Source: Spizellomyces punctatus DAOM BR117
Lineage: Eukaryota
DNA: 64,000 bases
Direction: 5' to 3' (one strand)
Assembly (NCBI GenBank): GCA_000182565.2
Contig: KQ257456.1
Shown here: piece by piece, positions 1-64,000 of the stretch
How the letters are laid out: each line of letters starts with the position of its first letter
Position numbering within the stretch: position 1 is the stretch's first letter
Program-made: the position numbers and the translations under genes
Notes under the pieces: generated by a model
The model's database searches: none
What the model was told of the DNA's origin: nothing
Seen by the model: only the letters and a program-made list of their open reading frames with translations

Positions 1-302
1 GACGTTTCTCGCCTCCCCCCTTCTCTTTACTCGTCTTCTCCACTTGTCTTCTTTGGTTGAAAAGGACTGACTGTCGCGATGGCGGAGCGGCGGCCACAAC
101 TCACCGCGGTGGGGGTGTCTCTTGGCTCCGGCCGGAGGAGGGCCTTGAAAAAAGAAAAAGAGCTTGTCTCTTACAAAAAAAGGATGAAATAAAGGATGAA
201 ACTTGACAATCATTGATGCTTTGGCACTTGGTTTATTACGCAAAGCCGACGCTCGTTTCTTGATGAGATTTCAAATGCCTGGTGATCCAGATATTCTGGG
301 CT

Positions 303-1500
303 TTAAACACTCTACAGTCATAGAGTCAGTGCACATGGTGGCCAAGATGGGCAGCTAATGCTGTACTGACCGACTTTGCCATAACTCGTATCCAGTCATC
401 CGGCCCAATTTCACCGTCTCCATCGTTGTCGCATTCTGCTAGCATCATTTGCAATTCTTCGTCTGTGAGATCCTCCCCCAGATCTTTTGCGACACGCTTG
501 ATATGCCAAATGTTTACACCATGTAATTGTCAACTCCCATAGATATATTGCCACTCACTTTTAGTTCCCGTAACCCGACTCTGCCTCTGGCGTCAGTGTC
601 GAAAATTCGGAAAGCTTCAAGAATGTTTTCACGACTATCTTTTTCGGCCTGATTGGGTAGAATCAACTGAGCCCGTGAAACTTCTCAATCCACACGAAAC
701 GGTTTTCACATTATGCTTTCTTACCAGCTTTATGGCCATCAATTGCAGAAACTCTTCCAAATTCAGGGTAGGAGAGCCGTCTACATCGAAGAGAGCAACC
801 AACCTTTCCACTTCTCCTGGCGCAGGGTGGAACCCGAGGGCACGCATTAGGATTTTAAGTTCTTTCACGTCAATTGTACCCGAGCCGTCCGTATCAAACA
901 AATTGAACACCTCTCGTATCTCTATTGTGTTATAGATTGTTAGCTTGTTGATTGATGATGCTCCCATATCTGCCAAGGAAGGGATAGGTGACCTTGCTTT
1001 TGAGCTGGCGATAGATCTACGCGTTTCCTCGTGGAGGTCGTAGGCATGATGCTTTTCCTCCTCTCATAGATCTTGGATGTTACAGGCTTGTGTTGAAGAA
1101 CATTTTCCTGTATGTCATTGACCACATCCTCTGATTCATCATCTTCTCGATCTTCCCCTCCCTCATTGAAGGCAAAGGAGACAGTCTTTTCCCTTGCCCC
1201 GACATTTTGCTCGGGACCGGTCACAGGAGGGGCTAATGGAGGTCCTGTGCTTAGGCGTGGAGCACCAGCTAGACCCACCGAAGGTCTCCGCTGTGTCACT
1301 GACAGCCGACGGGGGATACTAAAGCTTCCTCTTCTGGATGATGACAGCAAGTCGGACGGCGCAACCTATGTTGAATGAATCAGTTCCAGAGATGCAGAAG
1401 ATAAAGAGGAATGTAATGCACCTCTTCGCCGTTCATTCTCGACGGCATGTATGGTTGTGTGGAAGTCGGATCGTACCGCTGTGATGGGTTGGATTTTCAT
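303..1500 (-). CDS. Centrin-like EF-hand protein with long N-terminal extension (multi-exon)
   Basis: EF-hand segments [47 protein letters not shown] and [18 protein letters not shown], joined by GT-AG introns. ATG at 1500; stop at 303-305 after ...[10 protein letters not shown]. Confidence 0.85.
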
Positions 1501-1655
1501 GAGCGGTGGAGCTTACTATATCAGCTCACGTAAGCACGTTAGGGTTCCTTGATCCTGCAATCGGATGCTCCGTTGTTTGTTTTCAGGCCATGACCTGCCC
1601 AAAATTGTATCATGTCCGAGCCAGAGTAATTGATATGTAGCTCTGATGGGTGACA

Positions 1656-4600
1656 ATGAAGCCAGCATTGGAAGGGAAAGCGTTACATGGGACTCCCATT
1701 GCCGTCGGATCTACATCTGGAGAATTGAGGTCCTCGGAGGTGAAAAGGATCAAAGGAGCCAAGTCCTTAGGAAGTATAAGCAGTCTACATTCGACAGATA
1801 GATTTGAAAGCACAAATCGTCTACATGGAAAAGGAGGGGGATCATCAAGATCTGTACGAAGTGTGTCGCGCGACTCACTTTCTGAAAACATCCCTAGAAC
1901 TCCTTCACGAGGTCGATTGACCAAAAGCAGAAGAGAGTTAAGCCAATCAACATCGAAGAGCAATTTAGGCTCGCAAACAGAGAGATCTACTTCAAAGGGC
2001 AATTTATATAATGCAGGCCAGCGCTCAAAATCACGAGATAAGCTACTGAAGGCTGTTAGGGTTACTAGTACTGCCATATCCCTCCGTAAAGGATACCAGC
2101 AACAGAAAGGTCAAAAATCAGAGGAGGAACAGAAACCGAATTCCTCTTTGACGGAAGCAGACTCGGAATCTAAAGCTGTACCGCCAGCAACGCTATACGT
2201 CCCAATCGGCAAGTTTCTCAGCTCGGTCAATGACATTCAAAGTGTTCTGCGCTCAGTGAGCGCTACCTTCTCGGAAATCTCTCGCTCTCATCAGCGTTTG
2301 GCTGAGTGGCGTCCGACTTGGCCAAACTTGGATGACATTAAGGCTGGCAAAGTTCCCATGATGGTGCAAGATAATGCAGCTTCCCCGCCTGTCAACACAG
2401 AAGAACTCACCATTTCTGAAAAGGATATTGATGAGCATGTTCATAGTCAGGAGGATGTAGCATCTTCCTTTACCGGCGAGATTCAAGAAGCACCGGTACT
2501 ACCTAGTAGCATTGATAGGTTATCGGACGGTCATGTTAGGGCGTCAACCCACGGCGATAATATCCTTGCACCAGATGTTGAGAGGGAGAGCTCAGCAACG
2601 AGTACCGTGGAAGAGCAACGCGGTAGTGGCACGTATGCTAATCCTTTGGAGATGAGAAGTTCCGGTAAGCCAACCAAAGACTTCCAGTTTCCTTACCGTT
2701 CCGGTTTTAACAGTGTTTTCAAACCAGCAATAGTGCAGTCGGAAGAGCGGCTACATCTGAGCTACGAAAGTCCTGGTGGGAAAGTTCATTCGGTGCTGGC
2801 TCCAATTATATATAGTGAGGGTACGGCAGGAAAGGAACTCTACCCTAAGGACAGAGAAATAGCAGAAATGGACGCGGCCCCTGGGCAGAGCGACACGGCA
2901 CCGCATGAACGCTTTTCGAAAAAGCTGCAAGGGTTACAGGGTTCATCTGCATCAAGCAGTCAGCGGGAAGAATCCAATATCACGGAAAGGATTTCAATAG
3001 AACGTCCCGTTGGAAAGCAATTGTCTGGTTTGGACGATAGGGAAATCTTTGAGGCCGTGCGAGCACCTGATGCTGCACAAGATGAAATCTACCATGCGAG
3101 TGGCTTTCCAGATAACAGGATGGACGAGGAATATCTGAAACCAATGCTTCCACTCACGCCAAATAACGATGTATCTCGAAGTTTCGGCGAGGAGATTAGG
3201 TCAAAGGATGAACTAAAAAACCTGGATCATCCTTCAACCAGTTGCGGAGAACTGCCACTGCATCGCCCTAAGAGTGCTTCCTCGACACTATTTGAGAGGA
3301 AGTTCCCTTTTGAACCACGATTGTCTGTATCAGACGTGGTTCGTAAAAGCGAGCCGATGTTGGCAGTTTCTGAAGGGAACCTTCACCATTTGCGAGGCAT
3401 TCAAGGTAAAACAAAGGCAATGAGCGCACAGCCTGTGAATTCACGCCTTTCCGAGCGGCAATCGTCCAGCGCCTCTAATTTAAATCGACAGCATTCGGCG
3501 CCTACAGGAGAGCGAAAGCAATGGCGTAGTGTGTCGGTAGAGATTAACTCAGGGTCGAGACCGGTACCACCACTCTCGCCATCCACTCCACAACCATGGG
3601 AGGATGATGATGAGATGCCGAGTGCAAGAGCCCAAAGGCGTGAGCGAGAGAGAGACTTATACGGTCCAAAATCTGGCAAACAAGTGGATTCTAATGAACG
3701 AGTGGAGAAAATGCCGGAAACATTACTTGTTCAGGAGGATGAACATCAAGATCGCAAGGACGACGTGACATGTATCTCAGAAGATGCGCAGCAAATTTTA
3801 AGAAGTAAAGAATTTATCGTTCGGAGTGGCAAGGCTCCAAAGAGGTCCCTTAGCTTGGGAACTGAACTATTCTCCAAGAAAAGGTCTGCATATTCAATTT
3901 CCACTGCGGTAAAACGTGAAATACCATCCAGTCGTCCATCGAGTGCGAAAGAAATTCTGCCACAAGTTCTCAGAAAAAGTCGTACAAATATTACCACCAC
4001 TGATTGCGAGGTCAAAACTGCAACTACTGTCAATCTCCAAGTAGATCTTCAAGAGAAGCATGTCGGAGTCGTCGCCTCGCCACTGAGCAGCAGACCGTCC
4101 ACTACACATCGTCCAGTCTCAGCAAAGTCCAATCATGCCACAGAAGATGATGTCGAACATCTTGATGGACAATTATTTGCTCAACTGATCAAGGAAGCTA
4201 TATCTACCGAAAGAAAAAACTCCCTACCGAATGCAATGAATGAGGGAAGACGTCCAAAGAGCGCCTGGAAGTGCTCACCACAGGGCCAGACTAGCCAATT
4301 GCCCTCTCTTTCTCGACCGCAGACAGCCATGTCATCTGTGTCTCATTCACATCCGTCTACATCAGTCGTGGACGTGAATAAACAATATGAATATGTGCAG
4401 AGCGCCCGTCCTTGTTCTGCTCTTTGTCTCCGACCAGGCGCATCCCTGCTGAAGGATTTGATGTGGACTCATAAGCTATTCGTCTCCAACGGAGAGCCCA
4501 CTGAGGAGTTGTTTGGCATGGAGACTGAAGATATTATTTTCGAAGAGTTTCACCCTCCAACCCAACAGCGCCGTCCTACTATTGCATCAACACAGACAAC

Positions 4601-6979
4601 AGCAGCGCAGACGCAAGATGCTCCTCCCCAAGCGGCTGTTTTGCAGACGAGCACATTGGAAGCAGATGGTTGTGAGACGGCTTCGTTGATAGAGAGACTG
4701 CAACTGCTCCGTCTGCAATTAGATGGAAAGAATGAGCACATGCAGAAAAAATCGAAACGCCCCGCCTCCGCATTGTCGGTATGGTCGCTGGAGAATCGGG
4801 TCCCACTAGACTCTTCGCTAAGGACATCCTCCGCGCGTGCACGGGCATCATCTCCCCATCATCTCAGACCTACATCCGCAGTCGAGCATTATCACGATGC
4901 TGGCGTCTGGATATCTGATGAGTTCCCTTTAATGGAGTCGCCTGCAATGTGGGAAGACAAGGATGCGTTGGCCAGAATGTATTCGCAGATTGCGTCAATG
5001 CGCGAACAGGGGGAATACTCGGCGCCTTCCCAGCGGACCGTGCTCTCCAATTCTGTACGCGGGCCCTTCAAAGGCCTGCGCACGGAACTGAATCCCACAT
5101 TGATTGTAGTAGACGATTCCATGATACACGTTCCTGCTGAAAGCCGGACGCACTCTCGTTGTGCCTCTGCTCACCACCCGACGGGTACTGTCGTCGCAAC
5201 GTCTCATGGGTGGGCTGTTGAAACTGGCGACTTTGATTGCGAATCCATTCTTCTGGATGATGATATTGGGGATTTGGACGCTGCTACCTTAGCCGAAGCA
5301 GTTACGAGCATTCCTCGACGTTCACCAAGTCCCCGAGGCAGACCACGATCGCAAACCCCAACAAGGGAAGGCCATTCGTCTGAGATGGTGGAGGGTTGGT
5401 TCGTTCGTAACATGAGGAAGGAGGATCTGCCACAACAACAAGTCCAAACACCGAGGCACACCGAAGTACTGTCGGTAATGATACCAGAGACAGAATCGGA
5501 AAACCCCAATGTTTTGATACAGAGTGAAGAACCGAAACAAGCATCTGACACAGACACTAATGAATGCACTGGAAAGGAAACTGAATCCACTATACCCGTA
5601 GCCCGTATCAGAAAAAAGAAAAAGCGAAAGAAGAGATCTATTCGGCGCAAGAAACCGGACAATGCTACTTCATCGCCCGCAATTACAGCAAAGCGGGTAC
5701 GGAAATCCAGAGACCATACGTCCTTGGAAAATAAAGCAGTACTTGGATCTGTCGCAATAGAAGAACAAGTCGTCAATGACGGAGAAGCTCAACAGACCAA
5801 TCTGAACGCCTCTCTTGCTGTACCCGATACGAACACGGACAATGTTGTGGAAAATGAAGACAGTTTGTCCGGCCAGAGACTTGAAGAGGCGATGGAAATT
5901 AAAGTCAAGTATCGCCCACCGCAAAATGTCGATGCTGTTATACGGTCAATCATACGGATTGACAACCACGTCAAGCATTTGCAAAGGTGGGGGATGAGCT
6001 ACGATTTAACTGTACTGGTTGCCACTATCCTTACTTACTGTGGAATCTTGGCAGATGTCTCCGAGCGTACCACAATGTGATCCAATACCGACTTTATCTT
6101 CAAATGATTCGCTACGTTCAGAGGTGAGGCTATCTGACGATACTTCAACTATTTGTCACCAATGATTCATCTAGAGCGTACCGGGGACATCGAGTCCGCT
6201 TGCAATACCTCCGCTGTCTGCAGCTGAAACGCAGTGGAAGAAATATGGTGCTGGCAATGAAGCAGCTGGAACGAATAGACGAAGGTGCCATTATTCGTGA
6301 CAATGGAGAATACCAGCGTCCTGCTGCCAATATGAGCCGGAATTCGTTCCATTCTGGATCGGATATCTCCGAAATTCCGAGTATATCGTCCAGTTTCCCT
6401 TCTGGCATGAGCTTTGAAAATTCAATGTCCAATCTCAACCCTCTCCGCCATCGTATTTTGGTAATTGTTCGCCGAAGAAAAAACATGGACATATGGTTGA
6501 GGAAAAGAGATATGTTATTGGAGAGGAGGGTTGTTTGGGGAAAGTGCAAAGCCATTTGCGATGCGCTACGCGCGTCTTATGGACATTGGTTTGATCTCTT
6601 GGCTCGTGGAGGACCGTCAGTACTCTTGTTTGGGACATTTGTTCCCGGGGAGGAAGAATTTCCTTTCGAAAACGTTCAAGTTGAATTTCAACCCTCCTCT
6701 GATATCGCAAGTACGCCATCTGGGGGTCGAAGTCGCCGACCTAGTTCTGTCTCCGCCGATCCTAGATTATCTCGTCGTACGAGCATGGCGCCAACAATTC
6801 CGGAAGTGGGCTCACGGCGTCCCAGTAGCTTTGGGGGACTTCCCCAGGCTGCCACCACCAAGCGGGCGCGTCGAAGTACGCTGGCTAACCCGATAGAAGC
6901 TGCCATGACCAGATTAACGATGCACTTGACCCTAGAAAGTGTTATCGAGGTTATGGATGTGGTCTCTGGCACGTCTTAG
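1656..6979 (+). CDS. Large low-complexity protein with a C-terminal IQ motif
   Basis: 1476-aa ORF plus downstream exons (introns about 5987-6054 and 6123-6173). Splicing yields IRYVQRAYRGHRVR, an IQxxxRGxxxR-type motif. Confidence 0.75.
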
Positions 6980-7146
6980 GCGGCCAGCGACATATCGTCA
7001 GGGCCGGTGATGCGCGGTGGAAGCGATGTGAATGTCATCTGTGTGCTATATGTACTTTAGTCTTAACATAAATCAATACCTATTAAACATGTAAATACAT
7101 AGGATCTTGTGATCAGGTACAGTTTTGGCCGAGACAGACATCTCAT

Positions 7147-10100
7147 CTACTCAGCTATGAATGACTTTCTCCACGTATCCAGACCCTTTCTAATCTCTTC
7201 ATTTCTTTTACTTAGCTCTACCCGCAGCTGTTTTAACTCAGCGCGAAGCTGGCAGAGCTCCTCAGGGTTTTCTATTTGGGATTCTATTGCATGTTCCAGC
7301 ATAAATGTCATGCCGGCAAAGTCATCGCCAAAGAATTTTTGGAGTTTGCTGAGTTGCTTTCTCTTTTTTGTTCTCTCTACTTCAGAACCCATGTCCTCTT
7401 CAGAACTTCCCGGGTGTGGGCTTTCGTCAAATGCTGCCATTTTTTCCATCAAATCCACGACGCCGTTCTCGTTCTGGATGAACATGCTGAGTCCTCGGAT
7501 GGCCCTCTGGTGAGAACTCGCTGCAGAGTGCGGATCAAAGAGGGGATTTCCGGCGACTAAATTACTGGGTGGAACCTTGCCAAACACTCGCTCTAATTTG
7601 CTGTTTCTCCTCACATGCTCTTGGCGCACTTCTGGTGATAGAGTAACTGGTGACTTTGGCCTCACGGATGATGCGGCATCGTTTACGGTTGCTGCCGGCA
7701 AACCCTCGCCTAAAAGTGCCAGAAGCTTTTGTACCCTCTTCCTACGACGAGATCTATCATTGTCTTCCAGCAATTCAGAGCCACGTGTAATGGAGTGATT
7801 ACTTTCTTGAGAACTCAGATGACAGTTCGTTGCCGTCTTGCTATGTAATCGCACTTTGGAACCGTCGGCTGAAGCAACTGCCGTTTCGCTTCGCGCTTTC
7901 CTCTCCGAAAGCTGTACACCTGCAGATGTAACGTCTGTTTTTGATGCTAGTAGCAATGAGTCGATGCTGTAAGATCTTCTTCGGAGTAGCGGGTTTGGAC
8001 AAAGAACCTCGCCTATAGGCGTTCCAAGTACCGCCTTGATTTTCAGTTTTTGTTTCACTAGCCGCTTTTTCTCAGTTGGATCCAGCTCATTCTGATTTCG
8101 GCGAGGTAGTGGTGGGGTATATGAATGAATAGTGTGACTACGAGTCCGACCGGTGATTTTGCGTTCGTTCCCTTGAAGGCTGGCAACAGAATCCTGACGT
8201 GTTGCCAGATTCTGTGCCTTTAGCTGCGGCTTTGGTAAGTTTTCTCCAAAAAAGTTGTGTAGTTTTGAAAATCTACGCTTCTTGAATATGCTTTCAGGAA
8301 CAATCGCTTCCTCCGGGTTTTCCTGCTTTGCATCTTCAACCTCTTCATGCCCTAACTCGACTCGCGGATTTGCTTTCGCCAACTGTCGGTGGATTTGATC
8401 TCCAGAGGGGCGAGCACCAAAGAACTTTGTCAATTTCTTGTCTTTGTTTATTCTGCTCTTACGCTTGGCAGCTGACGCGTATTGCGCGTCACGAAAGTAC
8501 GTTGCAGGGGTACTCATGTGAGGAAAATAGTGTCGCAGGATTACTGTCAAGACTTGCACCTGAAAAGGCATCGAGCCATCGCTGGGTGGAAAAAAGGAGG
8601 TGAATGTATTCTGGTTTTGAAGTGCTGGGTTTTCCAACGTTGAAATCAGCTGCTGAACCAACTCCCAATCTGGAGGAGCCATTTCAAAATAGGATGCGTG
8701 AAGAAACCCCATTTTATAACCTGGTCCACCTGGATTTTAAAAGTTCCTGGGATCAGGCCTCGGTCATATGGACGAACATCGAGAGCGTAGCACTGTACCA
8801 GCTAGTCTTTGCTCATTATACTCCATGTACAGCTGATGCTTTACGAACCTTCCAAAGCTTTGCCCTTTCAAAGAATTGTAAACCATTTCTTGGCACTCGT
8901 CAAACGTTGCCCTTGTCACTGCGGCCATTGATCTCGTAACGTCCAACTTTGCTTGTGGTCGAAGATTGACAGGGAGAGGACATCCGTCGTTAATATATGT
9001 CATGAAAATATAACGGCCGTAAGGACCAACATATTCCAGAGGCACATCTTGCAATATCTCCACATCAATCCAAAATAGCAATTTTTCCAGGGTATGGTCT
9101 GATGCACAGAACTGAACAAATCGCTCCAAACCAACTTTGTGGTGCAAAACGTTTTGTAGCTTTTCGTCCATTGATAAATGCTTTGTGCGCGTCTTGGCAG
9201 TTTCAAAATTGCGGGCATGCTGGTTCCATGTAGAGGTCAGCTCACAACCGTTGATAGTAGGAAGTCACAGAGACGTTTCCTACATGTGTCGAAGGTCTTC
9301 GTTCGGTTGGACCAATCGTTTGCTTGGTATCTGCTACTGCCTCCACATTGTCGGCTGGCTCGGCTTGCTCACCTGGAGAATATACATTGCGAAATCGATC
9401 AGCAGTTCTTGATCTGCGCGCTCTCCCAGCCTGGCTTACATTCCGTTACTGTCATTACATGAACATCCTCGTCGTGTCCTAGAACGTCCTCGATGCGATC
9501 GCTAAAGTTCAGGGCAATCATATTCGTATCGTACAAAAGGCTAAAAAGCCAAAGGTAAGTTCCTGGTTATGGTTAAACATCAAACAGTTCGCGCGAGGAG
9601 TACCAGCATTCAAATGGTGTCAAATCCAAGTCACCATCTGACGATTCTAAGGCTCTCGCAAATAGCTCGACTTCGATACGCTGGGCCAGGTCCTTTTCAA
9701 TATGCAAACATCCATGTGAATCCACATTACGCAATTCCTAACAACAAACTGGTGTTTACTTCAATAGTCTCCTGGGCATCGACGATGACCGTCAGTGGCT
9801 CTGCGGAAGAGATGATATGAAGGCGAATAAATCTGTTGAGCTGTGCGGACATGCGTTCGATTAGCATTTGGCTGCCAAGTGAAGACATGTAAATTGCATC
9901 CCGTACATGCTCCACTAGGCGACTATACCGCTTTTCTGCTACCGCACTTGCGCGAAACTGCCACCGTGCTCCTGTGCCGGAATAATAGCTCCAGCGTTCA
10001 CCTTGCAGCCAGTCATTATTAACGTCAAGAAGATCGCCTATGAGTTCTTTTCCTCTCCCAGAATCTTTTGTTGCTTTCAAGTTCTCCGTTTTGTGGTGGG

Positions 10101-10188
10101 CTAAACTGTCTCTCGATGTTTTTTGCTTTGCAAAGTCTGGCAATGGACTGACACTCTCCAAACTCCTGGCTCGTCTGCTCTTTGTCAT
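7147..10188 (-). CDS. RGS-domain protein with a long C-terminal region (multi-exon)
   Basis: ORF 8764-9171 reads LQNVLHHKVGLERFVQFCASDHTLEKLLFWIDVE...IFMTYINDGCPLPVNL...FDECQEMVYNSLKGQSFGRF, a typical RGS fold. It is flanked by ORFs 9727-10188 and 7147-8712 with splice signals. Confidence 0.8.
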
Positions 10189-10459
10189 CTCTCAAACTGC
10201 AGACACACAGTCAAACTGCCGGTACAACGTGCCCTACCAATTCAGAAACAAGTAAGTAAGGATAGATAATGGCCATGTCAGCCGCATTCAGCCACGATTC
10301 AGGTAATCCAAGATCAAAGTTCAATTAGAACCTCGACCCCCAAGCCCAGCTCCGTTCAAAGTGTGTTTGCTTACGCAATTCGCAATTTCACCTAATTTAT
10401 CTATTATTGAATTACCAAATCACATCATGTGACATTGTACCTAAAATGCCGAGGAGAGA

Positions 10460-10480
10460 AACCCTAACCCTAACCCTAAC
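10460..10480 (+). repeat. Interstitial telomeric repeat, (CCCTAA)3 plus flanks
   Basis: The sequence aaccctaaccctaaccctaac is read directly. Confidence 0.95.
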
Positions 10481-10519
10481 ACTCTAGTGACAGATATTTC
10501 CTCTGCGAGAGACGCAGAC

Positions 10520-11800
10520 ATGGGCGATTCTGATGACGACCACGACATGGACAACAACAGATCAAGTGAGGAGAGTAGCAGCAGCGAGCAAGACCATGAA
10601 GACGATCTGGATGACGATGAGGAAAATGACGACTCTTTCAATCTCGGCAACGACCCAAATCTGCTGTATGTGTTATCAGCTCTCGATTAGGATACTAGTG
10701 CGCCCTGATGATTTAGTGCGTCATTTGACAGGGGACAGCTGGTACATGAATTGGAAGAACGTGAGACGAGCGATAGACAATCGACAAGGCAGACCAAGCG
10801 CTCGTCGCAGACACCAGAGATCCTACTATCTCCGACACGCACGGTCACGAGAAAACGGCAGCAGGCCACTCCGCTGTCGCAAGTACGGGAAGCCTCTCGT
10901 ACTCCGACGCGTGTGACGACTCGAAGCCAGGCAAAACGTGTCACTGAAGGCGGAGGCAAGGAGGCTTCCATAACTCCAGTACAACGTACGAAACGTGCAC
11001 GCCAAAAGTCAGATATCTTGGACGGATTGGATGCCGCACGGGAAGTCTTTAGGTAATGGATATGCAAATCAGGGATATTGGGCGCTTTTCTTTAACATGT
11101 GGGTTTAGTCAGAATGTACGTGATCCGATCAAGCGCGTGTACCAAGCTGTTGACGCCGAATTTCCGAGACAAGAACCTCCGACGCCGTCTCCCAGACCTG
11201 TGCCGCGGTCTAGACCCGCGACTCGTCCATCGGATGTCTTTACCAGTGATGAGGAAGAGGTCAGGGAGACAGTTGCGCGACGGGATTGTCTCGCGGAACA
11301 AAAGGCAAGAAAACGGGCAGAAAGGGGACGCAAAAGGCGAGAAAGGGAACGCGCTCGAGTGATTGCCACTCCACGCCCAAATGGTAAGATCAGGTTGGAT
11401 TTTATCCTGTCAGTTTATTGTATAGTTTACACTTTTCTCGTCAGCATCTCCCACTGGAAATACGCGGACAATAGCAGCTCCGGCAGACCCTCGGCGCATG
11501 CTCGAGGTCAGTGGCGCCCGATCACCCTCTGTGACCTCTTCAGGTGGCACGGGGCCGCGACGTCGGCGCATGTGGACGCGACAAGACGAAGAAGAGCTGG
11601 AGAGGGGGCTTGAAAAGCACCAGTACCACACGAGACGCTGGCGACTGATTTTGGATGAAGGCAAAGCCAAGGGATTATTTCAGGGGCGCCATAACGTGGA
11701 TTTGAATAATAAGGCGAGACAAATGAAGGAGGCCAGGCTCAAAGCAGGCTTGCCCCTTGGCGGTTTTGAGTACGCCCTTGACCGTCATCTGCATACATGA
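10520..11800 (+). CDS. Telobox-type (TRF/Tbf1-like) single Myb/SANT-domain protein
   Basis: Four exons (about 10520-10665, 10732-11052, 11113-11383, 11445-11800). The C-terminal RRRMWTRQDEEELERGLEKH...WRLIL...FQGRHNVDLNNKARQMK resembles the telobox consensus (R.nVdLKDKwRN / Tbf1 QLKDKARN). Confidence 0.75.
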
Positions 11801-13737
11801 GATGAAAAGAGATTAGAATGAAAATGTGTAATGCTGACTGAATGATAATGATGCTACACAACAACTGTGCCAATATATTGGTTACGTGCTTTATGCCTTG
11901 AAATCAACTGCTGCGCCTCGGAACAAAGAGGCTTTTTACAGCTCATTCACCCCTTTAGGTTTTGCATCCGATTCTCCTGCTCCATTCGTGCCCTTGTCTT
12001 AGTATCTAGTCAAAACAACGTTGCAGGAATAGGAACATGTATTGGAGCAAATAAATCACTTTTCAAAGACATCATCCATCATGCATTTGCCAACTTGTCT
12101 ATTCCTGGACGATTTCAAAAGGATTCAGAGTCAAGCCTCTTTACGGCAAAATACGGACGCAAAAAATTATTTCAATACGAGTTTCGCAATTTTGTAAATG
12201 TCCGCAAAACGCCAAAATCCCTCGTGCGTGCATGAGATTGCCCGTTCCAACGGATCAAAGGTCCGAAAACCAGTTTCTCGGTGCCATTGCCTTTTTCGTT
12301 CCATTTTTCAAAATGGTGCCAAACGAGACAGCACTGTGTTTACCTTTCCAGACGATTGCCCTCGTGCTTGACTTTTCCCTCTTTTCCACTTGATGGTCAG
12401 AATGCAATCATGTTGTCATACTTTCCATTGAATGACGGATTTGGTCGTAAGCGTTGCTGATTAAGACAAAGGGTAAACATTCACGACGAGTCAGCAGGGC
12501 AGAGGCGTTAACAATTTGGCCCCAACAAGAAAAAAAGAAAAGCTGATAGTGGGAGGCTTGGACAGTCGCGGGAGACGGAAATGTTAAATGGAGGCGGATT
12601 TGTTTCTTGAATAGCACGCAAAACGCAACGCTGGGCCCTGTTAAAAAGTTTCTCCTTGTTTGGTCTGGACTCGTTCTGTCCCCCGCAAATGTTTGTGGCC
12701 GTGTGCATTTCCACCTTCCAGGAGAGGGTCCAAGACGCGTTTCGGTACTAATCCGGAGACGCAAATTTGCGTTCGGCCACATTGGATCTCCACGACCCCC
12801 GGCTGTGTCTTTCCCAAAGTGACTATAAATTCCGTAATGTGGCTTGAATGTTGTGGTCGTCCGACAAACACCCTCAAGAATTTTATTCGCGTGCTTATCT
12901 CGATTTGCGAGCGTTTCGGAGCCATACGGAGGGGGAGGGGCGTCTTTCTTGGTCAGTTGCATACTTTCTCCCCACGCCCTAAAACTTGCGTAGTGTTTTG
13001 TTTGTTGTGTGTTCTGCCTCCCCCAGTGTGTGTGTAAAACTTCTGCCTGCAAACGCACACAAAGCAACGCACACGCACACACAGGCATTTCTTGTGGGTA
13101 AACAAGGAACCAAAAAAAAAAAACAAGGAACATCATTTCCCCCTCCGTCCTCCGTCCTTCCTTCCTTCCTAGCTCCTTGGCCCCTCCCCCCCGTCCAGCA
13201 ACAAACAAAAGACTCTCTCGTGCGTTTTTCTCGTCGACTCAAAAAAAAAGAGTTCATCATCGATATCCAGAGAGCAATCATTGTCTCTTTTTGATGGACA
13301 CGAGAGGGACGTGAACCCTTGGCTTTTGTTACCGGGATTTTCATACGCTGTCCCTTTTTTGCTTTTTCTTTCGAGTACCGTTCGAGGCTTTATTCCGGTG
13401 TTCGGCCTTCTTGCATTCATCCCCCAGACGAGCGAGTCGTGGTTTAAAAGGACGACACGCGCCCAAAGGTCCCTTTTCACTACGTCTACTTGCTCGCGTG
13501 TTTTATTTTTTTTTCTGTTGACGTTCGATTTATCTTCTGATACTCGTTTTCACACTGTGAGTTTCTCGTCGTTTTGTGGGTGTTGTTTTCAAGAGCGGCC
13601 CTGTCGTCGTTTGTTGGTCCTCGTTGCTGCATGCGTTTTGATTGTCGTCTCATCGACAATTGTCGCGTCTTTTTTTCGTCGCTTTGACAGATCAAGTCAA
13701 AGACCTGTCAATTCCCTGTTGTTCCAAAGGATCCGTC

Positions 13738-14970
13738 ATGAACGTCCACCAAACCCACATGGACCCAAACATGTTTGCCGCCACGCTGGGTAATGAGTTC
13801 TCTTACGAACAATGGCTTGGTAACGATCATCAAACCGCAACGTTTATTGCGAGCACGTCAATCGAGCAGCAGCAGCAGCAAGAGCACCAACAACAACAGC
13901 AACAACAGCAACAACAGCAAGTCGACTATTTCTCTCACAACCCAACGACGCCCATGTCAGCAAGAAATACCTGGAATCCTGTTATGCCAGCAGCCCTGTT
14001 GCCGCCTTCCCCTACGTCTTCCGCACAAGACGATGAATTGCGCACGCTGCTCGAGCCACTTGACCAGCAGTATTTGACAGCCAACTTCCCGGCGCCGTCT
14101 ATGGTGTCACCTGCCGTACGCTACATGACGCCGGCTGCCGAATTGCCTCCAGGCCCGTCAATGACAACGGCTTGCATGCCTCCCCAGCTGGACACTACAG
14201 CATTGACAGACAACTGGTTGCTGTTGCAGCCCTATCCACAGCCGTATCCATCCCCACCTCTACCGTTGGCGGCCGAATCCTTCTCACCGCCTCCCGCCGT
14301 TGCCTCCCTTCCACACCTATCTCGACCTGCAGTACCTTCATCTCCCAGGTCAAAAGCGCACTCGTCAAAATCCTTGGGGAAAATCGGCTCGGGTCCTTCC
14401 GGCTCTTCAGCATCCATCAAGGCCTTCCCGTGTGAAATATGCGGAAAAGTTTTCAATCGCTCCTACAACCAGCAGCAGCACATGCTCATTGTACATGCAC
14501 CTGTACGCACAAAGTCATTCATCTGTACCGAAGAAGGCTGCGATAAGTCTTGTAAGTGTTTGTTTAACTTGTACAGTCATATTGCCCTGGTGCTAACTTT
14601 TTAAACCAAAACAGACTATCGTGCAGCGGATTTACAGCGACACAAACGTGTCCACGGCATTGCCAAAACGTCCCAGGACACGTCAGCTGTAGGAGCCACT
14701 GCCGTTTCTCGCTTTACGTGCTCGACTTGTCCAAAGACCTTCCTACGGAATGATCAACTCCGCCGTCACGCAAAGCGGTGTCCAGGTTCATCGTGCGCCG
14801 GCTCAATGTCGCCAAACTTACAGATTGTCACATCCTTTTGCGATGAGACGCCTTCGATAATGTTCTCTCCTAACAACATGGATGTTGTGGGCCACCAAGC
14901 CCCTCTTGTTTTCATTGCCCCGCACCCGACAGAACTGTGCAGTCGCGGATGGTCTGATCGCCTGGATTAG
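13738..14970 (+). CDS. C2H2 zinc-finger transcription factor (three fingers, poly-Q, Pro-rich)
   Basis: FPCEICGKVFNRSYNQQQHMLIVH; FICTEEGCDKS|YYRAADLQRHKRVH across the intron at about 14552-14613; FTCSTCPKTFLRNDQLRRHAKRC; stop at 14968-14970. Confidence 0.9.
13866..13920 (+). repeat. CAG/CAA microsatellite encoding poly-Q
   Basis: cagcagcagcagcaa...caacaacaacagcaacaacagcaacaacagcaa. Confidence 0.85.
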
Positions 14971-15742
14971 GCACCTGGGTCGAGTAGTTTTTCATTTGGA
15001 ATACCACATTTATCTTTTTTTTTTTCTCTTCATACTTGTAAATACTATTCTTGAAGTAATGGAATGGGACATTTTTGAAAATCTGGAAGAGTTTGTAATA
15101 GGAAAAACAATTGAAGCATTCGTGGCTTGCACCTCCGGCAGCACCGGCCTGTATTATATAACCAAAGGCACATGTTGTAGACTTGTGACGTCAGCGCCCA
15201 GACACTTGGATTTCGTTGCGCGGACAGATCTCCCATCTTTCAAGATTGGCCATCACACTGAATGAACGCACAGATTGCTCTGTGGTAATCCTGTAAAACA
15301 ATGAGCGCCGAACGTCCAGACACTATAGAGCTAAAGCTCTTTCACAACAATTTCGCAAAGTACGCGTTTGTCAAAGGTTGTTTTGCAGAAACACTGTTTT
15401 TTTTCGCATTGCGCATTTTTGTCCTCATAACCATCTATGCACAACAGACTCTGACCTTAGCTACGACGGGATTATCAACGTATCTCTTCAGCGACACCTT
15501 TGCAACGAGTAGTCTGAGGAAATGGCTCATTCTTTATATTTAGGCTTTCGAAAATACTTTTACAGGCTTCGATCATAAACATTTTGGAATAGAGTTTTAT
15601 GATGGATCGCATTATGTAGAATTGAAGGGTGAGAACAAGAAGGTTTACCGTTACTTTTTAGTAACGGATGTATAACAGATGAAACAAATAGGCGACCAAA
15701 ACCATCTTCGGGTGTTGCGGGAGACGATCAAACGGAGCGAAA

Positions 15743-17525
15743 ATGGACGAAAGGGCATGCTTCGCTCGGTTGAGCATCAATTGGAGTTTTTGGGTATGGA
15801 AACGTCAAGCATCTCTACAATTGTGGAGGCTTCCGTTCGGTGAGCCTGGAACACTTGCTATGATGCTGGAAACCGATCTCAATGACCTCTGCCGTTTTGA
15901 TCCCGGTAGCTTGTACGAAAAACTGTCCAAAGTGCACAGAATGAGGCTAAAACTTGACCATCTAAAATCCATAATCATTGTCACAAAGGTGTGTGGTCGA
16001 ATCATGTTTTCTTGACGGCTGCTAAAATAGTACAAACGTGTCATTCAGCCACGAGAGCCCTCCCTTGTTCCATTAACAAAAGAAGTCGCCATATGGATAA
16101 TATGTCATTTCTGCGTCGATGTATATGTGGGCGAGCCATTCAAGGAGCGGACCGAGTTTGGGTATGACTCCCTCATCAAGGATGAGACCATTAAAAAGCG
16201 CCTCAAGTTTTGGACGGAAGACGGGGTTAAAGCGAATGCTGAGAATATAAGTCTGGCGGTCACACTTGGAGGCGATGGAACTGTATTGTACACCGGTAAT
16301 GTTATTGTCTGGGTACTGGAACGCATATTTCAGCAACCTCTAATAAGAGTGTTGCACCGTGTGCTGGTATTCAGCTAGCCTCTTTCAAGTAAGTCTTTCG
16401 TCGATCCTGTTTTAAGATGCCTGCAACCTAATGAAATATTGATTACAGAAAGCTGTCCCACCGGTCATGTCCTTCCATCTCGGCTCGCTGGGGTTTCTCA
16501 CAAATTTTCAAATCAACGAATATCGACAGTCTCTCAAAAGCGTGTTGAGTGGAGAAGGACATCATGTTAATTTACGACAGCGATTGAGCTGTGCTGTATA
16601 CCGGTGGAAACTTCCCGTCCCTCAGCCCAGTACCGTCACGCATTGTACGCGGCATGACGTGGTGCGGACAAATGGTGGATGTAAAGACTGTGAGGAATGG
16701 CCGACGGGGGATCCAGATTTTGGCACGCAGGTGTTGAATGAGTTGGTCCTTGATCGAGTAGGTTATCTGTTTGTTGATATTGCAGTTTGATATCGTTGCT
16801 AATGCTGTCCAGGGACCCAACCCAGGGCTTTTGATGCTCGAGTTGTATGTACATGATGAAAGTATCGTATCTTGGGCAAGCGTTGATCATCTTGCTGTTT
16901 TGCAGATACGTGGATAACATGTACCTCACCACAATACAAGCCGATGGTCTCGTTGTTGCGACTAGTACTGGTTCAACGGCGTATTCGGTAGGATTCACAA
17001 GACGCAATACTAAGAGCACAGCTAACATGATGCTAACATGATCTAATGGTTGACAACGAACTGCAGCTGAGTGCAGGTGGATCACTTGGTAAGTTGTATA
17101 TCGCGCACTTGGGTCTTAGGAACCACTTTACGCATTCAATTGAAAACAGTACACCCCGATAAAAGTGCAATTCTGATCACACCTATATGTGCACATACGT
17201 TGACGTGCCGTCCTATGATTCTTCCTGGGCGGATGAATTTGAGGATCTGCGTGTCACCAAATAGCCGTTCAACGGCATGGGTAGGAAGTTCACATCTTGC
17301 AGCTTTTGTGGAAATGTTGAGAAACCATAATTTAATCCTGTCCTTCAGGCCGGTTTCGACGCACGCGATCGAATGGAGCTAAATAAGGCCGATTCTGTAT
17401 GCGTAACGGCATCGCGATATCCGTTCTTGCAGATATGCCACGATGATCAGACAAAGGACTGGTGCCGTTCACTGATTTCTAGTCTACATTGGAATGAGCG
17501 GGAGCACCAAAAACCGTTGTTGTAG
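15743..17525 (+). CDS. NAD(H) kinase (multi-exon; start uncertain, may lie further upstream)
   Basis: TLGGDGTVL, FHLGSLGFL, VLNELVLDR, QADGLVVATSTGSTAYS, ITPICAHTLTCRP, LHWNEREHQKP. Confidence 0.92.
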
Positions 17526-17638
17526 AGTGGTGCGTTACCATATTGCCTGCCATGGACTTTTGTGTTTCCAGGTAGATCCATGAAGTGTTGGTAGCTCTAG
17601 CATTCTTTGCAAGATTTCTCTTTATATTAATAGATAGT

Positions 17639-19536
17639 TTACAATTTCAAATGCCGTAGTCTCCTCCTCTCAATCATGCGTAAAATCTGTTCTCCTGAAA
17701 GTGCAGCCGTAGGATCGTTTAGCTTGGCACCTGGTACATCACCTTCCTCAACCCTCGTTGATAAACTCTTTCGAGCGGTCCTGGTTGTGCTGGTCCTCTT
17801 TTTGCCACTCCCCTTTCTAGCTCCCTTTTTTTGGGCGCTCCCACTTCTACTCTTTTCTACCTGGTCCAGCATTTGCAAAAGGTCCTCTGGTGTAGTCACG
17901 GATCTTCGAGGGGAAAAGATCCGCACTGCTTGTCGTCCAAGAGGTACATCCTCGTCGGGGTCTACATAATCTGGAAGTGGTGAAGGACTGGCGGTACGTG
18001 GAAGGAGATGATGTGGATGCTCATTGCTTGGGGGAGCATTGCACGGTGTTGGAGGTCTGTGACGCAAGCGTCGTGTTCGGTCGATGGATTGAAGGAGGAG
18101 AACACGGATTTCGTGAACGTTTTTATAAGCGGGGCCAAAGTAGCGGCGGAGAATGTGTTGTGGTACGTTGCTGATGATAATGAAAGGCAGGAAGAATGAG
18201 CAAAAGCTGATCAAACACATATTCACAACAAAAAAGCGGAGCGTTACCCTTGCTCAACAAGATCGATCATGGAAAGATGGTCTGGTTCGGCTTCGTTATT
18301 TTCAATTACAAAGCGAAGGCGGCGAAGCGCAATCTAAAAGGTAAATGCAATTGACATCAACATCTCCTCAATCAATGTGTGCAAAAGTGGTTTTCCAATA
18401 CCCACTTGTTCAATCCTATATTGATCAATATTGCTCCGCACTGTCTGCATCTTTGTCAACGATGCTGGTAAATACGTCACAGGGAGCTTGTGTTCAGTTG
18501 CGAGCGGTAGACTGGACAGGGATACGCCAGACATCATGGGATCGTCGCTGGATGCGGTAGCCGAGGGAAGACTTTGGTTTGGCGAACGACGTGTGTGAGA
18601 GTTTGACTGACCACTACGACCGGAAAGTGGTCTTTTGGCGGACATTGGGCGAGATGGAGCTGGTGAAGCTTTCGTACTGCGGCATTTGTGAACGGTTTAT
18701 ATCAAAAATATGCCAAGGAGTACGGCCTCTTGTACAGTACCTTTTAGTTTCCGTCCCAGCATTTTCGGCATCCGTACTCTTTTTGATGAGTACAGCAGGG
18801 TTGTCTGGCACTTGCTCAAAGCGCAACAAGGATTTTGCGGAATCGTCCACTTGCACATCTGCCTTCCCTGATGGTGGCTCGTCTAATGAATGGTTCTCCT
18901 TTTGCTTTGATTTCTGGAATGTGCGTCAAGGTCAAACCAAGCGACAGATCGCCAAACCTAGCCTCCCAACTCGCCTGTTTCAATTCCTTCTTCCATCCCC
19001 CGTCGACCTTTTCAGTTAATCTTCCTCTCCCGCCTCCCACACCACTTCCCTCCACATCAATATCATCAGGGCCCCAGTTGAGTAGCTTTCGTGTTGGTAC
19101 CGGAGAGGTGGAGGAAGCTGGGACTGGTTGGTGTCGACCAGTGTCGTAGATGGTCGCTTGGATATGTCCTAATGGTACGGGGTCTGCATCATTGCCAAAA
19201 ACAAAAAAAAAAAGTCAGAAAAGTAGTTAGGTTATGACAGTTTGGACAAACGAATCAAGAGGAAGTGACCTGGAGGCTTAATATGACGTCTGGCTGCGCT
19301 TAACGGTTTCGGTACATGGGCTGAGGGAAGCTGGAAGGTGACTTTTCGCTCTGCTGTAAACAGATGGCGTGTAAATGCCTCGTCGCAGGACACCAGTCTT
19401 TTGTCTGTGTACACAAGCAAAGCACACCATTCTCCGCACGGATATCAACACCTCTTGTCAAATCAACCACCAATCGCTCCGGGCTCTCAGCCGCTGACCA
19501 TCTGCCATGCTGCCCATGAACCGCATCATCAAGCAT
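17639..19536 (-). CDS. Hypothetical multi-exon protein
   Basis: Chain of minus-strand ORFs linked by plausible GT-AG introns; no domain recognised. Confidence 0.55.
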
Positions 19537-21523
19537 GATAGTAGCGATCGTGAAAAGAAAAAGGCAAGGAGCTTTGGACGTGCCACCATATCAGAACATG
19601 CTGTTTCGGCTTGACATGTTTTTTTTGGGAACATTTGGAATGATCCTTGATTTTTTGATCCGGGTGAGGGTCATGTCTGAGCAAATCGTGTGTGGACTTG
19701 GACTGCTGATTGCCATGTACTCAAAGATACAGTACTATGTATCGCATTTTTTTAACGTCATTGAGATGATATAGCTGAGGCGAGTGGATCAGCGCTTTCC
19801 TCAGGACAAAAACAACATCGAGGAGCAAACCGCTCTCCCCACACCCCAGCCAGGCTGCTTCAAAATATTCCATGAAGAACCTTGCGTATCATACTAGGAA
19901 GAAGAAACCCATATGAGAATAGCGTAATTGGAAGGCATCAGCTGGCGAGGGACGATGAACAAGTGCAGGTGTATCTCAATCTGCTATGATGCCTCGCAGG
20001 CACTCGAGAATGCCTAAATATTGGCGGGCAGAGTGTTTGATGAGGATACGTAGGGGAGGGACAAGCAAAAACAGTGGCATAAAAGTGTACTGATCAAGTA
20101 TTGAAGGATTCAATTTCTCCTCGGCCAAACATCAAAGAAATGGGACACATTCCTTGTGACATGCAACACTTCAATAGCCGGGACTGCCTGTCCTCTCCCA
20201 ACGCGCAGCATTGGCTACCGCTGGTGATAAACTCCAAGTACAGCCTGAGACTAAAACAGCTATCATATCATGGAGGTCTCTTTTTCGGAAGATGAAGCCT
20301 TTTGATGGTATCTCCACTGACCAGCGTGACTATCCCAATTCCAACAAATCACTCCGCGACTGCGCGGCAGTCCCACCAAAGGAATATTTAAACCCACCAT
20401 CACATACAACCTCTTTTCCGCATTTCTATTCTCCCTACTTGTTCAAAGTAGGTCGAGATACCCACAGCCGCTGAGTGATGGTGATGATAGCAGGTAAGTT
20501 ATGGTAAAGGACGAACGATCGAGTACGTATTTATGTATTCTCCGTGTCCTCATGTCTGTAACCGTTATATCTGACAGCTGGCCTGTATTCTTTTGTTTAT
20601 ACTTTTTGAATGGAAGGATATTTGGGGTACTGGGTGAGGTTGTTTGGAGAGGTTTGGTTTTTTGAGATGCTGTTAGTAGTTGGAATATCATGGTGCGCTT
20701 TCAAACCTCCTGGTGTTGGAATATGACGCTGTTATTCTGTTTGAATCCATGATGCGCAAAATGGCAATGCCAATGCCATCAACTCTGGCATCCTCGCGCC
20801 CTAAGTCAAGTGGTGACGTTTATGTACCTAAACATTCAACTTTTGATTCTTCATTAAAATAGAGAGGAAAAGTGTGCATTGGCCAAGATAAATGTAAAGT
20901 ATTTCTGTCTGGGTGTTTGGCAAAAGCAGCATGTATTCTTAAGGTTATCGATACAATTCCAGATATGTATCCGGAAGAATTAAATATCTGACAAGGCCTA
21001 TTGTTGACTGGTGTTCGCATTACCAATATCGTCAACAGATGTTGCTGCTTCCCGCCGATGCATGGCATTACCTGCGGCAGACACAGGAACAGGTAACGAG
21101 GTCTGGCTGCTGTCTTTGGATTCGTCGTGTACGTGGGATGTCGTGGAGGCCTGATGTACCCGAGTGTATCGCTCAGCGTTACGCAGATGTGGAGACGGGG
21201 TGGATCCTGGTGCTGCGGGATGAACAAGGGGTTAGCGAGTAGCCAGAGGAATTCGCATGATGAAATTAGCACCTACTTATGAGATTCTTTTCGGACGACA
21301 CCCATTGGCGGACCGGCGCCTTGTCTTTTCCAAGTGAATTCAATGTTACGAAATAATATAAGAAAATCATCTTACCAGTGCCTCTACATGAAATGTACAA
21401 TGATATATCTCTCAAAATTTCAAGGACCTCCCTATCCGTAAAGTTTCCTTCGAATCGCTCCGCACGCGGGAGAATGTCGACACCCGCGCTTGCTGCCAGT
21501 CCTTTGTTCAAAACAGCGCTTTT

Positions 21524-22042
21524 TTAGACTTCATTAACCATAATCATGTGTATCGGAAACAAAAGAACAATACCTGAGTCCAGCTCAGGTGCGGAAACAG
21601 CCATCCCGCCCATGGCGCCCGTGACTTCCTCCAACCCTGTGTCAGAGCTACCGGTTGAAGTCGACAGATGTACCCGGACTTTAAGAACGGACGAGTCGTC
21701 TTTAGCATCATTTCGTACTATGAAAATGTTATTTGTCATTAGAATGATCGGGACAGATAGCACAATGCCAGCAAGTCCAAGCTTACGAATCTCCTCGACA
21801 TCCTCATTTGATGCAACCGTAATCACGTCTCCATCCGCATCACGATACTGCAGACAAAACGAATCTTCATACTGCGGTAGTTGGTATAGATTGAATATCT
21901 AAGAGGAACAACCGGTTACCTCACGCAACACGGATCGATAGTCATGTATACGCACCTTGCGTCGAATAGTCTGATATGTAACCTGTGATCGCTCGATACT
22001 AAACCGCCGGCAGTCATCTTTTAACCAAGCTTTTACAATCAT
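21524..22042 (-). CDS. PB1-domain protein (3' end uncertain; possible further exons to about 21060)
   Basis: MIVKAWLKDDCRRF (conserved PB1 Lys and RRF) spliced to FCLQYRDADGDVITVASNEDVEE (OPCA motif). Confidence 0.7.
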
Positions 22043-23070
22043 GATCTGATGCTGTGTTGCTGGTTTGGCGCACGCATTATGATGTCCAATGATTGACGAT
22101 GAACGACATCATGATAAATGGCACGACCGGGGCCAGTGCTCATAGAGTATCTGATATTACATTAACGCAAAGGTATTTTACATTGCCATATCTGCAAAGC
22201 TTTTCGGATAAATTACTTAAATTGGCGGAATGCAGCATTTAGTTAACGTTGATTCTATTTTCAAGCCACAAATATTCATATTGCCTCAATGCTCGGACAA
22301 GTAAACCTGGAAATGTTTTCAATTAGCAAGGCACTCGTCCCAAACCCTGCAGTGTGTCCTCCACACATTCCAGTAACTCAAGTACTACACGAGGAAGTAT
22401 CAGGCGGTGTTCTTGCCGGACAACCAGTGTTCAAATATCGTTTAAAAAGGGACTTGGGGAGTTGCACTCACTTGACAGGACTGAGCGTGATTCGAAAGAT
22501 ACGCTTCTAACCTTCCAAACGGTATACCAGTACCTAACTGTACCCCAACGGTAAACCGTAGCACTGAAAGTAAGAGTACAAACGTAAGGGACATTGAGAG
22601 TCTGCTTTTTGAAATATGGACACAAGAAGGCTTGTTTTCACGACGCTGGGAGCGGTGAATGGACACTTTCATCAGTCAATCAGTAGAAATATGAAGTGCA
22701 CTAATAAAGAGATACGCATATCCCTCATTGTCACCTCTCTTACCTTCTGCTGGGCTTCGTTTTGTAAAAATCTGACGTTACAACTAACCGCCCATCCAGT
22801 TTCCTGCAGCCATCTCTCAACCATTTCTGCATGTCCGATCCTCCGCTCGAGATTGGAGAGTGATTAAAATGATGTACTGGGTAAAGACGACACCTGTGTG
22901 TTTAAGATCTGCTGGAAACACTGGACGTAAAGAACATGCAAGCACTGAGGACATTTGTCGATGATTGTAAAGTCCGACACGAAGCACAGCCACTTGTAAT
23001 TTAGCCTAATCAGTATGAAATGAAGTTGTTTTGACATCCAAGCTCTTCTGCTCTTGGGCAGTGCTACAGG

Positions 23071-25902
23071 ATGGAGCGGGGTAACATTGGTAGCATTCCC
23101 TCGGTATTTCAAAGCTCAATTCTCCGAGCGGACTCTCGAGACCATACGCCGTTATGGGATGGCCCCGGTTCTGGGCAGCGTAGCAGGTCTCGAGGGCGCT
23201 TCGTCCCCGACCGAAACGTTATTCCGACCACGCCCTGTCCTAGATGCGGAAAAATGGGGCACTGGGCTCGGTATTGTCCAAATCAGTCAATTGGCGAATC
23301 CCCACGAAGACCACCTTCCTGGCATACTGGGCGAGAGGTTGGAAGATTGGTACTGCAACACCCCGGAAGAAGCGCACTAGACTCATGCTTACGTTTAGGC
23401 TACCGGAAAGAGGCCTTTTTCTTCAAGAGATTCAAATCTATTTGGGACTAACCGCCATGACTTTGGCCACCAGCCAGTGAATTATGACGTCAAAAACAAG
23501 AGGCCGAGACTGGATTCACCGTCTTCCAGTCCAGAGGTGATACCAGTCAAGGAAGAGGAGGAAGATCAGCCAGTCGCCATTGCCGAGCCAGTCATCCGCG
23601 AAGGTTCGCGCAGAAGGTCACCATCGCCAAATCCCCATGGTGAGAACCTTCGTGAGGAGAGACCGCCTCCAGATCCATTTGAAAGCCTTGTTTCACAACA
23701 CCAAGATCTGCAGTTGGTGGGTTCTATGGTAGCCCGTCGTGGTGCGGATGAAATGCCACTTCAAAGATCAGAAAACGCAAATAAAGCATCTTCATTAAGC
23801 TCCAGTTCCGGAGAGGAATCATCAGATTCAGAGGCTGAGGGACTAAGTCTTGCTCAACTAGCCATTCAGATGGAAAGGCAGCGGCATCGCTTTATTATAT
23901 TCACCGACAAAGCTCGCCGGGCATCTCGGAGGATTGCAAGGCTCACAAGACTTTTAGAACGAGCGGCGGCAAAATCGGCGTCTGAAGTATCACCGCGGTC
24001 TACAATAAATGGCAGATCTCCACGATCCAAACATAATCATTCGTCGCAAATGCAGGACACGCCAGCGGCGGTACAGGCCGGGCCGTCCGAAGGCCATACT
24101 GAACTCAGTTCGCCTCAAGGGAGCTCTCGACGTCAGACAAAATCTAGCACTGAAAATGGCCGTGACGAGTCCTCCAGTTGGCAGCCTGAGACGAAACGCA
24201 CGATATGCACGTTGTACAATTTCAACCGCAGAAAGGTCGGAGAGTTTACGCGAAAGCCTCGATCACTATTATTACCACCAGAGAACCCAGGTCCAGTTCA
24301 AGATACTGTCATAGCATCTACTCTCGACGGGTATGCTACAATTGGTGCTACTCTTTGGTAATGGTATCTGGTACATTTTACTAATTTGCTCCTTCTAGCC
24401 ATCTGCATTTATTTGACCAACGTGGCAAGAGGTATCATGTCTGTTTAAAGTGACCGTAGGCGTTTGTCGCTAATGGGTCTTTTGCGCCATAGTCAATTCC
24501 AGTCAGTTTTACATGAGGAACTGAGGAATTACTGGTCCGAAGATATTGTAAGTGAATCAATTCCTATTTCTACCGTCTTCAGTACTGAATAAGTAAATCG
24601 GGATTCAGGCCTGGGTATCCCCAAACGTCCTTGCTGTTGCTGCTGCCGACAAGTCTGCACAAAACTCCACCAAAGGCGATAAGGCGTCCATTGTTCCCCA
24701 TCAATTGGCACTCCTTTATGATTGTTCAGTAAAAAGGGTGCGCTGACTGTCCCCAACCCTCCGTCCCCGATATTTCTATTGACAAATGCATGACAGGGGA
24801 AATTCACCTACAAAGTACAGCATCTAAGAAACAACATGCCCCACGATAGAGGCATTGCCCTTATATACCCGTTCGCCAATCTGGGGAACAAAACCCGTTG
24901 GTTAACTGGTGGAATGGACAAGAAGATCGTAAGTCTTACGGTGTGTTCTGAGTCGTTAGCCACGTCGTTTAAGGATGTCTCGTTCACTTTCCAGTTCTTG
25001 TGGAGTTTTGATGGGTCCTTTTGGGGGAATCAGGATGACTATACCAAGGTCAATCATATTAGCATTCACACGGAGCATACCTCGGCAGTCCAGGGAATAT
25101 ATTACAATCCGCACAGCGAGGTACTATATTCTGGTGGTCTGGACTCGCGACTGGTTGGATGGTCTCTGGCTGAAGGGAGAAATACGCTACCATTCGAACG
25201 TATGGAGGGAAAAGTAAGTAGAGTACCTGCAACTTTCAGAGCGCAAACATTTTTCAACATCCCATCATGTAGATCAGGGACATCAGCGGCATTCCAACAC
25301 ATCCACAGCTGTTGCTTCTCGGGTAAGTTGGAAAAAGTCCTGTCCTGTACTGCCTGTCATGTCAACGATTCGCTCATTTTGGTGCTGTATCGTCCAGATT
25401 CGCGGAAAGCAAGAACCAGATGCGCTTATGGGATGAACGGGAGAGAAAGGTTGTTCTGACTTTTGGTCTGAATGAAGGCGCGAGCGAGGATTCGAGTAGG
25501 TCAGATAGCACGAAATATAGACATCATTCTGTGCATCCCAACGGATATCTGGTTTCTCTCGGCCACATCCGGGATGGCACTGTCGCCATTTGGGACAGTA
25601 AGTTTAAAAGGACTTTCCATTTTCTCCGCAAACAGCTCATGATTTTCAACTCTCCAGTGAGACACACCGGCGTACAACAGGGACCTGCACAATCATTGAG
25701 CGGCCATAGTATGTCTGCATGTGCAACAATTTCTCGCGAGGGACGTTACTAATCCTGCATTGCAATAGCCAAACGAGTCATAGTGGCAAAATTCAACGAA
25801 TGGCGGGGGAAAAGCTCAATCATATCACTGGGCCTGGACAATAGCTTGGTGTTTACGGATTATCAGCTTCGAACGGAGGAGATGCCAAAGCAGTTACGAT
25901 GA
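23071..25902 (+). CDS. CCHC zinc-knuckle plus WD40-repeat protein (multi-exon)
   Basis: CPRCGKMGHWARYC; WD motifs WLTGGMDKKI, HTSAVQGI...LYSGGLDSRLVGW, DGTVAIWD, ISLGLDNSL. Confidence 0.75.
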
Positions 25903-26528
25903 CATCGAGTAGAACGAAGCCGGTGTGACCTGTGAATCCGAATTTCATCTCTGATACGTTACTGAACGTGGGCGGACGCTTTCATGCACCATTGATCCTC
26001 GATCGGCATTATCATCAAATATTTAGCCTGAAGCAAGCGGTTGAGTAGTAATCATTCAGTCAAATCACAAGGCCACTGGACGTTGTGTGCAAAGGCAAGC
26101 AATAGCTAGCGTTGCCATGTTCATCCTCCTGTGTACAGTTTAGGATATTGCATCCTTGCAAATAGAGAGCTTAGATATCCGTAGCGTTAGGGTTAGACTA
26201 TCGTCCAAATGCATTGTAGAAGGCGACATGATCGGGCCCATTACATAACCTGTCACATGACCTTACAATCTCGTTGCGCGAAGGACAATGCAGCAGGACT
26301 GTGACATACGGTGTGGGAAAATAGAAATGTCAGTGCCACGAAGCATTGCAGCCAGTTGAATTAACCACATTTATTGTGAACCTCACGAAGATAAACAAAA
26401 AGACGGGTCCAATACCTGCGAAATGAACGGATTGCAATTACTATCCCTTTGCAGCCATCTATGAGAGGAATATTCTGCAGATGCCACCTGCATGACGCTC
26501 CATGACTCAATCTATCCGCTCTTTTTTC

Positions 26529-26986
26529 TATATAAACCCCCGCTGTTCTTCTTCCCTCTTGTTTCTTTATCCCTCGACTCGCAAGCATCTGTGCAACTCT
26601 TCTCATCACGACTGTCGGTCGAATCATGAGAATACAGATGTGGTGGTGCCAAGGACCTCGCCCACCCGACTACAACAACATAACCCCTTGCAAACGCTGC
26701 TACTACTATATTGCTACGATTGCAGGTATGCATTATCTTTGTATTTTCCCACGCCCGTATTCCGAGTCTAATTCTGGTTTAATTAGTATCTGAACATCCA
26801 AGAATTTCGGAATCAAGGGCTTAGTAGGATTTCTCTCGTGTGGTGGGCTTAGTTACCCGTTTAGAACAACCGTAATGTATTGCATGTGTCATTGGGCCTA
26901 GTGGTACTTAGTTGTAAGGAGGGAATTACTTGGCTTTTCCGGGCTGGTTGTCGCCAGTCTATTCCCTGGTGTATTGTGTTGTGACA
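26529..26986 (+). ncRNA. Structured element, copy A (putative spliced ncRNA, micro-ORF gene or non-autonomous element)
   Basis: Colinear block homology with 54968-55496; TATA at 26529; covarying hairpins; GT-AG intron at 26726-26786. Confidence 0.55.
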
Positions 26987-27013
26987 TTTGTTATTGCCAA
27001 TACACTACACACG

Positions 27014-28146
27014 ATGCTGCCCATTCTCGTACTTCCCTTGTTGATAATAGCGCTTTCCACGGGTCCTCTCGTATACCTTCTCTTCCTATTTTCCCGTCCG
27101 ACCTCGGCATTTCGCAGTTCATTTATTCCTCTACCTCTCCGACCGCCTTTAAAGCAATTCAATCGACTCTCTGTCCTTCTTGTCACAGCCCACCCAGATG
27201 ACGAGTGCATGTTTTTCGGACCAACGATAGTGCAATTGATTGAGCATGGTGCTGAGGTTTCCGTATTATGTTTGTCTTCAGGTGTGAGAGTTGACGCACC
27301 ATGTGTGAAACTACGGCAGTACACGCTAACAAGCTGTGCTGCGTTGTAGGGAACGCGGATGGGATAGGCGCTGTACGAAAAAAGGAACTTCTGGAGAGTT
27401 GCAAAAAGTTGGGAATACATTCATCCAACGTGACTTGCTTAGACCACCCGTGAGTTCTGAGTCGTAGGAAGGCGACATGGATACAGACCATGCAGACTGC
27501 AACCGTGCTGAACATCAATTGCCGGATACATAGACAGTTGCAAGATGACCCGAAAGCTTGGTGGAAGGCATCGGTGATAGCAGAGGTCCTCGATGCACAC
27601 ATTGGAGAGCGTAAAGTAGATGTGGTGCGTGTTGCGAGGATGACATGATCTTAGGCAGCGAAAGAATTTATGGTTTTTCCAACTCCATAGGCCATCACCT
27701 TTGATAATGGAGGGATTTCAGGTCATCCAAATCATAGAGCTCTATTTGAAGGCATTCGGTGTGTTCCTGTCGTTTGCTTTCGTGGCATCGATCACATTTA
27801 CTTATATACATAACCTACCAATATCATTAGGTACTTTCTCAATCTGCCTGCGTCGTCTTCTACATCTCCGCGTCGTCAAATACCGCATTGCTATGCCCTC
27901 AAGACTGTTTCTTTGCTTCGGAAATACTTGTTCATAGGGGATCTCGGTTTGACGATTGTACCACATTTGCTGTTTCGCGCGCGGGATGGCAAGAAGAGCC
28001 ACTCGGCAGTGTTTGTAGCGACTCCTCAGCAGTTTTTTCAAGCAAGAACAGCGATGACGCGACATAAAAGCCAATTAGTCTGGTTCAGATACCTGTACAT
28101 TTTATTCTCTAGATACATGATTGTAAATGAACTGGACAGAATATAG
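27014..28146 (+). CDS. GPI12: N-acetylglucosaminyl-phosphatidylinositol de-N-acetylase (PIG-L)
   Basis: N-terminal TM segment; LLVTAHPDDECMFFGPTI, LCLSSGNADGIG, ITFDNGGISGHPNH, AMTRHKSQLVWFRYLYILFSRYMIVNEL. Confidence 0.95.
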
Positions 28147-28204
28147 TACACTGTCTTTAACATCGTCTGTTTATGATGAGTCTATGATTGTATGACGGGA
28201 GTAT

Positions 28205-29127
28205 TCACGGTCGATGGGGCTCAAGCACCGTCCAGGCTTTTGTTATTCGAGTGAAGAGCACGACATCTGAAGTAGTCCATCAGCGATTAATGCTAATATT
28301 GCCAAGACAAAAACACTCACAGGTCAGGGAAAGATCATTGAAGGTAGACTTTATATGTAACCATTCCAGCGCATCGAGTTCTTTCACTGCTTCTTGAAAA
28401 TCCTGAACTCTTTTATGTTGTACGCAGCTGGTAACAAGTGTTGCCCGTTTGGAGAAATACTGGTGGATAGAGTCTGCGATGGCAAGCGCCGAGTCCTCTG
28501 CAGCGGTCAGTTCTTTAAAGATCGATTCGTGAACTAGCTTCGCAAATGTACGGCCGTCGTCGATATAGAGAAGATTGAACTGAATGAGACATGTGCCATT
28601 AGCCAAGTTTCATTAATGCTTGGCGAGAGTGTGCTTGCCTGAAGCCAGCTCTTTATTTTCCCGCACAGATCAATCATGTCAGACAGTTCAGGTTTGAGCA
28701 ATTGCACTATCTCCACAATGCTTGCATTGCTCGGAACAGATTCAGAATGGAAATTTTCCATCTCTACATGCAATTGTTTGACAGACTCGTTCGTGTCTTC
28801 TTCCATTCCTTTCACCTCATTCTCTATACGTCGCTTCTTCGATGATGAGGGGTCCCTCTCTGACCCTGCCGTCCGTTTTGCTGGGGAGATCCGGTGGACA
28901 TGACTGATGCCCGCTGAATTAATCAAGGGAGATATTTCCATTAAATGCCGAAGATGCTTTATTTTGTGCGGAATGCCTGTATAAACAGCCTGGTGCGCCT
29001 CCTGACAAACGGGTCTGAGGAGTGTGGCGGGGGCAGTCATGGAGCAAAACTCCAAACATACCTTTCGCATATCCTCAGCGTATGAGTTAAAAAACTGTTT
29101 ATATTCCTCTGAATTGGTGACGGTCAT
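28205..29127 (-). CDS. Proteasome activator PA28/REG (PSME3-like), divergent
   Basis: IPHKIKHL; KKRR NLS-like insert; VPSNASIVEIVQLLKPEL...IKSWLQ|LNLLYIDDGRTF...ELTAAEDSA...QYFSKRATLV...VQDFQEAVKELD; last exon YVVLFTRITKAWTVLEPHRP*. Confidence 0.8.
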
Positions 29128-29862
29128 ATCTCATCTGTGAATCTCTAGAAAGATGGTTCAAGGAAAACCCTCGGAAACGACGAAGAAGAGCAGGCAACGT
29201 AAACCACCGATTGTAATAAAGCTATATATGGACTAATGATCAACGTGATTCCGCTGCTTACGTGCGCTCCCGACGTTTGAACATGTTGTTCGCTGAGAGC
29301 GAGAGGCTATGAGATTTGAACGTTGTTTCACAGTTATCTGTCGTTCAAAAAGTAGAGGCAAGTAGTTAATAGTACCCAATGGATCCATACGAAGTACTTT
29401 TATTACAATGGACCAGAATCAAAAGTCAACCTGGGTGACCTCTTGCAAGTTATGTACAGTAAGATATTCAGTACAGTAATAAAATTCTAAGAGGAAAGAG
29501 TATCCGGGCAATGCGTTAGTCGTTACTCGACAGATTCTGCTCTTCCTGTCAGTTTTCGTTATGACATAACAGACGACCCCAGTAATATGCAAATGTTAAG
29601 AGTATTAGCCAGATCTAGCTATGGGCCCCCTCAAGGCACTTTAGCTTGATGGAGGCCGTCTTCTTTGTCTACAGTTGATGCCAATTGTCCAGCATCGGGC
29701 GAAAAGCTAAACAGATGTCAAAAGCGCAGAAAGTCTTTCTTGTTCAGACGCGACGTCTGCCTCCTCGGACGTGCCAGTCGGACATTGAGTCAGTGGCTTA
29801 GACCAGACATGATCGCGTCTCTCGTCTTTCCTCACCAGCATTTGCACCATTTGTATTGGGGC

Positions 29863-32800
29863 ATGACAACAATAACAACGGCTCAAAAGCAGCTGTAGTG
29901 CGACCAATTCATTCTTCATTTATTATTGGTATCTGGCCGCATAATTACCTGGCGGCACCGGTCGCATCTTTCTTCTAACCTGCAGGTTGCATTCCGTCAT
30001 GGACATAACGTCACCTGAAAACCTCGAAGGCATACTCGAAACTGAAGGCTGCAGTGCAAAAGTTGCAGCTGCATATGATGGCATTTTGAAGGATTCTTCA
30101 GCGGTTCTGCCAAAAAATACGGAAGGTGGAGATGTCTCTTCAACTGATGTGGTTCCTCCGAAGCGACGCCCAGCTCGTACGTATGGAAGAAAGTCTGCCG
30201 AAGACACAAGAAAAACTGATGGAGAAGGCAGTGGTGATACATCCAATGCTATGGACAGCGGACTGATGCAACTGCTTGACTTGCCGATACCCATGGAGGG
30301 TATTGAAGAGACCTACGGCAAGGCGGTGGAAGGCGTGATGAACTCGCTGATACACCAAGATGGAGGGTCAGAAGAAGATGACGATGAGACAAGAACATTC
30401 CCCGCACGTATTCAGTCGTCAGATGCTGGTGTTCTACCTGAGCATACGGATCACCGCGCGCCAAGTTCGACATCTTCACCGCCAACCGCAATGCTAAACG
30501 ATGACGGCCAAACTGACGATACCGATGACAACGAGCCTGATATTCGATCATTTAGACCGCGCGGTCGTATTGGTGCGATGCGAAAAAGGATTGAAGCATC
30601 TGATAATGTCGTTCAAAATGGGGATGACGTTTCGCCAAAGTCCATCACAGCGAACAAATTGCAAATGCTGGCCGAAAAAATGCGTGCAAGGAATAATCCT
30701 TCAGATTCAGCGGCCGCGGATGTTAATGATAGCAGAACTGAAGATCGGCCCGCAAATGATGTGATTGATTCCCTCTTTGAGGATGATTCAGATAACGAGC
30801 TACCAAATGTCTCTGAAGGGATTATGCAGAGAAATTCATCAAGGAATCAGTCGCCAGAGGCCGATCAAGAGAGTGATTCTGACGTGCTCTACGACTCGGA
30901 TGGCAACGCTTTGTACGAAGAGCCTCCCAAATCCAGCTCCAAAAGACGAAGCAAACATGGGAAGGATGTGAGTGTAATGAAGCTATGGGTTGTACTCTTG
31001 ATATTTGTGTTCATCGGGTCATTACGGTATGTCAGCAATCGTCTGAAGAGCAGCTACTTGAGCTACGGAAGGAGACAGAACGGTTATTGAGAAGTACGTC
31101 TTATAAAAGTATGGAGTTGCGGAAAATCAAACTCATTCGTTTCTTGTCTCACAGGCACCATTGTTGATTTGCCTCAGAGGCAGAGCAAGCTGACGATAGG
31201 AAACTTTCTTGCTGCTCGGGGTATCAGTCGGTAATAATGGCAAATGCAATTAGCAAAAGGTTGTTCAGAATATCTCGCTGACGTTCTGTGAAGGTCTGGT
31301 ACAATGGGAACTAAGACTAGTAACTTTGAAACAACACCTTCGAATCATGACGTCGATGCGAATAGTGTACCTGAAGAATCACAATCTCATGAGCCGCCAC
31401 TCCAGGAATCGCCATCTCAAGAAAATCCGCCACCACCTGCTGCTATACAATCTGCTCCGGAAGAACATCTTCCTGAGGAAAGTCACCTACCACTACCACT
31501 ACCCAAGAGCCGAAATCCCAATCTACCACTGCCCCTCAAAGTGGACAAAATCATTTCCAAATCTAATTTGCGAAGCATCGAAGAAAATAACCGAGCAATA
31601 GCCCGTCGTCTGGTCCTGAAAGCCGACCTCAATGATGATGATGAAGGAGAAGAGGAAGACTTTTTGGAAGTTATTCAAGTGAAACAAAATGAGGGTGAGC
31701 CCGAGTCAACAGCGAGCCATAAAGTCCCCTTCGCGCAGCCGATGAGGATGAGTTCACGGGCTTTATTGAATCAGCAGTTGATTCAGCGGAATGTCCAGCA
31801 GGCCAAAAAAAGGAGGGAAGAAGAAGAAGAACAGCGGCGTCTTGCCCTTGAGGAGCGGGAGAAGCAGAAAGCGAAGAGAAAGGAGGAGCGTCGGGCAGCA
31901 TGGCTGGCAGAAAAGGCGGAGAGAGAAGGGAAGACGGATCAAATTGAAGAGGGTCAAGGAGATATCAATGCAGAGGACGATGACGTGGCTGTACTGGTAG
32001 CTGGCACGGAAGAGGATGCTAACCATCGTAGCAAGGTTCGTTTTCGTTTCCAGCTACTTTTACACTTTCCCTCTACCCTTCGGTATAATATGACCGTCCC
32101 AAATATTGCGCAATTCAGGGCGAAGACATGAGAGACCGAACCAACGAAAATGACGTAGAGACAAGTGACCGACGCCCTGCGGCACGTCGACTATTTTCCG
32201 GTGATGATGCGCGGAGACCGTTCACTGAGTTGTTTCGAGACAGGGCTGCAAGTGATTTGAGCGAGGCCGAAGCACGTAGAGACGAGACGGGTGTTCATGA
32301 TGGAGATGAGGTGAGTTGATCATCCTTACTGTTAAGTCGCAGAGTGCCCATCCTTATGTTTGCTGGTGGCGTATCGCAAACTCTTAGGACCGGGCGGACA
32401 CTGCCGACTCTCAGGTAAGGTTCCCTCATTGCAGTACCAAGAGAACACATGCTCAGGCGTCAATCTCGTGTCTAGGCTTTCCTGTTGAACGCCATGCGCG
32501 ATAATAGGCAAGAGGTCCAGAGTCAGGATATAAATCATAAAGTACATTTGAATTACAGCTACAGTTTTGATACTGCGTCACAAGAGTAAGTGACTATTTT
32601 GTTCATGACAGCACTTTCGTATGCCTCATATTAATAGTTATCTAAGGCTGTTGAATACACAAGACACCCAAGCAGTGCCGGTTGATGAATCAGAAACAGA
32701 TCCTCCACGACCGCCGGCCGTGGTCGTTCCAGCCCCCAGTCCAGCCGCACCTAAAAGGGTGGGAAGAATGAAGGGCAAAGAGGGAAAGCCTAAGGCAGGA

Positions 32801-34801
32801 AGCTTGATGTACTTCTTTGAGAAGGCGAAACAACAACCTGCATCGCTCACATTGACAGACGAGAACGACGATATGGATGCCACGTGTCCAGCAGGTGCGG
32901 GAGAATTGAGGGCCATAGGAGGGCTAGTAGGAGCGAGAGACGCATTAGATGAGAACTCAGGGTTGTTGGATATGCTGTCTGGGCAATTTGATGACGAACA
33001 CGTCCGTAATTCACAACAGGAAGCTGGAAGTGGCATGGACGAAAACGATGACGTGTTTGCAGCACTTTTGAGAGATAGTAGTGATGAAGAGGACAGTGTG
33101 GGAGTAGAGCACAAGAAAGTGGCTGCTCGCATGGTTGATGAGAGTGATAGTGACGATAGCGAGCAAAATCCGAGTGATGCAAGGGAGGAGGATCAAGAGA
33201 ACCACAACGGTGAGCATTCAACTCCCACGTCATTTTCCCAATTGCTGCATACCTCGGATCCTTTGGACGACTCCCTGCAGTCCATGAGAGATCCTCCGGA
33301 TATTGTTAGTAACCGCGCGGAATCGAGCACGACCATTATATTGGGAGCTGAAAGACAAAAGGAGAAGAGTGTCTATGTCGATGCAGAGGCCGAAGAGGAA
33401 GAAGACGAGTTTTTCGGCCTTGGCGGTGCAGATGGAGATGAGGTTGGCGAAGCTCTCGATCAGGATGATAAGGACCTGGTCGTCAGCGACGAGGAGATTT
33501 CCCAAGGGTTCCAAGAGATTTTGGATCTTCATAGGTGGGACCCTTTGTAATGCACGGGTAAAGAAGACTTATTGACAGTGGCTGTGTCAGGCAACAAGTT
33601 CAAGAAGAACATGAGAAAGAAATTACGGAGCTGTTGAACGACGTAACCACTGGCAATTTGCGAAAGCGCAAAGCAAGACGGTCAGAAAATGGTGGATTTT
33701 TAGATGACAGCGATGAGGATGATGAGCTCTTACTCGCACGGATACGAGCGAGAGGCTTTATTGAGGAGAGGGAAAGCCTTGGTGATGAAGCGAGGGGATT
33801 GGAGATGTATGGTCAGTTCAATTGTGCTGCGTTTTCACCATGCGACCGGTCACTGAAATAATCAATTCATGTGCCATGCAGCGGCGAATCCTGAGACGGC
33901 AGCCTTTGCAAGGTGCTTTCAAAGCACATGTGCCGTTAAGGAGGGCTTTTTGTCGTCGGATGAGGATCCAGAACCAGAAGGCAAGGCACCTGCGGTTGGT
34001 CTCACGAGAAAAGTACATCGAGTTAGGACCCGTGATAAGCGTGATCGGGGAGGAGAGGATAGCGACGAGGAAGATATGGATGCGGCAGTGACAACGGGCG
34101 CTAAGGTGCGTCTCTATTTTGTTTACAGTTGGAGATTACAGTCGGCGCTAATCCTTAGACAAAGCGAGCGAGGTTGGAACGATATCGCACATGGCCATTG
34201 ACTGATGAAGCAGATGACGTTGAAGAAGGACAGAGTGGAGTCAGAAGAGAGCTTTTTGGAGCCGAACTCAGCATCAGTTCTGAGAAACCAATGCAATTCG
34301 AGGAAGAGAGAATTGATGTTTTGGCACAAATGATGGAAAGAAAAAGAGCGAGAGCCATGACTAAACTTTCCCGTCAAGCATTAAGGGCGAGAAGCCCCGG
34401 AAGGGTCGAAATGGTCAGCACCAGAGATTCCATACATATCTGTGCCGTTTGGGCTCACATTTACGTCTGTGTAGATCTCGCGAACCACTGAGTCGTCCCG
34501 TATATTCATGAAGCTTTCCGCTAAAGGTGGGTCAACGACGGGGTCAGGTGCCGCGGGATCCACCTCTCCTTCCAGAAAGAAGCGGTCTGTTTCGTCCATG
34601 TCTGGATTTAATGATGGCGGCACGGCGGATGTTAGCGGGAGAAGGGGCGGAATGGGCTTCAGGGTTGGCGTTGAAAAGAACATTGAGGAGGCACCGGTTA
34701 CCAAATCGAAAGGAAAGAAGAAGCGGGGAGATATGAAGGAAGGAGCAAGCAACCAACGGTTGTTGGGACTGTTCTCCAGGGAAAGAAGCTTTAGGACTTA
34801 G
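29863..34801 (+). CDS. MRC1: Mrc1/Claspin-like replication checkpoint mediator (multi-exon)
   Basis: Highly acidic protein with the MRC1-domain signature YVDAEAEEEEDEFFGLGGADGDE...LLNDVTTGNLRKRK...LDDSDED. Exon 1 ATG at 29863 splices in frame to 29986. Confidence 0.8.
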
Positions 34802-34938
34802 CTGTCTGTACAATAAATAGACGTGTGATTGAGCATACACGCTTCTTACAGATAGCGGCAGATGCGAGAGAGCAAACATTCGTGTATATACAAATATTTT
34901 ATATTATCGACCGTAACGCCCATCTTTCCAATTAAACC

Positions 34939-35886
34939 CTACAAGAGTGTCTCCCCCAGCGCTGTTCGCGTCAAAGAGCACCCGATCTGAATGGTTTGAA
35001 GGACGTACGCCTGATCACCCAAAAGAGGATTGACTTCCATAATATCCACCGCAACCAGGTTTCCTGTTTCGTATACCGCCTCGCAGATGAAATGTCCTTC
35101 TCTAAACGTCAGTCCACCGCGGACAGGCGTTCCCGTTGCAGGTGCAACGCTTGGGTCCAGCGCGTCGACATCAAATGACAGGTGAACGGGCTTGTCGCGA
35201 CCAAGGTAGTCTAATGCCATTTCAACGACTTTGCCGATGCCGTATTTGTCAACCTCGTGCATGCTGAACGCTTTGATGTTGTTATCCTTTAATATTTTCT
35301 TTTCTGGTACATCAACATCTCGAAGCCCAATATATACAATTCTGTTTGTTGGCAGACAGGGTGACAGCCATTCAAATGACGGGATATTTCGTGCGCCGGG
35401 TAGCCCCATTAGGAAGGAGACTGGACAACCATGGAGGTTACCAGTTTCGGTCGTTTCAGGAGTGTTGATGTCCGCGTGTGCATCGACCCAAATGACACCA
35501 ACATCTGGGTATACGGCAGCACTTCCACTAATAGTTCCCATCGCCAGGGAATGATCGCCGCCCAGCGTCAGAGCAAGATGACCTTTTGCAACGAGCGATT
35601 TTACAGAGTCTGACACGGATTTGGTGACCGCGGAGACATATCGTGCATTTTTCAGCTTCCCTATATCTTGATCGGATGGTGGACGGAGGTGCTCGTATGT
35701 AGGAAACTTTTCATCGATATCAACATTCCAACCAAGGGAAGACAGTTGAGACGGGAGCCCAAACTCCACGAGACGCGCAGGACCTTGTTCAACTCCTCCG
35801 CGTGGTTGTCCACCCGAGAATGCTGCTCCTACTATACCGACCGTGTAGGGGGCTTTCAAAAACTTGTGGTGGGTCATGTCCGCCAT
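34939..35886 (-). CDS. CAR1: Arginase (intronless)
   Basis: GGDHS, WVDAHADINTP, GNLHGCP, SFDVDALDP, GTPVRGGLT, EVNP. Confidence 0.97.
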   Translation of the reverse strand: MADMTHHKFLKAPYTVGIVGAAFSGGQPRGGVEQGPARLVEFGLPSQLSSLGWNVDIDEKFPTYEHLRPPSDQDIGKLKNARYVSAVTKSVSDSVKSLVAKGHLALTLGGDHSLAMGTISGSAAVYPDVGVIWVDAHADINTPETTETGNLHGCPVSFLMGLPGARNIPSFEWLSPCLPTNRIVYIGLRDVDVPEKKILKDNNIKAFSMHEVDKYGIGKVVEMALDYLGRDKPVHLSFDVDALDPSVAPATGTPVRGGLTFREGHFICEAVYETGNLVAVDIMEVNPLLGDQAYVLQTIQIGCSLTRTALGETLL

Positions 35887-36099
35887 ATTCTCTATTGCGT
35901 GTGAGATATTTTTCGTAAGATGATGTTGGTCCAGATGCTGTTTGTGAAGGGTATGGAAGGCCCGACTTTGGAGGTCCTTTTATCTGCACTGGAGCGTTAC
36001 GTAAGCTATATCCCGTCATTCCAAATTGAGCCAGTTCCCGTGACGGGCGCAGCCAAAGATGAGCTCTTTGCAGGCTGGACGTGTTTGTAGCATCGGGAA

Positions 36100-37272
36100 A
36101 TGCAACGAGCGATATCTCGGCTGACCAGCCTTCGGGGCCAGTTGACCACACCCGTGGCCGTTAGTTACTCATCCTGCCGGACCTTCTCCGGGATTCCGAA
36201 ATCGGAGACCAACTCCCAAAGCGTGGCATGTCTTATTATTGGAGATGAAATCCTCAACGGGAAAACCCACGATACCAACTCAAACTATCTGGGTTCGTAT
36301 TCAAGCACAATCACTTTCAGGAGGTCTCATTGCAATGCTAATTTTGAGGCTTATTATCCTCTAAAGCAAAGAAATGCTTTGACTTTGGACTTGACCTCCG
36401 ACGCATCCAAGTGGTGCCCGATGTGGAGCAAGATATTATAGAGTCGGTGAGAGAGCTATCTCGGCAATACCACTGGGTTTTTACAAGCGGCGGGATAGGG
36501 TACGCGGTATGATCATGTCTTGGCAGATTGTTCTATTCGTTTGCGTCTCAGCGAAATACCAAACTCAGTTCTCCGCGTTATTAGGCCAACTCACGATGAT
36601 ATCACGTATCAATCGATCGCAAAGGCATTCGATTTACCACTCGCTTATCACGAGCCAACTCTCGAAAAGATGAGAATGATAATGCCGCTTACCTTGGTAG
36701 ATGGTAAGAGTCGAACAAATCCGGCCCCCTTGGTGATGACCGAAGCCAGGAAGCGCATGGCGCTACTCCCAGTAGACCCTAATGGCGAGGAAAGGACAAG
36801 AGTAGTGTTTCCGTCAACGCAGTTGTGGGTTCCTCTGGTGATTGTAAATCAAAACGTTCATATTCTCCCTGGTAGGAATCACAGGTTGCGCCAGTCCATG
36901 AGACTGTCAAGCTAACAAGGACACTCTGTAGGCGTTCCAAAGCTATTCCGCGTCCTGATTGATCGGTATTTTGAAACACACGTACGGCCAACATTGTCCT
37001 TGCCAAGCTACTCTCGTGTGCTCATCGGAACAAGCCTATTTGAGGGCGACATCGCCCCTATTCTAACTGATATCCAGGAAAAAGTGCAGTTGGAAGGAAT
37101 TAAGATAGGCTCATATCCGCGGTGGAGACCAGGCGGTGTTCGCGTCGATGAGGGGAATGTCAGAGTGGTAGTCTCGCTGCTGGGTCGTGACAAGGAGGCC
37201 TTGGATAAGTGGGGAAAAGTCGTTGCTCAAAAGATTCAAGGAGTTTACGTAGAAAATATAGATACTGAATAG
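36100..37272 (+). CDS. Molybdopterin-binding (MoCF_biosynth/CinA-like) domain protein, probable mitochondrial presequence
   Basis: LIIGDEILNGKTHDTNS, TSGGIG|PTHDDITY, NVHILPG|VP, KIGSYP. Confidence 0.88.
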
Positions 37273-37495
37273 TATGGATACGTCTTTTGTATTGCCGCAA
37301 AATTGGTTCTTTCAACGCATTCTTTGATATTGCTTGGACTACTGTACTGTACTTTCTGAGATTCATGCATTCGAACGGTTCAAATGGTTTCATATTGCCG
37401 TTCTGGCAAAATGGTCGATCCCATCTCCCCCCGCTCTTCCGGCCATTCCTTGTCGCCATCATCTTTGAACCCATCCGCGCAAGACTTTTGCCAAA

Positions 37496-38670
37496 ATGGC
37501 CATTGACACTACACCCTCGGACCCCAATGCACCTCTCAAGAAGAAGCCCATCCAGCCAATAAACTTGGCTATCGGCGCGGGACTCAATCTCTTTGAGGTG
37601 TCAACCCTTGGCCAGCCTTTTGAGGTTTGTGGTTGCGACTCGGTGGCCTTTAATGCACCGTTCTTATCTTAACGAATTCTTAAAAGGTGGTTAAAACTCA
37701 CATGGCTGCCAACCGAGGAGACACAATGCCTCAAGCAGTTGTCAAAACATGGAAACGTGGTGGACCTTTTGGTTTCTATCAAGGCCTGATTCCCTGGGCC
37801 TGGATTGAAGCTAGCACGAAAGGCGCAGTCCTTATTTTTGCAGCTTCGGAGATTGAGTACCTTGCAAAAGTGGCTGGCGCTGGACCCGCTTGGGCAGGAG
37901 TGGTGGGCGGTATGGGTGGTGGTATAGCTCAGGTAAACCTTCACCATCCTTTTTCAGTTCAATTGTACCTAAACCATTGCTTTCGGTGCGTGATAGGCCT
38001 ATGCGACCATGGGCTTCTGCACGTTCATGAAGACCGTTGAGGTGACTAGACACAAGGGTTCGGGGAGTGGCCCGAGCAAGTCGAGCATCCAAGTTGCCCG
38101 TGAGATCTTTGCGCGAGAGGGTATTCGTGGAATTAACAAAGGGGTGAACGCCGTTGCGGTTCGACAGTGTACAAACTGGGGATCTCGGTTTGGTCTGTCT
38201 CGAGTTGCCGAAAACGCGATTCGTAAGGCCACCGGTAATGAGGACGCGAAGCAGCCACTGTCCCCATATCAGAGAATTTTGGCTTCCGCCATTGGCGGTG
38301 GTCTATCTTGCTGGAATCAGCCTATTGAAGTCATCCGCGTGGAAATGCAGAGTCAAATCAAAACGCCTGGTCGACCGGAAAAGATGACCATCAGCTCCGC
38401 GGCCAAATGGATTTACCAACAAAATGGCTTCAAGGGCTTCTATCGTGGAGTTACTCCACGGTGAGTACACCTCAGCAGTGTTTGTAACGGCCGCGCGCTA
38501 AAAGTTCTGTTCATTTCTATAGGGTGGGTCTCGGAGTGTGGCAAACTGTCTGCATGGTGTTTGGCGGAGATCAGGTATATTTTGACTTCTGGAATATATT
38601 CTTGCGAGTTGTAGCTAATTTTCCGACTTTACAGGTGAAGGGATATTTTGCGAATAGGGCACAGAAATAG
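37496..38670 (+). CDS. YHM2: Mitochondrial citrate/oxoglutarate carrier
   Basis: [79 protein letters not shown]. Confidence 0.92.
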
Positions 38671-39126
38671 GACGTTGAATACCTATTGCGTGTCAATTTC
38701 CCCGTTTAGCGCCTCTTCTTGGTTGGATCTGTGACGCTGCGCGTCGTCTGATTAGATCTATACTCAATATCGACCGTACTAGAAATTTAAGTACATAAAC
38801 GTGTACCTCTATCTAAGAGATCTGTGAGTGGGCTACGACGTAGATAAGAATAGATGTGCCATGGTCGCGATATTCGCAATCAAGATTTTAGGGATTTAGG
38901 GTCCAGTCGTTCCGTGTCGGAGAATTGCTTTTAGGATGGATATATGACGGAGAATTTTAGTACAACTGAAAATAGCTTGGATTCGCGGCCTTGTTTCTGC
39001 GAGGAGTTACTCATCAATTAATAACTTTCCGATCGTTGTCACATCGGATTTGTGTTTTGTAGATACTAATCTTTTTAATTGGAGACAATTCCGTTTCCCG
39101 AGCCTTTCTCTGGGGCAGCCGCGAAA

Positions 39127-42100
39127 ATGTCGCCGCTTGTCGCAAATCCTCGCCGCTCAGCACGTCTATACGAGCAGTTACCTTCCTCGGGGCGCGAGCT
39201 CCGGCTTCTCATCGAGTCCCTTCCTCCAAACACTTCAACCGATCAGCCTGTAATGGGAAATGAGGATCAAGACGATGATTCTTCTTCAACGCGGCGTCGG
39301 CGAAGAATGCGCGACGGAGAGGAATCGTGGGGGAGGAAAACTATCGCGTATCGGCCAAGGAAAGTCAACAAGGGATCCAACCAAGCAGCGGAAGGGGGTA
39401 TTGGCGTCCAACCATGGCAGTTTGTGAAAAGTCTCTTGGAACGTCTACTCGGCGGTGCTTCAGAAAACGAAGCTCATAACAGTAGCAGAGGGAAAATGAA
39501 GCGAACAAAACCTGTTTTCCCTAATGTCGAGGTGCCAAATGACTCAGCATCAGAAGAAGAAGTGGACGAACTTTCCGAAACGTCCTCTGTTTCTTCCTCA
39601 GCCGAGCCGATCGTATCTAACGCCGTCAATACCACAATTCTCTCAATCACCATTCCACATGGGCTTCAACTTAATCGTCACATTCCATATCCGAAGCCCA
39701 TAATTCGGAACGTTTTGTACATCCCGGCGGCAAACACAAGCGAAATGTTTGTCGTATTGGAGGACGTGGCCGTGACAGTGTGGCGTGGAGGAGCACGGAT
39801 CAGAAAGGAAGAGTGGACATGGGTCAAGGCTGGTGTGATTGGATGGTGCTGGATCCAAAAGCGCAGATGCTTTGTTGTGGCGGTTGCAGACATGACATTG
39901 AGGGTGACGATCAATCACACGGTGCTAGCGAATACATGAATTCGGGTTGATTAAAGCTTCTTCTTTGCGTTCTAGGTATTGGATCATCATTTTGAGGAGC
40001 TCTCTGTTATTTCCAATTCCAAACCAATTTTATTGTAAGTCCGCGGATCGCTTGATATGCTCAAAATAAACAAACAGCGAAATGAGAAGCAAAAGATCTT
40101 CTGACTTCACTGGTATAGCTTAGATTGGATTCCAGAAAAGGATGAACTGGTGACTGGCGAAGTGGGGAATATAAAAGTAGGCTCTTATCTGCGTTTAGAA
40201 AGTTGGATAACGGTCCTCACAGCATATGTTCTCGCAGTTCTGGACACTGGAATACTCAACGTATGTGGTAACAGGCTCACTCAATAGTCGATTATGGCGC
40301 TGATGATCAAAGACAGAGCAAATCATCGTGATATATACACCCCGACGCCTCGTTTTGTCACCACCGATCTGTCTGACGAAGAGTGGGTATCCTACGTTTT
40401 GTACGATAGGACCTTGGATAGATGCTTTGCGGCAGTGGATACCAGCATATATGTATGTCTATGAGGATATCTGTTTGTGCATGATATTTATTTCGTAACC
40501 CTCAGCATTCCTCGCGGTTTTCAGGTATACGATTGGAACACAGGAGAACGCTTAGAAAGGTTGACGGATATCCATGATATGTCCATCACCTGCTTGGCAT
40601 ACTACGAACCTGGAGATGTATTGATCACAGGCAGTAAAGACGGAAAGAGTAAGGTCCCTCCAAGTGGATAATATCAGGCGTTGATAAGTAACTGATCGTC
40701 CCTTCTGGCCAGTTAAAATTTGGAGCCCGCAGTTTCTCCTTCTTCATACTTTCGCCCACCTCTCGAACGTTACCGCACTACTTCTCATTGAAACGGGTGC
40801 CGAAGCTACCTGGGGTACCGTTCCCATTGTAATGAGTACTTCAACTGACGGCACGATTCGAATGTGGGATTTCGACATTGGAGTCTGCCTGTATCGACTT
40901 GATGTACATGGTCAGGGTCAAGGGGAAGGACTCCTGGGAATGAAGTGGGTAAAAAAGGATTTGTTTTGGGTTTGGGGACGGAGGGGAGTTAGCGTCTGGG
41001 CGCTGAATCGGTACCATTCCACGTTCACGTACCTTCGAACGCGGCCGAAAATAATCCGTCGTTTGGTGCATCCACGGCTACCACCACGTATATTGACCGC
41101 ATGTGAGGATGGCAGTGTTAAGCTGATCAGTCCCGTCACTGGCCATGTACTTGTGACCTCCTTTCCTGTGCACAAGGACGTGGGAATCACGGATGTGGTG
41201 GGAGATCTTGATGGAAAAAAGGTATATACGTTCATGACAAACGGAGATGTAGTGGTATATGATGTGGCTGTCAACCCAGGTGTGATCGTTGGAGTTTGGG
41301 AGGATATAGGTAGGCTCTTATCATTATTTGGGCCAAAATACAGCACTTACTCATTTGGTGACTTTATCTATCCATAGCACCTCGCGACCGTGCGACATGT
41401 ATCACAGGACTCGATTTCTATAATCATCCTAAGACGTTGACTGCGTCACCTGGATTTCGAAAGTTGTTTTACCTGGGCATAGGATTGGAAAGTGGAGGGA
41501 TAGGATGGATTGGCGAAGGGGGATTGCAGGAGGGCAGTGTGCAGGTATGCAAGGGATTTATCGAGTAATTTTCTTTTTGAACTGCATACGAGACATCTTT
41601 TCTATATTTTTGCAGGCACACATTGCAGAAGTTACATTAGTTCGCTTTGATCCACAAAATCTCCACCTTATTTCGATCGGGAAGGATAACACGATCAAAA
41701 TATGGTATATAACACTTACTCCACCTTGCACAGTGACCATCAGCCTCCTGCACACCCTTTCCACGCCCCTTCATTCTCCGACAACACTTGCTATAGCCCC
41801 CGAACGAATGTTGCTCGGGTTACATATTGGAGGGGCAGTAACCACATGGAAGTATGACGCAGATGTGCCGATAAAGGGCAAATGGGGCGAAGGCATCTCG
41901 GATATGGATTGGTGCGCTGAGCTGGGAATATGGGCAACAGCCGAGCGTGGAGGGGTTGTGCGGATTTGGGATGAAGGCGGCTTGGTTCGGTGAGGCTCGT
42001 TTTGGGTTCTGTTACCTTTCAGCATCTAACCACTAAAACGACTTTGGGCGTCATGCCTCTTCTCGTGACAGAGAGATCCAGTTCAACGAGGCAATTCCGT

Positions 42101-45100
42101 CCATTACTTTTGCCAATGCTCGCGGAGACCTTCTTGTCTCTCTCTCCGACCAAATAACTCTTGTTCGCATGCAAGACTGTGAGTTTTTACTGCTCTTTTC
42201 GATATGACGGCTTTGCTGACTATTCGAGCTCTCAGACCTTCCGCATTCGTACCTGAAGCGTGCGGCACATATGGACTTCATTGATGATCCACAAGAAACA
42301 CCCCTTCCTTTTGACACGTCTGTGGATTTTTGGGAGCGTGTGTATGAGAAGGACATGAGGGAGAAGGGAGAGATCGGGTTATGGCACGTCAAAAAGTACG
42401 CAGTGGCATGATCTTTATCGGCGCGTCGACACTGTTTTATTTATACTGAGATTAATTACTGTACTCTAGGGACGCTCGTCGTCGGATTGAAGCTCCGGAT
42501 GAGTCAGGAGTCATATCTGACATGTGGAAAGCGCTGGAAGAACGTCGGCTGATCGCGCAACAGGTACGAAATGAGGGCACAAATAAACTGTTCGTATCTC
42601 GCAAGCTGATCACTTACTCGACAGCGCCGCAACCGCCGAATTTTCCTTGAACAAGAGCACCATGCGTTTCTCAATGCTCCTCGTTTTGAGAGATCCGGTA
42701 TCTCACCGCAAAAAGCGACGAAAGAAGTTGAAATTGAAACCGATGATGACGATCAAGATTTTGTAATTGTCAGACAGGTGCCAAGCCTAGAGGAACTGGT
42801 GGACATTATCCGACCAGAATCACCCACAGAAAATGTGGTCAGTAGTGACAGCAGTGAAAATGTTGTAACAGATGTTAATGCTTCATCGACAACTTCTAGG
42901 TGCCCGTAAAAGATGTCCCGCCGTCCGTGGAGCATATTCTATCAGAAGTTATTGGTATGTCCTGACGAACACTTTATCTATTCCGCGGCTCCGCTTTGTT
43001 CACACATTTCTCAAGTGCCAGAAACAAGAAAACGGCCCATCAAGTCGTCGGAAAGACGCCCCAAGGCGGCGAAACGGCGGGGTTCCGCAATCCTTCGAGC
43101 TCCTAATCAACCGGTGGAACCAACTCCAAAGGAGACCATCGAAGCCCGTCGTATGAGCATCCGCAAAAAATTACAATTCCAGGGAGTTGCAATGCCAAAC
43201 AGCACCTTGGTTGAGGAAGTCGGTAAGATGCGACGAACGTCCATCATGTTTCGGAGAGGTTCCGTGAAACCTCCAACAGTTCCTGCAACTGTAAAGTATG
43301 TTGTACCAGCATCGCGCACCCGTGTGCAGAGAAAGAAAGTGGACGACCCATTTAAGGATTATGAGAACCAAAAGCGGAATATAAACATTGGGGACTTGAT
43401 CAAAGTGCAGGAAGAATTATTCGAACAAGATCGCATGTTGCTAGGTGAATTGGAAGAAGAGGATCATGAAGTGGACGAAGTACCTCCCCCACCTTCTCCA
43501 CCAATGTTCGAGCCGGCGGTTGTGAAAGAACGTGTGCGCCGGAAGCGAAAGCAAAAGAAGAAAGCGAAGCCAAAATCACAAGTCAAGGTTGTTCTTCCGT
43601 CACCTCCGTCCCCGCCACCCGCTCCAAAAATAAAGCTAAGAGAACCCAAGCCGCCCAAAATCACCCCACCTCCCAAGCGCATGGCAACCGTTACCGAGTA
43701 TGAACCGATTCTTCCCAAGGTTGTCGCAATACCGCAATCGCCGAGGCAATTAACCTTGAAAAAGCCGGCTACACCACCAGCTCCTGCACGTCCAAAATCC
43801 CGTCCGCCATCCGCACCAGCCCAGCCTAAGCCTCAACTTCCGAGATCAAAACCCCAACCTGTGTCAGTAGACTTCCCTGAACCATGGTTTGCAAAGCGTG
43901 ACGAAGAACCACAGCCCATTCAAGAGGAAAATGCGCTGGTTGTGGAGGAGATTGGAATGGAAGATAGATCAGAAGAGCCTCTTCCTTTAGTCCGGCTGAG
44001 TCAAGTAAAAGAAAGTGAAGCAGCGAATTTTAGTTGGAACATGATTAGAGCGAGGGAATTTGCGGATGAGGATATTCCTGAAGGACTAAGGAGATTAATG
44101 GGGATGTTCTGGTTTCCTCACTTAAAGGTACACCCTGGTAGCTGCAAGGACCTTGTTGCCGGATGATGCTTACAATATTGAACTCAAGGGCAAACAAGTA
44201 ACCTTGCCGAATATAGTGGCGGCTCTTGTTGATCTCCTTAAAACCGGTCTTTGGCTTGAGAAAGTGGAAGCATCAAAAGCTCTCTTGTTTCTGTATCACA
44301 CCTTCTCTTCGGACTTCCTAGATCCCATGGCCGTTTTGATCAGACCCCAATTGGAGTGTCTATGGGATGAGAACTGGCAGGTTTGTTGTTCTAGTGTCGG
44401 GCAAAGTGTATGGGCTTCTCATCTAATGCTGTCTAAGGTGCGAGCGCAACTCTGTTCAAATATCTCACAATACGGCATTGTTCATCAGGATATTCTGATG
44501 GGATTGATTGTGAGGCTGGGCGATGAGAACGAACATGTTCGGTGTGTATTCGATGCAGTCAACGATGTCGCATCTAGTAACTCAAGATAGATTTCAATGA
44601 AAATAGCACAACAGCGATGACCGGTTTGTTGCACTTCGGTGTAAACAACAAGGAGGACCTGCGATCCGCGATGATGAAATGCGGAATGTTGCCTACCGTG
44701 GATCATCCCAGCGATGATACGCAGTTAGAAGTGGGTATTCAGGAAATGCTAGTGGTATTGTTATATTTTACAAGGCGCTGACATTGGCTATCTAGGAAAT
44801 GATTGTTCAAACAAATCTTGAAATTCTCGAGTCTCAGACAAAGAATCATGACAATGTTCAAAATTGGCTCAACTCTGTTCCACGGGTGGCTGCACAAAAG
44901 CCTTCGGTTACGTCGATTACCATCGATGTCCGACGCGATAGTTACTATGAACACCTAGCAGGCCCCTTCTTTCCAGCGGATGCTAATGCACGGCATTTGG
45001 CACGATCAGAAGCCCAAGAAGCACGCGCAAGACGGGCGATGATGCTGTCGCACGCTCGTTCCAGTCAAGGGTTAACGGTGGAAGATTTTGAATATATGGA

Positions 45101-45569
45101 CTTGGATGGCGTTGAGGAGGGATGGGATACCAGCAGCGGCGTACTTGGTCAACTACATTTGGGCAGGACTGGATCCCCAGGCATGCAGGACGGCCGGCCC
45201 GGAAGCGTGAGTCGCGCAGCGGAGCCAACGGCCGGAGCGCCAACCGGGAATCGCAAAAAAAGACCCCTCATGCGGTCCGCGATCCATAATATGCGGCCTC
45301 TGACGGCTGGTTCGATATATGCACAAGGGGGACCAAAAGGTCTCGTAGCCGTGGTCCAGCCAACTGTTAAACCCGTTGCAGAAGACGTTACCGGAACAGG
45401 CCGCCCAGCAACTGCTCCTATATATGGTGAGGTGCCAGCGATTACAAGCGGAAGAAACATCAGATCTGCTGGCGTGGTGGTATCACCGGAAAAACCATGG
45501 CCTAAAATTCTTAGGAGTACATTTCCTCCTGTGGATCCAGAGTTACATGACAGACCGTTCAGGGCGTGA
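39127..45569 (+). CDS. Large WD40-repeat protein with Pro/Lys-rich middle and C-terminal HEAT-like repeats (WDR97/WDR87-like architecture)
   Basis: Many WD motifs (LITGSKDGK, STSTDGTIRMWD, TACEDGSVKL, SIGKDNTIKIW, GGVVRIWD) and HEAT-like LWDENWQVRAQLC, RLGDENEHVR; many short introns. Confidence 0.75.
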
Positions 45570-46030
45570 GCAGGTTTCTAAACCTGCTTTCCACTTGATG
45601 CTTGGGCACGAACATCTTCGGTAACCGTGGGGAAGACATTTTGTGTTTGTATATAGCTTGGAACTAAAGATTTAGCATTATGTTGAATGACATTCTTGGG
45701 CACTACCAGATCTTGGACCATCTTAAATGATATTCTTTAGACAGTTGGAAACTGCCAGATCTGTGTAGAACTTCATCATGCGGCCGCCGTCCTGTATTTT
45801 CACCCTTGGTACGCCGGTATAGTTATAAACTAATAAAGATCTCCGTTAATGCTTATGCATCTTTAGGGGATGATCCTCTGTGTGCTAAAAATAGTCCAAA
45901 AAATTGCCCGTTGCTAAAGCTGTATAAACGTCATTAACAGGACCCTCAAAAAAACCGAGCCAAGTCATTTACCATCTGCTCCAAGTCCTTTTCGGCAGTT
46001 TATGCCGATCACCGCACGTCCACCATAATA

Positions 46031-47378
46031 ATGCCTCCAAAGAAGGCAGGAAAAGGGGCTCCCGCGAAAAAGAAGAAGGAGGCAGAGCAAGAGGCCGTGA
46101 ACCAAATAAAGGCGGCGCAACTCAAGCAGTTGAAAGCGGAGTATGCTTCCAAATGCAAGCATTTTGTGACCGAACCGATGCCAGGTAAGCAACCAAATGG
46201 GTCCCCAGATTGCACATGTACCTGGAGTGACCTTCATAACAGAACGCTATTTTAGCACTTGTAAAACGGATAGATCAGGAACTGAAGCGCTCAGATGGAT
46301 ATGAGGACATAGATAAGGTGGGCTACCAAGGATCTCGAGCCCAACGCTTGGTTTATAACAGTCGTGCATCCCAAGATCATCCTCAATTCGATGAGCCTCA
46401 GTCCAAATGACGTCTATTCGATAACCACCACATTTCACTCGTATGCAGCGTTGGGAGGGATTTATATTTGGAGGGCAAGTGTGGAAACGAAAGGCTTAGA
46501 AGCGCTGGTAGGTGCGGGTATTGAAGCAATTTGGGGATGGCAACCCACAAAACTATCATATTCTAGGCCGACTTTTTGACCTCTCACCCGACCGTATCAG
46601 TACTCCACCTCATGGACTGCCAAATAACACCGCAAATGGCCCGACCCCTTCGCTCCATATGTCATTTATCAACTGGACTGAAGACGCTTGTCTTAGACCA
46701 CAATCCCCTAGGTGCGGAAGGCGTCGGTATGATTTGCGCAGGTATAAGAGAAAACAAAGCATCGGCCTTGGTGCGGTTGAGTTTTCGATACTGTGAAGCT
46801 GGATCTGCCGCAGCGGAGAGCTTGGGAACCGCATTGAACGGATGCCTGCAGTAGGTTTCCATTGTCTTAACACGCAAAAGCAGCGTTTGAGATATTCCAC
46901 TCTTTCATTGTTTAGAGAACTGCAGTTTGATGGGAACTTTCTGGGAGATTCAGGACTTATCCCACTTACAAAGTATTTGCGAAGAAATAGCACGTTAACC
47001 ATTCTCCACATAGCTGCCAATCAAATCTCGAATAGCCCACTCATCCCGATTCCTGTCAACAGTTCCTTCCCCGCTCTCAACCACCAAAATCAACCCACGC
47101 CCCTTTCCACATTCTGCGCCATGATGGGCACCGAGAACACCACCATAACCCTCCTAGACCTCCGCGGCAACCACATTGGCTCCCAAGGTGCCGAGCATGT
47201 GCTTGAAATGCTTAAATCCCGAAAGTCCCTCTTCACCGCCAAACAGGCTGAACCACTACTTGCCATGGTCTCAGAACGGATGAGCGAAGCCATGTTCGAC
47301 AATATCTGGGATCTGAATGATGCAATGGCGATCTCTGGCAAGAAAGGGGGAAAGGGAAAGAAAGGAAAGAAGAAATAG
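46031..47378 (+). CDS. Leucine-rich-repeat (RNI-like) protein with Lys/Gly-rich termini
   Basis: LVLDHNPLGAEG, LQFDGNFLGDSG, LHIAANQI, LDLRGNHIGSQG; termini MPPKKAGK... and ...KKGGKGKKGKKK. Confidence 0.85.
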
Positions 47379-47958
47379 ATATAACGGATGTACATGTAGA
47401 GTTTCCACAAAGCCTGGCTCGGACGGCAGTGATTATTTTTTTTTTTTTCCCTTAATTTATATTTCAGATGTCATGGTGAACACCGGAGACTTGCTCTTTT
47501 GTAAACTCATGATGCTTTAAATTGAACTTCCTTCGGGAGCTGCCAGTCTCGCCGTTGGCGGGTTGAGGATATACTAGAGTGTGCTGAAGATTCAACCATG
47601 AGGATGGTCGAGTTAACAGTCATCCCCAGAACGAGACGACAGTTCATTAGTTTCATCGTAGCGCGTGAAATCAGATGTGCTATGGGGCGATACAATTATC
47701 AATGCATGAGCGTGGGCATGGAAGAATCTAGGATACAGAATTCAAAAGATTACAAGGCGCAATGGCTGAAGTAAATGTCGCCAAGATCTGGAAATGACAA
47801 CCAGTAAGTGCGGCAATATTTCGTCGTATGATTCAATTGCAATATGTATATTCTCCCTCCCAAAATGTTCTGAATATCCAAAAGCAAAAAACGCTATACA
47901 TTGACAACCAGCTGAACAACATCCCGATAATGAAAGTTCCATCCTGCCCAACAACGAT

Positions 47959-49798
47959 TCAACATTCCTTCCACTCCTCGCAATCTCCTTTCTCGTTATG
48001 GCAGTGAGCTCCTTTCCACTCCTGGCAATCACCCTTCTTTTCCTTGTGACAGTCACCTCCCTCATCCTCGCAGTATGCCATTTGTTGATTATTCTCACAG
48101 TCAAATGCTATCGTTTTACGTTCAGGCGATGCAGGAGAGGGCAAGTTAGACCATTCACATCTGAGAAACGGTAATTAGGAAACTAGGTAAGACACAAAAG
48201 ACAACGCCTGGAGAGAGGACACATTACCCAACGGTCGTAGATTCCGTCGTTGCGCATTCGGTCGCGGCCATGCAAGCCGAATCCACTGGTGCGGCCGAAG
48301 AGGTGCCGCAATTGTTCTTTGAGGTCTCCGGATGACCAGGAGTTGCGTTCTCCACGACGCTGAAACTCATCTTCGTACTTTGAACCACGGAACTTCCTGT
48401 CTGTCCAAGAGTGGCTTTTTCCTTGCCTTTCAAGGAGCTGTTGTAGGCGGAGTGCTTCCTCAATGTCGCGTCCGAGACGGCGTCCGTAGTCTTGTTGGCC
48501 ATCCATATAGTTGGTGGGGTTGGAAGTGAGCTCGCGCACAAACTCGATGAGGTTGCGAAAGCGGCGGTTTCCGCGCACCTTGTGCTCGCTCAAATAGTCC
48601 GTGCACCAACTACGCAGGAGCTGAACAATCAACACATCCAGATCTTCGCTGTCTCTGATTTCTTCATCGGACCGAAGGCGGAGAATCGTACGAATGATGT
48701 CGTTGTCCTCTGTTAGCCGACGGCGGGTATCGGTGTCAAAGTCACGAAGGTGTTCCCGGATCATGTTCATCAGACCCCATCCGCTCCGACGTTCACTTCG
48801 TCCTCGGCGAGCTGGGCGACCCATGATGTGAGTGAGAATTTCGAGCTCCATCCGAGCGGATTCAACATCGTTGAGCAAATGCATCATGATGCGGCGAACC
48901 AACATCGACATGATTTCAGAATACTCCTGGTTGTCGTTGTCGCGGCGGTTTCGGTCACTAAAACCATCTTCAAAAAGGGCCTCGAGGACAATGCGCATCA
49001 ATACCCGGTCGAGGTCTTGGTCCTGGTCTTGACCATTATCCTGTGCCTGTTCAATCATGTCCAGGAACCGTTCCAAAAGACGAGAACCAGCATGATGGCG
49101 GGAACCCATTCGATCCTCCGTACGGCGAGACCCGCCCAAGTACTGAAAAATGATAATACATATGGTTAAACAGGTGGGCAATCATCCACCAACGGAAGAC
49201 CATGTACAAGTAAAACAAACCTCCCGGATTCTATCCTCAATATCATCATGATGACCACCGTAGCCAGCACCTCGCTGGCGATCGCCTTGCCACCCCTCCC
49301 GCAAGACGTGTTTCAAAATCACTTCCAACAAGATGCGGCGTGTGTCATTGTTTCGGTGGCCGGAGAACTGATCGTCGTCCAATGTCATTTCAAGTAACTG
49401 GCGAAGAAGACCTGTACGGTCGCGACCGGTATAGTCTTCGTAGTGGTCCCGCCTGCCCTCGAATCGCTCGAACGTGTCTCGATCGCCTTTAAGGCCATCA
49501 CGCCCGGCGAAGGCTAATAAGAGCTCGGCAACGACATCAACAGGCATTGACACGGTGCGCGTGTCACGGAAAGTAGACTAGTGTGGAAACGGGGCAGAAT
49601 TAGTTTGAGTGTTGGGTATTCCAGATGACAACGCTGAATATCCTGTTGATGTACCTTCTGCTGGCGGTTGCGGTTGCCGTCGTTGATTTCGAGCTTGTCG
49701 AGCAGATCTTCAATCTGATCACGACGTTCAAAGTTCTCAATCTTGCTAAGGAGCTCAGTGGCCTTGCCACGACGGTCGAATCTCTGAGTAGATGCCAT
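47959..49798 (-). CDS. Hypothetical Asp/Arg-rich repetitive protein with a Cys-repeat C-terminus (multi-exon)
   Basis: ORFs 49514-49798, 49182-49553, 48183-49181 and 47959-48144 are linked by GT-AG sites; TATA-like tataaag on the minus strand at about 49924-49930. Confidence 0.65.
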
Positions 49799-51259
49799 GG
49801 CAGCGACAACGTCCGTGTGTTAGAACAGAAGGATTAGAGTTTCCCGGTCTTCTTTGACGGTTTTTTTGTATTCGGCTGGTCTGTGACTTGACGAGTTTGG
49901 AGGAACTGACAGAACCGGTGCCTCTTTATAGACCAGGAAGTCCTCGTTTCCTTATCCTCATTTTGCCGATCACCCCACACCGGAAGTAACAGTGACCAAC
50001 CCTGCAAAGTAAAACGTTTGCTCGATTGCATCCAGGACCCCTAGTGGCAATGAACCAAAAAGTCTTTTTGGAAGTCTGCCTCCACATTTGCAGGAACTGG
50101 CGGGCAAACGTGCCTGTCAAGGCAAGTCAAGGCATGGTGGATGACGACGTGGAACACACATGCCACGCTGGACGACGCGGGAAATGACCACATTCTCCAC
50201 AAAAGCAGGAAAACTCGAAGCGCAAGGCGCGGGAAGTCGGACGGGTGGTGGAGTGCCACAAAGCAAAGGCATACAGCACCTTGACTGAGCGGATGCACGC
50301 GGTTACAAACTGTCGCAATGAGCATCTCCAATGTCAGTAGCCAACTGTCAAGGCTAATATGGTTATCAGGTTTTCAGTTTTAAGTTGGTACATCTTGTGC
50401 TACTAGGAGACGTCCACGTCGTTTACAGAACAACTCAACGCCCTTGCATTTGCACTATTCGACGTCAGGTATTGTCAACTCAACGGCCTAGCGCGGATAT
50501 CGCGGAAGCCACAGGAAACGGCACGTCCCTGAAAACGGCACGTTTCGCTCATGCAAATCCTTGCCTGAACCTTCAACTTTCCTGTTGTGCCAAATGCCTT
50601 TCCCTGCTGATCTTGCTATGGATCGCCTTTTGCTTGTGGAGCGGTTTAGCACAGTTGGTCGCGTCAAAGTGTGTCCCGCCAAGCAATGCAAACGATGATC
50701 TTGTTTAGTGCAGTTGTAAATATCAATAGTCTAATAGCCAGAGGGGATGAATATGATACAAAATAGCATCATCTTTAAAGGTCTGCTACGATATCACAAC
50801 CACAAATAAGAAAGAAGAGATCCCTGTTGACAACATTCCAGTTGGTGGTGGAGAGTAGTTTAGCACAGCGTCCGCATCCAGGCAAGCTTCTCCGTGTCAG
50901 ATATCATCGCGAGGGATGGCTGCATGGCTGCACAAGGAGGATGAACTTCCTGTCACTCGTAGAAAGAAGAAAAAAATCCATCTTAATCGTTACCAATGGA
51001 AACGGCAGAGTATGCGCTGGGATCTCCTTCATCTTGTGATCCTGTCCTTCTGCGAAGTTTCTGGACGGTAGTAGATTGTGCGTCTGCGCAAACCCGCCAG
51101 ATTCTCGGGCGGGGAAGACGAGGGTACTACGAGCTGTAACTGATCACATAGCCACTGCTTGACCTTCCTTTTATTACCCGCTACATGTATCTTGTACAGA
51201 GATATTCATACTACAACTGAATATTTTACACAAATTGAAGCACTATACTAGTATATCTC

Positions 51260-51907
51260 TCATTTGTCTCGTGATCGTTCGTCCAAAGCAACACAAATAG
51301 CCACCAGTAGCGCAATATCGATCCCTGGCATTACCGTCAACAGGTAATCTGACTTATCGAAAAACACAGTGCGGCCAGTCAAAAGCGGGCTGGTTACTTT
51401 GGCGACAAATATCCGGTTCGCTTCCCCTTTACATCCAATGTCAATCCATATCAAAGACCGTCGTGCTAGCCAATTGCCTTTCAGCCCAATTTCGCACGGT
51501 ATGCCGCTGATTTTGTCGGTGAAATTTACTGACAGTTTCGGTTTCATCAAGGTGAAGTGTGCACGGATATCCAAGATCTTGTTCTGAGAGTCATTTCCAT
51601 AGTATAGAGTGTGATTTGGGACGAAAGCCAGCAGTTGCTGCTTCATATTCATGATCGGCTGACCGTAAGCGTCCAGGAACGTCTTCTTCTCCCGGAGAGA
51701 CAAGAGAGCTCGGCCATCAACTTTAAAATAAACTTGGCCCGTGGTTGCATCCTTGATGCTAAAGTCGTCGCCAGAAAATGAAAATATCTTCTCTTTGATG
51801 AGGAGTGACACTGGCTGTTGGAGGCAGAAACGTTGATCGACCGCGGCAATGGGATGAGGAAGGGGTTGAAGCTGCACCGCTTCGAACTTTGATATGTCGC
51901 CGCCCAT
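51260..51907 (-). CDS. LURP-one-related (Tubby C2/scramblase-like) protein
   Basis: IKEKIFSFSGDDFSIKD, FKVDGRALLSLREKKTFLDAYGQPI, YLLTVMPGIDIALLVAICVALDE. Confidence 0.88.
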   Translation of the reverse strand: MGGDISKFEAVQLQPLPHPIAAVDQRFCLQQPVSLLIKEKIFSFSGDDFSIKDATTGQVYFKVDGRALLSLREKKTFLDAYGQPIMNMKQQLLAFVPNHTLYYGNDSQNKILDIRAHFTLMKPKLSVNFTDKISGIPCEIGLKGNWLARRSLIWIDIGCKGEANRIFVAKVTSPLLTGRTVFFDKSDYLLTVMPGIDIALLVAICVALDERSRDK

Positions 51908-52166
51908 TTTGCGCAAATCCAAAAATCAACATCGTTAAGCAGGAAAGAAATTCGGCTACTTTTAAAACCAGGAGTCTTCCGATGAGGTGGCAGTGCAAGG
52001 CAAATATGCGGCCCCAATGAGGCTTGGCCCCGATCAGCCGTTATGTAAGCAAGGTTCCTTCGGCAGGTTGGCGCCAATTGCCGAAATTTATGCAAAGAAT
52101 ACAAATATCGCTAGATGGAGTCGTTTTAGCTAACGTTGGGATTACATTAATCATAACTTTTATGGA

Positions 52167-52261
52167 TGTCGGGACCCTTTGGTAAAAGCCCAAAAGTCCT
52201 TCCTACGCAAAATTGTCGGGACCCTTTATAAGTAGAGTCGAATAGTCCTACGCGAAATTGT
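52167..52261. repeat. Two-unit tandem repeat of about 46 bp with a variable core
   Basis: tgtcgggacccttt at 52167 and 52214; tcctacgc(a/g)aaattgt at 52201 and 52246. Confidence 0.75.
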
Positions 52262-52269
52262 ATTTGTCG

Positions 52270-54691
52270 TCATCTACCCTCTTCACCCTCGCTACCCTCC
52301 CTCTTTTTACCCCCAAAAAATGCCCTCACACCTTGACCCCACTTTCCAGCCCTAGGACCCCAGTCTCCCATTGCCCAAAAGTGGCGATCGGGAAATCGTG
52401 GTTTCTGGCTTTCCCTGTCCAGCTTTACAGGCCCCTCATCTGGGTTAAATCGCTGGTACATCTTGAGGTAACCGCGATAAGATGCTTCGTCCCCAAAGTC
52501 ATCTCCTTGAATTTTGTCATGACGGGGATCGTAATATGGAGATAAGGTCACATTTCCAACCGAGGGGAGTGACGTTGGGTGGGTTGGTGAAGGCTGGCAT
52601 TCCCCAGGCAGACCAGTCACAGCCGGTGAGAAATCTACCTTCACAGGGCTATGCACTCTACTGGTCCATAGTTGACTCCTCATCTCCAACAACCGACTCA
52701 CTGCTCTCTTAAAAGCAAACTGTTCCTCCGCCCCAGTGAAGATAGCTAAACCACTCAATCGGTCTTCACCTGCCTCCTTCATTCCCGTGCCTCGGCGGGT
52801 GGAACCCATCAAATCGCCCAGCATTTCCTTATGCATAAAGGCATCTGCGGTTTCCTCGTCAACAGGATCCTTCGTGGTAAGGAAAAGTGACTCTGGTGAG
52901 TGGTCCGCGGAGATTATAACTGTGACACCGTTTTCGTATGCCGCATCTATGAAGGTGATGAATCGCCTCGCTTCGTTCTTTTGGGCTAAGCCCATTCGCG
53001 GAACACTTTGCACAACAATGGTGTGGTAACGTTGACATATCAGAAGGTAGTCTGCTGGGCCCAGAGGCTATACAGAATCAAGAGTGTCAGATAGATGGAC
53101 TCTGTTTGGACAGTCCCTTAGACACACCTTTCCTTCCGATCCACATAATTCCTCAAATGTGTACAATGCCTTGCCATCTGCTGCCTTTGGCACTATGACC
53201 TCACGCCCGTACAGCGTGAGCTTGTCACGCTTTACTACTCAGACGAATTAGCCGTATGTCATTGAGCTAAAGAACAACGTAAATTACTAACTTTGTTGGC
53301 CATAGAAAAGATTCGACACTCGCTCAATAAATGCATCGACCTCGGCGGGATTGTCTAAACTTGTGCAATCATTAAAACTTGTTGGTGCGATGATCAAGTC
53401 TCGATATCGCCATACCGAAAGTAGGTGTCGTCCGTGCGGGGTGTGGGATGTTCTATTCTTGTTGGTTAGCATGGACTACGTGTGATTTATATGACCATTC
53501 CATAAACATACCTTTCAACATTTCTGATCTGTAATCCACTTTGCCTCTTAAATGCAAAATCTCGCATCTCTCCTTCAGTAGATCCACAAAAGGACTGTGA
53601 TACTCGCGGTGAAAACCACCCTTGTACAGGTCTGTTAACATTCATTGTAAGCGATAAAATCTGGAGGTATTCGCTTTATTGGAGTCTAACCTTCTGGAGC
53701 TCTGTTGGATGTGGCAACCATCACCGCTCCCAGTTTGAACATGTTCTTGAAGACTTGACGCATGACAGATGCCGTTGCTACGTCCGTAATTTGGAATTCA
53801 TCAAAGCACAAAAGCCACGAATCGCGGAATAAATCGCGAGCAACAAGCTCGGTGACATGGAGGTTGTTTGGACGAGACCGCTTGCTATTCGAGGATTCAC
53901 TCAGATTACATTTTCATCGCCCCCGCCTCGCGTAAACGGTCACTTACTTCCACTCATGAATACGGGCAAAGGCTGACACCGTAAAGGCATTAAAATGCAC
54001 TCGTTTTTTTCTTTGTATAGGTACCGACTCATAGAAGAGGTCCATTGCCATGGTCTTTCCCGTGCTGATGATTGAGGAATTGATATTCACTCGACGGGTA
54101 TGAATAACTACCTGCGCAAAACTAACCCAACCTCCCCATGTATCCATAGTCCTTTGGGTCCGTGTACCTCCTCTTCGTCAGCTAAGCGCACCACATCCCG
54201 GCTCTCATCATTAGGCGTTACGATGGCAGATCTGGCAAGAAGCGTGACTGGTGACTATGATTTGAATTAGTTTTCTTTTGAAAATCATTAAACGAGATCT
54301 TCACATTCTAACCTGCTCACTCAGGTCTGAAAGTTCGGGTGGTTCATAATCAAGGAGATCCTCACAAAGTCGTTGAAGCTGCCTCCAAGAAATAAGTCGT
54401 CCATAACCGTTCTCACTTCACCAGGCAACTTACACACCTCAACAATTGTACGCATCTGGTCTTCATCTGGACGTAGTCGCTTTTCGGAGACCAGGCGAAA
54501 ATATTCGGAAAGGGGTCCTTTTACAATTTCAGAACCTTATTATGCTATTGAAATAACGAAGATTACAATTGGAACATACCTATCTGTCTAAGGCCCGATT
54601 CCGTTGTCAATGACTTCCTCACGTTTAACCAGCCTACTGATATGACTGGGCGACGATGCCATAGCGGCCGTCGCAGGCTGCAGATGCGCAT
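52270..54691 (-). CDS. AFG1: AFG1/LACE1-like mitochondrial ATPase (multi-exon)
   Basis: Arg-rich presequence MRICSLRRPLWHRR; GPKGLWIHGEVG|TGKTMAMDLFY, LCFDEFQITDVATA, ATSNRAP, NEARRFITFIDAAYE, FAFKRAVSRLLEM. Confidence 0.92.
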
Positions 54692-54967
54692 CTTTGACCT
54701 TTCGACATGCACTTGTCAAAGATGGTTCCCAAAATGGATGCCTGCAAGCGGGAATTGGTTGACATGGAACGAACGGTAAGGTGGAGGACACGGTTGAAAA
54801 GGGCAAGAGCATAACGAGGTTATTGAAAATGGCACTAAGACCCACTATTATCCGGATAATCCGGTTAATCATATCGCATAATCAGCACCCCCTCTATTGC
54901 TCAAAGCGGTGAGGCATGCTAATATAATGTTTTTTTTTAAACTGCGGTGAGGCGCATGCCAAAGGTC

Positions 54968-55496
54968 TATAAAAGGGGACCTTCTGTCTCTTCCCTCTTT
55001 CCTCTTTACCCATCCTTGACTCTCAAAGCATCTGCGCAAATGCTCATCATGACTCAGTCCAAATGAGAATGCAGATGTGGTGGTGGCGAGGACCTCATCC
55101 ACCCGACAGCAACAGCGATCAGAGCCAGCAGCAACCAATTGGATCCATTAACAAAACTGCTATTATGCTGCCACATTTGTTGAGCTTGGTTGGTATGTAC
55201 TGATGGCATTTTGTTACTCTGTCATCGGGTCATCTTCTGACATGCAGTTTTCTAGTCTCCAAGACTTCATTACTGAAGATCCTCCAGCTTGCAAGTCTCC
55301 TCAATGTTGCGAAGACTCTGGCTTCAATGCCATCAAGAGTTCTGGATCAAGGCCTAGTAGGGACCGTGTGTGGTGGTGGGCAATTATCTGGTTAGAACAA
55401 CCGTTCGTATTGCATGTGTAATTGTCTATTAGTAGTTAGTTAGCTTTTCCGAACCGGTTGTCGCCGGTTTATTCCCTGGTGTAGTAGCTAGTGCCA
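54968..55496 (+). ncRNA. Structured element, copy B (paralogue of 26529-26986)
   Basis: Same ordered conserved blocks as copy A; TATA at 54968; covarying stems; GT-AG intron at 55193-55247 or 55193-55255. Confidence 0.55.
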
Positions 55497-55840
55497 GTTT
55501 CTGTCACCTCAACACTAACGAGGTTGCCGGTCACGCGGTCCGTGCAGCAAGTGGGACGATATTACAGATATGAAATTATTGAAATTACATGGCTCGCCCG
55601 TATCCACCATAAAAGCTTCTTTACAATGATTGTCTCGTTTCCCTATGCGATTTGTTGTTCGCCATTTTTCAACAAAGACCCAGATTCAAACCCCTTTACG
55701 TACCCAACGGCCTTACGAACCACCTTAAATCTCCAGCCTGGTCCTCCTTGGTCAAGCCGCATTAACCACGCCCTCGCTGACTTACTGCTGCGAGTTACCG
55801 GTGGATGTCACCTTAACACCAAACCCACGCACCTTTTCTA

Positions 55841-57440
55841 ATGACTCTCCCAGTGGCCGGCGAGAGTAGCACAGGAAAATCTGACATCTTGGATGCTTTA
55901 CTTAAGAATCCATGATGGCTCTATCAAGGGAAGGAGTGAAGGAATGTTGAGAAGGGATAGGTAAGGATTTTTCGTTCAAGTTTCCACTTTAATGACTTGC
56001 CATTGGATGAAGAGGAGTTTAACATTGCAATGGCCAACGTCTCAGTGCGACTCAAAACGATCGCTGGCTACGATAAGAATACAAAGTTGACAAGGGTTTC
56101 CACAGTTAGTATCCCAGCGGTTTGTTCCGTCTCGACGGTGCGAACCAGGTTCCCCTCACCGACATGGTTCGAGGGCATCCCACTTGAAAGAACTCAAGTA
56201 TTTGATTGCCAAGAACCTGAGTGCCGAGTCCAGGCTGCACATCAAATATGAGGCAGCTGCATATACGGCATGGAGAGCTCTCGCGCAGCTGGAGGAGGAG
56301 CATACTACGATCACGTCATAGTTGAAGCGAGCAGATATCCAGGTAGAACGTAGTAAAACAATCAACGAATGATGAAACTCTTTGTTGAACGGGATTTGCC
56401 AATTGTCGATCAGGACATGACCAAAGCGACAACAAAAATCAATCAGTATTTCCAGTGGTTGAAGTTTTCGAAGCTTTTCTGGAAAAGCAGTGATGTTGCT
56501 TCGGATCTTCGCGAGAATTATAGTAATGATTTGCTACAAGAGACTGAGCTACGGGTAACTTTTGTAATTGTCATACGTGCCGCGTTTTTTTGTCCTCCCG
56601 ACTAATAGCTTACTTGTCTGATAGATGGCATACTCTTTGGGTCGGTTGCATGAAGATACGCACCATCTGTATTTGGCAATTCGCGCTACCTTATTGGCAT
56701 TTGCTTCATCAACAGACCTCTCACATAAAACCATCACACCTGAATTTCAAGAAGAAGTAAAACATGCCACAGAGAAACTAGACTGTGAAATCGATGACAT
56801 TGAGCAGGAGTTCGATCCGTACATGCTTAGTAATGTCGTCTGGAATAAGCGTGCTGATCCTGATTTTGGGACTAAGACTAATGAGCTGCAGCGGAAAGCG
56901 GAGATCCTGCGCATTCAAACTTTGGGATTCGAGGTCATGACGTTGCATTTGTTATGCAGGGGCGTGTGTCCTTAGTAAGTTACTTGTAACAGGCCGTAGC
57001 GGCTAGCATAGGAGTTATGCTTGCGCAGTATTTGTCGGTGCTTGAAATTCCAGCTCATTATTATTTGGGGCACTTGGTCTATATTAGATTAGCTACTGCT
57101 TGAGGTTATTTTAATTTAAAAGATATCCAGGAAGTCGGCTTATCGATCTATATGCAGGCCTAGGATGGATGCAGAATGCGGTGGGGCTCGTTCAAGGATG
57201 ATTTCGTGAAACGGAATTTTAGAGTGCAAGAGGATCTGAAAAAATGTCTTCAGATTAGCTAGATAAATGGTCGAATAAGAGTCCTACTCTGGGGAATTAA
57301 CTTATTTTACTTTATCATGAGGCCTTATACGAAATAGAAGCTAGTAGCAAGCAAGCCAAAGTAGCCACATTGATGGATGCTTTGGATACTTATCTGGAGG
57401 GCAAGGTGCGCGAACTGAATTCAAAAAAGGTCATATTTGA
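55841..57440 (+). pseudogene. Disrupted gene resembling fungal mitochondrial Mmc1-like/P-loop protein
   Basis: GESSTGKS P-loop followed by TGA at 55913; in-frame TAG at 56319; WLKFSKLFWKSSDV...ETELR|MAYSLGRL resembles the Mmc1 C-terminal region; frameshift near 57170. Confidence 0.55.
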
Positions 57441-58423
57441 CGAGGTTTGGAGAGAGCTTGCAGATGTAGAGGGTGCAGCGCGGGAAGAATACAACGATAC
57501 GCAAAACGACTGAGAGCAGTTGGCATGATGAAAAGTTGTAAGCACAGCTCTCTTGTAAAAATTCCTAGATCTGCTTGGTACCGAACGCTTTCTCTTATTG
57601 CTATCCTCTCGTCGACCTGTATCACCTTCTCCTCCTTAGTTTGCTAGAAATTCTGAAACTGGCGAGTTCTCTGTAAGGGTGGACCATGTTCACTATTCAG
57701 CAATTATTCGTGTCGATTTACATTAGGGCTGTCGTAAAAGTTCCAAGTTTGCAATTTGCGATTTTTGTTCTTTGTGGTAGACTATAGCAAATGGCCGTGA
57801 CGGTTCATGGAAAAAGAGAACGCTCTCATAAAATACCCATTCATGCTTTCATTCTTCTCTATCCTGTTTGCCGGTGATGTGCATGAATCTTGTTGCAAAT
57901 TTGGTATTCATCTCGTAAGATGTTGGGTATCAATATGAAATTACAAGATCAAGTGTCATCTCGAATTTATGGTGCCATTATAGTGATGCTCTCGATTTAC
58001 TGCAGTAATAACCTTAACCATAGACGATAAATATTGCTACAGTCGCACCTGGTTAATATCCCACCTTGGTTAATATCCCGGTCCAGACTCTCTCAAAGGT
58101 CCCCCCCTGCTCGGACATCTATTTTGCGCTTTTGTAAGATTTGTAACGATAGAAAATTCGCCCCTCGAGAGAGCCCGACCAATAACCGAGAACCAACTTT
58201 CCAGATTCCCATTCCTTACACTGCCGAGTCGACCCTTCCTCTTCAACTGTGATAACGTGCTTTTGCCTCATCTCTGATTTAGATCCTCGAGCGATGCAGG
58301 AATTCCCGTTACTAAGATGTATGCATGTCCATTCCGGCAACGGCAAAGGATTCATGTTACAATTTTCTGGGCTTCAAATATGGATGTCTGTGTCGCTAAT
58401 GTAAGGTTTAATGTAGTGCAGAC

Positions 58424-60356
58424 ATGGCGTGTAGCAAGGCCAGCAACTGCGGGGTTAATTGGGCTCCACGTTTAATATTGCAACGTTGCTCCAGCACAAC
58501 AACGAGCTCTCAGAAACCCAAAAGATCACGGTTGCGAACAGCTAAAAGGATTTTGTATGCAGTGCGCGCCTCTCTGTTGCTGTTGGGTCAGTACGTGAGT
58601 ATTTCCGTGGGCATAAAGGAATGATGTATCGCTGCTCCTGAGCATAACGGATGCCATTTATGCTATCAGTTCCGGTCATGAATACGAAATTATCGTGTTC
58701 GACGTATCGTTGTCATTGACATCTCAATATAATGCACAGAAATTTATCAAAGCCACCACCCTTCTGAGCAGGCAGAATTTGATCCATCGAAAAAGACCCT
58801 TATTATTCTTGACTGCGGATGGGGTGCAACATCTCTCTTCAAAGCCCTCAATTGCCAAGAATACAACGTCCTTATGACAATCTTGTTATTGGTGTGTGTG
58901 CTGAAAACCAAACCTTTGGCATCAAAGGTGTTTATGAATATGCTTGCTTCCTAAAAGAGATTTGGAACGCTCAAAAAATCCGTACTCGACTTATGGACTG
59001 TGTTGAGACAGCTGCATTCGCTAATCAAGATCCAAAAGAGATAGAGCGACTGCTGCATATGGTTGTTGTCAGTGGCGGTCCCACGGGTGTCGAGTATGCT
59101 GCTGAACTTCATGACTTCTTGGTAGAAGATCTCAAAACATGGAACCCCGATATTGCCGACAAATTCACGATCACACTGGTGGAAGCGTTGCCAAATGTAT
59201 TACCAATGTTCTCGAAGCAGCTCATCAATTACACTGGAACAACATTCAAAGATTAAAGGATTGGCGTTCTGACCAAGACTCTAGTCAAGGTAGTCCAAGA
59301 AGTATTATTTTTTACATCAGCAATGTGTTCGAAAGATGAATCAACTAATGGATAATTTATTGATCTTCAAACCTTTCTACGGATGTCACAGCAAGAAATT
59401 GTACTTGAAGACGAGAACAAAGAGATAAAACCTCCTCCGTACGGTAAATGTTCTAAGCAGCATAAAACAACTGAACTTATCTTCCTGTGGCTAATTGTCA
59501 TTAACTTAAAGGTCTTCTGGTCTGGGCTACGGGCAACAAATCACGACCATTAGCGCGCAAGTTGATGGAAAAGCTTCCAGATAAACAGACGCAAAAGTAC
59601 ATTGACATTACTCATTGATATTTGATTGACACTTGATGTATAATATGCTATGGCTGCTCACAAATTCTGGATTTATTCAGGCGCGGGTTACTGGTAGACG
59701 ACCACCTTCGCCTCTTGGGCACTGATGGTATCTACGCAGTTGGCGATGCCACGGCCACGAAATATGCTCCCACTGCACAAGTTGCGGCACAGCAAGGGAA
59801 ATACCTAGCTAGTGTTTTTGCTGCTCTTGCTCCTCAGGAAGCCGCCAATAAAGCTCACAGCAATTCGAATGCGGACGACAACAAGAAAAGCTCTTCTCAG
59901 CAACCTAAACTTACAAACCGTTCCACTACTCGCACCAAGGATCTTTAGCGTATGTATTGTTACATTATGTCTTGGTTCAATGATCTATAATTATGCACAC
60001 ATTAATGCACGGAAATTCAGGTATATTGGTTCCGACAAGGCAATCGCTGATTTGCCATTCTTGAACGGCAACATATCTGTTGGTGGTGTTGCAACTTCCT
60101 ATTTTGGCGGTCTGCCTACATCTTTAACGTTAGTTCCACATTCGCTTTCCGTTGGTCGTGCTAAGCTATGGCCAATGCTGACTTGATCTTTCTTCTGATT
60201 TCCCGTTATTCTCCATCCGTAACAAATCACTGGTTATTAATGACTGGATAAAGAAGACAATTTTCAGTGAGGCTTCAAACATACGTTGCATGAATAATTG
60301 ATGATGCTAATTTTATCATTCATATTACGACAGGCCGAGATATCAGCAGAAAGTAG
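58424..60356 (+). pseudogene. Type II (external) NADH dehydrogenase pseudogene
   Basis: PYDNLVIGV, GGPTGVEYAAELHD, VEALPNVLPMF, APTAQVAAQQG, GRDISR. In-frame TAA at 59254; frameshifts before PFHYSHQGSLA and FWRSAY; first Rossmann motif missing. Confidence 0.85.
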
Positions 60357-61137
60357 ATTAACGGCACAGGATATTGCGATGTTGTCAATAAATTAAAGTA
60401 AGCCTTTCATTATTTAATTTTATCATCGCGTAGCATCCCAGTAGTACGGGCTTTGGCCAAATGGCTATTATGAAAGGAAGTATTGTTGCCGCTAATGTCC
60501 TTCGTAATCCCGGTATTTACTTCGACCTAGAACCATTCGACGCGAGTGTTGTAAGTAGAGACTTGACAAGACTGTATAGGGGCCGGTCTTGGTGTAGTCG
60601 CAAAATCGCGGAGGAAAACCTGTATAAAGCTGTGAGGTAATGTTCACGGCCTTTATCGATGCGAGCATTATCCCATAGCCCGTGTTCCACGAGTGCTGAT
60701 CTATGGTGGACAAGCTCGCATTATGACCAATTTCAAAGCAAATGACAAGAGCGCATGTGCAGTACGCTGTCGGCCTCTAATCCTTGCGGCTTGGTGTCCT
60801 AGCCTCGATTCATAGTGATGGCCGAATATAGTTCTGCGCCATCAAAAAGCTTTGAGCACTAACTCTGATGCGAATTTGGTTGCGTAGTCATATGTCAGTT
60901 TACAATAGGCTGAAAAAAAAAAGTCTCGGTTTTTGGCATTTTGCTGTCCTGAGCTCTATCAAGTTGGCATGACATCTGCTGAAGAATTGGCAGGCTAATT
61001 GATCTGTTACCTCGTAATCTTGGGTCGCTGCTGGATTAGTCACTTAAAGCCTTCTCCGGGCGGATAACTAGCGGACAACGTGATAAAACGAGATCCCAAT
61101 TCAGCTTCCTTGTTCAGCTGATTTCAAGACAGTGAAA

Positions 61138-62703
61138 ATGAAATTCAACCTAAATCTCCTTCGACTTCTATCTCGCATGTTGCCGTTTGGCATGATCGCG
61201 GATAAAATTGACAAGCCCACGGCCATTGCCCCGCCCGTTGGCAAATGTCCTCTACCCCTCCCCATCGTACCTCTCGGGCCGTACAATTTATCCTCGGCAC
61301 CCTGGACAGCGATTCTACAACAGCTGAATTTACATCTTCAGAAAGCTGAAATGCCTACATCTCATTCCGTTATTGCATTGCACGGAAATCAGATCCTCTT
61401 CACGTCGGGCGATTTGAATGCGCACTTTCGCCTTGGCTCGATAACCAAAATCTTCACGGGAATGGGTGCATTGATTCTACGCGAGCAAGGAACTCTCTCA
61501 TTAGACGATGCAGTAATAAAATATCTTCCCGAATTCTCGATACAGAATCCTTATGCTGAAAACTATTATAATAATGATATTACCCTCCGACAATTAATGG
61601 CCCACACTTCTGGCCTACCGCGTGAGGCATGTCCACTAATATTTTGTGGAAATGACGAAGCTGAAGTATTGAAGGGGATCAGTGAGATGAAGCTAGTCGT
61701 ACCGCCGTGGAGCTCAGTACCAGCATACTCGAATTTAGGATACGCTTTGTTGGGACATGCTTGGGAAAAACTCACAGGGACCTCGTGGTCTGAATGGTTA
61801 GGAAAGGAAGTATTGATACCGCTTGGAATGGAACGTTCCGGGATGGATATCGAAGCAGTAAAAGACCTGGCTCCGACATCACCAGATGGTGAATTGATAA
61901 AAGGATTATCACTTCAATGGGTAGCTCCGGCTGGTGATATGTAAGTATTCTTGCGCCTTCCCTTGTTTCGATGACTATATGTGTGGATTCATATAAATTT
62001 GGATTTGAGGTATTCGACAGCTATTGATCTCTCAAAGTTTCTCTCTTTAATTCTCAATGGTACACCATCTGGCTTACCTATTCTCCAAGAAGCCACTATC
62101 GCGGAATGGACCCGGCCTGTTACTCTCCTTCCTGACAGTCGCACGGGGTTTGCTCTCGGTTGGGAACTTATTGGGATACCTAACACCCCATATATGCTGA
62201 TCACTAAATCGGGCTTATGGGGTCACAAATCGCACATTGCCTTTCACCCTCCCACCAATATCGGGGTCATTCTACTTGCAGGCGATACGGCCATCGATCT
62301 CATCAGCCTTGGATCAAACTTTTTCTCAACATTGATTCCTATTGTGGAAAACATACACACAACTGCAGTCCGCAATCTCTATGCTGGCACTTATGTATGT
62401 CCATCTGTCGGTAGTATTACGGTAGACGCAATCCCAGGTTCTGGCCTCTTCTTTGCCCAGGACAGAGGAACAGTGACGGCTTACGCGAATCTTCTCCCAA
62501 AGAACACGACGGAAAATAGTTTTTGGGTCTCGTTTGTCACAGCTGCAGACTGTCTTGCGGTTGCGTGGCAAATTTCTTCATTCCCACACTCTGATGGTGA
62601 ACCCGATGGCCTCGAAGTCTTCTTTGAATTTCAAAAAGCTGGATCACCGACCCTATTCCATTGGCCAAGTAACAATCTCACGTGTATCAAAGACAAGAGT
62701 TAG
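61138..62703 (+). CDS. Beta-lactamase/penicillin-binding-fold serine hydrolase, possibly secreted
   Basis: FRLGSITK (SxxK), ITLRQLMAHTSGL, YSNLGY (YxN), PLGM, PAGDM|YST, KSG; one intron at about 61941-62009. Confidence 0.88.
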
Positions 62704-63458
62704 GGACATCTGGTCATACCCCACGATATTAGAATCAACATAGCCCATTTGTGGCAACGAGCATAAATTAAGTCACAAGAGATCGACGTCAAATACAACA
62801 AATGTTATTTTGTATCTCGTACTCTTCACTGTATTTCGGCCGTATCAGGTATAATTGTGATTTTTACGCAATCGGCACCAGGACACTCACAGTAATTGAA
62901 TTTCACAGTCAAAGCAACTGATGAATATATTTCCTTTCTATGACTTTTTCAGTTGCATAGAGTGATCCATCTAAACGTGTGCAGCAAATGGAACTGAATA
63001 GTATTAGTACTTCAGTTCTTACCGTTATAGTTGCTTATGTGAAAACAGCAATCCGACAACTGAAGTTCGTTATAAAGGAGGCGTGAAGTTGTTGCTCTCT
63101 ATCCAAACGGTATCTTCTGGCTACGGCTTTATTAGCTGTCTCGCGAAAATAATACATTTTCACTAGTCCAACGCACGAGAAGAATTTATAGCTAATCGAG
63201 CGAGTAGTAAAGTCTACGTAAACCATCACAAATATCATCCATTCATTGTGCTGCCGATGCCAGCTAGCGTTTATCTGCAAGGTGAAGTCAACATTTGTCC
63301 TGTCTTTCTACAAGATACCTAACGACTCAACATAAATCAAAGGTGATGCATCATACTCGACATAGGAGCAGTCTTCGTATTCAGACTGCCTCCAATTTGT
63401 CGGCTATCGAGCGGACCATTGCATTACAACTCTTGCCTTTGCATGTTCCCGCTTGAAA

Positions 63459-63468
63459 GTCACGTGAC
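63459..63468. promoter_or_regulatory. Palindromic E-box GTCACGTGAC (bHLH-ZIP/Cbf1-type site)
   Basis: Perfect 10-bp palindrome about 95 bp upstream of the ATG at 63564. Confidence 0.4.
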
Positions 63469-63563
63469 ACGACGCAGGAAATCCGCTTGCACTCTACGTA
63501 CGCATCTTTAGCTTTTCAGCTGCATAGCTTTGACCTTGTTTTGAGAACAACCAGAGTCTAGCA

Positions 63564-64000
63564 ATGCGCATCATTTCACTACAGCCGAGCGGAGACCTGA
63601 CTCTTTCCACTGACGCGATCAAGCCTTCACCACGACCAAACCACATACTTGTACGCGTCAAAGCCTTTGCAGTGAACCGGCAAGATTTGAAAACAGGACC
63701 AAGCGTGAAAGACGCGGGCGTTGAATGCGTTGGGAGCGTGGAAGATACCGGTGGTGTGAAGGGCCTTCGAGTGGGTGCAACAGTGGCCGTTCTTAGCTTT
63801 GGAGAAGGCGGTCTATGGAAAGAGTGAGTACGATGGCAGCGAGAATTTGCCGCATTGCTGTGCTTAAAGCGCCTGTATAGCAACTCTGCCGTCTTTCATG
63901 ATGTGGAATTTACTTTTGCTTGGGAAGAGGACAGTGCATGGTACGGTGCTAACCTAATTCTGTTGCAGTTATTGCCTTGTCCCCGCAAAATGTGTCATCC
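63564..64000 (+). CDS. Medium-chain dehydrogenase/quinone-oxidoreductase-like protein (partial; runs off the window)
   Basis: KPSPRPNHILVRVKAFAVNRQDL...GVECVGSVE...LRVGATVAVLSFGEGGLWKE, a GroES-like domain, followed by introns. Confidence 0.75.

What the first reader, a model, noticed from the sequence alone, without database searches (positions are those of the whole stretch)
26529..26986. Unannotated two-copy element with compensatory base changes (copy A): candidate new structured RNA family
Seen in the sequence: this region and 54968-55496 share ordered blocks, namely TATA + pyrimidine tract, gcatctg, atgagaatRcagatgtggtggtg..aggacctc..ccacccgac, tcaagg..tagtagg, gtggtgggc, ttagaacaaccgt, gtattgcatgtgt, and gcttttccg..ggttgtcgcc..tattccctggtgta. 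The spacers between blocks are indel-rich. Substitutions keep base pairing. Stem 1 is gcatctgT/Acagatgt in A (26585-26592/26634-26641) and gcatctgC/Gcagatgt in B. The 3' hairpin is ggctgg-ttgtcg-ccagtc in A (26942-26959) and aaccgg-ttgtcg-ccggtt in B, with an identical loop. Stem 2 (ggtggtg/ccacc) has U-G in A and U-A in B. Recognisable homology starts at the TATA box, as expected for a transcription unit. Inference: a Pol II, spliced, structured ncRNA or structured leader, or a non-autonomous mobile element whose RNA structure is selected. I do not recognise it as any known snRNA, snoRNA, SRP, RNase P/MRP RNA or riboswitch.
Basis: partly seen in the sequence, partly recalled or inferred. Interest (0 to 1): 0.85.

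Follow-up and report, generated by a model that had tools for sequence, protein, structure and literature searches.

The report
Fanzor guide-RNA "ghost" transposon copies
The two look-alike stretches are copies of a known small transposon of the soil chytrid Spizellomyces punctatus that has lost its Fanzor nuclease gene but still carries the Fanzor guide RNA, so the "new structured RNA" is an already described one, although its promoter, intron and very high expression appear not to have been described.

Summary
Copies A and B share ordered blocks (blastn E 1e-21 and 1e-18) and base-pair-preserving substitutions. It is not a new RNA family. The window comes from Spizellomyces punctatus DAOM BR117. 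Both copies are about 700-bp elements with about 30-nt terminal inverted repeats, TA duplications and CA just upstream, which together form the SpuFz1 TAM CATA. Their last 74 nt fold into stem-loop 1, the 6-nt linker AUUCCC and stem 2. That stretch matches 15 of the 18 scaffold nucleotides that Saito et al. 2023 name for the SpuFz1 ωRNA, and it ends exactly at the repeat boundary. This is the published "ghost Spu-1" element (134 loci, no Fanzor gene).

Reads add anatomy that I did not find in print. The internal region behaves as a TATA-type Pol II unit: sense coverage starts about 45 nt after the TATA box, a 61-nt GT..AG intron is spliced, and A-runs begin about 9 nt beyond the right end. Reads come from many paralogs (0.34% of one RNA run). 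Four paralogs are annotated as hypothetical proteins, but with inconsistent reading frames. Copy A sits 6 nt upstream of the PIG-L start codon.

The parts
26305..26308 (+). Copy A: CATA. This is the conserved CA (26305-06) plus the left TA target-site duplication (26307-08), and it equals the SpuFz1 TAM.
   Evidence: Sequence. TAM CATA and 'CA upstream of 5' IR' are from PMC10432273. TA TSD is from PMC3627910.
26309..26336 (+). Copy A: left terminal inverted repeat.
   Evidence: Four-end alignment A6. Local alignment with the reverse complement of the right end gives a 16/22 core. An X2 contig diverges before 26311.
26529..26536 (+). Copy A: TATA box (TATATAAA), the inferred Pol II promoter.
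   Evidence: Sequence. Plus-strand depth is 2.3 in bin 26529-26575 and 1295 in bin 26576-26622.
26585..26641 (+).
   Evidence: RNAfold -20.4 kcal/mol, z -2.85. The same fold appears in B, with one compensatory pair.
26626..26725 (+). Copy A: exon-1 part of a short ORF (MRIQMWWCQGPRPPD...). After splicing it stops at TAG 26821-26823 (45 aa).
   Evidence: splice. The N-terminal 17-28 codons are shared with B and 4 annotated paralogs. Translation has not been shown.
26726..26786 (+). Copy A: 61-nt GT..AG intron (a minor acceptor gives a 77-nt intron).
   Evidence: 123 reads and 3 reads span the two joints (table 5).
26934..27007 (+). Copy A: ωRNA scaffold. The scaffold includes the right inverted repeat (about 26978-27005) and the right TA (27006-07).
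   Evidence: Fold -27.4 kcal/mol, z -5.33, 0 of 200 shuffles as stable. 15 of 18 nucleotides named for the SpuFz1 ωRNA match. Contigs of 3 runs and 8036 reads diverge right behind 27007.
27008..27022 (+). Copy A: predicted 15-nt guide (the flank after the right end). It covers the PIG-L start codon at 27014-27016.
   Evidence: Inferred from the published 14-15-nt extension beyond the scaffold. Sequence. PIG-L Pfam hit.
54810..54813 (+). Copy B: CATA (CA plus the left TA).
54814..54839 (+). Copy B: left terminal inverted repeat.
   Evidence: Inverted pair 54816-54837 / 55489-55510, 22 nt, 82%. 18/22. Alignment A6.
54968..54975 (+). Copy B: TATA box (TATAAAAG).
   Evidence: No reads were laid on copy B.
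55028..55078 (+). Copy B: 5' hairpin with the same architecture as in A.
   Evidence: RNAfold -16.7 kcal/mol, z -1.82. Consensus fold.
55063..55192 (+). Copy B: exon-1 short ORF. The GT donor is at 55193. The acceptor was not determined (candidates 55254/55 and 55262/63).
55444..55517 (+). Copy B: ωRNA scaffold, including the right inverted repeat and the right TA (55516-17).
   Evidence: z -2.97, 0 of 200 shuffles. 15 of 18 named nucleotides match. Covariance model R1 scores 98.6 bits.
55518..55532 (+). Copy B: predicted guide (the flank).
   Evidence: Inferred as for A. Sequence.

Best explanation
Both copies are non-autonomous 'ghost Spu-1' elements of Spizellomyces punctatus. These are about 700-bp transposons with terminal inverted repeats, inserted at TA behind CA. 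They lack the Fanzor (SpuFz1) nuclease gene but keep its guide RNA (ωRNA) at the right end.

Shown here:
- the ends, the TA duplications and the CATA;
- a 74-nt right-end scaffold with the published architecture and the published named nucleotides;
- many paralogs;
- sense-strand RNA that starts after an internal TATA box, is spliced, and carries A-runs shortly after the right end.

Inferred:
- Each ghost is its own Pol II gene. Its spliced, probably polyadenylated transcript ends with the ωRNA scaffold plus a few nucleotides of flanking DNA, which form the guide.
- Fanzor protein made by full-length Spu-1 copies binds and trims this RNA.
- The complex cuts CATA+guide, that is, the element-free version of the same site. 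By analogy with TnpB, this promotes retention or copying of the element.
- The base-pair-preserving changes in the 3' hairpin reflect selection for ωRNA stem-loop 1, which contacts the nuclease.

Not explained: the function of the 5' hairpin and the short ORF. My best guess is transcript stability or processing, not a conserved protein.
For: Organism: a 1477-aa ORF of the window is 98% identical to an S. punctatus DAOM BR117 protein.

Published description of the family (PMC10432273; passages, section 10 read whole):
- 134 ghost loci without a Fanzor ORF;
- 30-nt inverted repeats with CA upstream of the 5' repeat;
- a 75-nt ωRNA scaffold spanning the 3' repeat, made of two stems and a 6-nt linker A29-C34;
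- a guide 14-15 nt beyond the scaffold, and TAM CATA.
SPu-1 has 33-bp TIRs and putative TA TSDs (PMC3627910, passages).

Found here:
- CATA lies directly at the left end of A and of B, and also in a third paralog contig.
- TA is present at both ends of both copies.
- All four ends align with each other. TIR cores are 16/22 in A and 18/22 in B.
- The scaffold folds as stem-loop, then AUUCCC, then stem. z is -5.33 for A and -2.97 for B, and 0 of 200 shuffles is as stable in each.
- 15 of 18 named nucleotides match in both copies, allowing one 1-nt shift.
- The repeat boundary is sharp at 27007. Contigs from X1, X2 and X3 and 8036 X22 reads run on into at least four different sequences.
- 86,864 of 88,503 laid reads fit only partly, and variant letters reach 10-94% share, so the reads come from many paralogs.
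- No Fanzor-sized ORF lies inside the element, and the ORF products show no similarity to any PDB chain.
- Transcription: plus-strand depth rises from 2.3 to 1295 at about 26576 and reaches 10,000-23,000 over 26811-26998. It falls to 0.6 or less in the first bins after 27046 and stays below 2 to the end of the laid stretch. 123 reads are spliced. The loose-end consensus behind 27007 is 9 nt followed by an A-run.
Against: - The inverted-repeat and ωRNA sequences of Fanzor and ghost loci are given only in figures and supplements, which I could not see. Identity with the catalogued ghost loci is therefore inferred from features, not from an alignment.
- The paper gives about 550 nt between the repeats. 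Here it is about 640-650 nt.
- The scaffold is 74 nt, not 75, and needs a 1-nt shift to match. 3 of 18 named nucleotides differ (G22, C40, G70, all in stems).
- In a control scan of the whole window, one unrelated site (61833, inside a beta-lactamase-like ORF) also reached 15/18 (about 0.13 expected by my estimate).
- The published 'stem 2 with a 3-nt bulge' of ghost ωRNAs is not obvious in my folds.
- The A-run after the right end could be genomic in a dominant paralog instead of a poly(A) tail.
- Reads are 60 nt, so no single molecule links the TATA-proximal start to the ωRNA.
- No reads were laid on copy B.
- TIRs are imperfect (73-82% in the cores).
Confidence: 0.85

Rival explanations
1. 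An ordinary (non-mobile) lineage-specific gene family for a structured Pol II non-coding RNA, or a dual-function RNA of the ENOD40 type with a short conserved ORF plus a structured non-coding part. It would have been duplicated by segmental duplication and be unrelated to Fanzor.
For: TATA box, splicing, very high expression and A-runs at the 3' end. Conserved hairpins with pair-preserving changes. No Rfam hit. Between A and B, internal homology is strongest from the TATA box to the 3' end.
Against: Inverted repeats at both ends, TA duplications and CATA at the left end in 3 of 3 copies seen. A sharp boundary at 27007 with several different flanks. The right-end 74 nt match the published ωRNA architecture and 15 of 18 named nucleotides.
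Confidence: 0.06
2. A small protein-coding gene family, as in the RefSeq annotation of four paralogs (hypothetical proteins SPPG_09019, SPPG_09412, SPPG_09407, SPPG_08830). The conserved blocks would be coding sequence or UTRs of a 45-105-aa protein.
For: An ATG-initiated ORF sits at the same place in 6 of 6 members. The first 17-28 codons are shared. The indels in this part keep the ATG frame: a 30-nt length difference between A and B, and one codion-sized (one-codon) difference in SPPG_09019. HMMER E-values are 5e-17 to 3e-12 among paralogs.
Against: tblastn places the annotated paralog proteins on copy B's exon 2 in all three frames. Already in the second half of exon 1 they fall in a different frame from B's own ORF. 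ORF lengths are 45, 80, about 90-96, 105, 144 and 258 aa, and two models start at the TATA box itself. All 7 differences between A and B in the first 52 nt of the ORF change the amino acid. There is no Pfam family. The Atlas model of SPPG_08830 has pLDDT 0.32. The AUG is paired in the 5' hairpin. A translated N-terminal micropeptide is not excluded.
Confidence: 0.06
3. A non-autonomous Helitron. The 3' hairpin would be the Helitron terminator palindrome, followed 10 nt later by CTRR (CTGG at 26966-26969), with a 5' TC at the TCTATA start of the A/B homology.
For: A hairpin plus CTGG at the canonical distance, followed by T. Both copies begin their internal homology with TCTATA.
Against: Homology and the repeat boundary continue 38 nt beyond CTGG, to 27007. 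The base before TC is T in A and G in B, not A. B-type paralogs share at least 10 nt upstream of TC. Terminal inverted repeats and TA duplications are present, and canonical Helitrons lack both.
Confidence: 0.01
4. A structured 5' leader, with a uORF and a leader intron, of the downstream genes (PIG-L for A).
For: The element ends 6 nt before the PIG-L ATG. A PIG-L cDNA contig reaches back to 26982. One annotated paralog model is fused to a downstream mannosyltransferase gene.
Against: Plus-strand depth drops from about 15,700 (bin 26952-26998) to 0.6 (bin 27046-27092). The downstream genes at three loci are unrelated to each other. The unit has transposon ends.
Confidence: 0.02

Closest known systems
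Ghost Spu-1 elements and their ghost ωRNAs in Spizellomyces punctatus DAOM BR117 (Saito et al. 2023, Nature 620:660, PMC10432273)
   Same: Same organism and strain. Short element without a Fanzor ORF, about 30-nt terminal inverted repeats, and CA upstream of the left repeat. The right-end scaffold of about 75 nt has two stems and a 6-nt linker, with the flank serving as guide. Many copies.
   Different: The distance between the repeats is about 640-650 nt here, against 'around 550 nt' in the paper. The text I read does not mention an internal TATA promoter, an intron, a 5' hairpin, a short ORF, polyadenylation or the expression level. I could not align against the published sequences because they are in figures and supplements.
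Canonical SpuFz1 ωRNA (75-nt scaffold plus 15-nt guide; cryo-EM structure in the same paper)
   Same: U5 C6 C7, the loop U16-G20, the linker A29..C32..C34, U35, G37, A72 and A75 all match. The scaffold ends at the transposon end.
   Different: Stem nucleotides G22, C40 and G70 differ. The scaffold is one nucleotide shorter between G20 and A29. Here it lies behind a spliced non-coding unit, not behind the Fanzor ORF.
SPu-1, the autonomous-looking Fanzor1 element (Bao and Jurka 2013, Mob DNA 4:12, PMC3627910)
   Same: Terminal inverted repeats of about 30 nt and TA target-site duplications in the same genome.
   Different: SPu-1 is about 2,100 bp and encodes the 633-aa Fanzor1 protein. A and B are about 700 bp and encode none.
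Bacterial IS200/IS605 TnpB ωRNA and non-autonomous derivatives (recalled knowledge, not from a call)
   Same: The guide RNA overlaps the right end, the guide is the flank, and the TAM sits next to the left end. The logic is that of cutting the empty site.
   Different: This is a eukaryotic host, and the precursor is apparently made by Pol II, spliced and A-tailed. The element has TIRs and a TA TSD, not the hairpin ends of IS200/IS605.

Membership tests
Ghost Spu-1 element (Saito et al. 2023) | Lies in the genome of Spizellomyces punctatus DAOM BR117 | tested here: met
   A 1477-aa ORF of the window is 98% identical to an NCBI protein of that strain. GC is 47.3% against the published 47.6%.
Ghost Spu-1 element (Saito et al. 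2023) | About 30-nt inverted repeats at both ends | tested here: met
   The four ends align with each other. Cores are 16/22 in A and 18/22 in B. B's pair was found independently.
Ghost Spu-1 element (Saito et al. 2023) | Inverted repeats homologous to those of Fanzor loci (differing at 7 positions) | not testable with these tools
   The repeat logos and alignments are in Extended Data Fig. 3 and the supplements, which are not held.
Ghost Spu-1 element (Saito et al. 2023) | Conserved CA directly upstream of the 5' inverted repeat | tested here: met
   A 26305-06, B 54810-11. A third paralog contig reads ...CACATAAGT before 26311.
Ghost Spu-1 element (Saito et al. 2023) | No Fanzor ORF between the repeats | tested here: met
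   The elements are 701 and 706 bp. The longest internal ORFs are 89 aa or shorter in A and 94 aa or shorter in B. The ORF products have no PDB match.
Ghost Spu-1 element (Saito et al. 2023) | Conserved internal region of around 550 nt | tested here: inconclusive
   About 640-650 nt lie between the repeats. Between A and B, conservation covers only the stretch from the TATA box to the right end (about 480-550 nt).
Ghost Spu-1 element (Saito et al. 2023) | 75-nt ωRNA scaffold spanning the 3' repeat: two stems plus a 6-nt linker, similar to the Fanzor-locus ωRNA | tested here: met
   The fold is SL1, then AUUCCC, then stem 2; z is -5.33 and -2.97. 15 of 18 named nucleotides match with one 1-nt shift. 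One chance site in the window does equally well.
Ghost Spu-1 element (Saito et al. 2023) | Many copies (134 loci) | tested here: inconclusive
   Many paralogs are evident: 86,864 of 88,503 reads fit only partly, 41-43 short contigs from each DNA-like run lie on the stretch, and at least 4 different right flanks appear. Four annotated paralogs exist. No count is possible without the genome.
Ghost Spu-1 element (Saito et al. 2023) | RNA is bound and used by SpuFz1 | not testable with these tools
   Needs pull-down or cleavage assays.
SPu-1 family (Bao and Jurka 2013) | TA target-site duplication | tested here: met
   A 26307-08 and 27006-07; B 54812-13 and 55516-17.
Any Rfam 15 family | Covariance-model match | tested here: not met
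   0 hits at gathering score on the whole window. 0 hits at E<=10 on either copy.
Canonical Helitron | 5' TC and 3' CTRR termini, a hairpin 10-12 nt before the end, insertion between A and T, no TIR and no TSD | tested here: not met
   Hairpin plus CTGG are present, but the repeat continues 38 nt further. The flanking bases are wrong. TIRs and TA duplications are present.
Solo LTR | TG...CA ends, a 4-6-bp TSD, relation to a full-length retrotransposon | tested here: not met
   The ends are inverted repeats flanked by TA. The unit contains a spliced intron.
Protein-coding gene (RefSeq hypothetical proteins SPPG_09019/09412/09407/08830) | One reading frame conserved among paralogs | tested here: not met
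   Paralog proteins map to all three frames of B's exon 2, and to a different frame in the second half of exon 1. Only the first 17-28 codons are shared in frame.

The most novel reading that the evidence does not exclude
Ghost Spu-1 elements are self-expressing guide-RNA genes. Each carries a strong TATA-type Pol II promoter, a 5' hairpin, a spliced intron and its own 3'-end signal. Cleavage and polyadenylation would occur about 9-15 nt beyond the transposon end, so the length of the Fanzor guide would be set by mRNA 3'-end processing. Together the copies form one of the most abundant polyadenylated RNA populations of the cell, a large arsenal of guides for Fanzor acting in trans. They repeatedly land just upstream of host start codons: 6 nt before the ATG of PIG-L, and in front of a mannosyltransferase gene in a paralog. 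There they may take over or interfere with host gene expression.
Probability: 0.45. Interest if true: 0.6.

Novelty: already known. Interest (0 to 1): 0.35.

Why it matters
The finding was put forward as a possible new structured RNA family. It is the ωRNA-bearing right end, plus the internal region, of a transposon family that has been described for this very strain. Its RNA has even been seen in a cryo-EM structure. The headline claim therefore falls.

Three things remain useful:

1. The ωRNA of Fanzor is absent from Rfam, so scans will keep rediscovering it.
2. Read evidence suggests that ghost elements are autonomous, very highly expressed, spliced Pol II units whose transcripts end just beyond the right end. 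I did not find this in the text of the Fanzor papers I read, nor in three literature searches. It bears on how eukaryotic ωRNAs are made and how their guide length is set.
3. At least four paralogs are annotated in RefSeq as hypothetical proteins with mutually inconsistent frames. One is fused to a neighbouring glycosylation gene. These are probably mis-annotations.

Tried and rejected
- The whole genome was not available, so there is no copy count, no genome-wide alignment and no R-scape-type test.
- Earlier findings of this scan: nothing by sequence or by place.
- Rfam: no hit at any threshold.
- Metagenome pattern scan with the hairpin flanks: 21 loci, all chance matches in bacterial-looking contigs, with no flank similarity to A or B.
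- Word-indexed protein search with the two short ORFs found nothing. The exhaustive HMMER search found the four annotated paralogs and one weak hit (P0006, E 6e-4), which I take to be unrelated.
- Pfam on 7 ORF products: only two sub-threshold hits (NinE 14.4 bits, CCHC_ZFPM2 14 bits), ignored.
- ESM Atlas on SPPG_08830: best feature score 0.89, TM 0.43 or lower, no lead.
- PDB sequence search with two paralog proteins found no Fanzor or other credible hit. The internal region is therefore not a recognisable deletion derivative of the Fanzor coding sequence at the protein level.
- My first inverted-repeat scan, read too quickly, led me to reject the ghost hypothesis. Contig loose ends and the four-end alignment reversed that.
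- A mistyped spacing in a window pattern search gave only chance-level hits (18 found, 15 expected) and missed A and B. It was replaced by covariance model R1, which finds only A and B.
- Thermodynamics of the middle domain 26836-26912: z +1.0 in A and -2.0 in B, so no consistent support for a structure there.
- Readings considered and rejected: Helitron, solo LTR, histone-type stem-loop, SECIS, pheromone precursor and metallothionein. They were rejected on sequence features.
- Locus-tag search in the literature: 0 papers.
Full report
**1. The observation**

A sensitive blastn of each copy against the 64-kb window finds only the other copy, in two pieces: E 1.5e-21 at 78% over 132 columns, and E 1.5e-18 at 67% over 209 columns. 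All other hits have E of 0.6 or more. The intron-like middle does not align.

RNAalifold on the two 5' parts gives a 9-bp outer helix with one U-A to C-G exchange. The observation therefore stands.

**2. Transcription**

One call of read laying on 26200-27600 was allowed. In the raw-read RNA run X22, 88,503 of 26,394,413 records lie on the stretch (0.34%), nearly all on the plus strand.

Plus-strand depth by bin:

| Bin | Depth |
|---|---|
| 26529-26575 | 2.3 |
| 26576-26622 | 1,295 |
| bins within 26811-26998 | 10,500-23,400 |
| 26999-27045 | 3,444 |
| 27046-27280 (PIG-L first exon) | 0-1.3 |
| 27281-27600 | 1.7 or less |

- 123 reads skip 26726-26786 (GT..AG) and 3 reads use an acceptor 16 nt further on.
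- 8,036 reads run on behind 27007 into a consensus of 9 nt followed by an A-run.
- X1 behaves as cDNA, because its PIG-L contig lacks two GT..AG introns. It shows the same profile, with depth up to 62,000.

The unit is therefore a strongly expressed, spliced, sense-strand transcript that begins about 45 nt after the TATA box at 26529-26536. It is not the leader of PIG-L.

**3. Many paralogs**

- 86,864 of the 88,503 reads fit only partly.
- 24 positions carry other letters, nearly all at shares of 10-94% in at least one run (for example T>G at 26860 in 16,674 of 17,760 reads).
- The DNA-like runs X2 and X3 put 41 and 43 short contigs on 1.4 kb.
- Behind 27007 the contigs of X1, X2 and X3 and the reads of X22 continue into at least four different sequences, none of them A's own flank. 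Before 26311 an X2 contig continues into a different sequence that ends in CATA plus 3 nt.

The repeated unit of the A type is therefore about 26309-27007, larger than the transcribed part, and has a sharp right boundary.

**4. Organism and annotated paralogs**

A 1477-aa ORF of the window is 98% identical to a protein of Spizellomyces punctatus DAOM BR117. A profile of the two short ORFs, searched with HMMER against 1.84 billion representatives, finds three proteins at E of 1e-10 or less and one weak repeat protein.

With one further cluster member, these are four RefSeq 'hypothetical proteins' of that strain on three other scaffolds: SPPG_09019, SPPG_09412, SPPG_09407 and SPPG_08830. They share MR.[QLP]MWW[CW][QR]GP[RH]PPD.N at the N-terminus.

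tblastn places their remaining parts on copy B in all three frames. Even the second half of exon 1 is read in another frame than B's own ORF. Two of the models start at the TATA box itself, and one runs on into a downstream gene that one source names a dolichyl-P-Man mannosyltransferase. There is no Pfam family, and the Atlas model has pLDDT 0.32. All 7 differences between A and B in the first 52 nt of the ORF change the amino acid. Exon 2 is thus conserved as nucleotides, not as protein. A translated N-terminal micropeptide cannot be excluded.

**5. Identification**

A full-text search for the organism together with non-coding RNA listed Saito et al. 2023 (PMC10432273). Of that paper I read passages and section 10 in full. 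It reports the following for this strain:

- 42 Fanzor loci and 134 'ghost Spu-1' loci. The ghost loci lack the Fanzor ORF and have a conserved region of around 550 nt between 30-nt inverted repeats, with a conserved CA upstream of the 5' repeat.
- A 75-nt region over the 3' repeat that resembles the Fanzor ωRNA, with RNAs extending 14-15 nt beyond it.
- TAM 5'-CATA.
- An ωRNA scaffold of two stems and a 6-nt linker (A29-C34), with named nucleotides U5, C6, C7, U16, G17, U18, C19, G20, G22, C32, C34, U35, G37, C40, G70, A72 and A75. The guide starts at U76.

Bao and Jurka 2013 (PMC3627910, passages) give 33-bp TIRs and putative TA duplications for SPu-1.

**6. Tests of that identification**

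- *Left end.* CATA lies at 26305-26308 and 54810-54813, directly at the left boundaries, and also in the third paralog contig.
- *TSD.* TA is present at both ends of both copies.
- *TIRs.* The four ends align with each other. The cores match 16/22 in A and 18/22 in B. B's pair had already been listed, where I first overlooked its meaning.
- *Fold.* The last 74 nt fold in A as stem-loop 1 (26941-26960), linker AUUCCC (26961-26966) and stem 2 (26967-27007): -27.4 kcal/mol, z -5.33, with 0 of 200 shuffles as stable. B gives z -2.97, and its basal stem 2 (UGGUGU/ACACUA) can form as in A.
- *Named nucleotides.* 8 of 9 in the 5' part and 7 of 9 in the 3' part match in both copies, if the scaffold is one nucleotide shorter between G20 and A29. 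The three mismatches (G22, C40, G70) lie in stems.
- *Control.* Scanning every offset of the window on both strands with the same rule gives one other site with 15/18 (61833). It lies inside an ORF with beta-lactamase-family matches and lacks the hairpin. All other sites score 13 or less. By my estimate about 0.13 such chance sites are expected.
- *Scaffold end.* A75 falls on 27007, which is the repeat boundary defined independently by the reads.
- *Other copies.* A covariance model of the scaffold finds only A (100.3 bits) and B (98.6 bits) in the window.
- *Fanzor ORF.* No Fanzor-like ORF lies inside the elements, and the ORF products have no PDB match.

I conclude, with confidence of about 0.85, that A (26307-27007) and B (54812-55517) are ghost Spu-1 elements. 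The third hairpin variant in the reads, and the different G22 of the canonical ωRNA, fit selection for pairing in a stem whose loop (U16-G20) contacts the nuclease.

**7. Mechanism**

Shown: the element ends, the scaffold architecture, the transcription and the splicing.

Inferred, from the paper and from recalled knowledge of the TnpB precedent:
- The transcript's 3' end carries the scaffold plus the flank as guide (A: the 15 nt from 27008; B: from 55518).
- Fanzor supplied in trans binds this RNA.
- The complex recognises CATA followed by the flank, which is the element-free site, because CA plus one TA re-forms the TAM.

Not explained: the role of the 5' hairpin (z -2.85 and -1.82), the short ORF and the intron.

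**8. What may be new**

The sections and passages I read do not mention a promoter, intron, polyadenylation or expression level for ghost loci. Three searches found no other paper on this: Fanzor+Spizellomyces+ghost, Fanzor+Spu-1, and Fanzor+biogenesis+polyadenyl. The supplements and figures, which I could not see, may bear on it.

The A-run could be templated in a dominant paralog, and 60-nt reads cannot link the start to the end. This reading is therefore a hypothesis, to which I give a probability of about 0.45.

**9. Limits**

No genome was held, so there is no copy count and no proper covariation statistics. No reads were laid on B. No alignment to the published ghost sequences was possible. 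The spacing between the repeats (about 640-650 nt) is larger than the published 'around 550 nt'.

Noticed in passing
window 27006-27016 and 26982-27283: Ghost copy A is inserted at a TA 6 nt upstream of the start codon of a PIG-L (GlcNAc-PI de-N-acetylase) gene (Pfam E 8.8e-11). The predicted guide covers that ATG. A spliced PIG-L cDNA contig reaches back to 26982, inside the transposon's right end. PIG-L mRNA therefore carries transposon sequence in its 5' UTR, and may depend on read-through or on initiation inside the element.
   Followed up: partly
protein P0003 (SPPG_09019), not in the window: This RefSeq model starts at a ghost element's TATA box and runs through the ωRNA region into a downstream gene that one source names a dolichyl-P-Man mannosyltransferase. 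It is probably a fused mis-annotation, and a second case of a ghost sitting just upstream of a glycosylation-pathway gene.
   Followed up: partly
window 54812-54821 and 55516-55525: In copy B the 10 nt TAACGAGGTT occur both at the very left end (TA plus the first 8 nt of the element) and at the right junction (TA plus the first 8 nt of the flank). Copy A has only the TA. A longer duplication, an insertion next to an older copy's end, or repair-mediated copying would each explain it. None was tested.
   Followed up: no
window 26435-26575, minus strand: Reads on the minus strand (depth 14-115) lie upstream of and across the TATA box. They come mostly from paralogs (C>A at 26512 in 143 of 170 reads). 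This suggests divergent transcription from the ghost promoter towards the left end.
   Followed up: no
window 26829-26916: Several 'opposite strands' joints (5-14 reads each) cluster here in the RNA run. They are probably snap-back artefacts of cDNA synthesis on a very abundant RNA. Folding gives no consistent structure there (z +1.0 in A, -2.0 in B).
   Followed up: partly
window 61833-61910 (ORF 61087-61944, plus strand): A stretch inside a serine beta-lactamase / D-peptidase-like ORF (PDB hits to E 1.5e-15) matches 15 of the 18 named ωRNA positions. It begins with a motif resembling the scaffold's start but has no hairpin. I judge it a chance match.
   Followed up: yes
window 34942-35979, minus strand: An arginase-family ORF (Pfam E 1.3e-74). 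This is an ordinary housekeeping gene, noted only as context.
   Followed up: no
protein P0006 (592 aa), not in the window: A protein made of about 7 tandem repeats containing N[RH]Q[LM]WWYHQPILPD gave a weak hit (E 6e-4) to the short-ORF profile. Source and relation are unknown, and it is probably unrelated.
   Followed up: no
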